Positions 1-64,000 of a stretch of DNA of 64,000 nucleotides are shown here, in pieces. The notes under the pieces are model-generated. The model worked only from the letters and a program-made list of their open reading frames with translations, made no database searches and was not told the DNA's origin. The first letter of the stretch is position 1; every line of letters begins with the position of its first letter. The DNA is from a virus. Both the position numbers and the translations under genes were made by a program. The stretch lies in the IMG/VR virus record IMGVR_UViG_3300020020_000001, positions 16,171-80,170 of that record; one strand, given 5' to 3'.

Positions 1-1
1 C

Positions 2-997
2 CAGGTTACTCAGTCAGGCTCGCCTGCCATGTCTGTTATTGTCAAGTCTGGACATGCAGCCATTTCTGGTACTGAGGGTAGCAAGCAAGGTGTCTACCTA
101 GTAATGAACGATGCTGATGTTACGCTCAGCATTTCGGCGGCCCATGCTACTCTAAACCGTATTGACAGTGTGGTCTTCAAGGTTGAAGATGCTGCTTATT
201 CGGGCGCGGCAAATACTAGCTCACTTGTTGTAGTGACTGGTACTCCGGCTGGTTCGCCCGTGGCTCCAACACTACCAGCTAACTCACTAGAGCTTGCTCG
301 TGTATCAGTGGTAGCGCTTGATACCTCTATTACCAATGGTGAGATCACCGACAGACGTACATATTTGGCAGCCACTGGTGGAGTGATTACTGCAACGAGC
401 GGTCTGCGACCAGCAGCAAACACAGTAACAAGTGGACAACGAATCTACGAAACTGACACAGCTAGATCGTATATCACGCACGACGCTGGCACCACCTGGT
501 CTTTGTTACCAAACAATTATCTAGCACGGAATACTTTGTCTGGAACGGCTGCATCAGTTACGTTTAGCAGCATTCCAACCAATTTGCGAACAGTGACAGT
601 GAGATATCGTGCTCGGTCTAACTCTGGAGCAATCACTAACGTTAACATGACCATTAATGGTAGCGCTGCTGCATCTTATACCCAGTATAGCGCAGGATCG
701 ACAGATGGTGCAGATGTTACTCCAGCCGGTGGTGGAGGACTGACAAGCGCAGGAGTTGGACTAGTTCCAGGTACTACTACTCGATTCTCTGCTAATGAGA
801 TCATGTTCACGTCCTGGGACATTACTACTTTGCTGCAATGGCATTATAGAATGTATGCCTTCGATGGTAACCTCTATATCCGCCACGGAGGTGGCAACTT
901 CGACGTGGCAGGCCCATACACTAGCATCACTCTTACTCCATCGGCTGGCAGCTTCGTCTCTGGATCTGACTTCCAGTTGGAAGGCATCTACGCGTAA
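2..997 (+). CDS. Minor tail protein (probably 5'-truncated by the window)
   Basis: Frame is open from base 2. Has a 'LNRIDSVV...LELARV..V...ITN..ITDRR' segment typical of actinophage minor tail proteins and a G/S/T-rich C-terminus. Confidence 0.75.
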   Translation, partial: QVTQSGSPAMSVIVKSGHAAISGTEGSKQGVYLVMNDADVTLSISAAHATLNRIDSVVFKVEDAAYSGAANTSSLVVVTGTPAGSPVAPTLPANSLELARVSVVALDTSITNGEITDRRTYLAATGGVITATSGLRPAANTVTSGQRIYETDTARSYITHDAGTTWSLLPNNYLARNTLSGTAASVTFSSIPTNLRTVTVRYRARSNSGAITNVNMTINGSAAASYTQYSAGSTDGADVTPAGGGGLTSAGVGLVPGTTTRFSANEIMFTSWDITTLLQWHYRMYAFDGNLYIRHGGGNFDVAGPYTSITLTPSAGSFVSGSDFQLEGIYA

Positions 998-1009
998 GGA
1001 GAGGTGAGT

Positions 1010-1135
1010 ATGACAGAGCCACGCACGGAGGAAACCGTCCAAGAGCAATTTCCAGACCGTGGTCAGCGTCCTTCTGACGCTGTGGTTGTCGATGAGAATG
1101 CTGACCCCGCACCTAACACTGGACATCCAGAATGA
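1010..1135 (+). CDS. 41-aa acidic protein coupled to the endolysin
   Basis: GGAGAGG SD; MTEPRTEETVQ...GHPE; stop overlaps the endolysin ATG (ATGA). Confidence 0.55.
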   Translation: MTEPRTEETVQEQFPDRGQRPSDAVVVDENADPAPNTGHPE

Positions 1136-2070
1136 GTACTAATCCAATGCTGTGGGTAGGTTACCCACGAAGCTATACTGCCGGTCGCGCTCGGTCAGTA
1201 CAGTATGTTACATTGCACTATACTGCTGGTAGTGAAGGACCAACTTCTGCTGAAGGTGGAGCCAACTACGACAAGACCCGTACCGATGGTACGTCCTGTC
1301 ACGCATTCTTTGACTCATCTGGACCTGGTTTGCAAGAAGTACCGTTTGGTGATAGGTCACACTCAGCCTATTTCCATGGTAATGAGATTGGTGTGCATTA
1401 CGAGATTTGTGGCACCATACAAACTAGGGCTCAGTGGCTTGATCCGACTTCGATGGCAACATTGAAGACTTGTGCACAGGCTGTTGCGTATGCTTGTGAA
1501 GCCTTAGGACTACAGAAGCGTAGACTGTCTGTAGATGAGACCCGGGCTGCGTATTTTGGCGCATCTGGACAACGGCCTACGGGTATCAACGACCATTGGA
1601 CGATCACAAAAGCATATCCGGAAGATCCAGGTAACCACACTGATGTTGGTGCGGAGTTTCCATGGGATGTTTTCATGGATATGGTGACCGGTGGAACAAT
1701 TAAGGAGGATGTTGACATGCCCGCAGTATTCAAGATCAAGCCATACAAAGAATCTGACGGATCATCTGGGAAATTCTCCAATCGTTATGGTGTTAGTAAC
1801 GGTCCAACATTTTATTGGCTTCCAGTTGGTCCAGCGTCAGATCCAAACCTATACGTGCGTGCTTGCACTGGGTTGTATGATATACCAATGACCGAAGGTT
1901 CTGGCGGCGCAATTAAGAGTTACGATATTGCTTGGATGCCTGGCGCCGGCACTGAAGTTCCATGGTCAGGGTCTGGTGGTGTTGCAACAGCGGTAAAGCT
2001 CACAGCAGATGGTGAAAAGCAGGTTTACGACCAGGCACTCAAGGCTGCGCAGAGTGCTGAGGATAGCTAA
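1132..2070 (+). CDS. Endolysin, N-acetylmuramoyl-L-alanine amidase (Amidase_2-like)
   Basis: Zn-amidase motifs LHYTAG, S.H, H..G.N...E.CG and H...H.D.G..FPW. Confidence 0.85.
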   Translation: MSTNPMLWVGYPRSYTAGRARSVQYVTLHYTAGSEGPTSAEGGANYDKTRTDGTSCHAFFDSSGPGLQEVPFGDRSHSAYFHGNEIGVHYEICGTIQTRAQWLDPTSMATLKTCAQAVAYACEALGLQKRRLSVDETRAAYFGASGQRPTGINDHWTITKAYPEDPGNHTDVGAEFPWDVFMDMVTGGTIKEDVDMPAVFKIKPYKESDGSSGKFSNRYGVSNGPTFYWLPVGPASDPNLYVRACTGLYDIPMTEGSGGAIKSYDIAWMPGAGTEVPWSGSGGVATAVKLTADGEKQVYDQALKAAQSAEDS

Positions 2071-2073
2071 TTC

Positions 2074-3162
2074 GTGACTGACTACCGATACATTTTTGGA
2101 ACTCTTCGAACCGAGCAAGTCATCGAAGAGATAGCTTGCTATGGCGTCATAATGAATATGGCCATCAATCTTGGTGGCGATTTTCAAGGCACGTTCCAGC
2201 TAGACCAGACTGGTAAAGACAATGATTCATTACTTTCCGCTTGTGTGCCAGGTAAAACTTGGATAGCAGTGGAACGTAATGGAGTCGCGATCTGGCATGG
2301 TTATATTTGGAGTCGTGTGTATTCGGCGCAGTCCAAATCTGTGCAATTATTTGCACAAAGTTTTGAACACTATCCTAAAAAGCGCATCATTCGCAGTGAT
2401 CTTACATATTCTGGAGTGGACCAGCGAAATATCTTCCGCGACCTGTGGGATCAGATGCAAGCACCGGTTGGTGGAAATGCCAACATCAATGTACCTTCAG
2501 CATTTTCCACTTTGGTGCCTATTGATTTAACAATCTTGGCTACAGAATTCAAGTACTATGATAATGTTATGACTTCACTATCGAATGCCGTTGATGGTTT
2601 TGACTGGTACATATCAGTTACTAAAGATGGAATTCTATATCGTAAGGATTTGCGCATTGGTTATCCAACACTTGGAACCAGTGAGAGTCCAGGAATGACA
2701 GTGTTTGAGTATCCAGGAAACATTACACAATACTACTTAACTGAACCGATGGCGGACGCTGGTACCCACATCTATGTTATAGGTGCTGGAGAAGGCTCAG
2801 ACATGCTTATTGGTACCTATATTAATACGGATGCTATCAGTGGTGGTTCACTTATTTGGGATGCAAATGTAAGTCGTAAGGATATAAATTCACAGGAACT
2901 TCTTGATGGACTAGCGGCACAAGAAGGACATATTAGAACTCCTCCAATGTCAGTGATAAAGATGAATGTAAAAGGTAATCTTGCGCCTGAGTTTGGTAGC
3001 TACAACCTTGGTGACGCTTGTAAGATTGTCATCAGGGACCCACGTTGGCCGGGTAATGGTTTTTCTTCTGTAAAGAGATTACTTAAATGGGAACTTAAAC
3101 CGCAATCATCTGAGTCTACCGAAGAGGCAATGCTAGTATTCGAAGGAGACCCTGATCTATAA
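2074..3162 (+). CDS. Minor tail protein (siphovirus gp37-like hub)
   Basis: Motifs 'RNG..IW.G.IW', 'GFDW', 'FEYPGNI..Y', 'G.GEG', 'LGD'; tail-operon context. Confidence 0.75.
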   Translation: MTDYRYIFGTLRTEQVIEEIACYGVIMNMAINLGGDFQGTFQLDQTGKDNDSLLSACVPGKTWIAVERNGVAIWHGYIWSRVYSAQSKSVQLFAQSFEHYPKKRIIRSDLTYSGVDQRNIFRDLWDQMQAPVGGNANINVPSAFSTLVPIDLTILATEFKYYDNVMTSLSNAVDGFDWYISVTKDGILYRKDLRIGYPTLGTSESPGMTVFEYPGNITQYYLTEPMADAGTHIYVIGAGEGSDMLIGTYINTDAISGGSLIWDANVSRKDINSQELLDGLAAQEGHIRTPPMSVIKMNVKGNLAPEFGSYNLGDACKIVIRDPRWPGNGFSSVKRLLKWELKPQSSESTEEAMLVFEGDPDL

Positions 3163-3839
3163 TGTCAAGATACCGTGAAGAGCCTCAAGACTTAGTTGAT
3201 AGGGTCTTAGCGCTAGAGCGGCGTCTAACGACTCTTGAGAATAACCCACAGACTGGCAATACTACCATTGACACAGGAACATTGAAAATCAAGGACGCAA
3301 CTGGAAGTGTTCGAGTACAAATAGGCTTACTGAGTGATGGTACCTATGGTATTGAAGTTAAGGAAACTGGTCAGGATATCTTCCACCAGGTCCCATACAT
3401 CTTCTCTTCAACCATTGACACATTCCAGAGCACAACCTCTGTAAGCTTTACGGACTTGGCGACAGTTGGACCTGTGCAACTAGTTCCAATTCGGTCCACT
3501 GGTAGAGTACTTGTGATGGTGTCATCACAAGTCCAATGGCCATCTAACGCTTACAGTTCAGGTCCAGTTACTCAGGGTGGATACGTAACGATATCCGCCT
3601 CTGGTGCAAATACTATAACGACAGCACAAGGAAGCGTAAAGCTCCTTCCAATGCATCTGTGGTCATGGGGATTGTCTGGTGGAATTCAGTTCTCCAACAC
3701 ATCAACTATGATGAGTACGAGTGCTGCTGTGTTTAGCGGTCTAAACGCAGGAGACACAACGTTCACCGTGAAGTATTCTTCACCTGGTGGAGGCACAACC
3801 GAGTTTGGTAGACGCAATCTTACTATCTTTGCTCTGTAG
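3162..3839 (+). CDS. Minor tail protein
   Basis: N-terminal 'LERRL..LE' coil, beta-rich C-terminus, TAATG coupling. Confidence 0.65.
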   Translation: MSRYREEPQDLVDRVLALERRLTTLENNPQTGNTTIDTGTLKIKDATGSVRVQIGLLSDGTYGIEVKETGQDIFHQVPYIFSSTIDTFQSTTSVSFTDLATVGPVQLVPIRSTGRVLVMVSSQVQWPSNAYSSGPVTQGGYVTISASGANTITTAQGSVKLLPMHLWSWGLSGGIQFSNTSTMMSTSAAVFSGLNAGDTTFTVKYSSPGGGTTEFGRRNLTIFAL

Positions 3840-3849
3840 GAGGTGATAT

Positions 3850-4203
3850 ATGACAACGGCCAGAAGTAATATCACCATCCAACAAGGTGCCAAATTTGAA
3901 TTTAACATCGGAGCAACCAATTCCGATGGCACTGTTAAGGACCTCACTGGCTATTCAGCTAGAATGCAAGTTAGAGCAACGCCTTTATCACTTACAACAT
4001 TGCTCGATGCTAATACAACTAATGGTCGTATCACAATCAATGCACCTGGCGGTATCGTCATGGTGGCTGTGGGTGCAGATGTAACAGCATTACTTAATTG
4101 GAATGTTGCATACTATGACCTAGAAATTTATACAGTAGACCCAACGAACGTAATACGGCTCGTAGAAGGTTACGCTTCTCTGAGCAGGGAGGTCACTAGA
4201 TAA
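3850..4203 (+). CDS. Virion structural protein
   Basis: 'I.QGA.F...DLTGYSARMQVR...YDLE' pattern common in tail/baseplate accessory proteins. Confidence 0.6.
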   Translation: MTTARSNITIQQGAKFEFNIGATNSDGTVKDLTGYSARMQVRATPLSLTTLLDANTTNGRITINAPGGIVMVAVGADVTALLNWNVAYYDLEIYTVDPTNVIRLVEGYASLSREVTR

Positions 4204-5060
4204 TGACCAATGTACTTTTTGAGCTAGCGCGTGAAAAGTTTTTGGGTGGCACCCTAGACTGGGACACGCAGACCTTTTCTGCGGTGCTGCTCGACCTGTC
4301 CGTTTCTGATGCTGGAATTCGTCAGATCACCAGCTCTACCAACGCTACACCGATTGTGGTAACAACCGCAGTTGCACATGGCTTTACCACAGGAGACATT
4401 GTTTATGTAGACGGTATTACGACGGGGACCTCTGGCAATGGCCTGTGGGCGATTACGGCAGCTTCGGGATCTGTTTTTAGTCTTACTGATCCTATCACTG
4501 GCACTAACGCTGTTGGTAACGGTGTCGGCTCTGGCGGTTATTGTGTCAACTTAGGTCGTTCTACTTCTGCTGACTTCTTTGACGACTTTGATGCGGCACT
4601 TGTAGGCTCTAAGGTTAACCTAACATCGCCAACAATTGTTGGTGGGGTTGCCGACGCAGCCGACGTCACGTTTACTTCGGTATCAGGTGCCTCGGTTGAG
4701 GCTGTTGGTATCATTCGTGATACTGGTGCTAATGGTACTTCCGAAATGGTAGCACTCATCACAGGTAAGCACATTGTGGTCTGTAATACTAACTTAGCGG
4801 CTGGGACGACACTTCTCGTTGAGCCGATTAAGTATGCAATTCCGAACGGTACTGTACTAGCATTCTCTACTGGACAGTCTGCTACCATGACTGCACTAGC
4901 TAATGCTGGAGATCGTTCACTGACTGTATCATCTACGACTGTAACCGCAGGCGCTAAAGCGCTTGCACCAGCAACAGGATCAGGATTACCAGTAACTCCA
5001 AACGGTGGCAACATCGTGGTAACCTGGGACAATGGTGCGAATCGGATTTTCAAGCTCTAA
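4203..5060 (+). CDS. Virion structural (tail-associated) protein
   Basis: 'TNATPIVVT...HGF.TGD.V' module and C-terminal 'GLPVTPNGGNI.V.WDNG..IFKL'. Confidence 0.6.
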   Translation: MTNVLFELAREKFLGGTLDWDTQTFSAVLLDLSVSDAGIRQITSSTNATPIVVTTAVAHGFTTGDIVYVDGITTGTSGNGLWAITAASGSVFSLTDPITGTNAVGNGVGSGGYCVNLGRSTSADFFDDFDAALVGSKVNLTSPTIVGGVADAADVTFTSVSGASVEAVGIIRDTGANGTSEMVALITGKHIVVCNTNLAAGTTLLVEPIKYAIPNGTVLAFSTGQSATMTALANAGDRSLTVSSTTVTAGAKALAPATGSGLPVTPNGGNIVVTWDNGANRIFKL

Positions 5061-5078
5061 TTATAATAAGAAGGTAAA

Positions 5079-5483
5079 ATGGGAGCACAAGGAACAGTCA
5101 GTCTCGATTTTGGAGTGTTTCCTGGTGGTTCAGACGCTTCTGTTGTTATTACTGGGCAAACCAGTATCCTAGCTGGCTCATTAGTTGAAGCATGGATTCT
5201 ACCAGCCGATACTGCCGATCACACCGTTGATGAACACCTTGTCGAAACACTGAGTATACTAGCCGGTAATATTGTAGCTGGAACTGGCTTCACCATTTAT
5301 GGAATAAATACGAGTCAACTAAATGAACCAATTACGATTAAACAACATGAAGGTAGTTTGCATCAGGCCAATGCCACCACCATTGTATATAAGGTTGCGG
5401 CTCGTGGAGCTGGACCGGCTCAAGATGGTGGAATTGGTACACGACTTTATGGAGTTTTCAATATAGGGTGGGTGTGGAACTAA
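5079..5483 (+). CDS. Probable virion protein
   Basis: ORF with SD in the structural operon. Confidence 0.5.
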   Translation: MGAQGTVSLDFGVFPGGSDASVVITGQTSILAGSLVEAWILPADTADHTVDEHLVETLSILAGNIVAGTGFTIYGINTSQLNEPITIKQHEGSLHQANATTIVYKVAARGAGPAQDGGIGTRLYGVFNIGWVWN

Positions 5484-6146
5484 ATGGGTATTCAGATCCA
5501 AGGCAGTGGTGGTGTCATCAGTGAGGTTGATGGCACTACGTTTCGAGCATTAAGAACTACGCCTCGACCAGTAGAATACGGCGCGTTTGGTCACTATAGA
5601 CTATCAACTACTGTTGCATTAGTTGTCACACAGGCTGCTAATGGTTTATTGTTTAGTTTCCGCTGGGGAGATGCCACACGATTTTGTGTATTACAAAAAA
5701 TTCGTATTGGTTGTTTGCAAACTGCTGCGGCTACGGCAACAATTACGCCGTCATTTCAAGTTGTTATTGCTAGAGGCTGGACGGTTTCTGATTCGGTAGG
5801 TACTGCAATTACGTTAACCGGTAACCAGATGAAGAAGCGCACCAATATGGGAACGACTTTGGTTACAGATATTCGTAAGTCTGCTGTTGCGGCTGGTCTT
5901 ACTTCTGGTGCTAAAACATTGGACCTAGAACCTATTCTTGAATTGCCAACAAACCAAACTATTACCACTCCCAACGCAATATTCTACGAGCGTGGTGTCG
6001 ACTTTGAGGCCGGCGATGGTCTCCATCCTACTGTGCTGGCACAGAATGAAGGCTTTGTTGTGCGTGGTCCAACAGTTATATTTGGAGCCGCTGGAACAGC
6101 GAACCTTACAGTTGATGTTGCCTGGGCCGAAGTAGCAGCTTTCTAG
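5484..6146 (+). CDS. Probable virion protein
   Basis: Abuts the previous gene; beta-rich. Confidence 0.5.
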   Translation: MGIQIQGSGGVISEVDGTTFRALRTTPRPVEYGAFGHYRLSTTVALVVTQAANGLLFSFRWGDATRFCVLQKIRIGCLQTAAATATITPSFQVVIARGWTVSDSVGTAITLTGNQMKKRTNMGTTLVTDIRKSAVAAGLTSGAKTLDLEPILELPTNQTITTPNAIFYERGVDFEAGDGLHPTVLAQNEGFVVRGPTVIFGAAGTANLTVDVAWAEVAAF

Positions 6147-6166
6147 CCTGAAAGGGGCGATAGCCC

Positions 6167-7159
6167 ATGTCGCTCCTTATATCACAACTAACTGGTACTG
6201 CACAACTAGATATAACAGCAAGAGGTGTTCCAGCAAGTGAACACTTTGGAAGCATATCGGTTACTCCAGGCACTGTTACCATCAGTGCTAATGGCATAGT
6301 TTCTTCTGAACTTGTTTCGAACGCTAATGCTGCAACTATATCCGCTGTTGCCGCGAATGGTATAACTAGTCAGCAGTTGGTTGGTAATCCATCTGTCACA
6401 GCTAGTGTAATAATCAGCGCAAGTGGAATTATCTCTACTGAGCGCCTTGGATCAAACACAGTATCAACAACTTACGCACTATCAGCAAATGGAATTTCTG
6501 GTGGGCAAGCTCTGGGCCAGCCCACGTTAACTCATGTCACAGCGGCCAACCCAGCGGGCATCATGAGCGCTGAGCGCGTAGGCGCGCCGGCCATCACCAC
6601 GACGTATACTATCAGTGCAAATGGCATTCCTAGCTCTGCACTAGTTGGCAACACAAGTGCACTGAATGCGCTCTCTATCTCTAACAATGGAATACCATCA
6701 GCGGAGCGACTTGGTCAACCCACAGTCACCACTAGTGCCGTCACCATCAATGCGAATGGTATTGTTAGCGAATCGCGCGTTGGTGCTGTTAATGCTGTCA
6801 CGACAGCTTCGATCAATGCTCACAGTATTTCATCAAGAGAGCTTATTGGTAGCGCAACTGTATCAGCGGGATCAGTAACTATATTTGCTGGTTCAATAAG
6901 AACTGATGAGCAATTTGGGCATCAGCAGATAAGTATAGGAGCACTTGCACTTATGATAAGCGCCAATAGCATTCTTTCTGCTGCTGTCAATGGTTATCCA
7001 CACGTAGGCCCAGAGGTTACTGTAAATGCTACATGGTCGTCAACAGTAGATATGATAATTTGGCGAGACTCCAGTGGACCAGAAACATGGACTGCGCCAG
7101 GTGTGGTGGTAGCTAGAATTGCTGGAAATTCAATAACAGTAGTAGTTGGACCCGGCTAG
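6167..7159 (+). CDS. Repeat-containing tail fibre-like protein
   Basis: About 12 repeats of ~21 aa (I.ANGI.S.E..G.P.V). Confidence 0.6.
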   Translation: MSLLISQLTGTAQLDITARGVPASEHFGSISVTPGTVTISANGIVSSELVSNANAATISAVAANGITSQQLVGNPSVTASVIISASGIISTERLGSNTVSTTYALSANGISGGQALGQPTLTHVTAANPAGIMSAERVGAPAITTTYTISANGIPSSALVGNTSALNALSISNNGIPSAERLGQPTVTTSAVTINANGIVSESRVGAVNAVTTASINAHSISSRELIGSATVSAGSVTIFAGSIRTDEQFGHQQISIGALALMISANSILSAAVNGYPHVGPEVTVNATWSSTVDMIIWRDSSGPETWTAPGVVVARIAGNSITVVVGPG

Positions 7160-7192
7160 ATATAGTTTGCTTTCTGGACCCCGAGGTGACAC

Positions 7193-7495
7193 GTGGAACT
7201 TGCACTCCTAGCTAATTTGGGGATTGGAGGTATGTTTCTTGTGGTACTTTTTCTGGGGTTAGCTCGTGGTCTTCTCTTCACCAAATCATCGGTGACCATG
7301 TTAATGGCAGAGAAGGAGCAACGGCTAAAAGACAAAGATACATACATTGCCAAGATTGAAGAAATTAACAAAAAGGTAGATGAGCGTAACGATCTATTAG
7401 CTAGCAGAATAGATCATGTAATTGAGGTTGCCCGTGCGCAAGGTATGCTAGAAGCACTTCCACCTAGCATAGGCGAAAGGGTTGTTAACAAATGA
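7193..7495 (+). CDS. Membrane protein, lysis cassette
   Basis: N-terminal TM helix followed by a coiled coil. Confidence 0.55.
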   Translation: MELALLANLGIGGMFLVVLFLGLARGLLFTKSSVTMLMAEKEQRLKDKDTYIAKIEEINKKVDERNDLLASRIDHVIEVARAQGMLEALPPSIGERVVNK

Positions 7496-7728
7496 GATGG
7501 TGGGTGATAGGTAGAAGGCGACGGAATGAGATGATTGGTGAACACAATACTGAAGAACTGAAGAAGGTGGATCAGGAACTAAAAATTGTGGAGGAGAAAC
7601 TGGCAGAAGATAAGGCGAAAGTGCCTGAGTTGTCACGAGCAGTAGCCAGTGCTCGACGCACCAAGTATCGAGTGGACAAGTTCACTCAAGAAATTGCAAC
7701 TAGCTTTGGGAGAGTAAACCATGGCTAA
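7492..7728 (+). CDS. Small coiled-coil protein, lysis cassette
   Basis: Overlapping start/stop with both neighbours. Confidence 0.5.
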   Translation: MRWWVIGRRRRNEMIGEHNTEELKKVDQELKIVEEKLAEDKAKVPELSRAVASARRTKYRVDKFTQEIATSFGRVNHG

Positions 7729-8050
7729 CCTGCTCCTCAACATTGTCCTGTGGGTAGTGTTAGGAGGGTTTCTGACTTTTTGTATTTTATATGCTTGGCT
7801 GGCAAGACCATGGCGTGATCACATGGGTCGACACATATTGGTCTTTGAGACTGGATTCCTGATAGCCTTTGCATATGCTGCATCCAGTCGTTATATACCA
7901 GAACCACAACGTACTATCGGTTGGATAATTACGTTATCTGTAATAGCCATACTGATTTGGTGGCGAGTGATAATACTGGTTAAATATCAATTAATGGCCA
8001 GAAGGTTGGCTGATGTCGGTGAGCAATCCAGTGACGATGTCGATGCCTGA
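7721..8050 (+). CDS. Holin-like 3-TM protein
   Basis: Three hydrophobic segments, 'PW...MGRH' loop, charged tail. Confidence 0.6.
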   Translation: MANLLLNIVLWVVLGGFLTFCILYAWLARPWRDHMGRHILVFETGFLIAFAYAASSRYIPEPQRTIGWIITLSVIAILIWWRVIILVKYQLMARRLADVGEQSSDDVDA

Positions 8051-8717
8051 TGACGATTACGCTAGACGGTCAGGAGATACTAACGTTCCTGTTCCCGATC
8101 CTACGAGATTAACTACCCAACTTGTTGATAGAGCTCTAGCTTCGTTTCGTGAAGTTGTCGAAACGCGAATAGGAGCAATGGATCAAGCAACAAAACTCGT
8201 AGCTGCTGATGTTGCTCGAATATCAGCAGGTACTGAATCACAGACAGAACATCTTAGGCATGACATTGATCGACAACTAGCTGCGCTTCGTGAGTATCTC
8301 ATAGAACATATCAATCGTGTGTCTGATATATCATCAGAAAAGTTTGTTGGCATTGATACGCGATTTGGTGAGCGAGACGAACGAACTGCACAAGCGGCAC
8401 AAGAAAGCAGAATTTCGCTTGATGCTGCGCTAGCCGCCGCCAAGGAAGCTGTGTCAGAACAGAACAAAGCTAATACATTAGCTATTGGTAAGTCAGAGGC
8501 GGCCACGCAAAAACAGATCGATTCGCTAGTTGCACTCATGAACACTAACAATAAGTCAGTTGAAGATAAGATTAGTGACCTCAAGAGTCGGCTAGATCGT
8601 GGACCGATAGAACAGACAGTAGCAAATAAAGCCGAACGTCGGCTAGATATTGGACAAATACTATTGGCAGTATCAGTCGTAATAGCAGCTATTGCTTTGG
8701 TGGTAGGACTCAGATGA
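8013..8717 (+). CDS. Coiled-coil protein with C-terminal TM anchor
   Basis: Heptad-rich; hydrophobic C-terminus. Confidence 0.55.
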   Translation: MSVSNPVTMSMPDDDYARRSGDTNVPVPDPTRLTTQLVDRALASFREVVETRIGAMDQATKLVAADVARISAGTESQTEHLRHDIDRQLAALREYLIEHINRVSDISSEKFVGIDTRFGERDERTAQAAQESRISLDAALAAAKEAVSEQNKANTLAIGKSEAATQKQIDSLVALMNTNNKSVEDKISDLKSRLDRGPIEQTVANKAERRLDIGQILLAVSVVIAAIALVVGLR

Positions 8718-8728
8718 ATAGAAACACG

Positions 8729-8767
8729 AAAAAGGGCTAGCCAATTGACGTTGGCTAGCCCTCTTTG
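8729..8767. terminator. Bidirectional intrinsic terminator
   Basis: 12-bp AGGGCTAGCCAA/TTGGCTAGCCCT stem with A and T runs, between convergent arms. Confidence 0.85.
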
Positions 8768-9220
8768 TTATACCAGTGCTTCTCTTAGTTGTCTGATGAT
8801 TGCTGCTTTCCATACTGGATCTGTTTTCATGCGCCAGGTGTTAAGGATTCTCGTAGCATCGTTAGCATGTGGCATGCCACGGCGATATAGTCCTAATGCA
8901 CGAAGCTTGTTGTCGTTCCAGAAAGCCTTGCCATCGCTCGGCGAGATCTTCGTTGCACCTATACACTTCATTTGAGCGAACAGTTCAATTATACCAATGA
9001 ACTCAACGCCAGTGAGTACCACACCGTTCTTTGCAGCGCGAAAATCGAAACGTTCATATACAATACTCAGTGGCGCAATTTCGGTTATTGTGTCAAAGAC
9101 TGCTTCATGTGGATGTGGAAATTCCATTGGTACAAGTTGTCTTGACTCGTAAGTGCCATCTTCATGTAAGATACAGATACCTATAGTTAGTCCAGGGTCT
9201 AAAGCAACAATGTTTGCCAA
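8768..9220 (-). CDS. RuvC-like Holliday junction resolvase
   Basis: 'IVALDPG...G', 'VYE.F' and C-terminal 'HA.DA' RNase H-fold motifs. Confidence 0.7.
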   Translation of the reverse strand: MANIVALDPGLTIGICILHEDGTYESRQLVPMEFPHPHEAVFDTITEIAPLSIVYERFDFRAAKNGVVLTGVEFIGIIELFAQMKCIGATKISPSDGKAFWNDNKLRALGLYRRGMPHANDATRILNTWRMKTDPVWKAAIIRQLREALV

Positions 9221-9732
9221 CTACAAACTCCTAAGTTCGAACTGGCGCTTGAATGCTTCATCAGTGTAAACCGTTGTAGTGCCAGGAACATACACTATCC
9301 AGTTTTCCAGCTCGGCTTGCGCAGGTCCCACTTCAGTGTATATAATGAGCTGGCCACCAGACTTGATTTCATCAAATGAGTAATCAATAACTAGTCTGTC
9401 AAGCCACTCCAGAACTAGTTTGTTGTTGTCTTCCTTGAGTTGGATGGCAATTGCTTGTTCCACTTTACGAACATAGACGTCAGACATTTAGCTTCCTTAA
9501 TGCTCTAGCTGTGTCTACCCGACGCTGCCTCATTGTTTCTCGTTCTAGGTAGTCTTCAGCTCTCGCTAGGCAGTTACCACCACAGCCACACAGTGTCTTA
9601 ATGGTCTTGACCGTGTGGCACTTAGCACAATGGCCTGTACGAGCCAGGCAGCATTTGCACTTGACACAAAACACGGTGAAAACTTCTGTGCCGATCTTTA
9701 TTACAGTAGTCATTGCATTTCCTTATTAGGAC

Positions 9733-10059
9733 TTAGCCGCGCGGTTCTGTAGTGGCCGCTTCGATGATCGCAGAATCAGAAGCTGTTGTTACAGCCTCGC
9801 CAGCTTCCACAACTTCTGGCTCATTGATTGGGTCGGGTAGGTAAACCGAAACTCGCGCGTTTGGCGTGACGGCTGGACGGGTCCAGAGCGCCTGTGCGAG
9901 CGGCACCACGACGACGATAAAGGCGATGAGGGCATCGGGTACGCCCGGAGAAATTGCTACACCCACAGATGCGAGAAGTGCCACTACTGACACAATCAAA
10001 CCACGGAAAACTGCCGGGTCAAGCTTTGTTAGTCTGTACCAGAAGTTGTCATTCTGCAT
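9733..10059 (-). CDS. Holin-like 2-TM protein (in frame with a longer upstream ORF)
   Basis: AAGGAG SD before ATG 10059; 'DPA..RG' plus two TM segments and 'R..VTP'. Confidence 0.55.
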   Translation of the reverse strand: MQNDNFWYRLTKLDPAVFRGLIVSVVALLASVGVAISPGVPDALIAFIVVVVPLAQALWTRPAVTPNARVSVYLPDPINEPEVVEAGEAVTTASDSAIIEAATTEPRG

Positions 10060-11076
10060 TGTCTGCTCCTTCGTTGGTAACGGTTTTAGGTACTTTGCGA
10101 CTACCTTCGCTTGCTGTATAAGCTCATCCATTTCTTGTGCCTGTGGGTGCTCTCTCCAAGTTTCGTAATAGACAAATTCGATTTTGTTTGCATCAATACC
10201 CATGAGCATTTCTGGTCCGGCGACGTATCTAGCGTTTCCGATATTTGGAGAGATATCATTTTCTCTACACCAGGTACGGAAATGCATATAGTTCTTTGCT
10301 AGTACATAGAACTTCTTAGTCTGTTCCACGGTATGCCTTCGTTGGTGGATTGTATTTGTCGGCAATGGCGCGTAGTGACCCTGCAACGACCGACGCATCT
10401 GTGGAAGTTACCTCATGTACGGTTTCCCAATACGTTTCGTCTGAATACATCTCTCCGCCCTGTGGGTGTGGTACAGTTTTACGCTGTTCTTCTTGTATGG
10501 TAATTTTGATTCTTGGCATGATCGAATTCCTCTATTATATCGTTACCCAACGTAGTTGTTCCTAGTAAGGCTAGCTCTAAATCTCCTAGGTCTACTACAC
10601 ATTCGTTGATGCTGCGAAGCCAAAGTGAACCTGGTGTTCTACAATAAGTAGACACAGGATGATACATCTCAATGAGGTCTTGAGGTATCAACGACACATG
10701 AGTTTCACAAGAGAACGCACATGGTTGATACCCTTCGTCATCGCGACCAAAGATGAGTATGTGCCGAACCGTCGGCATTTTTCCACAAATATGGCCATGG
10801 TTGTCTGGATAGATATATCCACAACCTAAGTCATATGTTTGCTCAGGTCCGATTCTTGGATCCATCATTCGCGCTTCCACATCCAACCCAAACTAAATGA
10901 ATGTGCCCAGCTTTGGTAGTATTCACAGTCTACGCATCTCAGTCCATCAGTGCTAGCTATGAGCGGTTTGTGAATACTTTCAATACCGCAGGTGTATGGA
11001 TGCTGACCACTATTCCGTTGGTAAGCGTTGAAGCTTTCTACTTGTTCTTCAGTGAACGGTTGATCAATGTTTGGCA

Positions 11077-13380
11077 TTACAAGGCACTCCACCTTTTGCC
11101 TCTTGATGCGTCTACCACAAATGGTACGAAGTCGGTGAAATCTCGTCCAGCCCTAATCATAGCCTCTGTCATTATTGATGTGACTTCGTCGGCATCTACC
11201 TCTTTGCACTCGACTATCATGGCGTCATGGATGGTAAGACGAGTAGTGGCTAAGCCTTTTAGTTTGGGTTGTAAATCGATAAGGGCTGAAAGGCAGATGT
11301 CGGAGGCAATTGATTGTGGCAAGAAGCTGAGGGCTTCGTTGACAACGTCAGCTCTGTTCTGTTCTGTAATAAGCCAAAAGGATCGTTTCCGGCCAAACGG
11401 TGTAGTGAGATCTTCACCAGAAAGAACCTTATGCGTGACCGATGCCTGCCAAGATACCGTCGCTGGAATAAGCGCCTTAAAGTTCGAAAGAAGTTCCTTA
11501 GCTTCACTGACTGGCATTCCTAGTTCTACGCCAATGGATTCAGCACCACGACCGTAGGAGAGTCCATAGAATACTGACTTGATCTTTACACGTTCTTCCT
11601 TAGTCCACTTACCAGCACCATAAATCTGTTCGGTAAGCTCATCGAAGATATCACGGCTACCATCATTGAAAATTGAGGCGAGATAATCATCACGCGCTAG
11701 GGTCGTAATAACACGACCTTCGGCTTGCTTATAGTCAAGTTGTACGAGAACATTGTCCTCATGCTCAACCGTGAACTGATGCTTAATTCTCTTGTCCCGT
11801 ACGATGTTTTGCATATTTGGATTTATGGATGCCAAACGGCCAGAAGTAGTTCCATGGAGAGTGTAAGTAGTGAAGACCTTGCCATCGTGAATTCGCTTCT
11901 GAAAGCCCTTGACATAGGTACCATTGAGCTTTGTTCGTCTACGGTGCAGAAGTAGTTGCTCAATGAAGGTACGGATGTCCTGTGGGATCGTTGCCTTTTC
12001 TAGGACCTTTTCTAGTACATCAGCCTGCGTGGTCTTTAGTGCAAATCCACGATCAGCAAACCAACGCATGATTTGCATTGGTGATCTTGGATTCAAGGCT
12101 CGACCAGTTGTGCGTTCGATGGTTAGTTCTAGATCGAATAGTTCCTTTTCAAGTAGCTCTTGCAGTTCAACACTGTACTCAGTATCGAAAGTAATTCCTG
12201 CTAGCTCTAGGTTAATGATCGCATTAGCAGCTTCTACTAAGAAGTCATGCTGTTGACGTTCGCGCGGACCCATCCTGGTATCGAAGTATTCCCGCAAGTC
12301 CCAAGTAACACCGCAGTCAATTGAATTATACTTGTATAGTGCAGAGCGCTTAGGCGAGCCGTAGTTTCCACCAGTTGGAATCAGCTTCTTAAAAGCGCCT
12401 TTCCAATCGTGTGTACCTAGAATTTCAATACCTAGCTTACCTAGTGCATGGTGTCCAGGTCGTTCATCCAATGAATAGGATTGTAGCATGGTGTCTGCAA
12501 ATAGCTCTAACACACCAAAAATTGGACGCAGACCAGCTAGGTCAGACTTGCCATTGTGGGCAATGATTGGGTGTGTTTGTAAGTACTCTCTGAGCGCATC
12601 CTGCACTTCTTTTATCTTGAGTGCATTTTCACCTAGAACTACAACCTTACCTTTGTTATACGCAATACCAATACATAACAAATTATGCTGATCTGGGTGT
12701 TCGTAAGTATCGTCTTTTTCCATGCCAGTTTCGATGTCAATAACAATGGGACCCACAGGTATGGTTTGTAGCCGTCTAAGTGCTTCGACTGCTATATCAT
12801 TGTCGAAGACACGATAATCCGGTGCGTTCCATTGCTTATAAGTTTGACCACGAAGCTTGGCGGTATCTGATACCAGAGATGGAAATGCATCCGGCGCTCT
12901 AAGGCAATAAGCAGGATGCCAGGAGGCTACTACCTTCACCTCTGGATTCTCAATGTATGGCTTTGGTGGACCAATACGTAGAGAAGAAATCTTTTTCTTA
13001 GGATCAATAAGTGCACTAGCTGCGGTGCCACCCACAGCAAGTATCTTGTCGACACCACTGTTTGCTAGCTCGGCGTCGAGTCTAGGCTTACAGGCAGCAA
13101 TGGCCGACTTAGGTGGGTCAGCGTTGTCAGTGGGGCGACACAAACAGACGTTGGTTATCATTACCTCTGAGCGCTGGTAGCCATGATGGCTGAGCACCTG
13201 GTCGAGGAGACGTCCAGATGGGCCGGTGAAGGGAATACCACGACCAGCCTCATAGGCACCCGGCGCTTCACCAACGACTGCTAGCTTAGCTCTTGGCTGT
13301 GGGTTTTGCGTTGGCACGAATGGTGCATTTTGGAATACGCATTCTTCGCATTTTGCGAGTGGGTGTTTTCTCACCGGCAT
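11077..13380 (-). CDS. polA: Family A DNA polymerase with N-terminal family-4 UDG-like domain and 3'-5' exonuclease
   Basis: VGEAPG..E...G.PF.G.SG, Cys cluster and HPA (UDG4); DIET, HN.K.D (exonuclease); TSGRLAS..PN.QN, DY.Q.E.R, K...YG..YG, TIHD (polymerase). Confidence 0.95.
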   Translation of the reverse strand: MPVRKHPLAKCEECVFQNAPFVPTQNPQPRAKLAVVGEAPGAYEAGRGIPFTGPSGRLLDQVLSHHGYQRSEVMITNVCLCRPTDNADPPKSAIAACKPRLDAELANSGVDKILAVGGTAASALIDPKKKISSLRIGPPKPYIENPEVKVVASWHPAYCLRAPDAFPSLVSDTAKLRGQTYKQWNAPDYRVFDNDIAVEALRRLQTIPVGPIVIDIETGMEKDDTYEHPDQHNLLCIGIAYNKGKVVVLGENALKIKEVQDALREYLQTHPIIAHNGKSDLAGLRPIFGVLELFADTMLQSYSLDERPGHHALGKLGIEILGTHDWKGAFKKLIPTGGNYGSPKRSALYKYNSIDCGVTWDLREYFDTRMGPRERQQHDFLVEAANAIINLELAGITFDTEYSVELQELLEKELFDLELTIERTTGRALNPRSPMQIMRWFADRGFALKTTQADVLEKVLEKATIPQDIRTFIEQLLLHRRRTKLNGTYVKGFQKRIHDGKVFTTYTLHGTTSGRLASINPNMQNIVRDKRIKHQFTVEHEDNVLVQLDYKQAEGRVITTLARDDYLASIFNDGSRDIFDELTEQIYGAGKWTKEERVKIKSVFYGLSYGRGAESIGVELGMPVSEAKELLSNFKALIPATVSWQASVTHKVLSGEDLTTPFGRKRSFWLITEQNRADVVNEALSFLPQSIASDICLSALIDLQPKLKGLATTRLTIHDAMIVECKEVDADEVTSIMTEAMIRAGRDFTDFVPFVVDASRGKRWSAL

Positions 13381-14130
13381 TTATCCCCAATGTATCTGAC
13401 CAACGTGACGTACACATGTGCAACTGAAGTTATAGCAATTGTAGTGTGGATACAGACAGGTGCATGGTCGATCATCAGGAGGGTACGGTTCTGGATTATC
13501 ACATGGTTCAAATCTGAATGAAAGTTTGTGTCTATATAGGTAGCCACCCTTACCATCTAATGTACCATATAGTACACAAGAACAGTTGTGGCACTTACCC
13601 GGGTGTATCATGCTGTAGTTCTTCCCAAGTTTTGGTAAACTGGTGATACGGTTTTCCACCAGCTAACAATGCGTTAATGATATTGGTTGTTGATACCAAT
13701 GCTTCTTGAGCTGCTTTTCCAACGAACCAGTTTACGACATCGTTAGCATCACCATCAACCAAGATGAAGTCTTCAACGACTGATGAATAGATAGCAAATC
13801 TGCCGTCAGGTTGTATCATAATTTGTTGGCTCATGATGAATCAACTAATACCCTTTCAGCACTAGCGCCAAAGATCAGATCTTGCTTGGTTGTTATTTCT
13901 ACTTGGACCCACACAAGTTGGTTGCCATCTAGATGTCGCTCTTTGACATCATAGGCGATCATCTTGCAAATCTCAGAAAGATTTGCAGTTTCGTAAGTCT
14001 CAATCCTAGCTGGAACATACTTCTTCAGCTCAGATATTATACCAGATGGTATATTGTCCAGCGGTCCATGAATTCGGAAAGTTATGGAGAATCTATCTAA
14101 ATCTATTTTTGCGCCAAAATATGGCATGAT

Positions 14131-16347
14131 TTATCCACCAAAAAATCTAGGTTGCCCGTTGACCGAGTGAGAAAACATCATTTTGCGCTGTAATAATGTG
14201 GTAAATAGTAGTTCAGCGCGTCGTGAGTCAAGCTTGTATCTTCTCATTAATTCAGCGCGAGTCACACCCAGCTTTCCAGTATGAGTAATAAAGTCATGAA
14301 TCTGAGTCATGAGACGCTCATCTTGGCTGTCACCAATGCTATTTACAATCTCACTAGCGTACATGTGCCAGTGTCGACAGTAGTAAATTGCATGAATGAT
14401 GTCTTCTTCTGTGACTTTGATCGTGGTACCATCTGCACCCTGTGTGCTGGCTGCAATCAACAATGCGGCTTTAAGTGTCGACTTTGACAATCGATCATAG
14501 ACAGGAGTGAGGTGATTGAGACCACTCTCTAACGCTGAGTTTGTTAGTGTTGTTTCTAGTTTGTTATATCGAGTCCACGCTGCTGGAGTTAGCTCAGCCT
14601 CAAATTCTGGCTTGAGATTTGCAGAGCCATGTCCACCATTCATGACAACAAGTCGTGGACTGTTGTATCTAAAATTGATATCGAACAGTTCATCAGTAAT
14701 CAAACTGCGTTCTTCGATATTTACTGTCTTCGGCGGACCAACCGGACGCACCCGATCAGGGTCAGCAATAGCAGTAATGAACACAAAGCGAGGAATAAAT
14801 CCGGAATCGATGTGCCCTTCGTTAAGTAGATTTTGAATTCTTGTTTTCGTTCCAGCGGCATACATGATGAATACAGGCTTAGTGATCTTGATTTCTTCCT
14901 TGCGCAGTAGACGCTTGAGGTTGTCTCCATCGTACAACTTGGTGAAGGTCTCAGCCATCCCTGCCATGTAATCTTTGTGGGTCATAGCTTCGAGTAGTCC
15001 AGCGAATTCATCGCGATGATAAATAGATGAAGTTCCAGGACGATCTTTCAGTGCCGATAGGATGCCTTCGACTGAGCCATCTGTTGCCATAATGGCACTA
15101 GGCATGACTTCTTCAAGAACGTTCGTGGCTATCTTCATACTCGTCGTTTTACGCGTTAAAGTAGTATCTGCGAGTATCATAAACCACATGTTAGGGACAA
15201 CATTGCCAAACGATGTTGGCAATCGTAGTGCACCTGAGATAACCGCGCTTAGGATGATAAATGCACCAGCTTGGTGATACTGTGGCGCTGCGTCCGAAAG
15301 GTTGGTTGCCCATCTTATGTATCTTTCCACAAAGGTTTCTCTGGATTGTGCTAGTCTGATTTCGTCCTCAGTTATTAGGACTGGAATGGTTGATGCCGGT
15401 GTAGGAGCAAGTTTGAAATGCTCAACTTCCTTGACATAGATTTTCTTTAGCTCAGTCCAGAGATGTGACATTGGTCGACCATCACGAGCGTACTTGTTGC
15501 AGCGCGCGGTGCACATGACAACAAAGTTCTCTTCAAGTGACAGCCCAGTCTCGGCTAGTAGCTTAGCGAGTTTCCACTGAGTTGCTGACCAGTCCTGACC
15601 TTCCTCTGGCAGCTCTGTGTATAGTTCCATGATCTGTTCGGTGATATAGTATCTGGAAAGAATCTCTTTTGGTGTTTCTTGCGGCAGAGCTTCTTCTGTG
15701 GGTAAAGGATTATTGACGAACTCTAGTGCTTTGTATGCTGGGTAGCAATCGAAGTCAGTGACACGATAGAGTGCTGGACTCGTGTTAATAACGGTGACTA
15801 CGGGTGCGGTTTTTGCATCGCCATACTTATAGTTTGGAGTGTAGGGTACCCGCATTAACTGCGTTAGGTCCCAACCGCTACGGTCTGCACCTTGTGCGGC
15901 GTGAAAATATGCAATCTTTAGGCAGATCGCTTCTGCGTCTTCCGGCAGAAGCGTACTGTCCATACGCCAAAAGGCTTGCCATCTTCCATGACTCGACTGA
16001 ACTACAATTGAGGCCGGTATTTGTAAGTTCTGTGGATTACAGGTATCTAGATCAGCCCACAGGACAGTACACTTTGAGACATCACTCTTCTTTCTCCGCT
16101 TGGCGCTGAGGAGTTGTGGACAGAAATACACATGGGTAAGATTCAGAGATCCTTTGTCGATGTCTTCGCACATCGCATCCAACTCTTTTGGATACTCGAA
16201 GAACTTCTCTGAAAAGGACTTGTCTGTCTGACCCTTGTACGCAATGCACACAAAGCCAGTTTCATTGCCAAAAATTAGTCTGAAGAAGTCATGCCGACGC
16301 TCCGTTGTATGTTCTATCGCTTCCCGGAAAGTGGAGTAATGTGACAT
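14131..16347 (-). CDS. RepB-like primase fused to a DUF3987-type helicase domain
   Basis: N-terminal 'LWADLD...SS.GRWQA.W...R.P.T.N.KY'; C-terminal 'RKTT', 'DEF', 'GFIPRF'. Confidence 0.8.
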   Translation of the reverse strand: MSHYSTFREAIEHTTERRHDFFRLIFGNETGFVCIAYKGQTDKSFSEKFFEYPKELDAMCEDIDKGSLNLTHVYFCPQLLSAKRRKKSDVSKCTVLWADLDTCNPQNLQIPASIVVQSSHGRWQAFWRMDSTLLPEDAEAICLKIAYFHAAQGADRSGWDLTQLMRVPYTPNYKYGDAKTAPVVTVINTSPALYRVTDFDCYPAYKALEFVNNPLPTEEALPQETPKEILSRYYITEQIMELYTELPEEGQDWSATQWKLAKLLAETGLSLEENFVVMCTARCNKYARDGRPMSHLWTELKKIYVKEVEHFKLAPTPASTIPVLITEDEIRLAQSRETFVERYIRWATNLSDAAPQYHQAGAFIILSAVISGALRLPTSFGNVVPNMWFMILADTTLTRKTTSMKIATNVLEEVMPSAIMATDGSVEGILSALKDRPGTSSIYHRDEFAGLLEAMTHKDYMAGMAETFTKLYDGDNLKRLLRKEEIKITKPVFIMYAAGTKTRIQNLLNEGHIDSGFIPRFVFITAIADPDRVRPVGPPKTVNIEERSLITDELFDINFRYNSPRLVVMNGGHGSANLKPEFEAELTPAAWTRYNKLETTLTNSALESGLNHLTPVYDRLSKSTLKAALLIAASTQGADGTTIKVTEEDIIHAIYYCRHWHMYASEIVNSIGDSQDERLMTQIHDFITHTGKLGVTRAELMRRYKLDSRRAELLFTTLLQRKMMFSHSVNGQPRFFGG

Positions 16348-16368
16348 ACCTACTCCTCTGGGAAGTTT

Positions 16369-16402
16369 GGTAGCCAGCACCTAAGAATAAGTGCTGGCTA
16401 CC
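16369..16402 (-). terminator. Intergenic hairpin (terminator or processing site)
   Basis: 12-bp GGTAGCCAGCAC/GTGCTGGCTACC stem. Confidence 0.5.
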
Positions 16403-16414
16403 TACACTATGGTG

Positions 16415-16879
16415 CTATGGTAGAAGGGACGAATCACCAGTCTTTACACCACTGCGAGTAGGTGCCTTGAAACCCTTAACCTCGAAGCGCTCAGACAGTT
16501 CAGTACCATCTGGTAGAGTGGTGGCAGCCTTCTTGAATCCACGAACGTTTACATTCTGGCCAATGATGTCATCAAGCTGAGGGACAATGAAATCGCCAGC
16601 ATTTGTGTCATGGCCGAGTGCCTTCATAAGCTGCGCAAAGCTGTATAGCGCACCATCGAAAAGCATGACAGAAGCAATGAGTGTGGTGCCTGCGTATGCG
16701 CCATCCTGGATCACCAGGCGTAGCTGCCAGTAAGGCTTGCCAGTGTTCTTCCGTCCGGGCTTTACGTCTTTGATTTCGCCGTCAGTGATTGCTACTAGGT
16801 ACTCACCACTTGGAGGAATTTCGCGAACGGTCGAGCCGGCTTCTTGATCTGTAAAATTAACTTTCAGCGGTTGCGTCAT
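16415..16879 (-). CDS. ssDNA-binding protein (DUF669-like)
   Basis: 'P.GEY.V.I...E.K....G.PY...L.I.DG.Y.G'; next to the AAA ATPase. Confidence 0.7.
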   Translation of the reverse strand: MTQPLKVNFTDQEAGSTVREIPPSGEYLVAITDGEIKDVKPGRKNTGKPYWQLRLVIQDGAYAGTTLIASVMLFDGALYSFAQLMKALGHDTNAGDFIVPQLDDIIGQNVNVRGFKKAATTLPDGTELSERFEVKGFKAPTRSGVKTGDSSLLP

Positions 16880-17618
16880 TATCTGTTAACCCCTTGACTG
16901 CTTTCCATATGGTTGACATAGTTGGTTGCTGGATAACTTGTTCTAGTCTGTCTGTGCGATCCTTAGCCACGTTGTCTTGAGTAGCACCACACAGTAACAT
17001 TCTTCGCTGTTCTCCATCAACCTCCTTGGTATATAAATAAGATACGATGTCAAGAAAGCCTGCAACTTCATCGGCGACTTTACCAGATAGGTATGGTTTA
17101 GTTCTAGTGGTTCCGTTGCGAGGATTCTTGTCCGTCTTGGAAAGTGCAGTAAAGATGGTGTTTATTGGAAGGTCTCGGAACAGCCGGACAAACTTCCTGG
17201 TCTGCTCAATGTTGATATTCCATTCGCGAATGCCAGGTACATCGGCATCGCGGTCTTCGTGTTCTTTGACAAGCTTACGCATGATCTCATCCATGGACAT
17301 CTTCTGAATCTCAGTCAGTGAGTCCAAGACCACAGTGTTATAACCGTGGTTGTCTAGATACAGTTCATTGTAGACATTTTGCATGTCTACCCATGACTTG
17401 ATGCGTACGCTGTCAACGTTTGGGTAACGAGAGCGTAGGGATAAAGTTCCACCTTCAATGTCCAGGATCAAAACCCTGCGCATTTCCGGGACATCATCCG
17501 CTGAACCTGCTAGGGTGGTCTTACCTGCTCCGGACTCTCCATACACAAGGAAGTTGAAAACTACCGGAGCATCTGTAACTTTGACGACTGGTAGACCTGC
17601 GATGCTAGCTAGTGACAT
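16857..17618 (-). CDS. AAA_24/Sak4-like ATPase
   Basis: YGESGAGKTT, D.EGG, VVLDSLTE, AKDR. Confidence 0.85.
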   Translation of the reverse strand: MSLASIAGLPVVKVTDAPVVFNFLVYGESGAGKTTLAGSADDVPEMRRVLILDIEGGTLSLRSRYPNVDSVRIKSWVDMQNVYNELYLDNHGYNTVVLDSLTEIQKMSMDEIMRKLVKEHEDRDADVPGIREWNINIEQTRKFVRLFRDLPINTIFTALSKTDKNPRNGTTRTKPYLSGKVADEVAGFLDIVSYLYTKEVDGEQRRMLLCGATQDNVAKDRTDRLEQVIQQPTMSTIWKAVKGLTDNDATAES

Positions 17619-17685
17619 GCAAAATCCTTAATACTACTTTTGTCCGAATTGTGACGTTTCGTATTAATTTTCTTGGTGGACACTA

Positions 17686-17714
17686 AGTCTAACATCGCAG
17701 GCTAGCCAGCACAA
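17686..17714 (-). promoter_or_regulatory. Sigma70/HrdB-like promoter
   Basis: TTGTGC-17-TAGACT with extended TG. Confidence 0.5.
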
Positions 17715-17725
17715 GGCCCTATGAA

Positions 17726-18139
17726 TCAGAAAGTTTCGATGCGAGACTGCTCATAGACCTCATCGTCTTCGTCATCATCGTCGTCGTCTTCGTCGTCGTC
17801 TTCGTTCTCGTCTTCATCATCGTCTTCGAACTCGTCATCGAGGTCATCGTCTTTGGATGCTGATACGTCAGCCTTTGGTAGATCTGAGGTGTTCTTAACC
17901 TCAGTAGTGCGAGGTCCGTAACCGCCGAGAATATTAGCAGTGTACTCAACACCAGTGCTTGGGTCCTTAACAAAGTCATCGATCGACTTAACGACACTAG
18001 GATCCGCAGTTGCTGGATACGTACTAGTAACCGGGATACTTTCTTCACCGTCCACCTTGACGAAGGTATCTGGCGACGAGAATGCTGAGTTAGTGGTAGT
18101 TGGTTCGTTAGACATTAGTTCCATCTCCTTGATCGACAA
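17726..18139 (-). CDS. Highly acidic protein
   Basis: ~35-residue D/E tract at the C-terminus. Confidence 0.55.
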   Translation of the reverse strand: MSIKEMELMSNEPTTTNSAFSSPDTFVKVDGEESIPVTSTYPATADPSVVKSIDDFVKDPSTGVEYTANILGGYGPRTTEVKNTSDLPKADVSASKDDDLDDEFEDDDEDENEDDDEDDDDDDEDDEVYEQSRIETF

Positions 18140-19579
18140 GCTTACTAGATGTTGTAGATTCTTCGTTCATTTGTGTAGCGTCTGACCTGTGTTGACAGTC
18201 ACACCAAGTTCCGCCCTTGCAGTCCTTGGGCTTACTGTTGTGTGGACCCTTCTGACACGGTGGGCATACCATCACGCTGCTCCTTAGTAAGTCTGAATCA
18301 CCTTGGTAAGGTAGTAAACCCTACCTTCCTGCTGAGAATCTGTCGACTCAACTGAGCATTGAAGACCATGAACGTTGAACGTGGTAACTTCCAAGTCCAG
18401 CTTCTCTAACTCGGTCATCTTTTTGGCAATGACGATTAGCGTGTCGGCATTAACTCGCACGCTGCTCCTTCCATTTCTCGTACCAGCGGTAAAAGCGCTG
18501 TTGCTCCTTCGGGTTGTAATGTATGCAGTTATGAATCAGATGGTTGTAGCAGAAGTTACCATCTTTAGCTGGTGGATATGGGTAATGAGCGCTGTATCGT
18601 CTAAGTGCACGAAAGCGCCAATATGCTTTCGACTTGCACTTGTACTTCTCGGTGCCTGTGGGTGGCTTACCGCCCATCGAATAAATAGCTTTGAGTGGCA
18701 TGTGATTATACTTTAAGGCATCACATGTCGTAGCTTCTTTTAGTCGATCAATCCACGGTGTAGCAGCTAGTGCTTCTCGACGTTCAGCGCTTGTCAGTGC
18801 CATTAGCAACTGGCTTCCAGCGATAGATGGCGGCGACGATAGAGCTACCCACAGCAGCAGTAGCAAGGACGATAGTGATAATGTAATTAACCATTTTGTT
18901 TCCAATCATATTCGGCGCCACGCACTACGCGGCTGTCTTGAGTTTGTTCTGACATTGTAGATTCTCTGGCTTTGTAGTATGTTCCACCATCATCGCCAAG
19001 CGGCATGATGAACTTTGGTAGTGGCCATGCCATGAGTCCGGTGTGTGTCTTCTTCTTACCATCATATGGTCCACCAAGAAAAACCAGCACAAGTGGCTCA
19101 TGCCATGGCTTATCCATTATTGTGTCTTTACTATTTGTCGGTACGTTCCGCCTTCTGCAAGTAAAAGTGCGATGTAGTGTATTCGTACGGCGCTTCGGCC
19201 GGGCAGAGAAAGGATGAGATTTTCGTGAAGTAATGGTAAGTCACCTACCCACTCAGCTTGAGTGTTGTTATTTTTAGTGTATTCGATTTTCGTTATCACG
19301 TTCCGCCTAGACCTTCAGTTTCATAGTTATAGTTTGAGATAGTGTCGTCGTAAAAGATTGCCCACTCGTGTGCATCAGATTCTTTGACTGCCTTGATGTG
19401 TTCACCATACGCCTGATACCACTTCTTGCACAGAGTGTCCATAAATGCTTGCTTAGCAGCACGCCAGTCATCCACAGCTATTTCATCTGTGAAGAAACCC
19501 TCTACGTACTTGTTACCATCAACAATTGAGACATACATGCCGCTCTGTACTTCGACCCGACGCACTGTGAGAGTAAGCA

Positions 19580-20026
19580 TTACTTCTCCTTGAAGTAGCT
19601 ACCATCAGGAAGTATTACCAACGTCTCTACATTACTCTTTATTGCATATCGGTAGGTAGACCAAGTGCCAGAGCGTAAACGTTGACGATCACCTTTGGGT
19701 GCAACGATAAGTAGATCGCTGGCATCGACAATACTTTGGTTACGTACTAGGTAATCTTGATCCGCCATGATAGTAGAAGATAGCGCAACTGCAAGCTTAG
19801 ATTCGTATGTCTTGATAGTCGGCGGGTACGCCACGATAGGTATGGTTCCAAGCGTCGCAGCCATAATGGTGATCTGTTCATCGCCACCAACACAACAACC
19901 CTGATGCATACACAAACCTACAAGATCCTTAGTCATCGCATTGTACCGCAAGACGTCGAGAATTGCCTTTGCCTGTGGGCCAGTAACACCAAGCCGGGTG
20001 GCGGTGATACCAATGTGGAAAGTCAC
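19580..20026 (-). CDS. SLOG/DprA-like protein
   Basis: 'HQGCCVGGD', 'YLVRN..IVD.SD.L', 'RSGTW.T.RYA'. Confidence 0.7.
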   Translation of the reverse strand: MTFHIGITATRLGVTGPQAKAILDVLRYNAMTKDLVGLCMHQGCCVGGDEQITIMAATLGTIPIVAYPPTIKTYESKLAVALSSTIMADQDYLVRNQSIVDASDLLIVAPKGDRQRLRSGTWSTYRYAIKSNVETLVILPDGSYFKEK

Positions 20027-20213
20027 TGCGTATCCCAGCGTTGCAAAGCTTCCATTGCGGTTAGAGCAGGTACTTCTTGGTTACTATGCTCACCAGTACA
20101 CGCATTGTTGATAACACGAATGGCACACCACATCACAAAGCGCTTAGGTGTCCTGTATGAAACCCAAATAAGGAATTTGTCAACTCTTTTGCCAACTCGA
20201 TACTTCATTGGCA

Positions 20214-20567
20214 TCATGATCGCTTGTTACCGTGACGGTGTGGTCTAGTCGAATTATAAGATACTTTGTTCCAAATCGCTTGCTCAATGTCAATTTTATA
20301 GTAAGCACAAATATCTAGAACTCGAATAATAATGTCTGCCAATTCAATAGGTATACCTTCTGGCTTATGACTATCCTCAGCGTAATATGTTTCATTAAAA
20401 CCTTTGCCATTACGCCATTCAAATAGTGCCTCAGATACTTCACCATGAATGTTGGCGAGCATACCATCAAAATCACGAACTAGATCTGGTTCATAGAATC
20501 CTTTAGCAACAGAGATACTATGAATGTAATTAGCTAAATCGTTCATACTTTTTGGTGTGTCAGTCAT
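20214..20567 (-). CDS. MazG-like nucleotide pyrophosphohydrolase
   Basis: 'IH.EVSEA', 'KPEG...ELADIIIRVLD', 'K..YN..RP..HG.K'. Confidence 0.85.
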   Translation of the reverse strand: MTDTPKSMNDLANYIHSISVAKGFYEPDLVRDFDGMLANIHGEVSEALFEWRNGKGFNETYYAEDSHKPEGIPIELADIIIRVLDICAYYKIDIEQAIWNKVSYNSTRPHRHGNKRS

Positions 20568-21859
20568 TAGTCTGTACTCGCTTCCTTCTGTTCCCAGTAA
20601 TGAAGAGTCTTTCTTTCAAAGAGAGTATCAAGAGTATAAAGGTAGTCCTCGCCCATGTTCATCCCAAGACACGGTTGCTTAAATAGACACCAATTACAAC
20701 TAAAACGACCCGGCTGTGGGTACACTCGCAGGTCTGCGCCAGTCATGTCCATTGCTTCTAGTGCAATAACACGACCAGCCTCTTTGATTTCATGCTGATT
20801 CTTATGTATCTGGTGCCTCTGCGTAAATCGTGGACCCTCAGATTTGAGCCGGAGGAGGTGATCATCGTAAAGTCCCATTTGCCATGCTGGATTGTCCTCA
20901 CGCTGTACCGTTTCTAGGAACATTTCATGTGTGGTGAGGAAATCCTTATTAGTCGAGAAAGACCTGCCCTTGTAGAGTCTGCTCAACTTTTCGGGTGGGC
21001 GTGGGAAAGCCTTTTTAATCTCGACGTAGACGAAGCCAGCGCAGTGAATCCCGTACTGCTCAAGGGCCCACAGGTAGCTCACAATCTGGTCGTCGAGCTG
21101 CAAGAACGACGCCTCAGCGTCTTCGTCGAGCAAACGCGCGGTAGTCTTCCAATCGACGATCCAGTAACGTCCTGAGCTATCCTGGAATAGTCCATCGAGT
21201 CGACCACCGTAGGTGACAGGAAGACCTTTCCAATGGTTTTCTCTATATTCAGACTCAGTAAGTACCGGACGAACGTAGCCAGGTTTGTCCTCTACTGGTA
21301 AGATAGGGATTATTGTCTGCATCCAACCTTCTGGATGCTTAGCAAATTTATTCCAGCATTGGTTACACTTGCAGAACATTTGCTGGTTTGTGTCTGGGTT
21401 TTTGATTGGTACTTCGAAAGAAACTTCAACCCGAAGTGGTGTCCAGTTGTTGTCATACAGAGGAGACACAGTATCGCAGTAGTATTTAAGCATACCTAGA
21501 CCGAGGTCTAGTCGTGTCTTGTACGATTCCAAAATGGTGACATCAGGATCTGGATTGAGCTTCTTATAGTTCTTGAGGTGGGTTTTGCATTCCTGCGCAA
21601 AGGCTACCAATGCTAAGTTACGGCGAATCTCGCGTGGACTTAGCCAGGTGCGTGGCTCGTAGAATGTTTCCATCGCCTTGTGGAAGGCCGTCCCAAACTC
21701 TAATGGTTCGGGTGTAGTCAGTGGATAGTACATGTCACGGTAGATCCAATTCCACCGACGACGACAAGCTCTGAAAGCCCGTCGCTCAGAAGTGTGGAGT
21801 TGGTGCACAAGTTTGCGATCCATATACCATTGGATCTTAGGATCAACTTCGAGTGACAC
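20567..21859 (-). CDS. Cas4-like / PD-(D/E)XK exonuclease
   Basis: 'C.RRW', 'FGTAFH', 'G.LD', 'DWKT', 'Q...Y', C-terminal C..C....C. Confidence 0.85.
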   Translation of the reverse strand: MSLEVDPKIQWYMDRKLVHQLHTSERRAFRACRRRWNWIYRDMYYPLTTPEPLEFGTAFHKAMETFYEPRTWLSPREIRRNLALVAFAQECKTHLKNYKKLNPDPDVTILESYKTRLDLGLGMLKYYCDTVSPLYDNNWTPLRVEVSFEVPIKNPDTNQQMFCKCNQCWNKFAKHPEGWMQTIIPILPVEDKPGYVRPVLTESEYRENHWKGLPVTYGGRLDGLFQDSSGRYWIVDWKTTARLLDEDAEASFLQLDDQIVSYLWALEQYGIHCAGFVYVEIKKAFPRPPEKLSRLYKGRSFSTNKDFLTTHEMFLETVQREDNPAWQMGLYDDHLLRLKSEGPRFTQRHQIHKNQHEIKEAGRVIALEAMDMTGADLRVYPQPGRFSCNWCLFKQPCLGMNMGEDYLYTLDTLFERKTLHYWEQKEASTD

Positions 21860-22687
21860 GCAGAGCCTCCACCTTGTCTTGTAATTCTATGTTTACGCGC
21901 GTGCGAGAAATAGTTCCTTGCATCATGGACATGTTGAGAATTTCACCAACGAAGACTACCACACCACCAATAGTGATATGAAAATCACTTTTCTTACCAT
22001 CAATCCAGTCGATGATAATTGGCTTGTTCTCTTGGTTACGACCTAGAAATTGATCACGGAGCTTCGGACCCATAATGGCTAACACTGCTACAATACCAGC
22101 TACCATGCCACTGCACAAGCCGATGAGTAAGAAAATTAGTTCACGCATGATGTGTCTTCTCACCGACACGAATACGTCTTGGTCGAGTGAGTTCAGTAAG
22201 CCAATCTGGTAATGTTTCCACGTCTAGTGCGTCATCATACTCGCCTGGGTTTGTTGGCATCCCAAGTAGAATTCCATACATGATTCGAGCTAGTGCTCGC
22301 GCCTCGTCACGTTCAGTCTGTGCGTCTACTAAATCGCTCTTTAAGTTTCTACTCATACCTGCGTTCCTTCATCCATTTTGAACGTTCACAATCACATAGC
22401 CAGGTTCCATCGAACATGGCGTGCCAAAAGAATTTGATTTCAGCGACGATCGCTTTAATCATCGCAGTCGAATTTCTAGATAAAGTGCCATGCGACTGCC
22501 GCACATTCTAACCAACTCAAAGCCATATGGGCTAGGCAAATAGAAAAGATCGCCTGTGGCAATCCACATACACAATTTCCAATCGTCACCACTATACACA
22601 ACGTGTGAGTAACTGTAGTTTGGATACTTGTGCACATGAATTACTTCCCACTGACGATCCTTTCTATTACGCCGTACCTGGTATTCC

Positions 22688-24093
22688 TTATTCACCTTCA
22701 TCTTGGTCGTCATCGAAGTCCTCTGCGGTTGGATCTGCCTTAGTGTCTCCGATGAGACGTTTGATCCAGGCCCATTTAGTCTGGATGATCTTTATACGTT
22801 TACGGTCAATGGTGTCATTGGCGATTATATCAATGACCTGAACAGCCTGCTTTTGTCCAATTCGATGGAGTCTATCCTCTGCCTGAAGATTGAGGGCTGC
22901 GGACCAGGACCGATCAATAAATATAACGGTACTTGCCGCCGTAAGAGTAATCCCAACTCCACCTGCGGCGATAGTTCCAGCAAATACTTGAACCTTACCC
23001 TCTTGAAATCCTGATACGATGCGTGCACGTTCGTCGGCAGGCGTTTCACCAATGAATTTGCCAACGGTGATGCCCTTCTTATCTAGCCTTGCTGCTAACA
23101 GTTTAATGACCTGAGCAAACTGACTGAAAACCACAACTTGTTGTCCAGTGGACTCGATAATTTCCATCACCGCATCAATCTTACTAGACGGTTCGGAAAG
23201 CATCATCTTGCCCTTTTCTTCGTCGAACTCAGCGAAGGCGCAGGCAAATTGTTGTAGTCGAGTGAGTTGGGCAATGACCACTGGGGCCACTACTGGTTCG
23301 GCTTCACGCTCACCAATCCAGGCGAGCATATCATCCTTCATAGACTTGTACGCACGAGCTTGCTTTGGGTGCAAGTCTACTCGAATTTCAGTGTAGTACT
23401 TCTCTGGTAGATCAACTAGTACATCTTCTTTTTTACGTCTGATGTAGAACCCAGACATTTCAGACTGTAGCTTCTCTGGGTTGTTGACACCAATAACTGT
23501 CTTGTACCCATTGAAGTTTTCAAACAAAATGTGATCGTTGTAATAATTCCAGTAGCTGGACCAGTAACGTGGGTACAGCCAGTTGAGAATACTCCACAGG
23601 TCGTCTGGTTTGTCAAAAGCGGGTGTGCCTGTGAGTGCAGTCTTGTAACCTGCTGGAATTCTTTTTAGTGTCTTGCTTTGCTTTGAATTTCGATTTTGTA
23701 GCGCATGTGCTTCATCAGCAATAACGTGAAACCACTTGACTTCTTCCAGTTCTGGAATTAGTCGAAGGGCTGGCCAGTGCATGATGAAGACATCATAATT
23801 CTCTTGCTCTAGTTCATCGATAAAGTGCGAACGATCCTTGTTGTTAATTGGGAGAATATTGAGATCAGGTGCCCAAGCAAACCATGCACGTGTCCAGGTA
23901 GACACCATAGCCAGTGGGCAGATGATCAACGTCTTCATTTTGTAGTCTGAAAATTGTGCTCGACGTACTAGATCTAGAGCAATAGCTTCGTGAGTTTTGC
24001 CAAGACCCGAGGTAACATGTCGTCACCAATGAGAACGGCTTTTATACCTTTTAGTTTCTCAACTGCTTCCTGTTGAAATGGAAACAATTTCAT
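22688..24093 (-). CDS. SNF2-family helicase, frame broken by an 8-nt insertion at 24008-24015
   Basis: MKLFPFQ...IGDDM | GLGKT... DEAH, LTGTP, QAEDRLHRIGQ. Confidence 0.85.
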
Positions 24094-24948
24094 TTGTGAC
24101 GACATATTTTTAGATCACCGCCTTAGATCGAAAACGCGCAACGGCGTCATAAGTTAGTAGAATTAATCTCAATGAGTTTCGCTTCCTGGAGTAAGTGTTT
24201 GATCATAGAGCCGTTGCATCTGCGCCTGTACTGCGTTTGTTCTATCAGGCAGAGTTGGGAAGCTCTTGTCTCTATCCAGTGTTGGCTCTGGAATCGTGCC
24301 ATCAGCATTAATCTGCACAATCCAAGATGTATCAAGCCACTCACAGCGTGAGTTGCGACAGTACACAGTCTTTAGTTCACCTGCACCGTGTCGCAATACC
24401 TTGCCCTGTGCTGATACTTGTCCAGGTTGATTACATTTAGGACAACGGCTAGCTTCTTCGAATTTTGTATCAGCCATGCTGATTTCCTCTCAGCTCTGCA
24501 AGTTCTCGTTCTACTACATCGAGACGCTGCCGAATGACTACAAGATCATTGATAAGCGAATCATACCTATTTGGTATGGTCTTACGTTCTATAGCATAAC
24601 TGTTTCCCATGAAATCTTCGTACTGTTCCATGGTAGGTCGGTAATGCAGTAGGTAAATGCTTTTACGAATCTTGTTGCCCATAATCAGCAAGGTAACTGC
24701 GTTCATGGCCTTGAGTGTTGCTGTTGCATGTGTAATAGATGAAGGCAACAAGTTAAGCTCTGTCGCAGCAATCTTGGTAACGTAACCTTCGAAGACAAGA
24801 ATCTCTTCGCCCTCACGAGCTGGATATCCATACTCTTGCAGCTCAATTGCTGGTGTCATCTTTGCATGCTCAGCTAGTTTATCGTAAATTTCCATTGCAT
24901 TTTGAAATGCAATTCTACCGCCGCGCTTCGCGAGTGGTTTGTCTGCCA

Positions 24949-25815
24949 TCACTGCTCGATTGGCTGTGGGAAGGCCATCGTTGAGCGCCAGGAAATTGCA
25001 TTCCGACGCTTCTTATTGGCGTAATCATTCCAAGCAATGATGTAAAGTGCCAAGTGCATAGCAGCATCACGACGCATCTTGGGTTGACCCTTTGATCGAA
25101 CCATGTATTCACGGAGCACACGACGTGGATCATCGTTGCCAGTGTAATTCAGGCCGCTATATAGCGCTTCCAAGAATTCGTTGTGTGGTCCTGTTGGATA
25201 GGCACGTTCACAGACAAAGTAGCCAGCCGTAACTGCTGATGGAATAAATCCAACAGGAATCAACGGAGTGGCGTATGGAACGTATTCAATCAAACCAGTT
25301 TTCTGAACAGTCTGTAGGATTTCGTGGTTAGAAACCTTAGTACCACGCCAGTACTTGTATTCCAGGTTGTCAAACTGAAAAACCAGACGAGCAGCCGCTG
25401 CGAGTGAATTCTGATTTGAGTAACCTGCAATGGCAAGAATCTGTGCCGCAGACCGAGGCAAACCAGTGTCCAAAACGTCGAATACATCGTCTTCAAGTCC
25501 AAACGTAACCTGCATTTGGATCTTGATCTTTGGGTTTGCTGGCAAAGTCTCATCACCCATAGTGGCACCTTGTTCACCAGCTTGAATGACTGCCATGATA
25601 CGGTGCTGGCCATCCTTCATAAAGCCAGACTTGGCAAAACCAATACCTTGATGGGTGAGTCGCCACTTGCCTTTCAGCATGTCAAATGCATACTGGTTGA
25701 CCTTGCGTGCACTCATCGGACGGTTAGTACCAAATTCGCCACGCTGGTAGGGCAAATTCTTTTCTGCCCAATCCTTAGCCTTTGTGAGTGTTACGTCGTG
25801 GACTTCCGTTTTCAT
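24949..25815 (-). CDS. ParB-like (DGQHR) protein
   Basis: 'NR.MS...V..YA.DM..G.W...QGI.F....DGQHR', 'DTG..RS'. Confidence 0.7.
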   Translation of the reverse strand: MKTEVHDVTLTKAKDWAEKNLPYQRGEFGTNRPMSARKVNQYAFDMLKGKWRLTHQGIGFAKSGFMKDGQHRIMAVIQAGEQGATMGDETLPANPKIKIQMQVTFGLEDDVFDVLDTGLPRSAAQILAIAGYSNQNSLAAAARLVFQFDNLEYKYWRGTKVSNHEILQTVQKTGLIEYVPYATPLIPVGFIPSAVTAGYFVCERAYPTGPHNEFLEALYSGLNYTGNDDPRRVLREYMVRSKGQPKMRRDAAMHLALYIIAWNDYANKKRRNAISWRSTMAFPQPIEQ

Positions 25816-26011
25816 CTTGTGTGCTCCATGTATGTATTAACCAGTATATAGTAGTTCGGTTGATTCCAGTCATACGTGCAAGATTGGTTACTTGGTTCGT
25901 TTTCATTGCTTTAAGCAGTAAATTTGCTACCACTTCTCTTTGCTTTTTATATTCTATTTCGTCAGAGTTTAACTTTAGTACCGCCTCCAATAGAGCCGCA
26001 TGTATATTCAT
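25775..26011 (-). CDS. Small HTH DNA-binding protein
   Basis: 'VTNLARMTGINRTTIYWL'. Confidence 0.65.
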   Translation of the reverse strand: MNIHAALLEAVLKLNSDEIEYKKQREVVANLLLKAMKTNQVTNLARMTGINRTTIYWLIHTWSTQDENGSPRRNTHKG

Positions 26012-26064
26012 GTTAGGCTCCTAGTTTACCGATCTTCATGGCTTTCTCCTTGATTATGAATTTG

Positions 26065-26140
26065 TGGTAGTCCCGGTCGGGATCGAACCGACGACCGTCG
26101 CATTAAGAGTGCGCTACTCGTTCCACTGAGTTACGGGACT
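26065..26140 (-). tRNA. tRNA-Lys(CUU), CCA encoded
   Basis: Cloverleaf; loop CUCUUAA. Confidence 0.9.
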
Positions 26141-26151
26141 AGGTACTTGGC

Positions 26152-26180
26152 AGTGTGTCAGAGAACTGTCGCGCTGTCAA
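26152..26180 (-). promoter_or_regulatory. Sigma70-like promoter upstream of tRNA-Lys
   Basis: TTGACA-17-CACACT. Confidence 0.5.
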
Positions 26181-26210
26181 GCACATTTATGTATTTGAAT
26201 GTGTCTATTT

Positions 26211-26675
26211 CTAGCTCTTGTCGAACCAATCATAGTACTCATAACGGTCTTCGTATCTAATAAGTGTTGGTTCGAAGCCAACCTTGATCTCTTGTCACCA
26301 CATTAGCATTCGACCAGTTCGACCGTTGCCATCAATGAATGGATGGATGTGCTCAAATCGGATGTGCTCCATCCTTGGTGTATTGGTCAGATCTGTAAGC
26401 CATTCATCCATAAGTGTTGGCACATCACGCCAGTGTGGGCAGTCACGGCCACCAACGGTGACGTTGGTTAGTCGATAGGAACCACGTCCACCAGGCTTCA
26501 ATAACAAGAAGTTCATCATGATAGCGCTGTGCAATTCGAGTACCATAAACTCATTGAGTGGACCTGGATGATCCTTGATGAGATTCCAAGCTATCCAACT
26601 CTGCCCAATTTCAGCTTCGTCTGTAACACCTTCGATAAGGTTGGACTGTCGGATGTGATCTTCAGTTATATTCAT
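26211..26675 (-). CDS. Fic-domain protein with in-frame UGA at 26295-26297
   Basis: Canonical HPFIDGNGRTGR; frame continues 27 Fic-like residues past the UGA. Confidence 0.8.
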
Positions 26676-27009
26676 ACTCGTCTTCCGAATCTTCTTCCCA
26701 GTCGAGTGCTTCGGCTACTTCTCTGACTGCTACCTTGCGCATCTCATATTGAGCCTCATAAGCAAAAATATCTAGCTCATGCTTTGGCTGTGGGATGTGA
26801 TTGATACCCAAAACAGAGCGCTCGTAGTTCATCTTACTTGGCTTACGGCAACGAGAACACACCCACAGACCAGACGGTCGGTCGAGTGTGTACCCATCCT
26901 GACTTCTATGTGCACCACGCCGATGGCAGTTACACCATGGATGGATATTGAGTTCGACCATTAGTGTCCTTTTGTTGATGTCCGTTTTGTCCTTGAGATT
27001 TACGTGCAG

Positions 27010-27082
27010 TACCCACAGTAGGGATCGAACCTACGACTTACTGCTTAGAAGGCAGTCACTCTATCCGCTGAGTTATGTGGGC
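27010..27082 (-). tRNA. tRNA-Arg(UCU)
   Basis: Cloverleaf; loop CUUCUAA. Confidence 0.9.
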
Positions 27083-27704
27083 TTAACGGATCGTGCATGA
27101 ATTAGTACACGTACTAGTAGAACTATATCACTTGGTATGCCACCAACTTGCGCTATGGCAATCACTATTTTATGCCAGGAATTTGGTTTTTGGTCATTGA
27201 GCCAACCAGTGAATGTAGCAGGTGTTATACCTAAAAACCTAACTATGTCATATGAACCTAGCCAGTGTCGATTTGGCCGCCGTTGGTTGCATCTGCGAAT
27301 CTCAACTACTCTTCCATAAAGAATTGAGTCCGCAAAGAATTCATAAATTTCAATCTCTACTAGTTTAGGCAATAGAAGAAGTAGTCGACGATTCTGTCGA
27401 ACAGCAGCGCCATTATCCATAAACATTGTACCCATTGGAATACTTGATCGTCTTAGCTTGTCATTGATAATCCAAACCTTGTTAGACCAATGGCAAGGTG
27501 TAAGTAAGGTGGTGGCGTACGTATCAGTAGTCCAACCACCTTCGTTTTGTACTCTTATTTCTGTAACTCGCCAACGATAATCATGCTGTAGAACCGTAAT
27601 GGAAATCCCTTTTACGTTTGGTCGTTCCAACATTACATCGGTGTGGAGTTTATATTTTGCGTTATCCATTGTATGCTCATCACTATTAGTTATGTGGTAT
27701 CACG

Positions 27705-28170
27705 TACGCATGGTAGGATTCGAACCTACAATCACTAGGACTTTCTTCCTGCTTTGCCGGCACATCTTTTAGAACAGAATGGGCCGCGACCTTTATATAA
27801 AAGTTGGTTAGTTTTATATCTTTTGTATTCACGATAGAAATTCGAACCACAAATTGGGCATATGAAGTTCTTCCATGAAGTAGGACGCTTTGATTTACTA
27901 AGATTTTCGTCTTGAGTTAAAATTTGTAAGTTATCAATTCTGTTGTCACGGAAATCTTCATTTCTATGGTCAACATGTTCCCAAGACTCAAGCTTGCGAC
28001 CCAAATGTTGTTCCATAAGATAACGTGGATACGATTGTGTACGACCGACCCCATTCTCGTAATGAATTACGAAAAATCTTCCAGGCTTGGAACCCGATTC
28101 ATAAGGTCCATATACAGCAATCATATTTATATCCTAGATCCTAGCGGCTTTGCCATTAGCCCACATGCGC
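27705..28170 (-). tRNA. Split tRNA (probably Leu-CAA; CUA also possible) interrupted by an HNH ORF
   Basis: 5' half ~28137-28170, 3' half 27705-~27743; acceptor GCGCAUG/CAUGCGU, anticodon stem CUAGG/CCUAG, intact D and T arms. Confidence 0.8.
27735..28124 (-). CDS. HNH homing endonuclease with C-terminal Zn finger
   Basis: 'R..ME..LGR.L...EHVDH.N....DNR.DNL'; C..C...FCS..C. Confidence 0.85.
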   Translation of the reverse strand: MIAVYGPYESGSKPGRFFVIHYENGVGRTQSYPRYLMEQHLGRKLESWEHVDHRNEDFRDNRIDNLQILTQDENLSKSKRPTSWKNFICPICGSNFYREYKRYKTNQLLYKGRGPFCSKRCAGKAGRKS

Positions 28171-28435
28171 ATATTCAGTTGTTGAGATTTGGACTTTGGA
28201 ATGTATAGTTGTACCTGTGGGCTAGAATAAGCAAGCCCACACCATTACTAGCCAACACGGTAGCTATGTAAATATATGTTAATGTAAACAACATTACTTG
28301 TTCCTTATTGCAGAAACAAATTCGTAGCCAATCCAGATCGGAATGGCAAACCCACAGGACAAGATTGATGCAAGTAAGAAGCCTGCCCTGATCTGTGACT
28401 TCGTGTTGTACTTAATCTGTACTATGTTGTTCATG

Positions 28436-28507
28436 AGCCCCGTGTAAGAATCGAACTCACAATTCCTTATTACAAGTAAGGTGTTATGACCATTTAACTA
28501 ACAGGGC
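28436..28507 (-). tRNA. tRNA-Thr(UGU)
   Basis: Loop CUUGUAA. Confidence 0.85.
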
Positions 28508-29189
28508 ATATTTAGTTATGTTAGGTTGCCATCCTCACGCAACTTACTTACTCGCTCGAAGATGTCTTCCAGTAATGCAGTTGGATCAACACCTGTAGCT
28601 CTACCAAGCAAAGCCATTAGCTCTGTGATAATAGCAGCGGCACCATCAGTACCAAACAAGAACATTACCTCTGCGTGATCTTGTGTTCTATTGATTCTAC
28701 CACTCAATGCCATAGCAATTACTGAGCTGTCGCTTCCTTCAAAATCTAAAGTAGATACAACACACTCTTTTAGCAAGATCGCATTTCTAGTATCTAGGAC
28801 TACACCAGCTTGGTCATGTGGTCCACCTGGACCTATGATTTTGCCGCCTAAATTACGAGGATCAGCCGTCCTCTTAATTTTACGTCGATTACTCATCATC
28901 CTGTCCAACTCTTAGTTCATCCTCAGGATCTTCACCTATTGCCTCGCAGATCTTAGTCCAGATAGGCTCAAGACACAAACGACATAAATCCTTACGAACT
29001 CTAGAGTTGACACATAAGTCGACATTCAATAGAATGATTAGTTCTTGCGCATATAGATCTTCATTGCCGTCTGGTGGTTCATCAGGATCAACAATCTTAC
29101 CACAGACATCACATTTTATCGTAGTCGTGTATGTTGTGATGATGGTTGCAGGTGCAACCTCGTTGACTACTACGGTTTCTCTTGACATG

Positions 29190-29264
29190 TACTGGTGGAG
29201 GGAATCGAACCCACTATCACTAAGTTATAAGCTTAGCTGCAAGACCAAAGTAGCATTCACCAGC
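29190..29264 (-). tRNA. tRNA-Ile(UAU)
   Basis: CUAAG-CUUAUAA-CUUAG; atypical D arm. Confidence 0.75.
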
Positions 29265-29678
29265 ATATTTAGTTATAACAACTTGAGAATTTCCTCTTTA
29301 AAGTACTGGCCGATCTCCTCCGCGCTCACGATGCCCTGCTCAACGCAGGATTCGAGGTCCAGAGGTAGCGGTCTGCCGGCCCCTGGTGCACGCTGGTCGA
29401 CGAAATCGTGCGCGAGCTGCGCCACTGCGGTCAGGATTAATTCCTTTTTGAAATTATAGTCAACGCTACTCAACTGTTATCACAACTCGATCAGTTTCTG
29501 GGTCATACCGCACGGAATCGATCTTCCAGTACGTGTCACCAACCTGGACAAATACCTCTTTTAGAGCTGCACCTGTAGTCCTTTTGAGTGCACGCTCTAG
29601 GTCAGCTTTCCTCATATAACGAGTCCAATCAAAACAATTGCTGTTATTATGATTATGAATAATGATACAAATTTCACG

Positions 29679-29749
29679 CTCAGGTACCTAGATTCGAACT
29701 AAGACTCCCGCATCCAAGGTGCAGTGGGCTACCATTACCCCATACCTGA
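29679..29749 (-). tRNA. tRNA-Gln(UUG)
   Basis: U1-A72, G73, loop CCUUGGA (C33). Confidence 0.75.
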
Positions 29750-29750
29750 T

Positions 29751-29829
29751 TGGTAGATCGGGTGGGATTTGAACCCACGATTTTGACGAATTAAAAGTTC
29801 GTTCCAATTGACCGCTCTGGCACCGATCT
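29751..29829 (-). tRNA. tRNA-Lys(UUU), CCA encoded
   Basis: Loop CUUUUAA. Confidence 0.85.
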
Positions 29830-30706
29830 GTATTTAGTTATGATGGCCAATTATCTAGATAACTACTACCGAAGTTGGGATCATAGGTGTACTCGTATGC
29901 GAGGTCAAGATCTGCTTTTACTGGAAGACTTCTCCCTCGTGGTGCACTGCCATATACCTTACGCCCACAGAGGCAGCACTTACCATGAACGTCAGTGGAT
30001 TTGTGCTCGCCACTGATGTCCTCTTTGCATGCACCATTACGATTCAGGCGCGCCTCGTGCTCCTCACGTAGACGCGCCCGGACCATTAGTTCTTCAAAGC
30101 TAATCATTCGCTGTCCCAGAGTGCCTGATGCCTGTGGGGAAAGGTTTGGAAATCACCATCTTCAAGGTCTTTACGAGACATCTTCATCATAGTTCTTAGT
30201 TGGCTACGGAGTGTCGTTCGTGCATGACCATTAGCTTCTTTACGGTATACCTGTTCGTGCCTACCACGAGCCCAGATGTGCTGGTTACCAAGATCATTTG
30301 CCCAATAACAACAGCCACGTCCAGACCAAGTGTAGCATTCTACAACGTTAGCTTGCATGTCGCAGATGCCGCGCTCGTGGTTGTGGTTCTCTTCTCTCCA
30401 CTGTGGGTTTTGCATGAGCTTAACCCAGTATGGTTTTGTTTTGTCCGTGTTGGACATGATGCCTTTCCACGCCCTGGTCTCTCCAGGTCGTTACCTATGC
30501 ATCATGTCGACCTCCCAAAAAGCTTAGCGTAAGTTGATGATGTAATCATCATAACCATGGTTAACCAAATGCAGAATGTTACTAACCTTGCACCTGGATT
30601 GACTGAGAAAAGCATAGAGATGAGGACATCAATCCACATCACTATGACCAAAATCCATAGCAACATCCGCATGATTGGATGATCTATGAATTCTCTCATA
30701 GATCAT

Positions 30707-30930
30707 CTATTTTGGCTTTGGAGGATTAGCTGGTGGTACTGGAATGATTGGCCGTGGTGGTGTAGGCGTATTAGCCATTTTGTTCTCCTTAAATGAATTT
30801 CGGTCCTGGTGCTGACCTTGGCTTCGGCTTGGGCGGTGGAGGTGGCGGAGTCGACGGTCTGTTAGGCATTTGGTTTTGGTCTTGGTGGTGGTGGCGGAGG
30901 TGGTGGAGGAGGCTGTATAGGTCTAGGCAC
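30707..30930 (-). CDS. Three tandem proline-rich micro-ORFs (30862-30930, 30789-30869, 30707-30778)
   Basis: Translated by hand; AGGAG SDs or overlap coupling; 22-26 aa each. Confidence 0.6.
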
Positions 30931-31149
30931 TTCTTCTCCTATATGGAAATGGACCGAAATATGTACTAATCTTGTGGAAGAAATCCGGCATTCGCTTGAC
31001 CAGGTTGCGCCATGGTAGGCTGATGACCAACAACAATTTGCCTTCTAGTCATCTCTTTGGATACTTGCTCAAGTTGTCCATGCGCACGTTGCATGCGCTT
31101 TCTGACTGACTTCATTTTGTTGATGTAAGATTCACCAGCTTCTTGTACT

Positions 31150-31680
31150 TCATTCCGAAGCTGTTCCATTTGCCATACAAGTTGGTTGTATTGGTTTATG
31201 ATATCTTCGTTGGCCATTGACGCTCCTAGTAGTGATATTACATCTAAAGCAGGATACAACTAGATTGCTTATATCATTATTTAACTTATCAAAGTTAAGA
31301 TGATCTGATAATATACCATGTATGCCACCCCATGTAAGAGTTACACCACACCAATTGCATTCATGTTCACAATCAATGGATTCACAACCAAGTGAATTCC
31401 ATAAAACCAATCTATGTTCTCTAACAACTCCATTTTGTGGACTAGCTAATGGATGATTCCACATACCACTAAGTGATACATAACCATCTGCTATGTATCT
31501 TCTTATCGGTTCTTGTGTTGGTTCTGGAACCTTTCTTCCTCTACGTTTAAGAGATTTATCACTAGTCCAGTAATCTTTACTTTGAACATACTTGCGAGCA
31601 ATGCCTTCTAAATCCACGTTTAATGTCGCACGGATATACGAAATATTCATTATTGCACTGCTCACGAGCACATAATACAA
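31150..31680 (-). CDS. HNH endonuclease
   Basis: 'HP.A...G.V.EHRLV', C..C, 'DH.N.DK.NN...NL...C..CN'. Confidence 0.8.
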   Translation of the reverse strand: MYYVLVSSAIMNISYIRATLNVDLEGIARKYVQSKDYWTSDKSLKRRGRKVPEPTQEPIRRYIADGYVSLSGMWNHPLASPQNGVVREHRLVLWNSLGCESIDCEHECNWCGVTLTWGGIHGILSDHLNFDKLNNDISNLVVSCFRCNITTRSVNGQRRYHKPIQPTCMANGTASE

Positions 31681-31709
31681 TAGGCATGGTGTTCCTTTGT
31701 TGTACTGAG

Positions 31710-31780
31710 CTCCCTCACCTGGAATCGGACCAAGATCATGCGATTAACAGTCGCAGGTTTTGCCATTAAACTATGAGGGA
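31710..31780 (-). tRNA. tRNA-Asn(GUU)
   Basis: Loop CUGUUAA. Confidence 0.85.
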
Positions 31781-32239
31781 TTGCCCTACCGATTGGGCGA
31801 CATGGGATTGATACTATTCAATTGTAGGCCAAACAAGTTTTAGATATTCAACTATTTTCTTACGTCCATATTCCCAAGTTCCAACGTATGAATTTGATAA
31901 CCAATATTTATGCCATTCATCATCGTCTAATAGAATTTCCATAAGACGTTCAAATCTTTCGTTTTCGTTCATGCTTGTTAGACCTCGCTTGGCTTTATTA
32001 AGTTGTAGCAGTCCTCACAGTTGAAGAACAGATCATTCTCAGGATCACGAGCCTGATCCATAGTTATAGCTCTATCACCATAGACAGCATGTCCACACAT
32101 GGATTGTAAGTTACTAGCATCAGGATCTAGTACATGTGTCGTTGGCTCTATTACTTCTGTCAACTGTGGCTCCAATTGTCCTGGAGTTTCCCATTCATAC
32201 GCTTCACGCCAAGCGGGGTTACTAACAAGCATGTTGATA

Positions 32240-40668: not shown

Positions 40669-41760
40669 CTAAGCATTGACCGTGCTCAGGTTGCTATCTA
40701 GGTAGTTGCCAGACCAGTCAATGCCTGAGTGGTTACAAGCATCGGTGAGTCCATAAGCAGCGGAGTAATCGTGACCAGCCTTAGCAGGTACAAACCGGTT
40801 TTTACGTACAACAAAACCAATACCTTGCTCTGGACAGTACACGGTGTAAGCACCGCCACCAAAGAAATTGTTCTCAACCAGCCACATGTTATTTGCGGTT
40901 GGGTTTGTGATGATGGCTGACGTCATTGGATTCAGTTGTAACATTGTGTTGTGTCGAATAACAACGTTGTTACCACCCTGTGACTGAATACCATCACCAT
41001 GTGGAGCATTGCCGCGACCTTGTTCAGAACCTCGAATGAATGACTCAGTGATTTGTGAGTTGCTGTTCATTTCCAACCCGTTCTCACACTTGTCAATATA
41101 CATACGAGTGGCGCGGAAGTTCGGTCCAGCAAGTGCATTACCATGTGCGTAGTTACACGTAATTTCCGTGTCGCTAATTGTAGCTACGCCAGTTGCGGGT
41201 ACTCTATCCGTGTTGATACCGTGGTAGCAAGAGTCTGACACTAGCAGCTTCACGTTGCGAATAACTACATTCGCCGCGAAGATGTAGATACAACCATTGT
41301 GTTCCCGGTTTTCTAGTACAGTACCAGCTACTGTTATATTGATAACACCACTCGAACTGGTAAGCACTGTTCCAGTTGGGACACCAGTGTTCACGGCCGT
41401 TGGATACCCACAGGCACCAGGATTCGACCAACAATTGGTCGGTGTTGGACTAGGTGTTGTTACAGTAGGCGAAGGAGTAGGACTAACTGTCTGACTCGCT
41501 GACGCTGACGGGCTTCCTGTGGGTGTGGTCAGAAGTGCAATGATTGCATTCTGATCATTGATACAGTTGACGGCCCGTGTCCGTTGCGAACTACTTGTTG
41601 TATTACTCGCAAGTAGTTGACAGTTTGCCTTAGCATCCTCTGCTAACTGTAACCGGCTCGATACGGACGATGGCGCAGCGCTAGCTAGCGACGACCAACC
41701 GAGCATAATGATTACTGCACCACCAATTACTGATGCAGCAACCTTACTATTCCGGTGCAT
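40669..41760 (-). CDS. Secreted right-handed beta-helix (pectin-lyase-like) protein
   Basis: Signal peptide, P/T linker, 'GYP...NTGVP.G..L', 'HGDGIQ..GG.N..IRHN'. Confidence 0.75.
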   Translation of the reverse strand: MHRNSKVAASVIGGAVIIMLGWSSLASAAPSSVSSRLQLAEDAKANCQLLASNTTSSSQRTRAVNCINDQNAIIALLTTPTGSPSASASQTVSPTPSPTVTTPSPTPTNCWSNPGACGYPTAVNTGVPTGTVLTSSSGVINITVAGTVLENREHNGCIYIFAANVVIRNVKLLVSDSCYHGINTDRVPATGVATISDTEITCNYAHGNALAGPNFRATRMYIDKCENGLEMNSNSQITESFIRGSEQGRGNAPHGDGIQSQGGNNVVIRHNTMLQLNPMTSAIITNPTANNMWLVENNFFGGGAYTVYCPEQGIGFVVRKNRFVPAKAGHDYSAAYGLTDACNHSGIDWSGNYLDSNLSTVNA

Positions 41761-41813
41761 CCATACTCCTTAACTCGAAAACATTGGAGTAATGTCTGAA
41801 CCCCGTACAATAT

Positions 41814-41887
41814 TGGCATGAGTTGTAGGATTTGAACCCACACAAAAGACTTTGGAGGCCTTTATGCTACCGTTACATCAAACTCAC
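41814..41887 (-). tRNA. tRNA-Trp(CCA), CCA end encoded
   Basis: Loop CUCCAAA; U11-A24. Confidence 0.9.
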
Positions 41888-41968
41888 TAGGTGTGACCAC
41901 AGCTCAGACACTATGGCCACACTTGGTTACCTATTTCTCCGCCCGCTAGAGCTAGAAAGAAGGAACCG

Positions 41969-42040
41969 CACCCTCAGCAGGATTCGAACCTGCACTTATA
42001 GCTTCGTAGGCTATTACTCTGTCCGTTGAGTTATAAGGGT
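41969..42040 (-). tRNA. tRNA-Arg(ACG)
   Basis: Loop CUACGAA. Confidence 0.9.
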
Positions 42041-42316
42041 TTATGTGGTGGGCTTCTCATTAACTGTGCTTCCCCACAGGGGTTACCTCGCATGGCGAAC
42101 CTACACCCGCCCACCACTCAAGTGTACGGCATGGTTGGTAACTAGTCACTGAGACATTTATGGTCCCTCCCAAGATTTACGTCGGGGGAGGGATTCCGAC
42201 GTTTCCACTAATGGCCTGAGGAGACTATATCATGGAAACTTAAGTACGTAGTGACTGGGCAGTACTGTGTGCATCCCGGCAACATAGTGCAGCAACCACT
42301 ACGCACGACTATGAAA

Positions 42317-42407
42317 GCTTTGGATATGCTTAACTGAATCGAATTGTCAGCGCTGCAATGCGCCGTCCTGTGAATGGGTGGATAACCGATTCATTCCGAC
42401 CCAAAGC
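42317..42407 (-). ncRNA. Y RNA #4
   Basis: GCUUUGG-GUCGGAA-UGAAUCG-GUUAUC ... CGAUUCA...AUAU-CCAAAGC. Confidence 0.85.
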
Positions 42408-42436
42408 CCCGGTGCCGTTGGCCTCCGGCAGAAAAT

Positions 42437-42583
42437 AGATTCGGATATGTATTTGTAATTGGAAATGGCTTGCGCCAAGGCAATTGCTCTACCAATTGAG
42501 CTATACGACGATAAATCGTCGCAGTAGGACTCGAACCTACAACCCATTGCTTCCAGATAACCAACTACGGCCGACCCGAACCT
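42437..42583 (-). ncRNA. yrlA: Y RNA #5, canonical YrlA type (T arm, closed acceptor-like stem, D arm)
   Basis: GUAGG-UUCGAGU-CCUAC, UGCGACG/CGUCGUA, UAGCUCAAUUGGUAGAGC inside the Ro stem AGGUUCGG-GUCG...UUAUC / AUAU-CCGAAUCU. Confidence 0.92.
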
Positions 42584-42666
42584 GAAACTTGAATGCGTAT
42601 CTCGTCCTCCACTATACGCTTACCACACCCATAACGGCACGTGTGGCATCCACTTTTTCATAGCTA

Positions 42667-42744
42667 AGACACGGATATATACCACTAGACAAGGAGTTTT
42701 ATCTCCAAATGATAGGATAACCCTTGTCAATCCGACCCGTGTTT
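42667..42744 (-). ncRNA. Y RNA #6 (minimal, 78 nt)
   Basis: AAACACGG-GUCGGAUU-GACAAGG-GUUAUC ... CCUUGUC...AUAU-CCGUGUCU. Confidence 0.85.
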
Positions 42745-42777
42745 GACGTCAGCCCTCTGTCTGACAATGATGTAGTA

Positions 42778-42916
42778 TCGTGGATATGTATTGAGATCGG
42801 GAGTTTCACCTATTACTAGGCTAGCCGGTACCGTCCGGCGTATGGTGTTGGTCCGTGTCGCGGAGCACCATGGTGGAATTGAACCATCGATAACCGATTA
42901 CTCTGCCGACCCACGA
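42778..42916 (-). ncRNA. Y RNA #7 (divergent YrlA-like)
   Basis: UCGUGG-GUCGGCA...AUCGG-UUAUC, UGG-UUCAAUU-CCA, AUGGUG/CACCAU, GCCGG/CCGGC, AUAU-CCACGA. Confidence 0.85.
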
Positions 42917-43281
42917 ATTAAATCTAGTAGTCCTGGAAATGTCTCACCCAAATTGTACGCTAGGTGATCATTACCGCCAGAATCTCTTACCGTTCTTGAT
43001 ACTGCCTTTGGCAGTTGATGTTTCAGGTTGTTACAAGTTCCATGTGCTAACTGCACGTTTGCGTCGTCACGAGCTTCATCAAGTGTGCACAGTGCGAAGT
43101 CTTTTATGTGGTCGCGGGACCAATCTTCTCTTTTAACTGGCTGAAAGCACAGTTGACAGATTCCGCGATCTCTTACATAAATTCGTTCGAGTTGTGCTCT
43201 TTTATTTTTTGTTTCGTTGCGACGTCTTCGTGCTTCGTGATTCATGTTGACCCAGTCTGGCTTTTGATGTGCTTTACTCAA
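42898..43281 (-). CDS. HNH endonuclease
   Basis: 'RD.GICQLC', 'DH', 'N.QLAH..CN..K'. Confidence 0.85.
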   Translation of the reverse strand: MSKAHQKPDWVNMNHEARRRRNETKNKRAQLERIYVRDRGICQLCFQPVKREDWSRDHIKDFALCTLDEARDDANVQLAHGTCNNLKHQLPKAVSRTVRDSGGNDHLAYNLGETFPGLLDLIRGSAE

Positions 43282-43572
43282 TGGGCATCATCTCTCTTTA
43301 TTGTTATTGCTACTCTTCTTCCATCACCACTGCATGTTGTGAATGCGCCCTCTTTAAAAACACATTCTCATGTTGGGTGGCAGTGGCTTCACAATGGAAC
43401 CTTTAGTAGCCATCGTCACGTCTTTTTGGCACCCGGCAACTAGGTCATTGTTGGCAGCTAATCGCCGGGGCACACCAAAATTTTTTGCGTTATGCGATTT
43501 TAGTGTCTAATTTCTGACACTGTAATAGTCCGGTTAGACCGTAGTCTCTGTGGCGGGACCATACCCACATAG

Positions 43573-43644
43573 TAGCGCAGTCGGGAGTTGAACCCGAATC
43601 TTCAGGGTTATGAGCCCTGCGTGTTACCTTTACACCACCGCGCG
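43573..43644 (-). tRNA. Initiator tRNA-fMet(CAU)
   Basis: C1:U72 mismatch and three G-C pairs in the anticodon stem. Confidence 0.9.
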
Positions 43645-43660
43645 ATGTTATTATATTACG

Positions 43661-43732
43661 TACACCCACAGGGATTCGAACCCCGAACCTATGCCTTGTA
43701 AGGACACCGCTCTCCCGTTGAGCTATAGGTGC
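43661..43732 (-). tRNA. tRNA-Val(UAC)
   Basis: Loop CUUACAA. Confidence 0.9.
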
Positions 43733-44495
43733 AAGATGCAGCAACCTTTGTTTCATGGTCATCACTCAGCAGTGTTAACAATCAGAGATCTCCTCTGACA
43801 ACATACGGTTGCTGCAAATCTTCCATTTGTTGAAGTTTATGCGTGGACTTTGGCCCTGAGGAGCCACGCTTCCTACTTAAGTACGCTGGCCCGGACGGAA
43901 CCATTGTACTAGGCTAACACACTGTATCAAGCTTAGACACAAAGCGATACAGTGTGTCCTCGCGCTGCGCTCGAAAGGTAAAATGGACAAAAACCCTTGA
44001 GGCGCGCTAAAGGTCTAACAAGTATGGAATTCTCAAATCCCAAGGACCAGAAGACTGTCAGCCCTCTGTCACGTGCCAACGAGAAGAACCGTAGCACGTG
44101 CTCGCGGTCGAGGTCAAGGGTATTCGTTCAATCATCATTCGCGCTGGTCAGAGCGTGATCAAATCGACGAAAGTCAATATGTCCGATATGTCCTCTGCAA
44201 CTTGCAACTGGCAGGTGCAGAACACGTTACTAGTACACTGACTAGTAACATGCACAACATCTGCTAGACGTTCAATGTTAGAGTGATTCGCGTGCTAACT
44301 TCCTCTGCTGACATCATTTCAAGTTGCCCAATAAACTTGTCACGGAGATGCTCCATGACAAATTCCTTGAGATCTTGAAACGGTACCTCAACAAAGAGGT
44401 GACCATCGTCAGCCGGTTCTACCTTATCCTTTGACACCGTGATAAGGACGTTGCCGGAGAAATCACCATTGAAATGGAATCTTACATTCTTAGTA

Positions 44496-44852
44496 CTAAG
44501 AGAGTGCATCTTTGTATTCCTCAACTGTCTCAGCGAACTTGGTAAATTCTTCTATCAACCATTCTGGTACATCAGCTTCGTCACCATCAAGACCATTGCC
44601 AAGGAAAATAACGTTCCCTACAAGGATATCACCACGTGGCCAACCAAGTTTATGTGCAAATTTGGTTGCTACTGTGTTAGGACGAAGTGCTTGTATCTTT
44701 CCTTCTTCATTACAATAGCCATGCCAGTCACTATGTGAGTTTCCACTGCTAAAGACCTCAATGTAACCACCCACAGTAGCCTGTAGCCACTCTAGTGTCA
44801 CGTCGATATGGAATATTGAGGCCATTTCAGCTTCAATAACGAGTACCTTCAT
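44496..44852 (-). CDS. DUF3846-like protein
   Basis: 'L..LQ..VGGYIE', 'CNEEGK...L.PN..AT', 'D.L.G.V...G'. Confidence 0.8.
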   Translation of the reverse strand: MKVLVIEAEMASIFHIDVTLEWLQATVGGYIEVFSSGNSHSDWHGYCNEEGKIQALRPNTVATKFAHKLGWPRGDILVGNVIFLGNGLDGDEADVPEWLIEEFTKFAETVEEYKDALS

Positions 44853-46097
44853 TTTTTCTCCATTTGTTAGTTGTGCAACACGACACTCAATCGAGTTGAG
44901 TGTCATGCAATACAACTAAGCCGGTGCCTTTTCTCTGCGTCTGCGCTTTGGTTTTTCTGGTTTTGGGTCACCGTTTACATAAGTTAGAAAATCTGGATGT
45001 GCTTCGTAACAGGTTTTGTTCACACATGGTGTAATGTGACCATATCGTGTCACTAATTCGTAACAGTTTGGTCTATTCCGTCCATCAGGATGACAAGTAT
45101 TTGGGTGACAGAGTGGTTCCGCTTTGTGACCACGACTGTATCCACCGGGCAAATTACCCATTCTGCGTTGACAGTGGGCACAGCCCATCGTTGCGCCATA
45201 CGTTGTGCCGTTTCCGGCCATTTTGCGGCTTGGCGACTTGTTGTAGTTCATGTACTCTCTTCCAATTATGGTACTGGAATATATGCAGCGGTAACATCAG
45301 TCCAAACTGGTACTGGTATGTTTGATTCAAAAATCTTGACTGCACGTACTCCACCACCAACACGAGCGACTGCCCGCAAACGATTGAAAGCGCTTACTGC
45401 CTCCGCTTCAGGCATTTGTGGTAATTCAGTTGCTACCCAATCATCAGTTGTAACACTGCCGGCCGGAACGCCAACCGGTCCAGATTCATAGGTAACCTTA
45501 AACAGATTAGCCATTCTCCACCTCTGATTCTTCTAGCTCCTTGCTAGGAGCGTTGAAACCTTTACCGGGAGGACATTCTGGACAAGGAGATCCGTCGTAC
45601 CAAGGCTTGTACTGTCTGTGTGGGCAAGCCCAGTCCACCTCTTCTGGTGCGGTACGCAGTTGCCTTATTACTAGAACTGCTACGCCGACTACACCTGCTA
45701 CTGTCGCAGCCAGTATAGCATAACCGAGCGGAGTCTTAGGAATCATGTGCGCAAACTCCATCCTGTGGGCAATCACCAATGTCGCAGCGATCACAGTCAC
45801 AATAACATTCTTCATGGCAGTCATCGAGAAAGATATCGATACCTACGTCCTGTGGGATTGGTTCAGGTCGAAAGATCTTCATCCCAAATACATTCCACTT
45901 CTAATTCGGTCATGTCAAGCAGGATAGCTAACCGATGAATTTCGGTTCGCTTTCGAATCTCCATCTCGCGGAAGTACAGGTTTCGTGTTCCCTTGATGTA
46001 TAATTCTTTCATTTGCTCAACAGTTATCGTTGCCAATTCTACTCCTTCGATCTTAGTTGTGCAACACGGCTCAGGTGCAAGACCTGAACCATGCAAC

Positions 46098-46829
46098 TCA
46101 ACTACCAATCGCACGTCGAGTACTATGCTGCGAGCTAATCCTAGTACCACCGAGGTCAGCACGCTGACCGGCAGAAGTACCAGCACTACGGCCAGCACTA
46201 CTACTAGCACTGAAACTGGTACGTCTATAGCTCAACCGTGGAAAGACAGTGCTAACAAGGTTCTTAACGATTTGCGCCTTGTTGACTAGCACCAATTCCA
46301 TACCACTGCCCTCACTTGCCTTCTTGATATCTTCCTTTGCCCGTTGTGAAGCAACCTTGATGCGAATGATTACCGTACTCACAAAGGCAGAAACAAAGGA
46401 ACCATTGAAGGTTCGACCATGCTCACGCGCAGGCTTGTAGACCTGCGCATTTGCCAAAGCCGTATCAAGTTGCAAGACGAGAGACATGTAGAGCATAAAC
46501 ACGCGCTCAATGTCATCATCAGTACCAAACACACTAACCTTGTTACCTTCGATCGTTACAGCAAAGCAACCAAAGGCGTGGCAAATCGCTTGTAGAAGTG
46601 AGTCTTTCCTATTTGGGTATGTACCAACGATCTTAAAGATACGATGCGAAGCGGTCAATGGCCGCTGCTCTTTAGCAGCGAGCATATCCTGCTCAATGCC
46701 ATGCTTCGTCATCAGATACGTGATCTTGTCAATGATCGAAGCACGTTCGTCTTCTGTCGTAGCTCTGTCTTCGGCCTTAACCATTAGTTTTTCGATGATT
46801 TCAAGCCACTTGTTATTAGGTTCTGTCAT
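46098..46829 (-). CDS. DUF2786-like protein
   Basis: 'I.KL..KAE....T..E......K...LM.KHGI', 'FG...D.ERV..LY.SL..Q', Gly-rich 'G..AG..ADLG'. Confidence 0.75.
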   Translation of the reverse strand: MTEPNNKWLEIIEKLMVKAEDRATTEDERASIIDKITYLMTKHGIEQDMLAAKEQRPLTASHRIFKIVGTYPNRKDSLLQAICHAFGCFAVTIEGNKVSVFGTDDDIERVFMLYMSLVLQLDTALANAQVYKPAREHGRTFNGSFVSAFVSTVIIRIKVASQRAKEDIKKASEGSGMELVLVNKAQIVKNLVSTVFPRLSYRRTSFSASSSAGRSAGTSAGQRADLGGTRISSQHSTRRAIGS

Positions 46830-46897
46830 TTTGTATCACCTCTCCATTTTAGTGGTACAGTACCAAGCTAGTACTAGACTAGCATGATACAACGCCG

Positions 46898-47356
46898 CTA
46901 AGTGAAGTTTAATACTGCGTATTCACCAAAGTGTTGTATTGCTTTGTCGTCATATGCTTTGGCTGCAACCATTTCATTTTCAAACAGACCTATATTTATT
47001 CTTCTTCCGTCAACTTGTATACGAGCAATCCACTTTTTACGATCTTTCCGAAAAACAACACCCTTATATTTAGAAGATCGTCCTGATCTCTTTTGTCGAT
47101 TTGCAGCATTTTGTGATGTTGTTGCCGGTCGAAGATTAGCTCTTGTGTTATCTAGCCCGTCACCATTTACATGATCTACTTGAGCAAATCCAGTTATTAA
47201 CGTATGCATCAACTGTTTTCCATATGTTCCTACACTTCGTCCCGCGTAGAATTTGTTATATCCTTTCTTAGCGTGCCACTTATATTGAACAACCAGGTCG
47301 TAGTCTTCGTCATCTACGATGGCTTGCTGTCCTTGTGTTAGTGGAATAAATCGCAT
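46898..47356 (-). CDS. HNH-AP2 homing endonuclease
   Basis: 'VDH.NGDGLDN.R.NLR.AT..QN..N', 'S.YKGV', 'W.A.I......I.LG.F..E..AA.AYD..A...FGEYA.LNF'. Confidence 0.92.
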   Translation of the reverse strand: MRFIPLTQGQQAIVDDEDYDLVVQYKWHAKKGYNKFYAGRSVGTYGKQLMHTLITGFAQVDHVNGDGLDNTRANLRPATTSQNAANRQKRSGRSSKYKGVVFRKDRKKWIARIQVDGRRINIGLFENEMVAAKAYDDKAIQHFGEYAVLNFT

Positions 47357-50300
47357 CACGGCCTCTTTAGTCAAATTGTACCGCGTCCTGTGGGTTAGCC
47401 CACAGGGCACGATACAATGTCACTAAAAGGCTTTGTATAGTCGATTGGTTAAAATAACCCACTTTGTGGCGTCGTGATGCTTAGTGAGAGCATAAAGATG
47501 TTCTTTTAGAAACCTCAACAAGTCGATTTCCTGAGCATCTGGTGGCATTTCTTCTTTGTCGATCAATTCAATTTCTACAAGGTATTTCATTTACATTCCA
47601 TGTGTTGGACAGTGTTGCGCACCACAAGTGATGACTCCGATTCCAACATCTGCCTCACAGCAAGGTGTGTCACAAGTGCAGATCTCAGTCTCTTGTGGCG
47701 GAAGATCAACACATGCCTGACAGATTTCGTGCTCGCAGTCATCGCATAGCCCATCATCGGCTGCTATATGACCAGTTTTGCTAAGTTTAGCACACGCACA
47801 ACACAGATTACAGAGAGGGAGTCCCATTCGTGCGAACTCTCTATCCTCACAGATGTAACACCCGTTACGATGTACCTTCTGTGTCGTCACTGGAACATTG
47901 TCTAGAAGAAAATACGCAGGATCATTCGGTCTCTGATGCATCCGTGGTGTGCTGTGACTGGTCATTTACCTCATCCTTCGTCGGAGTAGGGTTGTTGAGC
48001 CGATCGCGCGCAGTGACGGCATCATTGATGTTGTCATACTCAGTGTACTTATACTCAGTCTTTTCACCATTCAGTACCGCTTGCCATTCATCGCTATCAA
48101 CAACGCGGAACTTCTTAGTGAGATTGGTGTTACTGAACGGATACAATGCAACATATGACATTATTACTCCTCAAATATGAAACCATAAGTTAGAAACCAC
48201 TTAGCTAGGTAAGCATCACGGAATCTACGTCTACGTTCTAATTCTGCATTACGTAAGTCTCTATAGCGAACTATGTGTAAGTATTTTCTCTTACGTTTGT
48301 TTTCCTTACACCATTGGCCGATCCTGACCATACATGCCCTACATTCAACACTTAGGCCAGGATCGTCCAAATTCACTACCGTTCCTTTTGTTGTGATGGA
48401 TGCTCGCCACGAGAGCGGAGCAGCATTTCTAAACGATCAACTCTAGCTTTCGCTTTGTCGAGTCGTTCTTGTTGTTTAGTGAGTCTTTGTGCCGTCCGGA
48501 ATTTCTCTACAATTACTGGATCGTTACCACACGTGTTGCAAAAGCCTGGTGGTCGACCACGTCGAGCTGGAATTGCATAGACTTCCTGACAGGCATTGCA
48601 AAACAGCATCATGTTGTCATGCTTTTCTGTCATTTTTCATCCATTCGTTTTGTTTGAATGAACAGCACGGCACTCACTATGGGTGAGTGCCATACAGATC
48701 ATTCATCTCTGGGTTGTACTCTCTTTCAGTGGATCCTTTTTGAGGGAAAGACACAATCTCTCAATCTGGTTTAGTCGCTCTTGCGCGGACATGGTTACAT
48801 TCACGGTGATAATGCTTAGAACCTGACTCGCTAGTGTAGCCTTTCCGTCTTCTAAACCGCCATGATAAGTCATGGTACCTTCTTCTCCACACTGTAGATG
48901 CGGATATCAGACAATCTAATTGCCTTCAGCATTCTACGACGCTTGAACCAGCGAGTCCACAAGAACAATGTGGTATTCTTCTTGTCGCGCGTCTCTTCGA
49001 TAATGTCACTAAAAATCTCAACTGCACCATCGATTTTCGTTATTACATATCGAACCGAAGGATCATATTTTATTGGATCACTTTTCATAATACCTCCGGA
49101 ACAAAGGTATAAGTCCAACTATGCCATAGCTTATCAGTTGGTAGATGACCCAAATCATAGCTCGGATTCAGTTTAGCGTGGATCTCTTCACCTTCACGCC
49201 GAAGTGTCCAAACTGCATTCATAAGAAACCACCCACCACGTTCCTCTTGGTTTTTCAGAATGGTTTCTAGTCGCTCGCGCTCGATGCGCTTTTCTACTTC
49301 ACCATACTGGTTATAATGCACGTAGTGCGTAAAATTTTCTGGAGTGGAGGTTTCTGTGTCAGTTTCCTGACGGTCTAAATTATCCACGTTTCATCTGCTT
49401 TCGTGAACACTGAGTGCACGTTCTTGCTTGCACAGTAGCTTTGTTCTTGAAATACTCAAGGTTGCCGGCCGAGTAGTCATCCATACTTACTCGGACGACG
49501 CGCCACGGGCCCCAATTGCGATGAAAGAGAAAATGAATCATTTGTCAATCTCAAACTGCAAAATTGGCTCCTCAATTGTATCAGCAACGAAGGAAACCAT
49601 ATCGTGCCCATCTTCTAGCCAAGCGAGTTGATTCACCATTGCTTCTGTTACAGTTTTGGCTTCATACGCTGCTAGGTCAGTGTCATCAATGTAAAAATGA
49701 CCCTTCAGTGTCACATTTACCTTATGCTTAGCCATTTTTCTCCTTATAGCAACTAATTGAACACTACCACCCTGCCCCGTGGACAGGATGATAGAATTCA
49801 ATCAGGCAGGTACCCAATTTTCATTGGTATTTTCGATATGGTCGGATCGCATCCTAGGATCAACATGCGAGACTACCCGCTCATATCCGAGCTTGATAAT
49901 AAGCCGTCGACGAACTTCGACCTGTACTGGCATACCGGCAGCCTTATCAACTTCGAGTCGGATACCGTGACGTTCCCGCGACTCTTTGCGCATCGCGTTT
50001 GTCTCGCGCACCCACTCTTCGGCTGATGTCAGCCCTGTGGGACCAATGGCAAACACCCGAATAGGTTCCGTGAAATAGAACTTGTACTGCGGGTCGACAT
50101 CAAATGCCGGTTCTCGGTTGAACGCATAGTACTCATACTCATATTCGGCTTTTGTTTTCATTTTGTGTCCTTTGTGTCCGATTTGTTCAGCTAGGTACCT
50201 TATGCGTAAGCGCAAGGTACCTAGATCAACCATCGGCACACTTTCCAGTATATCACGGTTCCGAATAAATTCAAGACGCACCCTGTACCCTGTACTGAGA

Positions 50301-53136
50301 CCCACGAAACCGCTTTTCGGCCGGCAGCGTGCTGCACAGCGGGCTAGTGGGCCATCCTCGCGCCGGTCGTGCGGTGCGCGCGACCAGGCGAGGTGAACGA
50401 CCGTTTAGGTGAACATAGTTGAATCTGGCGTAAATGTTATATCAATATTCGCACTCTCTAAGGAAGCACGAAAATTTCTGAACTTATCGACTGTTGGCAC
50501 AACACCAACACCAATAATTTCGCCATCCATGTATAACTTGTAAGGAACCGTGCCATCTTTAATGTTGTACCTAACGCTCAGAATCATTACGCTTTACCCG
50601 TCCTTTATGCGGTACCTCCGCATATCTGGTAAGACCACCATCAACGATGCGCTTTCGCCTATCTATGCACTTAGCGCCAGGAATAGCAGGACAAACTGGA
50701 CACTGACCATACCAGGACCAATCTGTTCGTCCCCTAATTCGTACCGTCATAGTGCTTTCCCCGCCATTTTAACCACCTTAGTTCTGGATCAGTGAGAATG
50801 TAGATTGCGCCACACTCTTTACAAGTCTTCATATATTCTGAATATTCATAAGAATGCACACCATAAGAACATCCGGTGATATGCGAATCAGGACTTAGCA
50901 AGGCAAGAAGGTGCATCGTCTTTTTGACGTGCTCAGCCCGCTGATTTCTTTTCTTTCTTAGTCTACTAGACATAATCTGCCTCTCTAAGTAAACAGCCCG
51001 ACCCCTGTGGGTTATGCCCACAGGAACCAGACAGATCACTCAGATTTCAATTTCTGCTACTTGCTCAGCGGTCAGGTGACCATACTCAACAATATCTTGG
51101 CGGACGGCTTTTTCAAATTCATCGATGTTGCTGGTGAAATTGTGGTAAACCTTGTCACCGAGCAAATCGTTGAAGCCGAGTACCTCATTGGCTGCATCTT
51201 GAAATAGCATCCAATTGCCATCCTTGTCGACGGCATTCCAAAGAGTTGGCCCACCATCGATAGGCTTGCGCAATCGGTTGGAAAGGCTCAATGCCCATCC
51301 ACCGAAACAATAATACGTGTTGCAAGTCAAGCCATCACCATCAATATCATAGTTGGTCGCCCAACCAAGCTGACTCCAATGAGCCAAATCTTCACGAATA
51401 GCCTTGAAGACAAGATCAACTAGCTCCATGTTCGGCGTCGCGGCTGGTACATTATTTTCCATTTTGTAATCTCCTTTGTTAGTTGTGCAGCACCAAGCAT
51501 TGCCCACAGGCAATGCATGATGCAACGCAACTAGGCTTTTGGTTCCCACCACAATGGTAGAAAACGATCACCTGTGATCGCACTCCTAGTGAGGTATTCA
51601 TCCAATTCTTTGATTAGTTCTACTAGCTTGAACGAATCATTGCCATACTCACCAGTAGTGAAATACAAAACGTTGTCGTTGGAATTATCCACCTTGTACT
51701 TGATAGTGGCAACAAGACCACGAATCCTGGTGAGTGCCAGTGTTGCATCATACATTTTATTCCTCCATTTAGTTGTGCAGCACAACGCTCAGGCTGCCCT
51801 GAACATGATGCAACGCAACTAATCTAGGGCTTGCTTCTTTTGGTGTGCCTGTGCGTATAGTTCTTGGAAAGTCTTAGCCACTAAGTTGACCGCAGCATCT
51901 TGCCTGTGGTCATTTCCTTGCGTAACGATAGCTGACAATAGATCGTCTGGTACCAACACTGATTTGGTAACTGGCCGAATCTTGCCTGGTATCTTGATTG
52001 AGAGATCTACCCGAAACCAAGCTTTAGACATCTTAAAATTCCTTCCATACATTTAGTTGTGCAGCACCATGTCTGTGTTCCCACAGGCATGATGCAACGC
52101 AACCAAGCTTAGTGAATACTACGAAAGTCCTCAAAATTCGCCTTCAACTGCCACTGTTCTGGCAGACCACCACCATTTGACATAATTTCGTCGAATGCTC
52201 TGAATTGCAAAATGAATGCCGCAGTAGCGCGGCCAGCAATGCGCTGGTCATCTGCATTCCAGGCTAACGATAGAAGCTCGCGGAGTCTGGTGAGTCGGTC
52301 TGTTGTAGAGATTTCTTGAACTCTTCGTACTTTTGCAGGTTCGCCTGACGACTGGCCATCTGCTGACTCAATCGACTGGTTTTCTTGGTTTCCACCATTA
52401 TCAACCATTGTACCATGTCTCTTTCTACTCTGACATGTTCATTCCAAAGTTGTGTTGCGTTCCAGCCACTGAGCCCACAGGTGCAGGTCAGAATCTTGCG
52501 AAAGAGTCCTGCCTTCCTACTGTATACATTGTGCTCATAAGCGCTGGTTTTCCAATCATCTGGCACATATGCCATACTTCTCCTAATATAGTTACTGTCC
52601 ATTATTAGTCGAATAGCACGACTGCCGACACTCGAATCGCGTCGGCAATCATACAAAACGGCCAATTAACTGTCCTACTGAGCTTCGTATTCACTCTTGT
52701 TTTTGATCTTGACTTCCTTATCTGGAAGGTCGGCAAGGAAACTTCCGAATCCATCAGTGCGCACTTGCACCTTTTCCAGATCTAACCGACGCTTCTTGAT
52801 TTCTGTATCGCGAAGGTATCCAACAATCTCAGCGTCGCTATTGTCTTCTTGCACCTTTTCGAGGTCGGCCTGCCAATCATACATCTTGACACGCTCGACT
52901 AGCTCGATCACCTCATTGTAATACTCATTTTCATCAGGAATTGCTAGGTTCCTGACTAGAATGTAGAATTCGCGCCGGTCAATTGGACCCTTGATTACCA
53001 TTTTATTGGTTCTCTTTCCGTTTCATTGTTATAGAAACAACACCCTCATTGTGCGCGGTATTATAAATACCGTACAAAATGTCGAGCGCCTCCCGGTACG
53101 GAAGATCTCCCCACAGGGACGCCCGACCTGTCTGCC

Positions 53137-53165
53137 ATTCTACCACTAGGTCATATTTCACGCAA
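53137..53165 (-). promoter_or_regulatory. Sigma70/HrdB-like promoter
   Basis: TTGCGT-17-TAGAAT. Confidence 0.55.
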
Positions 53166-53300
53166 CCCTCCCGACTTTTTGGACTAAGTCCAATACTTGA
53201 GGACTATTAGCCCATACCACGCCTAAGGGGCGAATCGGATATACTCCATTTGCGGAATATGTCCAATTCGCCCCACTATGACATGCTAGCTATACTGCTT

Positions 53301-53600
53301 TTATTGGTTATTTGGGTCTTTCCGTCGATCGGCCCGTTCCTGGTCCTTGCGCAAGCGCTCTAAGTCTTCCTGCCTGCGCCGTTGGTTTTCCCGTTCAGCC
53401 TCTTGACGTCGAGCCGTTTCGTCATCTTTGTCTGACATTTATTGTAATACCTTTCAATTCTTCAATTATTTCGTACTATTTACTTGTTCTTCTTTTCATT
53501 CGCTCGACGTTCGCGCAGCCTCATTCGCTCGGCGGGTTTCTAGTGCTTTCTGCGCCGAATCACGTGCTGCGCGTGCTCTGTTTTCGTCTTTCTCTGCCAT
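53301..53600 (-). CDS. Two short charged ORFs (53301-53438, 53496-53600) with a duplicated leader
   Basis: Shared upstream AGAATTGAAAGGTATTACAATAA-ATG. Confidence 0.6.
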
Positions 53601-53796
53601 TTATTGTAATACCTTTCAATTCTTTCAATATGTCCTTTATTTCGTAGTCTGACTTTTTGTCCGTTTTTGTTATGTCAGACAATCTGTCAACGTCATAAGA
53701 CTTGGGACGTCGAGTTGTGCAACTTGCGCACTACCCGTACCTAGTTCCCGTAGTCGAATGGATACGATTATTTGGGGAGATTCCAGGTAGTGCTAG

Positions 53797-53857
53797 TTCC
53801 CATGGCCCGACTCGAACGGGCAGCCCTTCCACTCTTTCGCAAATAAGTGGCATGGGA
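53797..53857 (-). ncRNA. D-armless tRNA-like element
   Basis: 7-bp UCCCAUG/CAUGGGA plus T arm GCCCG-UUCGAGU-CGGGC plus one internal hairpin. Confidence 0.6.
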
Positions 53858-54040
53858 TCCTTCCGGATTCCGTCTCATGCTTTACGGGCATGATGGTACT
53901 ACCGGTAGTTTTGCGCAGAATACCATCACTGGCTTTTCACAACTCTACAGTTGTCCAGATGTATGTATTCTGCAAGTGAGCCAGGCTAGCTCACGCTAGC
54001 CCGGCCCTAGCCATTTTGATTTCAGACACTTGACCAAGTG

Positions 54041-54084
54041 TCTTATCTTATCTTATCTTATCTTATCTTATCCTGTCCTGTCCT
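54041..54084. repeat. Pentamer microsatellite (TCTTA)6(TCCTG)2
   Basis: Read directly from the sequence. Confidence 0.9.
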
Positions 54085-54117
54085 TAGAGTTTTTGTGAGT
54101 AACTAGAATCTCTTCTG

Positions 54118-54876
54118 CTACTCGTTGTCTTCGGTCGTCTCAGCCTTTGAACCAGTCTTCTTAGAAGACTTTTCGGCTTCCTTCGCTGCCTTCTCGGCAT
54201 TGTACTGGTCAGTCGCTTCCTGCACGGCCAGCTCAACGGTGTTTTCCTCGACCTTTGCATCGGAGAGGAAACCCTTGTACTTGTCGACAAGCTTGGCAGC
54301 CTGATCAATGCGCTCGATCCACATCTTACTGCGGTCGTTCGCGTAGAGCGACTTCTTTACCGCTTCCGCCAGTAGAGTCAGGTTGTCCTCAGGGGTCCGC
54401 GAGCTTGCACGCTGCGAACCAGATCCCCGAGTAGCAAGGCGCTCGCGCCTGGACTCCCACCACGAAGTGGCAAGGTCGGTCAGCACGTACACTCTCGCCT
54501 CATTGTCATCGGGACCCTGCACCAAAACGTGCGGAATCCGATCACGCTGAGCCTTAACGGTCTGGTACACGCTCTGCGGAACGACATACTCAGTACCGTC
54601 GAGGTCTTCCCCTGCCATAAACTTCGCCTTCATGAGAGTCTTCGTCATGAAAGCCGCGAATTCCGTGATGGACATAGCGCCATCCGGAACCTGCGCAACG
54701 GTCTCCACAGGAGACTCAGACTCACTCTCTCCACTGTTGTCAGTAGAACTGGCGTTCTCTACGTCCGCAGACTCGGCAGCCAAGGTTGCTGGCTGGCCTT
54801 CAGAAGTCTCTGAGACAGTACCATCGACCGAATCGCCAGTCTGGAGGTCGTCAAAGAGATCAACGTTTGAAGTCAT
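54118..54876 (-). CDS. Hypothetical protein with acidic termini
   Basis: 252-aa ORF with AAGGA SD and its own promoter. Confidence 0.6.
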   Translation of the reverse strand: MTSNVDLFDDLQTGDSVDGTVSETSEGQPATLAAESADVENASSTDNSGESESESPVETVAQVPDGAMSITEFAAFMTKTLMKAKFMAGEDLDGTEYVVPQSVYQTVKAQRDRIPHVLVQGPDDNEARVYVLTDLATSWWESRRERLATRGSGSQRASSRTPEDNLTLLAEAVKKSLYANDRSKMWIERIDQAAKLVDKYKGFLSDAKVEENTVELAVQEATDQYNAEKAAKEAEKSSKKTGSKAETTEDNE

Positions 54877-54934
54877 TTTATGATCCTTTCGTGATCATAG
54901 TTTACTCTATGGTTTTGTTTTCTTAGCTACATCC

Positions 54935-54963
54935 ATCTTACCTGGTAATTTGACTTTCGTCAA
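54935..54963 (-). promoter_or_regulatory. Sigma70/HrdB-like promoter
   Basis: TTGACG-17-TAAGAT. Confidence 0.6.
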
Positions 54964-55242
54964 GTCCATTTGAGGGATTACCAAGATTTTCACCAGGTCC
55001 GAAGAGGGCTTCACGATCTTGATAATCCCACAGATAGACTCGCTCGAATTATATTTCTAGTTGATCTTGACTTGTCTGACCTTGTTCTTCGTGCCCTTTG
55101 CCGTCGAGCCGTGAATCTTGCCTGTGGGTTGTGCTCCGTGCCTCGCTTACCTCTCTACTATAGCACAACTCCCACAGGGCAGCAAACTATTCCAACGATG
55201 AATCCTAGTTTTTACTTGATCTTGGTTCTAGGTTGATCTTGC

Positions 55243-56208
55243 TTACAGCACACCCAGCCGACGGAGGTCGCGTACGGTGATCTCACCAGTAGTGGACACA
55301 CGTACCATATGCTTGGGTCGACCTCGGTGGCCAGTGATGTACGCCTTCAAATCGACCAAACCATACCTTTCTAGCTGAACTAGGTCATTTCTGGCTTTCT
55401 GACCAAACATCGCAGTAGGGACGAAAGCGAGTCGAAGCGGCGCACGCTCCAACTCTTGGTTCATTTCTACCGACATTTGGGTACTGCTGTGGATATCAAA
55501 CATTTTAGCCTGGAATGCCTGTGGTGTGTTCATTGCTTCACGTTGGGTGCCAATGTCCACAATCATGTTAGCTATCTGATTTGGACGTATAACACCAATA
55601 TTTTCTAAATCGTCAGGATCTGGTGCTTCAGCCGTTTTGACCGATCTAAACTTTTCGTCTAGTTCTTCACGGTTTAGCTGTTCTGCCTCTTCTGTGGCTT
55701 TTAGTAGCATTTCAAGCATTTTGAGCTGTCTGACCGAAAGCGAACCGCTTAGGAAACAATGTTCCGCTTTGGTCCAAAATTCCGATTCCTGCGCTTTGGT
55801 AGTGCTTAGGATAGTAGTAACATCATTGTCTGTATCCCAAGAGGTCACGCGGATACCGCGCTCGAATTCCTCCCGATCGGCAGACATAAACATTTCGCGC
55901 AATTGCTCTGCTGTCGTAAGTCCGAATGGTGTTAGTTCGCCATCACTATCGGCTAGTTCTGGACTATATGTGCGACTTGCTGCGAGTTTGCACCTTTGGT
56001 TCCAATTGTGTGTCTTTGGGCTGTGAAATGCCATAAGTCTAGCTTCGAGCATATACCCATCAGCACGTCGAGACTCGACTACACCTAGCTTGTGAGTGAG
56101 CCATACGGCTAGTTCCATCGACATGTTAGGAACTTGTGATTTGATGGGCTCACGCTCAAAAGTAGGTGCATATATTGTTACTGATCGACTTGTCGAAATA
56201 ACTGCCAT
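55243..56208 (-). CDS. Hypothetical protein, possible C-terminal winged helix
   Basis: 321-aa ORF; 'L..LE.YGLV......HRGRP' pattern. Confidence 0.5.
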   Translation of the reverse strand: MAVISTSRSVTIYAPTFEREPIKSQVPNMSMELAVWLTHKLGVVESRRADGYMLEARLMAFHSPKTHNWNQRCKLAASRTYSPELADSDGELTPFGLTTAEQLREMFMSADREEFERGIRVTSWDTDNDVTTILSTTKAQESEFWTKAEHCFLSGSLSVRQLKMLEMLLKATEEAEQLNREELDEKFRSVKTAEAPDPDDLENIGVIRPNQIANMIVDIGTQREAMNTPQAFQAKMFDIHSSTQMSVEMNQELERAPLRLAFVPTAMFGQKARNDLVQLERYGLVDLKAYITGHRGRPKHMVRVSTTGEITVRDLRRLGVL

Positions 56209-56282
56209 GTTACTCTCCGTGTCGGTATGGTTACTGTGGGTTTTGTTTGGCTACATCTTGTTGAGATGGTGACCTTGCCGAC

Positions 56283-56311
56283 ACATTAATCGTGATGTGC
56301 AGTCGTGTCAA
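56283..56311 (-). promoter_or_regulatory. Sigma70/HrdB-like promoter
   Basis: TTGACA-17-TAATGT. Confidence 0.6.
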
Positions 56312-59245
56312 GAGACACGGAGGTACGTTCATTTTATTTGTGTGGTGTTGATGTGTGAGGGAATTTTTATTCCTTGACATCCTTGTTGGTTGTTGGATAT
56401 CGCATTTTTTGGTGAAAATGAGTCAGGTCAGTATTTTACACGGAATTTTTGGTTATTATCGACCCTATATCGTTGATCATCATTGCGTAGTGCTTGGTGA
56501 GCGCTTGGACCGTCGAGTGTGGACGGTAAAGGGTAAAGGAATATTCGACGTTGGATTTTTAGGAAAGTTAACTAACGATAGGCGAAATGTCCGAATTGCC
56601 AGGAGGAAATGTCCGAAATGTCAATGCCATTCGAACAAAGGTTTGAATGGCTTATTGATTAATAACTTAAAGAGCACTACCCCCCGTTCCAAACGATATT
56701 GAGGTTTTGTGTATGTGGTGGGTTGTGGTGGACTGACCAGGAATGTGTTGGTTTGGGGGAAGTGTCGGATGTGTCCGATTTGGTGTCCCACGATGTGGCT
56801 GATCATGTATAGAGGGGGGGTCTAGCCGTGCTGAAGTATCTATAGATCAATAAGCCAATAAATACTCCGAACGCATGTTCCCACCCCCATATTGATTGGC
56901 TTCGATTGGGATTATTGAAGTTTATCGATGTCCGACTTTTTGGGAAAAGCCCAATTTTTGAGGACTTCATAGGGTAGACATAAAAATATGGTGATATAGG
57001 ACCCTAACTGGCTGTTTGGGTCCTATTCACCTATCTTATGGTGCTATGAGCAGGTATGTCCGGTTTCGCCCCAAAGGAAGTTATATCCTGCCAATCGCGT
57101 AGATGTGGGCGGTCCGTACCTGGATAGACGAGATTCGGTAGCTGCATCCGCAATTACGGCGTTCGTGCCGATTGCGTAGATGAGGCCGATTGTATTCGAT
57201 CGTCCCATTCCGGCCTGCTTTTTGCCGAATGTGTGCTTTCGGCGCTTTCCGGCTTTCTTGGTGGTATACGGCATTGGTGGATTTTGAGGCTGAATGTCCT
57301 GGGTGTCCATAAATGTCCGTTTCTCTTTTTGATCTTGTTTGGTGAGTGCTTAGGTTGCTAGGTGAGAGCGCGTAGGATGCGCGTTCCGCCCTGGCACTTC
57401 AATTGTAACGCGTTTTGGTGCCTATTGCCACTCTGTATAGGGTGGCTATGTGATCTTGGCTTAGAATCGATCTGAGGGGGTTATGGCAGTAGTTGATCTT
57501 GTAGATCGTAAGGTCCAACGGTTCAAGATCAAACTGACGCGTCAGTAAGTCTGAAGCATAGATGATCATGAATTGGGGATCTTGAGGGTTTGATGTGACA
57601 TGGCCAGGTATGGGCTGATTTTTGTGGAATCAGCCCATACGTGACTAAATCAGATCAAATTACCGAATTGCGCCGTTTGGAGCGCTCTGCGGTAATAGTC
57701 CGATTCGAGTGGATCGCCCTCATTCGAGGTGAATGTGGCGATTCCGATTGGTTCGTCCGAATCGTCCTCATTGTACTCATCGTCCAGATCGTCCTGATCT
57801 TCCGAATCGTCGTAATCGTCCAGATCGTCCGAGTAGTCGTATCCGTACGGATCGTACTGTTCGTCCGAATCGTCCATTCTGTCCTCGTAGTCTGCTTCGA
57901 GGTGTGCGTCCTCATACATGTGCGTTTGTCTCCCTTGTCCGGGTTTGTCCGAATTTAGGTGGTGCATAGCACGATATATGGTGTGTTTTCCATATATCGC
58001 ACTAAACATGACCTAAGGGTAGATCTACCTACCAATCAGGTATTGGGTAACTTGTAGAATGAATTGGCTTCATTACTGGTGATTCGCTACAATAAATGAT
58101 CCTTTGTCCAGATTGACTCAGAATGCCCCATGTGTGCACTTCTGGCCACTCTCCGCACGCATCGCACTTATTGCGGCTTATGTCCAGTTGCAGCCAATCA
58201 ATCCGCCTTATCACCTTTGGCAGATATTCTCCACTTGGTCTGGATTGAGCCATGTTTGCCATCCTTTCGGATAGTTTATCCCTTTAGTACCGTTTGTCCG
58301 ATTTTCGCCCTGTTGATCTTGTGAGCGAGCAGGAAGCGAGCGTGACTGTCGGAATTGCTCCATTTAGCGCAATTGTCCAGAAAGTTATTCCACTTCCGAA
58401 TTTTCGCGATAGTCAGCTTTGTCCGGTATTGCATTGTTTGTCCTTCCTATGTGGACATAGCAGCGTATTTCCCTCGTTGAAAGGAAACACGCCACTATGA
58501 GCACATATCAGAGGAATGTCACGAAGGTACTCATTGCGTGAACTGTCCCATTTGAATCGGTTCCGATCAAATGCAACCATCCTCCCCGATTGCCCTCGAA
58601 GATGAGAATTGCGATGAGACCAGCTGGTAGTTCCAGAATTGTGTGCTTACAGAACACTAGGAACGTATGTGTCCTGGTTTTGATGACTTTTGGTGCATTG
58701 TGAACAATGTCCGTTTTGGGAGGTGGTGCGTTGTGCTTACCCATTTTGATTGACTTCCTTCCATTTAGACGGACATGACCGGATATGGGACTGTTTGGGT
58801 ACCATATCCGATTATGTGCGACTAACGGGTTTCGTCAGCCTGTGACTCCATTGTCGTCTCTCGGATGAGATCGGACAGATTGCGCTCATTGCCGTGATTG
58901 TCGTGGACGTGCGGAATGTGTCCCTGTGGGTCCATTGTGAGGTCCGCGAGGGAAAGTCCGAATTCCATCAATGCGTCCGCATAACAGCCATGTACGGTCT
59001 TTTGGAGGGTATCGGCCCACTCGACCAGTTTGTGGTCATTGCGAGCATTGCCCACCTTGCGCAACATGTCCAGATCACGATCGATTGTGGACAGATTGTG
59101 CGCAACCGCCTGAATCATGGCGCTACGCGTGGCATCTTCGTGAATCTCCATAATGCACACGGTTTGCTTCCTTTCGTCCGGTTTAGGGCTTAAGGGGCCC
59201 ATGGCACGATTCAGACCGGTAAAGCCTGAATCGCACCAAACGTCC

Positions 59246-59842
59246 CTAAGCTGTCAACATGTCCCTTTCGCGGGGGTCTGTCAGGGGTGATGGTGGAATG
59301 AATGGAGTTGTGACCTTTGCCGGAGTTTTCGCTTTCGGGCTCGATGTCCGTTTTGCGGGGACTTGGGCAGCTTTCGCTGCTTTCGCCGGAGATGTCCGCT
59401 TTGCCGGCTCTGCCTTGACTGTCGCTATTGCTGACGTAGGCACCTTTTCGACCAGAATCACCGCAGAAATCACACTTGGTACATCTACGATGAATGGGTA
59501 AGTTATGGCAATAAGCTGGGGTTGTCCGTTTGCTACCGCTTCAGTGAACAAATGGTAGCCAGACATCCCGAAAGCCACTGCCGTTACTATACCCAACCCA
59601 ACGTAGACAAGTACCTTCATATAACCCTTACGGGGATTCAGGTAACTAATCAGGTGAATCGTCAGAAACAGGACAATCACGGGCATAGCCGAAAAAGCGA
59701 TCGGTTCCGCCGCAATCCGCCCAGAACGGACATTAAACCAAATTGAGAAAAGTCCGGTAAGTACCAAAGTCCAGGTACTCCACCTTCGTCCCTTTTGGAA
59801 CCTAGTGAGAGGCTTGCGCTCTTTTTTTGAGAAGAGTGCCAT
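59246..59842 (-). CDS. DUF2637-like membrane protein
   Basis: Four TM segments, 'AF..S..HL...A...G......YP..VD', basic tail. Confidence 0.7.
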   Translation of the reverse strand: MALFSKKERKPLTRFQKGRRWSTWTLVLTGLFSIWFNVRSGRIAAEPIAFSAMPVIVLFLTIHLISYLNPRKGYMKVLVYVGLGIVTAVAFGMSGYHLFTEAVANGQPQLIAITYPFIVDVPSVISAVILVEKVPTSAIATVKAEPAKRTSPAKAAKAAQVPAKRTSSPKAKTPAKVTTPFIPPSPLTDPRERDMLTA

Positions 59843-60431
59843 GTTTTGGCTCCTTTCAGGTAGGGAAAGCACAGGATGTGCCATAGGAGTGCATTGTCCG
59901 GTTTGAGCGTCCTCATCCTTACCGTCACCTATGTACCGGTGGCGGCGACAATGCACCCTTAAAGCACATCCTGCACTTTTTCTACCTGAAAGTGCAGTAA
60001 AGTCACTATTTAGGTAAGAATGTCCGATTTGGCCGATTTTCCGCTTTCGCGTGGCTCCGACCCTGCCTCTCCAGTATAGCTCGCACAATACCGGCATATT
60101 ACAATAATCGGACATTCTGAACTGTCATCTAGCCGACAGTCCCAAACTGGAGGTTTGCGAGCAATATCACCAAAGTGATGATTGCGACCAACATGCACAG
60201 AATCGTGACGATATCCGTGCCTGTGACTGGTTTGCCCACTCTGTCCTGCTTGTCCATTTTTGTCCCTTCTTCACCGGTATATCCGGCTATGTCAGCCATG
60301 CCCGATTTGTCCCCACTTGTGAGACAATTCGCGCAAAACTCACAAAACCGGACATGTCCGACTTTTTGAGATAAAGCCAATACTTTAGGTATACAATAGC
60401 CCCTCCCTGGGCAAAGTCGGACCTATGCTGC

Positions 60432-63047
60432 ATATCAGGATATAGATGGACACACCCCATTTGTCCGGGTTTAGTAGAATTGTCCGATTTGCCAGATCCA
60501 TCCCAGTTGGTATGGACCTGTCTCGGTTTCACACGTTACGTGGTGGTATCTGCACTTTTCCCACCATTTGACCGAAACGAACGGTTCGTCCGATTCTGGC
60601 GAAAAGGGGTCTTTGTCCAGCTTGGTCACAATTCCCACGCATTGTCCGTCTTCGCAGTCTTCGCCCACTTCGTCCGGGTTGTACCACTTGAAGATGGTTC
60701 CTACCCTTATGCCCATTTTGTCCTCATTCCTGTGGGTTTGAGGGGGTGTGCCCATTTATAGCCTGATATACCCGTTTTAGCCCTGCATGTCCGTTTTGGA
60801 TGATTAGTGGAGTTCGGTAACTTCGACCTTGATGTCCGTTATCTCCAGATTGGACTGTTCGTCCAAAATGTCCATAACGTCCTGATTCTGCTCAATGTCG
60901 AATTCGAGTGAACTTACCGGAATGTCTGTTTCGCCCATTTCGGCCAGATAGTCCGTCATGTCCACATCGTACGCAATTGATACGGTTCGAACCACTCGCA
61001 CCCTTTGACCAGGTACGAGCGATAGATCCCGATGCGCCCGAGTAATATCCATTTGTCCTCCTTAGTCCGGATTGGCCGGACATGCAGAGTTAGAACGGGT
61101 ATATCATGGTATAGTAGCTTTAGACCGGCATGTCCGTTTTGAGGCTAAAGGGTGTCTAGCTGCGCTTTGAACTCATTGACCAGATTCTCCTCATTTGTCG
61201 CGTTGATGCCAAATGCGGCATGTGTCGCCAAATGCTCGATATCTGCGAAAATGTGCTCTCCGAGCGCCTTTGCCCTGATAGCGGCCAAAATGCGTACTTC
61301 CGCCGGAAAGTCCTCATTGCCCGTTTCGGCCATAATGACCGCTACGGTGTACTCCGTCACCAATTGCTGGATATGGGCTGCAATGTCGGATCCGTTAGCA
61401 ATGTCCATTTTGCTCTCCTTTGATAGGTTTGAGTGGACATGCCGGTTTAGAGCTACTATACCATGGTTTTACCTGCTTTAGACGCATATGTCCGAAAGTG
61501 TCCAGTTAGTCTAGATCGCGCCGATTTTCCACGGTTCGACCTCTATGACCGTTTCGCCCACAACGCCCGTTACGCGCCATTCGTCGTCTAAGACGCATTC
61601 GCGCATAATGACCGTATTGCCGTAATTGGGCAATCTGACCACAATGTACAGTTTGTCCTCATTGTCCGGATTGAGGAGAAACTCCTCATATCCAACGATT
61701 GTCCCGAGTTCTACCCGAAAGTCGTCTTTGTCCAAATAAGACGTAATGCCCATTTCGTGCTCCTTTGTCCGAAGTGTCCGGACATATGCGTTTAGAGCAG
61801 GTAAAACCTGAATTATCCCGAGTTAGGAGGATATGTCCGATTTGAGTGGTTAGTCTACTTTGTCCGCCATGTCCCGTCTTGGTAGTCGCAGTCCGTGATG
61901 CCCGAATCCTCCGTGATTGCGTGACATACGGCTTTTGAGTGGCTATTTGCCACTGTGACCCATATGTCCACAACCACCAGAATCGCCAGAATCACGAGCA
62001 TTGCTACCAATGCCTGGTATGTGCGTTTCATGCAGAAACCGCCCTTTCGCCTCGAATGTCCGCCATGCGCATTTCGTCTCGCTTTGTCCAAATTGCCCTA
62101 CTTGTGGCCAAAGCGTCCGTGTCGTCCGTTACGCCACATGCGACTACGTTTGTGTAGATTTCCTCCATTGTGTCGGAAATGTCCAAAACGGCCGCTATGA
62201 GCGATACGACTGACTTGTGTACTTTGCCTTCTGGGTAGGGGTTTGGCCAGATTTGAGCCCAAATGTCCATTTTGGTCTCCCATGTCCGTTAAGTCGGACA
62301 TATCCTCTTAGCCCGGGATAATCCGGCTTTGTCCACGTACGCCCCCCTCTGTCACTGAATGTCCGCTTTTGTCGGAAATGTGATGAAATTCACCGACTTT
62401 TTGCGAAATGTCCAATTTATGAGGTGTGCATACGCATACGCCACCATAAGGGGATAAATCCCCTCATGCGTGCTAAGCACCCTTTGTCGGGTATGTCCAA
62501 AATGGCTGATTTGTCCGATTAGTCCTCTATGTCGAGATTGTCCGCATCGCCCCATTCGCGCCATTCGCCTCGAATGCCCAAATTGAGCAACATGTCCGCT
62601 CTGTCCATTTCGTCCTCAAGGTCCCTTTCGTCAGAAAAGTCCTCATCGTCCGAAATCTCCCAATTTGCCCACTTTCTGGCGTCTTCGACCACATTGGGAT
62701 CAATGTCCATTTTGTCCTCCTTTGGTAGGTATGTCGGACATACCCGATAAGGAGTGCTTAGTCCGCATTGTCGCTCAAGTCCCTTCTGTCCGGCATGTCG
62801 GTAATGCCCTACTTGTCGGCTTTGAGGACTATGTCCTCAATGTCCGTTTCAGGCACCATGTCCACTATGCCGTAACTGTCCCCTCTGCGGAATATGTCCC
62901 GAATCTCTGCATTGTCCGGTTTGGCCGGATTGCCGAAATTGTCCTCATCTGTCTCGATAAGAACCCAAATGGTCGTTTTCGCCATAATGCCTCCTTTGTC
63001 CGTTTTGGCCGGTTTGTCCGACATGCCGGATAGGAGAGACTTGAGCG
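60432..63047. repeat. Chain of seven long-range inverted-repeat pairs, each enclosing one or two small genes
   Basis: 26-31 bp arms; coordinates given in findings. Confidence 0.9.
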
Positions 63048-63059
63048 CTTTGCCCTATC

Positions 63060-63860
63060 TATCGCTATTGAGTTGATAAGGAACGATTTGGTGGCATTTC
63101 ACCCGCTACCTCCGGTTTGTCCGAAGTGTCCGGTTTGCCGCCTATCTGCTACTTCCAGTCTACTCCGCCCGGATTATGCCCATATAGTAGGGCAAAGGCG
63201 ACAAATCGGGCATATGAGGCATAATTCGGCCCTGCTATATGGGCACAAAAGAGGACATTTCGGACATGTCGTTTTGTGATTTGGGAGGTTTCAGGACAAA
63301 ACGGACATATGCCCCATAACGAGGGCAAAATGTCCGTTATGCCGGAATATACCACCACATATGGTACAAATCGGACATGATCATGGCACACATATGCCCC
63401 TATATGGGCATAAAAGGGACATAACGGACTACCACAAACCCCCACAAAACGGACATATTCGGAGAGTCCAGACATTTTAGGACAAAACCGGACAAACCAG
63501 GGCAGCGATATGCCCCATATGTCCTTTTGTCATTCGGACATGCGGGTGCATAACCGACATATACCATATGTCCGAATGACAAAACGACAAATCGGGCATT
63601 TCCCCCATACACCCACATATCCGACATACACCCATATGTCCGCCCTGTCCCACCATGCCCGATATGTCCCTTATGCACCATGTGCACCCTATGTCCCATA
63701 TGTCCCACTATGCACCATATAACAGGATATGTCCCCTATGTCCGTTATGCCCTCATTTTATATACCCACATATGCCCATATTATGGGGCAATTTGGACAT
63801 TTTATAACGAAAGTAACTATATTATAACAAAAAGGAAAAATTGGACATTTTGGCAGGTCC
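63060..63860. repeat. Dense non-coding array of ATATG(T/C)CC / GG(A/G)CATAT motifs
   Basis: Dozens of copies in both orientations; no credible ORF. Confidence 0.8.
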
Positions 63861-64000
63861 TACACGAATCGGTGTGTATTTTTGATGTCAGAAAGTTGAC
63901 ATGTTAATATTTTAAAGAAACGGAAAGTAGTGTTGGAAATCAAACAGTAGACATAGCCCATATCCAGTCGTACTCTGTTCTTGAGGTCTCAGCGCAGGGA

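Follow-up and report, generated by a model that had tools for sequence, protein, structure and literature searches.

The locus described here lies in a window of 64,000 nucleotides, corresponding to bases 16171-80170 of the IMG/VR record of a soil phage, and positions are given in the numbering of this window. The record represents a complete genome of 80,170 bp with 127-bp direct terminal repeats and a G+C content of 46.8%. On the minus strand, 23 tRNA genes were identified by ARAGORN and one more by Rfam only (29190-29264, anticodon UAU). Within this array of 24 intact tRNA genes was found a further tRNA gene, whose two halves are separated by the gene of an HNH homing endonuclease. The phage also encodes a Ro60 protein and a Y-RNA-like match. 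Its DNA polymerase had no relative above 34% identity among GenBank phages, and the closest look-alikes of its tRNAs were found in actinophages. The features of the locus are listed below.

28214..28241, minus strand: hairpin TGTGGGCT-N10-AGCCCACA, located 44 nt before the 5' end of the tRNA
28170..28134, minus strand: 5' half of the split tRNA (sequence, ARAGORN)
28170..28140, minus strand: positions 1-31 of the 5' half, comprising the acceptor strand, the D arm, and the 5' anticodon-stem strand CTAGG
28144..28138 and 28137..28131, minus strand: copies 1 and 2 of the tandem 7-nt duplication CTAGGAT-CTAGGAT (sequence)
28139..28138, minus strand: loop bases A32 and T33
28137..28134, minus strand: C, T, A, and G, belonging to exon or insert depending on the reading
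28136..27744, minus strand: insert of 393 nt as placed at 34/35 (Leu CAA), the placement favoured by family context
28133..27741, minus strand: insert of the same length as placed at 37/38 (CUA; ARAGORN)
28124..27735, minus strand: HNH homing endonuclease gene, 390 nt, 129 aa (Pfam, PHROG, alignment)
27743..27705, minus strand: 3' half of the split tRNA (sequence, ARAGORN, Rfam, nhmmer)
27743..27740, minus strand: A35, A36, G37, and T38 of the 3' half
27739..27735, minus strand: 3' anticodon-stem strand CCTAG
Up to 27705, minus strand: remainder of the 3' half, with the variable loop TGATT, the T arm GTAGG-TTCGAAT-CCTAC, the acceptor strand CATGCGT, and the discriminator A73 at 27705

The tRNA halves and the inserted HNH gene

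Positions 1-31 of the 5' half read GCGCATG-TG-GGCT-AATGGCAA-AGCC-G-CTAGG and are followed by the loop bases ATCTAG and the insert, after which T-CCTAG-TGATT-GTAGG-TTCGAAT-CCTAC-CATGCGT-A ends at 27705. A sequence-only reading of this DNA had described the halves as intact and complementary, which agrees with what was found: the acceptor strands paired at 7/7 positions, G1.U72 included, the anticodon stem paired at 5/5, and the universal tRNA bases were all present (U8, A14, G18G19, A21, G53, T54-T55-C56, A58, and C61). CCA is not encoded in the gene. When introns were allowed, ARAGORN called a 74-nt tRNA with the anticodon CUA and a 393-nt intron at 37/38; without introns, no tRNA was called at the locus. 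Since the intron option also gave one clear false positive at another place in the genome, this call was not relied on alone. Rfam returned only a T-arm fragment at the split locus; with nhmmer, a profile built from phage tRNA(UAA) genes aligned to the 3' half, starting at position 35 (E = 0.0019).

The insert is composed of a ribosome-binding site and an intact HNH ORF, with a noncoding part of 12 nt and 381 nt of ORF up to the junction; the final 9 nt of the ORF (AAG TCC TAG) are part of the tRNA 3' half. The insert of ~393 nt had been described as nearly all HNH ORF with its stop in the 3' anticodon stem, and the TAG was indeed located at 27737..27735 within CCTAG. The tail of the protein (…CAGKAGRKS) resembles the variable tails of its homologues, hence the tRNA has not truncated the frame. 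The tandem repeat reported at the 5' junction, with its AGGA Shine-Dalgarno sequence, was also located in both copies. Copy 1 consists of the anticodon-stem positions 27-31 plus positions 32-33, and copy 2, separated from the ORF by ATAAAT, supplies the AGGA 7 nt before the ATG. The 3' strand GTCCTAG is able to pair equally with either copy. This duplication is unaccounted for by simple homing, which makes no such repeat, and it may represent a later slippage that freed the Shine-Dalgarno sequence from the anticodon stem.

The encoded protein matched the HNH_3 family (Pfam accession PF13392, E = 5.6e-9) and phrog_14913 (E = 2e-19). Aligned with 26 homologues, it retained all 23 invariant columns, including the HNH_3 core residues D52 H53, N65, and N74, and it carries a C-terminal four-Cys motif (C89, C92, C117, and C121). 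A PDB sequence search with the family profile returned zinc-finger noise only. The identical protein is present in three contigs. The G+C content of the gene is 38.5%, compared to 46.8% in the genome, placing it in the bottom 1.2% of all 390-nt windows and second lowest among ORFs of at least 120 aa. The lowest of these (31150..31680) is a second, unrelated HNH gene located in the same array beside a tRNA-Asn. The low G+C content points to a foreign gene that would not yet have been ameliorated.

Because the exon end and the insert end both read AG, the junction is ambiguous by 2 nt. Eight 7-nt loops can be formed, of which five contain CUA, one contains CAA, and one contains AAA; the CAA junction lies at 34/35, and the CUA junction may lie at 35/36, 36/37, or 37/38. 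The earlier proposal of CAA or CUA stands as far as these are the two serious readings, but it overlooked the 2-nt ambiguity and the AAA loop, a nonsensical anticodon reading. The rejoined CAA loop is A32 U33 C34 / A35 A36 G37 U38. The 3' flank AAGT corresponds to positions 35-38 in the loop TTTAAGT of the phage tRNA(UAA), which favours Leu(CAA) with the insert at 34/35. To judge by this match, the original anticodon was most likely CAA, interrupted between positions 34 and 35, with CUA as the alternative.

Other comparisons also pointed to a tRNA-Leu. The nearest tRNA among about 350 compared was the phage's own tRNA-Leu(UAG), with 56/73 identical positions and with the anticodon stem, G1.U72, and A73 in common. 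In GenBank, the 5' half was matched best by annotated tRNA-Leu genes of 73-74 nt from Streptomyces phage Wofford (UAA) and Mycobacterium phage Wildcat (CAA), in which the D arm GGCTAATGGCAAAGCC is nearly identical. The variable loop is only 5 nt (TGATT), and the long class II arm is absent. Excluding Leu on this basis was considered and dropped, because short-arm tRNAs of 73-75 nt with Leu anticodons were found in the phage itself, in homologous loci, and in GenBank phages. The split tRNA can be assigned, by these likenesses, to a short-variable-arm type of phage tRNA-Leu that is known by annotation and anticodon, and to which the 74-nt tRNA(UAA) of this phage belongs as well.

The codon UUG occurs at a frequency of 12.1 per thousand codons, and the sole tRNA(UAA) gene of the phage (74 nt, 34997-35070) lies 7 kb from the split locus. 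An amber suppressor serving a recoded phage was rejected as a candidate, as stop-to-stop and joined-ORF analysis gave no indication of TAG recoding, gene pairs joined in frame through a TAG did not occur systematically in the genome, and TAG ends 28 of the 94 long ORFs, the HNH ORF among them. The same features make a working amber suppressor awkward.

The HNH family at tRNA-Leu genes

Homologous loci with flanking sequence were taken from IMG/VR (seven loci) and from metagenomes (80 of 309), giving 87 loci in 62 clusters at ≥90% identity. A tRNA was found within 100 nt of the HNH gene in 81 of them. By automatic count, a tRNA(UAA) lay within 100 nt and on the same strand in 77/87 loci, 32 upstream and 45 downstream, and this number rose to about 83/87 once boundary artefacts were corrected by eye or by nhmmer. 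The adjacent tRNA was a true long-arm tRNA-Leu at 31 loci and of the short type at 47.

At many of these loci, orphan tRNA pieces were also present on the other side of the HNH gene. For example, orphan 3' halves beginning with TTAAAAT were observed in at least six lineages (L005, L025, L039, L040, L051, and L024), and in L005, L025, L040, and L089 the stop codon of the HNH gene, TAA, doubles as the anticodon. Cassettes of an HNH gene and a spare tRNA-Leu were found to split a resident tRNA-Leu in L017, L005/L036, L024, L039, and L051. Among these, L017, L005/L036, and L051 retained both halves of the resident tRNA on either side of an HNH gene and a complete tRNA(UAA) that belongs to the other structural class, and the acceptor strands of the two halves paired at 7/7 positions (computed for L017 and L005, by eye for L051). 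In L030, the orphan 5' piece has the same D arm as the split tRNA, and in L018, L023, L025, and L030 the tRNA 3' end directly adjoins the HNH ATG. Orphan halves in other lineages were visibly decaying or truncated. Family members also occurred next to a tRNA-Leu gene in cultured phages, with PVP-SE1, KP2025, and RaK2 as examples: in Klebsiella phage KP2025 this tRNA is annotated as UAA, and in Salmonella phage PVP-SE1 the match is unannotated and preceded by a possible orphan 5' piece. No papers describing such cassettes were found.

When a tree was built from 74 distinct HNH sequences, the protein of the split locus fell within a clade in which every other member stands beside a tRNA(UAA). 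Its most similar homologue among the loci taken, in L017, shares only 60% identity, too little to point to a donor. The split locus was the sole clean split by a bare HNH gene among the 88 loci examined, and ARAGORN, Rfam, and nhmmer detected no spare tRNA or third tRNA fragment in 27600-28300 besides the two halves. A helix closing the insert, as in L024, was not significant at the split locus (-10.0 kcal/mol, equalled by 8.7% of shuffles). From the positions and orphan halves across the family, we infer that its members home into the anticodon stem-loop of Leu-type tRNA genes, usually bringing a replacement tRNA, and that they most likely cut the DNA of these genes at the anticodon stem-loop.

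An uninterrupted allele was not found in any of the relatives searched. An exact-match search of IMG/VR with the 5' half found nothing, each half aligned only weakly to tRNA-Leu genes when GenBank phages were searched by BLAST, and the flanking proteins led to no tRNA-bearing relatives. The nearest related phage, reached through Ro60 (54% identity), encodes three tRNAs and no counterpart of the split locus. The recency of the insertion and the original anticodon are for this reason deduced from the locus and its family.

Ribozymes, splicing, and transcription of the locus

The insert had been described as leaving no room for a ribozyme, and the searches agreed with this description. Rfam group I and group II models gave no match at E ≤ 10 in 27600-28300, nor at E ≤ 1 in 25000-45000. 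Specifically, the group I model RF00028 was without a match at E ≤ 10 on the 701-nt region, where the insert leaves no room for it. The group I junction rule, which calls for a U at the end of the 5' exon and a G at the end of the intron, was satisfied in both respects only at the junction that gives the AAA anticodon. A group I or II ribozyme was rejected on the basis of these permissive searches, the 12 nt of noncoding sequence, and the failure of the CAA and CUA junctions under the rule. Similarly, none of 20 homologous loci contained a group I match at the Rfam gathering score.

Removal of the insert by proteins was the second form of splicing considered. The earlier observation that RtcB is absent from the window was extended to the complete 80,170-bp genome, where RtcB, tRNA_int_endo (EndA), RNA_ligase (Rnl2), and RNA_lig_T4_1 (Rnl1) all had zero matches. 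By inspection, the junction does not form a bulge-helix-bulge, as the central helix has 3/4 pairs, interrupted by an A.A mismatch, and an inner helix is missing. In both the MFE and the centroid folds, the junction appeared instead as an extended stem opening into a multiloop. A tRNA-shaped insert excisable by RNase P/Z was also rejected, since there is no tRNA-like element within the insert and no ligase gene in the phage.

When the 466-nt RNA was folded, the MFE and centroid structures retained the acceptor stem, the D arm, and the T arm (z = -4.07 against shuffles). In these folds the anticodon stem is extended by A32-U38 and U33.G37, and copy 1 of CTAGGAT pairs with the 3' strand in the MFE structure. 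A scan for sigma-70-like promoters before the split tRNA stayed at chance level. The hairpin at 28214..28241 contains one copy of CCCACAGG, an octamer that occurs genome-wide and has no extended consensus. A promoter belonging to the split tRNA was rejected on these grounds. Transcription therefore probably reaches the locus from the rest of the tRNA array.

Origin of the split and related systems

The locus is probably an intron-less homing insertion, with the tRNA as a fresh relic. This was among the options raised by the sequence-only reading, and it drew support from the location of the family at tRNA-Leu(UAA)-type genes in ~83/87 loci, from the orphan halves, and from the foreign G+C content. 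Most likely, the HNH insertion broke the tRNA gene and does not act as an intron. A DNA-level homing event or an ectopic insertion of the HNH gene would have inactivated a tRNA-Leu(CAA)-like gene; with nothing to remove the insert from the RNA, the split tRNA would not be made and the gene would be left as a fresh relic, while UUG would still be decoded by the intact 74-nt tRNA(UAA) of the phage. The split locus would be transcribed along with the array. Because the two halves still pair, the HNH mRNA would be bracketed by a tRNA-like acceptor/T-arm module, which RNase P and 3' trimming enzymes probably cut. Translation of the HNH protein would start from the AGGA of CTAGGAT copy 2 and end at the UAG in the 3' anticodon stem.

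As a counterpoint, flawless halves and a loop that can be rebuilt to exactly 7 nt are also what an intron is expected to look like. The option of a protein-spliced tRNA intron, likewise raised from the sequence, would require endonuclease cuts made by the host or with the help of the HNH protein, followed by joining through an RtcB-type ligase of the host, to give either tRNA-Leu(CAA) or an amber suppressor. The perfection of both halves, the 7-nt loop with U33 and a purine at 37, and the placement by ARAGORN at 37/38, the canonical archaeal and eukaryal site, are all consistent with it. At this site, two 3-nt bulges with cut sites in the right places may be drawn by inspection around the 3-of-4-bp helix. 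Ro60 and Y RNAs, both associated with RNA repair, are also encoded by the phage. Against these stand the A.A mismatch, the missing inner helix and the multiloop of the MFE fold, and the absence of EndA, RtcB, Rnl1, and Rnl2 from the phage genome. Additionally, we know of no protein-only tRNA splicing in bacteria. The relatives of the HNH gene carry spare tRNAs, which would not be needed if the broken ones were restored, and this argues that family members are not removed from RNA. An amber-suppressing product would also read through the TAG ends of the 28 long ORFs, that of the HNH gene included. The option was dropped as the leading account and is considered highly improbable. A self-splicing ribozyme hidden in the HNH reading frame seems more far-fetched still and can be given almost no weight. 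The split site in a Leu anticodon loop, possibly at 34/35, corresponds to that of the cyanobacterial and plastid tRNA-Leu(UAA) group I introns, but no covariance model matched even at E ≤ 10, the CAA and CUA junctions lack the combination of a 5'-exon U and a terminal intron G, the 20 homologous loci examined were free of group I matches at the gathering score, and the insert is nearly all ORF, encoding a protein that can be aligned end to end with homologues outside tRNAs.

The remaining two alternatives retain the insertion and differ in its later history. In one of them, which corresponds to the processing scaffold raised from the sequence, the halves would be kept by selection because the acceptor/T-arm module guides RNase P and the 3' trimming enzymes, and would in this way release, stabilise, or time the HNH mRNA; the tRNA would no longer decode, and the Shine-Dalgarno sequence would be masked or freed by a switch between the two CTAGGAT copies. 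The preservation of the acceptor, D, and T arms in the 466-nt fold and the equal pairing of GUCCUAG with either copy fit this proposal, as do the tRNA 3' ends abutting the HNH ATG in four of the homologous loci. Similarly, tRNA processing cuts the mRNA of a homing endonuclease in T4 (segB/tRNA-Arg) and has been proposed to do so in T5 (PMC2330249). However, a fresh relic would be processed anyway, with no requirement for selection, the orphan halves in other lineages are decaying or truncated, and no relatives with the same layout were present among the loci examined through which conservation could be shown. Such an exaptation is regarded as unlikely. In the other alternative, the locus once held a cassette of HNH gene and spare tRNA(UAA) from which the spare was later deleted, so that the bare state would be derived and the tRNA still a relic. 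It agrees with the adjacent intact tRNA(UAA) of all other members of the HNH clade, and with L017, where such a cassette lies inside a split tRNA. On the other hand, it needs a precise deletion of a whole tRNA that spared the HNH ORF, its Shine-Dalgarno sequence, and both loop edges, and no third tRNA fragment was present in 27600-28300. We consider it improbable.

The preferred reading, an intron-less homing insertion, has its nearest described systems in T4 SegB and T5 F-TflI/II/IV. SegB is a free-standing homing endonuclease of the GIY-YIG type in a phage tRNA cluster and recognises a T-arm motif (PMC2330249), and the T5 enzymes are free-standing HNH homing endonucleases in a tRNA cluster (Akulenko et al. 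2004, as cited in PMC2330249). Such endonucleases recognise tRNA-gene DNA and overlap tRNA processing sites (PMC2330249). Like them, the split locus includes a selfish nuclease gene that lies among phage tRNA genes and on their strand, with an ORF that overlaps tRNA processing sites; presumably it also shares with them the recognition of tRNA-gene DNA and the spread of the nuclease gene together with neighbouring tRNA genes. In contrast to the T4 and T5 genes, which are placed between tRNA genes, this HNH gene is located inside an anticodon loop and splits the tRNA gene cleanly. Its protein family is also a different one (HNH_3, phrog_14913), and its likely target is the Leu anticodon stem-loop rather than the T arm recognised by SegB. 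With the cassettes of HNH gene and spare tRNA-Leu, the split locus shares the HNH family (up to 60% identity), the Leu-type anticodon-loop target, the orphan halves with complementary acceptor strands, and the lack of a ribozyme. Unlike these cassettes, it has no spare, and the invaded tRNA reads CAA or CUA instead of UAA.

Group I introns of cyanobacterial and plastid tRNA-Leu(UAA) genes are located between U34 and A35 and can carry homing endonuclease genes. They resemble the split locus in the interruption of a Leu tRNA within its anticodon loop, possibly at the identical 34/35 position, but the split locus has neither a model match nor the room for such an intron, and it does not follow the U/omega-G rule at any junction with a sensible anticodon. 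In the Aeromonas phage Aeh1, the insertion of mobE splits the ribonucleotide reductase gene, and the protein fragments reassemble and work. Both cases represent an intron-less endonuclease gene that splits a host gene at the DNA level; however, a tRNA cut in its anticodon loop cannot decode unless it is ligated. MobE is mentioned along with the tRNA-cluster endonucleases in PMC2330249. Archaeal bulge-helix-bulge tRNA introns and split tRNAs (PMC4090602) are comparable in that the insert can be placed at 37/38 and the halves pair via the acceptor stem. They differ in that the split locus has no proper bulge-helix-bulge, its phage has no splicing endonuclease or ligase, and its context is of the bacterial type, with Shine-Dalgarno-led genes and tRNA relatives in actinophages.

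Homing endonucleases located between phage tRNA genes, where they reshuffle tRNA arrays, were already known. New in this case is a nuclease gene lying cleanly within the anticodon loop, from an HNH family tied to Leu tRNAs. For annotation, such loci are either missed or called as tRNA-Pyl or as intron-bearing suppressor tRNAs, and the tRNA repertoires of phages can thereby be over-read. If the insert were, against the odds set out above, a ribozyme-free intron removed at the RNA level, it would represent the first case of tRNA splicing by proteins in a bacterial system, and a seemingly broken gene would yield a functional tRNA-Leu(CAA) or a timed amber suppressor.

Together with its 87 relatives, the split locus associates one HNH family with a single target, the Leu-type anticodon stem-loop, at or beside the ancient site of the tRNA-Leu(UAA) group I intron. 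By usually supplying a spare for the tRNA that it breaks, the family is reminiscent of the selfish elements engineered for "cleave and rescue". The split locus is an element without the rescue copy, in which the break is seen alone.

Genes near the split tRNA

The Leu-type tRNA interrupted by the HNH gene is accompanied by further tRNA and protein genes in the phage, among which the following were identified.

Features of the phage window (window positions and strand)
26295-26675, minus: Fic/DOC-domain protein (PF02661, E = 2.5e-14)
27073-27669, minus: 198-aa ORF directly 3' of the split tRNA
29190-29264, minus: tRNA with anticodon UAU (Ile, AUA) from the loop CTTATAA (Rfam, 46 bits)
31150-31680, minus: second free-standing gene for an HNH endonuclease of 176 aa (phrog_9443, E = 9e-18)
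34997-35070, minus: tRNA(UAA), 74 nt, with a short variable arm
39877-39958, minus: tRNA-Leu(UAG), normal long-arm form

Besides the tRNA-Leu(UAG) with its normal long arm, the phage has a short-arm tRNA(UAA), which contains an A31.C39 mismatch. At 47 other loci, a tRNA(UAA) of this short type likewise accompanies a gene of the HNH family. The tRNA with anticodon UAU was matched by Rfam and missed by ARAGORN.

The 198-aa ORF has a G+C content of 40.7%, likewise low; it had no matches in Pfam or PHROG and no relatives in IMG/VR. The Fic/DOC gene is placed among the tRNA genes, shortly 3' of the split tRNA region. The 176-aa HNH gene, upstream of which a tRNA-Asn ends at a distance of 28 nt, has a G+C content of 36.5%, lower than that of any other ORF of at least 120 aa in the genome; its product is not related to the HNH inside the split tRNA.

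The genome has 30 copies of the octamer CCCACAGG on its minus strand and 17 on its plus strand, and no extended consensus was found around these copies. Several copies pair with an inverted copy as hairpins, including those at 28214-28241 (minus strand), 51011, and 47394 of the window.

HNH-family loci in other phages

Members of the HNH family were also found beside tRNA genes in other phages, and phage contigs with the family also encode other structured RNAs.

Features of phages with HNH-family genes
Salmonella phage PVP-SE1 (NC_016071.1), 66019-66384: HNH-family member, 42% identity, without annotation in the GenBank record
Phage contig L008, 4856-5206: bacterial class A RNase P RNA, 145 bits
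Phage contig L020, 452-866: tmRNA, 85 bits

The PVP-SE1 gene is located in a tRNA array immediately ahead of a tRNA-Leu gene, read as UAA by ARAGORN, and what looks like an orphan 5' piece of a short-type tRNA lies upstream of it. The RNase P RNA and the tmRNA are likewise placed within or beside tRNA arrays. In sister lineages (L018, L023, L025, and L030), the HNH ATG directly adjoins the 3' end of tRNA(UAA) (…GGCAC), with neither a spacer nor a Shine-Dalgarno sequence between them, and an HNH mRNA released by tRNA 3' processing would have almost no leader.

Edges of the cassette in relatives

In L005/L036 and L024, bases of the anticodon loop occur at both edges of the cassette insert, as TTAA in L005 and as TTAAA in L024, a doubling that would be left by a staggered anticodon cut followed by fill-in. 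In L024 (contig Ga0138294_1080675), where the HNH + tRNA(UAA) cassette splits a long-arm tRNA-Leu, the cassette lies between the arms of a 12-nt inverted repeat without mismatches, AGAGAGCCTATC / GATAGGCTCTCT (~897-908 and ~1400-1411), with a duplex energy of -24.9 kcal/mol vs -8.0 +/- 2.6 in shuffles. No cassette-flanking inverted repeat of this kind was seen in the loci L017, L005, and L051 or in the split-tRNA locus. As RNA, the predicted L024 helix would draw the two orphan tRNA halves close to each other, similar to the way in which the halves of archaeal split tRNAs are brought together.

Follow-up and report, generated by a model that had tools for sequence, protein, structure and literature searches.

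Chains of gene-enclosing inverted repeats with a fixed central mismatch pair in a probable early operon of soil phages: possible RNase III excision stems

The window analysed here comprises 64,000 nt (positions 16,171 to 80,170) of the IMG/VR virus record IMGVR_UViG_3300020020_000001 and includes, beside the right genome end of this DTR phage, a leftward operon that is probably an early, host-takeover operon. Almost all of its small genes, which lie on the minus strand, are enclosed one after the other by the paired arms of long-range inverted repeats. The seven arm pairs described in the initial annotation are all present in the sequence, and they are the sole long-range inverted repeats of the 80-kb genome: a motif-free scan of the whole 80,170 bp (at least 24 nt, at least 80% complementary, 60-1500 nt apart) found seven, all in 59853-63047, and the identical scan of 307 kb of unrelated viral loci gave 5 matches. 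The features of the chain, in window coordinates and beginning with its first stem, are as follows.

63018..63047, minus strand: 5' arm of stem 7, the first stem of the chain, with compensatory changes relative to its homologues in G001, G002 and L053
62809..62985, minus strand: gene in stem 7, 58 aa (MAKTT...), SD AAAGGAGG
62772..62801, minus strand: 3' arm of stem 7
62736..62764, minus strand: 5' arm of stem 6
62519..62710, minus strand: gene in stem 6, encoding an acidic 63-aa protein with every third residue Asp; made of 9-nt GGACA units
62470..62498, minus strand: 3' arm of stem 6
62294..62324, minus strand: 5' arm of stem 5
61855..62270, minus strand: gene pair in stem 5 with ATGA overlap (62028-62270, 80 aa; 61855-62031, 58-aa membrane protein)
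61810..61840, minus strand: 3' arm of stem 5
61779..61808, minus strand: 5' arm of stem 4
61511..61753, minus strand: gene in stem 4, 80 aa
61465..61494, minus strand: 3' arm of stem 4
61435..61465, minus strand: 5' arm of stem 3
61145..61408, minus strand: gene in stem 3, 87 aa
61105..61135, minus strand: 3' arm of stem 3
61077..61106, minus strand: 5' arm of stem 2
60804..61052, minus strand: gene in stem 2, 82 aa
60764..60793, minus strand: 3' arm of stem 2
60743..60769, minus strand: 5' arm of stem 1, a variant without the AUGUCC end and with mismatches 4 bp apart
60471..60716, minus strand: gene in stem 1, 81 aa when read from its SD-led start (MGIRVG...)
60432..60458, minus strand: 3' arm of stem 1
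59853..59992, minus strand: "empty slot" (U.U, 2 bp, A.C, then 12 bp ending in AUUGUC) whose loop has 48 nt and whose outer helix is longer

The chain is real and stronger than first reported. The empty slot (arms 59853-59898/59947-59992), absent from the initial annotation, is an eighth member with the same geometry and a loop of only 48 nt. As had been proposed, each stem encloses one or two genes, that is, a single SD-led ORF in each case except for pair 5, which holds the two overlapping ORFs; in the related genome G001 the counterpart of the second of these is enclosed by a stem of its own. The loops of 173-457 nt contain the SD, the ORF and the stop codon, and the enclosed unit extends from SD to stop with median values of 26 nt for the leader, 76 aa for the ORF and 12 nt for the trailer; the stem brings the SD and the stop codon of one gene within about 40 nt of each other. 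The 5' and 3' flanks pair across the whole product, as is required of an rRNA-type excision stem, in agreement with the MFE folds. Successive stems mostly abut, with a gap of -1 to +2 nt in 34 of the 59 junctions when relatives are included. About nine in ten local proteins belong to no recognisable family. Local hairpins of the T7 type were seen elsewhere in the window, at 44.2-59.2 kb, further downstream of the chain.

The same chains, with 7-13 cassettes in tandem, recur in nine or more related IMG/VR contigs and amount to 68 stems. Loss of the geometry in relatives had been named in the initial annotation as an outcome that would count against it, and with the geometry conserved this is not what is seen. 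The homologue of stem 1 in G002, for instance, lies at 9016-9048/9368-9400 of L009. All the public sequencing data sets in which the phage occurs are soil-metagenome DNA contigs, with no RNA run among them, and the phages that carry stem chains are a family of uncultivated soil phages. A blastn search against the INPHARED phages left the region unmatched. The nearest cultured relatives are Arthrobacter, Microbacterium and Mycobacterium phages, with terminase identity of at most 36%, and no such repeats were found in Arthrobacter phage Wollypog; the relatives of the terminase, capsid and endolysin weakly suggest a host in the Actinomycetota. A search for related loci with the 87-aa protein of stem 3 gave no relative, and the matches to the pattern GGAGGACAAAATGGACAT were mostly due to chance, with one true relative (L016).

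With regard to the helix, the fixed mismatches reported for six of the seven pairs were found as described on the minus (mRNA-sense) strand of pairs 2-7: a C.A and an A.C lie 2 bp apart and exactly 12 bp from the ...AUGUC(C/G) end, their plus-strand equivalents being U:G and G:U. Pair 1 (60432-58/60743-69) is the variant, lacking the AUGUCC end and having 4 bp between its two mismatches. The complete helix goes beyond the part noticed at first and is a symmetric structure of 30 bp (13 bp, A·C, 2 bp, C·A, 13 bp) with sharp ends at positions 0 and 29, an inner end of AUGUCC/GGACAU and, at the centre of both strands, 5'-C-N-N-A-3' (consensus CUAA); the mean duplex dG of this 30-position helix over the 68 stems is -43.5 kcal/mol. 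An A.C occupies position 13 in 21 of the first 25 stems and a C.A occupies position 16 in 19 of them; the corresponding numbers for the 43 stems added from six other contigs are 29 and 28, with U.U as the main alternative. Overall, C.A is present at both sites in 39/68 stems and purine-purine mismatches are absent. Positions 14-15 are paired in 67/68 stems, and most stems have mismatches at the neighbouring positions 13 and 16; since both of the latter are fully paired in 6/68, the mismatches are not obligatory.

The base pairing of the stems is under selection, as judged from the alignment of the 68 stems in 9 contigs, in which the variable positions are paired in 98.3% of cases vs 55.1% (maximum 60.9%) in 2000 shuffles of the partners, and all four Watson-Crick pair types are present at most positions. 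Among homologous first stems the mismatches are kept while the central 2 bp covary (CU/AG, UU/AA or AU/AU). The initial annotation had also stated that the remaining mismatches are G-U on the mRNA strand; outside the fixed positions there are 59 G:U against 10 A.C (p = 1.4e-9), and this excess on the mRNA-sense strand indicates that it is this strand that folds. RNAfold recovered the stems in the MFE structure and in the centroid alike, and the cassette 62765-63054(-) gave a folding z-score of -11.3.

Based on this evidence, the best reading, to which a probability of about 45% is assigned, is that the arms are excision stems for a host enzyme of the RNase III type that would yield end-clamped monocistronic mRNAs. 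The operon would be transcribed as a polycistronic RNA, with each cistron (SD, ORF and stop) looped out by pairing of its ~30-nt 5' arm with the 30-nt 3' arm. A dimeric host RNase III would centre on the dyad and cut across the central 2 bp on each strand (5'-CNN^A-3'), freeing monocistronic mRNAs with a terminal clamp, the GC-rich inner helix of 13 bp (AUGUCC/GGACAU, about -20 kcal/mol), and the outer half-arms would be discarded as ~30-nt junction pieces. After cutting, the clamp would leave the 5' end with a single unpaired nt and the 3' end with 3, and because so few are left these ends should resist exonucleases that need free ends. The mismatches may set the cutting register and/or aid the separation of the two halves.

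The dimensions of the helix are consistent with this proposal. An idealised RNase III substrate is two-fold symmetric around a point lying between two cuts with a 2-bp stagger, and each distal box is at least 11 bp away (Nicholson review, PMC3867540). The 13 bp on either side of the mismatch-2 bp-mismatch centre fit a class 1 substrate so described, the 30-position helix is longer than the two turns (at least 20-22 bp) expected of bacterial substrates of this class, and the 2-bp spacing of the mismatches agrees with the 2-bp RNase III stagger, which produces 2-nt 3' overhangs. RNase III of Bacillus subtilis cleaves long-range mRNA duplexes of 10-36 bp whose arms are separated by up to 505 nt (PMC11780869). 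RNase III (PF14622), dsRBD (PF00035), RtcB and recombinases are all missing from the three complete genomes G000-G002, which implies a host enzyme. Of the processing code put forward in the initial annotation, what stands is a selected mRNA-sense structure (covariation, G:U bias) that brackets translational units with RNase III-like symmetry; the suggestion that the mRNAs could be circularised is unsupported, since RtcB (PF01139) was not found in G000-G002 and RNase III products have ends that RtcB cannot join. Transcription signals between the genes are not enriched, either as sigma-70-like promoters (9 found vs 7.2 +/- 3.0 expected) or as intrinsic terminators, and the sequence ahead of the first stem, aligned across four genomes, showed conserved blocks and no recognisable promoter. 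The arms were themselves considered as promoters (GGACA as -35, the TATA-like outer part as -10); this was rejected because sigma-70-like sites are not enriched and the "spacer" positions change in step with the partner arm.

The same structure would also be expected if the stems were never cut. In such a case, which is considered rather unlikely, the stems would stay intact and each cistron would be a closed loop, shielded from end-dependent decay, with its RBS isolated and with ribosomes recycling from the stop codon to the SD of the same gene, an idea that agrees with the closeness of these two signals across the stem. The central C.A/A.C would then weaken or kink the helix, either blocking RNase III or allowing helicases and ribosomes to open it, and the perfectly paired segments are indeed only 13 bp each. 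Around mapped RNase III cuts in B. subtilis and Escherichia coli, pairing exceeds 90% (in B. subtilis at -2/+2; PMC11780869), a pattern from which the stems may depart, depending on where they would be cut, and mismatches at the target site can restrict or alter cleavage (PMC3867540); given that known sites are paired next to the cuts, the mismatches described here could equally be anti-cleavage marks. However, the exact 2-bp spacing at the dyad of a 30-bp helix corresponds to the RNase III stagger, and mere weakening would require neither fixed positions nor the fixed identity seen in the stems with C.A at both sites. Moreover, an A-form helix of 30 bp that contains two 1x1 mismatches would still be expected to bind RNase III, and fully paired stems share arrays with mismatched ones.

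The conserved AUGUCC end of the helix belongs to a much wider GGACA lattice, with a spacing of 9/10 nt, that runs through the coding and non-coding sequence of the whole region alike and that in some proteins imposes an Asp at every third residue. The reader of this lattice might be the real ligand. The C.A/A.C helix and/or the lattice could be bound by a phage early protein or by a host protein other than RNase III, with putative roles in translation control, RNA protection during host shut-off or modification of the mismatched bases. The AUGUCC/GGACAU end together with the 9/10-nt period would imply a sequence-specific, periodic reader, and the many local proteins without a family leave room for one; nevertheless, the idea rests purely on exclusion and has no candidate, as no dsRBD or deaminase-like match appeared among the proteins scanned, and it is regarded as improbable. 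When GGACA/TGTCC was compared with the known motifs of Spo0A, LexA (Cheo), DnaA boxes and Chi, and with the EndoA site UACAUA (PMC11780869), none was found to fit. The complement of the 5'-arm end AUGUCCG occurs exactly in the leader GGACA of 26/68 stems vs 11 controls, at lattice spacings, and the alternative local hairpin that this would allow was treated as a by-product of the lattice.

Comparison of gene content across relatives, which had been suggested as a check, clearly identified the arms as the limits of exchange, for genes as well as for whole cassettes. Between genomes, 67 pairs have homologous genes, 22 have similar arms and only 2 have both, and arms that are 80-97% identical surround unrelated interiors. 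In a natural variant (run X7) genes are replaced exactly between the inner arm ends, that of stem 3 with breakpoints at 61140/61435; the whole cassette of stem 4, 61464-61808, is missing with breakpoints exactly at the outer arm ends, and the inner part of the empty slot 59853..59992 is replaced by 24 nt. The arms act as conserved slots and the stems are cargo-independent, with turnover of the enclosed genes.

Such a pattern, together with the direct orientation of the central CUAA on both arms, also suits the single-stranded DNA or recombination role mentioned as an alternative in the initial annotation, in which the arms would pair in ssDNA as structure-specific recombination sites, similar to integron attC, and move genes in and out. 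This is very improbable as the primary function. Tyrosine recombinase (PF00589, integrase), serine recombinase (resolvase) and HUH Y1 transposase (PF01797) are absent from the three complete genomes, which makes a dedicated recombination system unlikely; inversion or circle joints were not seen in the contigs; each arm pair is unique, reducing the common recombination core to 4 nt; and the leader and trailer lengths are held tightly around the translation signals. Homologous recombination within the conserved arms plus hairpin-promoted replication slippage may explain both the swaps and the precise deletion.

Gene-enclosing stem chains and the GGACA lattice were not described in the literature covered by full-text searches, and Rfam gave no family at gathering score for 56000-64000, with only sub-threshold miRNA-hairpin noise. 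Nevertheless, several known systems share elements with this architecture. The stems of the 16S and 23S rRNA operons, processed by RNase III, are the closest architectural match, as pairing of distant flanks encloses and excises the product; the phage chains differ in their mRNA cargo, the 7-13 tandem repeats, the abutting stems and the fixed central mismatch pair, for which we know of no example in rRNA stems. The PeSL cassettes of T4-type phages consist of one repeated promoter plus a local stem-loop between small early genes, and these modules shuffle; a plastic early region with small genes and structured linkers is shared by both systems, whereas the slots of the phage chains each have an individual, long-range pair of arms. 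Integron attC sites are likewise defined by structure, fold on one strand, contain conserved unpaired bases and serve swappable gene cassettes, but they are local hairpins of 57-141 nt downstream of the ORF, with R/L boxes and a requirement for IntI, while here the arms enclose the ORF and there is no integrase. Elements of the IS200/IS605 type need sub-terminal imperfect hairpins and the HUH Y1 transposase, the family that is missing here. The archaeal BHB motif of rRNA flanking stems resembles the phage stems in that the helix around the gene carries two symmetrically placed defects, and it is read by a dimeric endonuclease; it contains 3-nt bulges 4 bp apart and leaves ligatable ends, in contrast to the 1x1 mismatches 2 bp apart, the bacterial gene content and the lack of RtcB in these phages.

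The long-range duplexes of B. subtilis are similar in length and span and are cut with a 2-bp stagger (PMC11780869); those duplexes are decay sites, idiosyncratic and scattered, whose cut positions are paired, unlike the standardised, repeated module that brackets whole cistrons here. Among phages, early mRNA processing by RNase III was documented in Bacillus phage SP82 (Panganiban & Whiteley 1983, according to the account in PMC4838370). Both SP82 and T7 (R0.3-R1.3) place double-stranded elements between the cistrons of an early operon and obtain separate, end-structured mRNAs by means of a host enzyme, as is proposed here. Their sites are local intercistronic hairpins, often with an internal loop that leads to single-strand cuts, while in the chain the strands lie about 170-460 nt apart, enclose the gene, form a symmetric helix and are unique to each pair.

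A broader proposal, which for the moment must be considered doubtful, is that the chain represents, beyond a further set of RNase III sites, a new RNA-level operon architecture, namely a standardised "expression slot" that excises and end-clamps any gene placed in it, combined with a GGACA lattice read by a second, periodic factor. If so, host-takeover genes would be freely swappable between slots and between phages. We know of no other virus that uses rRNA-style excision stems on every mRNA of an operon, and cleavage in the proposed manner would make this the first such case, with a simple conserved mismatch mark at the cut site. The 68 stems would provide natural isogenic substrates to study register choice by an RNase III that is probably actinobacterial, and a compact, cargo-independent insulator/stabiliser module could serve the engineering of synthetic operons. 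The Asp residues imposed by the lattice are a striking constraint at the nucleic acid level that overrides protein sequence and needs an explanation of its own. As for the evolution of these phages, the pattern of slots and cargo points to an exchange of host-takeover genes under a constant expression context.

The window covers bases 16171-80170 of an 80,170-bp IMG/VR virus record whose direct terminal repeats are exact over 127 nt. The stem chain is located 1-3.6 kb from the right end of this genome, in which the left 25 kb carries plus-strand structural genes and the remainder is transcribed leftwards. The seven long-range arm pairs described in the initial annotation were recovered at the following positions, enclosing, as it had claimed, one or two small genes each.

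Arm pairs and enclosed genes
Stem 1: 60432-60458/60743-60769, one minus-strand ORF, variant of the stem geometry
Stem 2: 60766-60793/61077-61104, one minus-strand ORF
Stem 3: 61105-61135/61435-61465, one minus-strand ORF
Stem 4: 61465-61494/61779-61808, one minus-strand ORF
Stem 5: 61812-61840/62294-62322, two minus-strand ORFs joined by an ATGA overlap
Stem 6: 62473-62498/62736-62761, one minus-strand ORF
Stem 7 (first in mRNA sense): 62772-62801/63018-63047, one minus-strand ORF
Eighth member, an empty slot: 59853-59992, hairpin with the geometry of the stems and a 48-nt loop, without a gene

A motif-free scan for long-range inverted repeats (at least 24 nt, at least 80%, 60-1500 nt apart) detected seven in the whole genome, every one inside 59853-63047, and five in a control set of unrelated viral loci totalling 307 kb. 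The enclosed ORFs (58-87 aa, minus strand) are each preceded by AAAGGAG(G), and the small proteins of the stem region matched no PHROG of known function. Stems 2-7 showed the proposed mismatch geometry, in mRNA sense C.A and A.C with 2 bp between them and then 12 bp to ...AUGUC(C/G); in the opposite strand both sites are G:U wobbles. Folding of a 1091-nt transcript with RNAfold gave three abutting stems in the MFE and centroid structures alike, and the stem-7 cassette (stem plus enclosed gene) had a folding z-score of -11.3. A 150-nt ORF-less gap between stems 6 and 5 (62323-62470), with a small GC hairpin (about 62445-62465), may be the boundary of two transcription units.

Relatives were sought in IMG/VR with one protein search and with two scans for DNA patterns, and matching daisy chains were found in eight further contigs: G001 (81.0 kb) and G002 (75.8 kb), which are complete DTR genomes, and L037, L039, L053, L054, L056 and L058. 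The geometry was kept in these relatives, with one layout in 25 stems and in 43 more from six other contigs. All stems were aligned by the final base of TGTCN in the 5' arm, and positions 2-5 are therefore invariant by construction and carry no evidential weight.

Pairing along the helix, from the inner end (AUGUCC/GGACAU, position 0) to the outer end (position 29)
Positions 0-12: paired
Position 13: A.C in 50/68 stems, the rest U.U or Watson-Crick
Positions 14-15: paired in 67/68 stems
Position 16: C.A in 47/68 stems
Positions 17-29: paired
Positions -1 and 30: pairing at chance level

This pattern thus describes a symmetric 13 + 1 + 2 + 1 + 13 helix with 5'-C-N-N-A-3' (consensus CUAA) at the centre of both strands. 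Both mismatches are found in 39 of the 68 stems and at least one in 62, and purine-purine mismatches are absent. In four genomes whose first stems are homologous, the central two bp covary (CU/AG, UU/AA, AU/AU) while the flanking mismatches persist, so the mismatches are kept by selection and are not the product of decay. A few stems in otherwise standard arrays are fully Watson-Crick (5' arm U..G for C..A), in G001 (reverse complement of L017 2809-2840/3112-3143), L054 and L056, and offer natural controls for what the mismatches do.

Pairing reached 98.3% of cells at variable positions vs 55.1 +/- 1.6% with shuffled partner arms (maximum 60.9% in 2000 shuffles), and all four Watson-Crick types occur at most helix positions. 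The suggestion that leftover mismatches are G:U on the mRNA strand was largely borne out by 59 G:U vs 10 A.C outside the fixed sites (binomial p = 1.4e-9), a count that may be slightly biased as the scan scored G:U more kindly and that a transcription-linked C-to-T bias could also raise; neither is a plausible source of the 6-to-1 excess, which indicates that the folding strand is the sense strand. Taken alone, the sequence fits RNA and sense-strand ssDNA equally well; RNA is favoured because the stems tightly bracket translation units (median leader 26 nt, trailer 12 nt, loop 274 nt). Successive stems mostly abut, with spacings of -1 to +2 nt at 34 of 59 junctions. Neither sigma-70-like promoters nor intrinsic terminators are enriched between genes, which is consistent with, and not proof of, a polycistronic RNA.

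The idealised RNase III substrate is two-fold symmetric about the point between cuts staggered 2 bp and has its distal boxes some 11 bp away (PMC3867540), and the stems match it, being symmetric 30-bp helices with 13 bp on each side of a 2-bp centre. In B. subtilis RNase III cuts long-range mRNA duplexes of 10-36 bp lying up to 505 nt apart (PMC11780869). RNase III, dsRBD proteins and RtcB are not encoded in the three complete phage genomes, so a host enzyme would act. Cuts would fall at 5'-CNN^A-3' in both strands, and the inner 13 bp would stay on each released mRNA as a clamp (dG averaging -20.5 kcal/mol over the 12 bp above position 0), with a single nucleotide unpaired at the 5' end and a tail of 3 nt at the 3' end; the earlier idea that such mRNAs might be circularisable found no support. 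Against this reading, cut-adjacent positions are normally paired at mapped RNase III sites (PMC11780869), mismatches at target sites can change cleavage (PMC3867540), and six of the 68 stems lack both mismatches. For these reasons the main rival to RNase III cutting is that the stems are uncut clamps or insulators whose mismatches keep the enzyme off.

Searches of the literature, Rfam and the phage database returned no earlier description of stem chains. Three known systems come closest: the early-mRNA RNase III hairpins of T7 and SP82, which are local and do not enclose genes; the stems that flank rRNAs, with a shared architecture but a different cargo and no mismatch code; and the long-range RNase III duplexes in B. 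subtilis mRNAs, which are scattered. A second hairpin family (44208-59247, minus strand) is local and intergenic, with arms of 23-32 nt around loops of 4-12 nt and mismatches clustered at the centre, and resembles classical T7-type RNase III sites; several members begin UUAG and finish CUAA.

The early region also carries a lattice of GGACA motifs. Over the final 8 kb of the genome, plus-strand TGTCC (mRNA-sense GGACA) climbs from ~2 per 2 kb to 9, 18, 27 and 41 per 2 kb, and 466 sense-strand copies (consensus CAAAnCGGACAWW) were counted in 33.5 kb of early regions from nine contigs (window 56000-64000 in minus-strand sense, L009, L017, L037, L039, L053, L054, L056 and L058). Distances between GGACA-like motifs are almost only 9 or 10 nt and sums of these.

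Distances between lattice motifs
9 nt: 131
10 nt: 50
11-17 nt: at most 3 each
18, 19 and 20 nt: 61, 53 and 31
21-26 nt: at most 3 each

The lattice crosses ORFs, leaders and arms, coding and non-coding alike, and the conserved AUGUCC stem end is one inverted lattice unit. Same-phase distances within ORFs fall, modulo 9, at 0 (246), 3 (115) and 6 (40); Asp-Asp spacing is enriched three- to four-fold at lags 3, 6, 9 and 12 in the 68 enclosed ORFs, and some early proteins, such as that of ORF 62519-62710 (minus strand), carry Asp (GAC) at every third residue, a periodicity forced by the lattice. One idea is that the 9/10-nt step may match the length of the RNA-DNA hybrid in RNA polymerase, and that Y-GG 10 nt after G may resemble the elemental pause consensus. 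In the ORF-poor terminal region (63050-63800), the GGACAT motif switches to the plus strand (about 63250-63610) and then back (63620-63760). Iterons of type ATATGCCCCATA are present there, as is a palindrome of 35 nt (63507-63541/63568-63602), and the region may serve as a replication or other origin, in packaging, or as a cluster of promoters.

Recognisable proteins encoded elsewhere in the phage genome include the following.

11077-13380, minus strand: family A DNA polymerase with an N-terminal uracil-DNA-glycosylase (UDG)-superfamily domain, single 767-aa ORF
35270-36934, minus strand: full Ro60 protein (TROVE plus vWA), noted with a heavy investment of the phage in structured RNA
RepB-primase/DUF3987 protein
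SNF2 helicase
PD-(D/E)XK nuclease
Fic
NlpC/P60-LysM endolysin

The terminase is at most 36% identical to those of the nearest cultured phages (hosts Arthrobacter, Microbacterium, Micrococcus and Mycobacterium) and the closest cellular relatives of the endolysin belong to Actinomycetota, which tentatively points to a Gram-positive soil bacterium as the probable host, possibly an actinobacterium; all sequencing runs that contain the phage DNA are soil metagenomes.

Arms and cargo are largely uncoupled between genomes: 67 stem pairs have homologous enclosed proteins and 22 have similar arms, both being found in only 2, and arms may be 80-97% identical around interiors whose alignment is at chance level. 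Contigs of an independent soil sample from 2025 (run X7), compared over window 59000-64000, contained a relative about 90-95% identical across shared segments. Its stem-3 gene has been exchanged between the inner arm ends (breakpoints 61140/61435), and its stem-1 gene between points lying 8 nt (60466) and 26 nt (60717) inward of the arms. Cassette 4 is missing entirely, arms included, the breakpoints coinciding with the outer ends of the arms (61463/61809) and sharing 2 nt of microhomology, and 24 nt stand in place of the interior of the empty-slot hairpin. Tyrosine recombinases, serine recombinases and HUH transposases were absent from the three complete genomes and inversion joints from the X7 contigs; hence the gene swaps probably reflect ordinary homologous recombination in conserved arms, and the exact loss of cassette 4 probably reflects hairpin-promoted slippage, with no sign of a dedicated cassette machinery. 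The several early cassettes replaced or missing in the X7 relative show that cargo turns over rapidly in nature.
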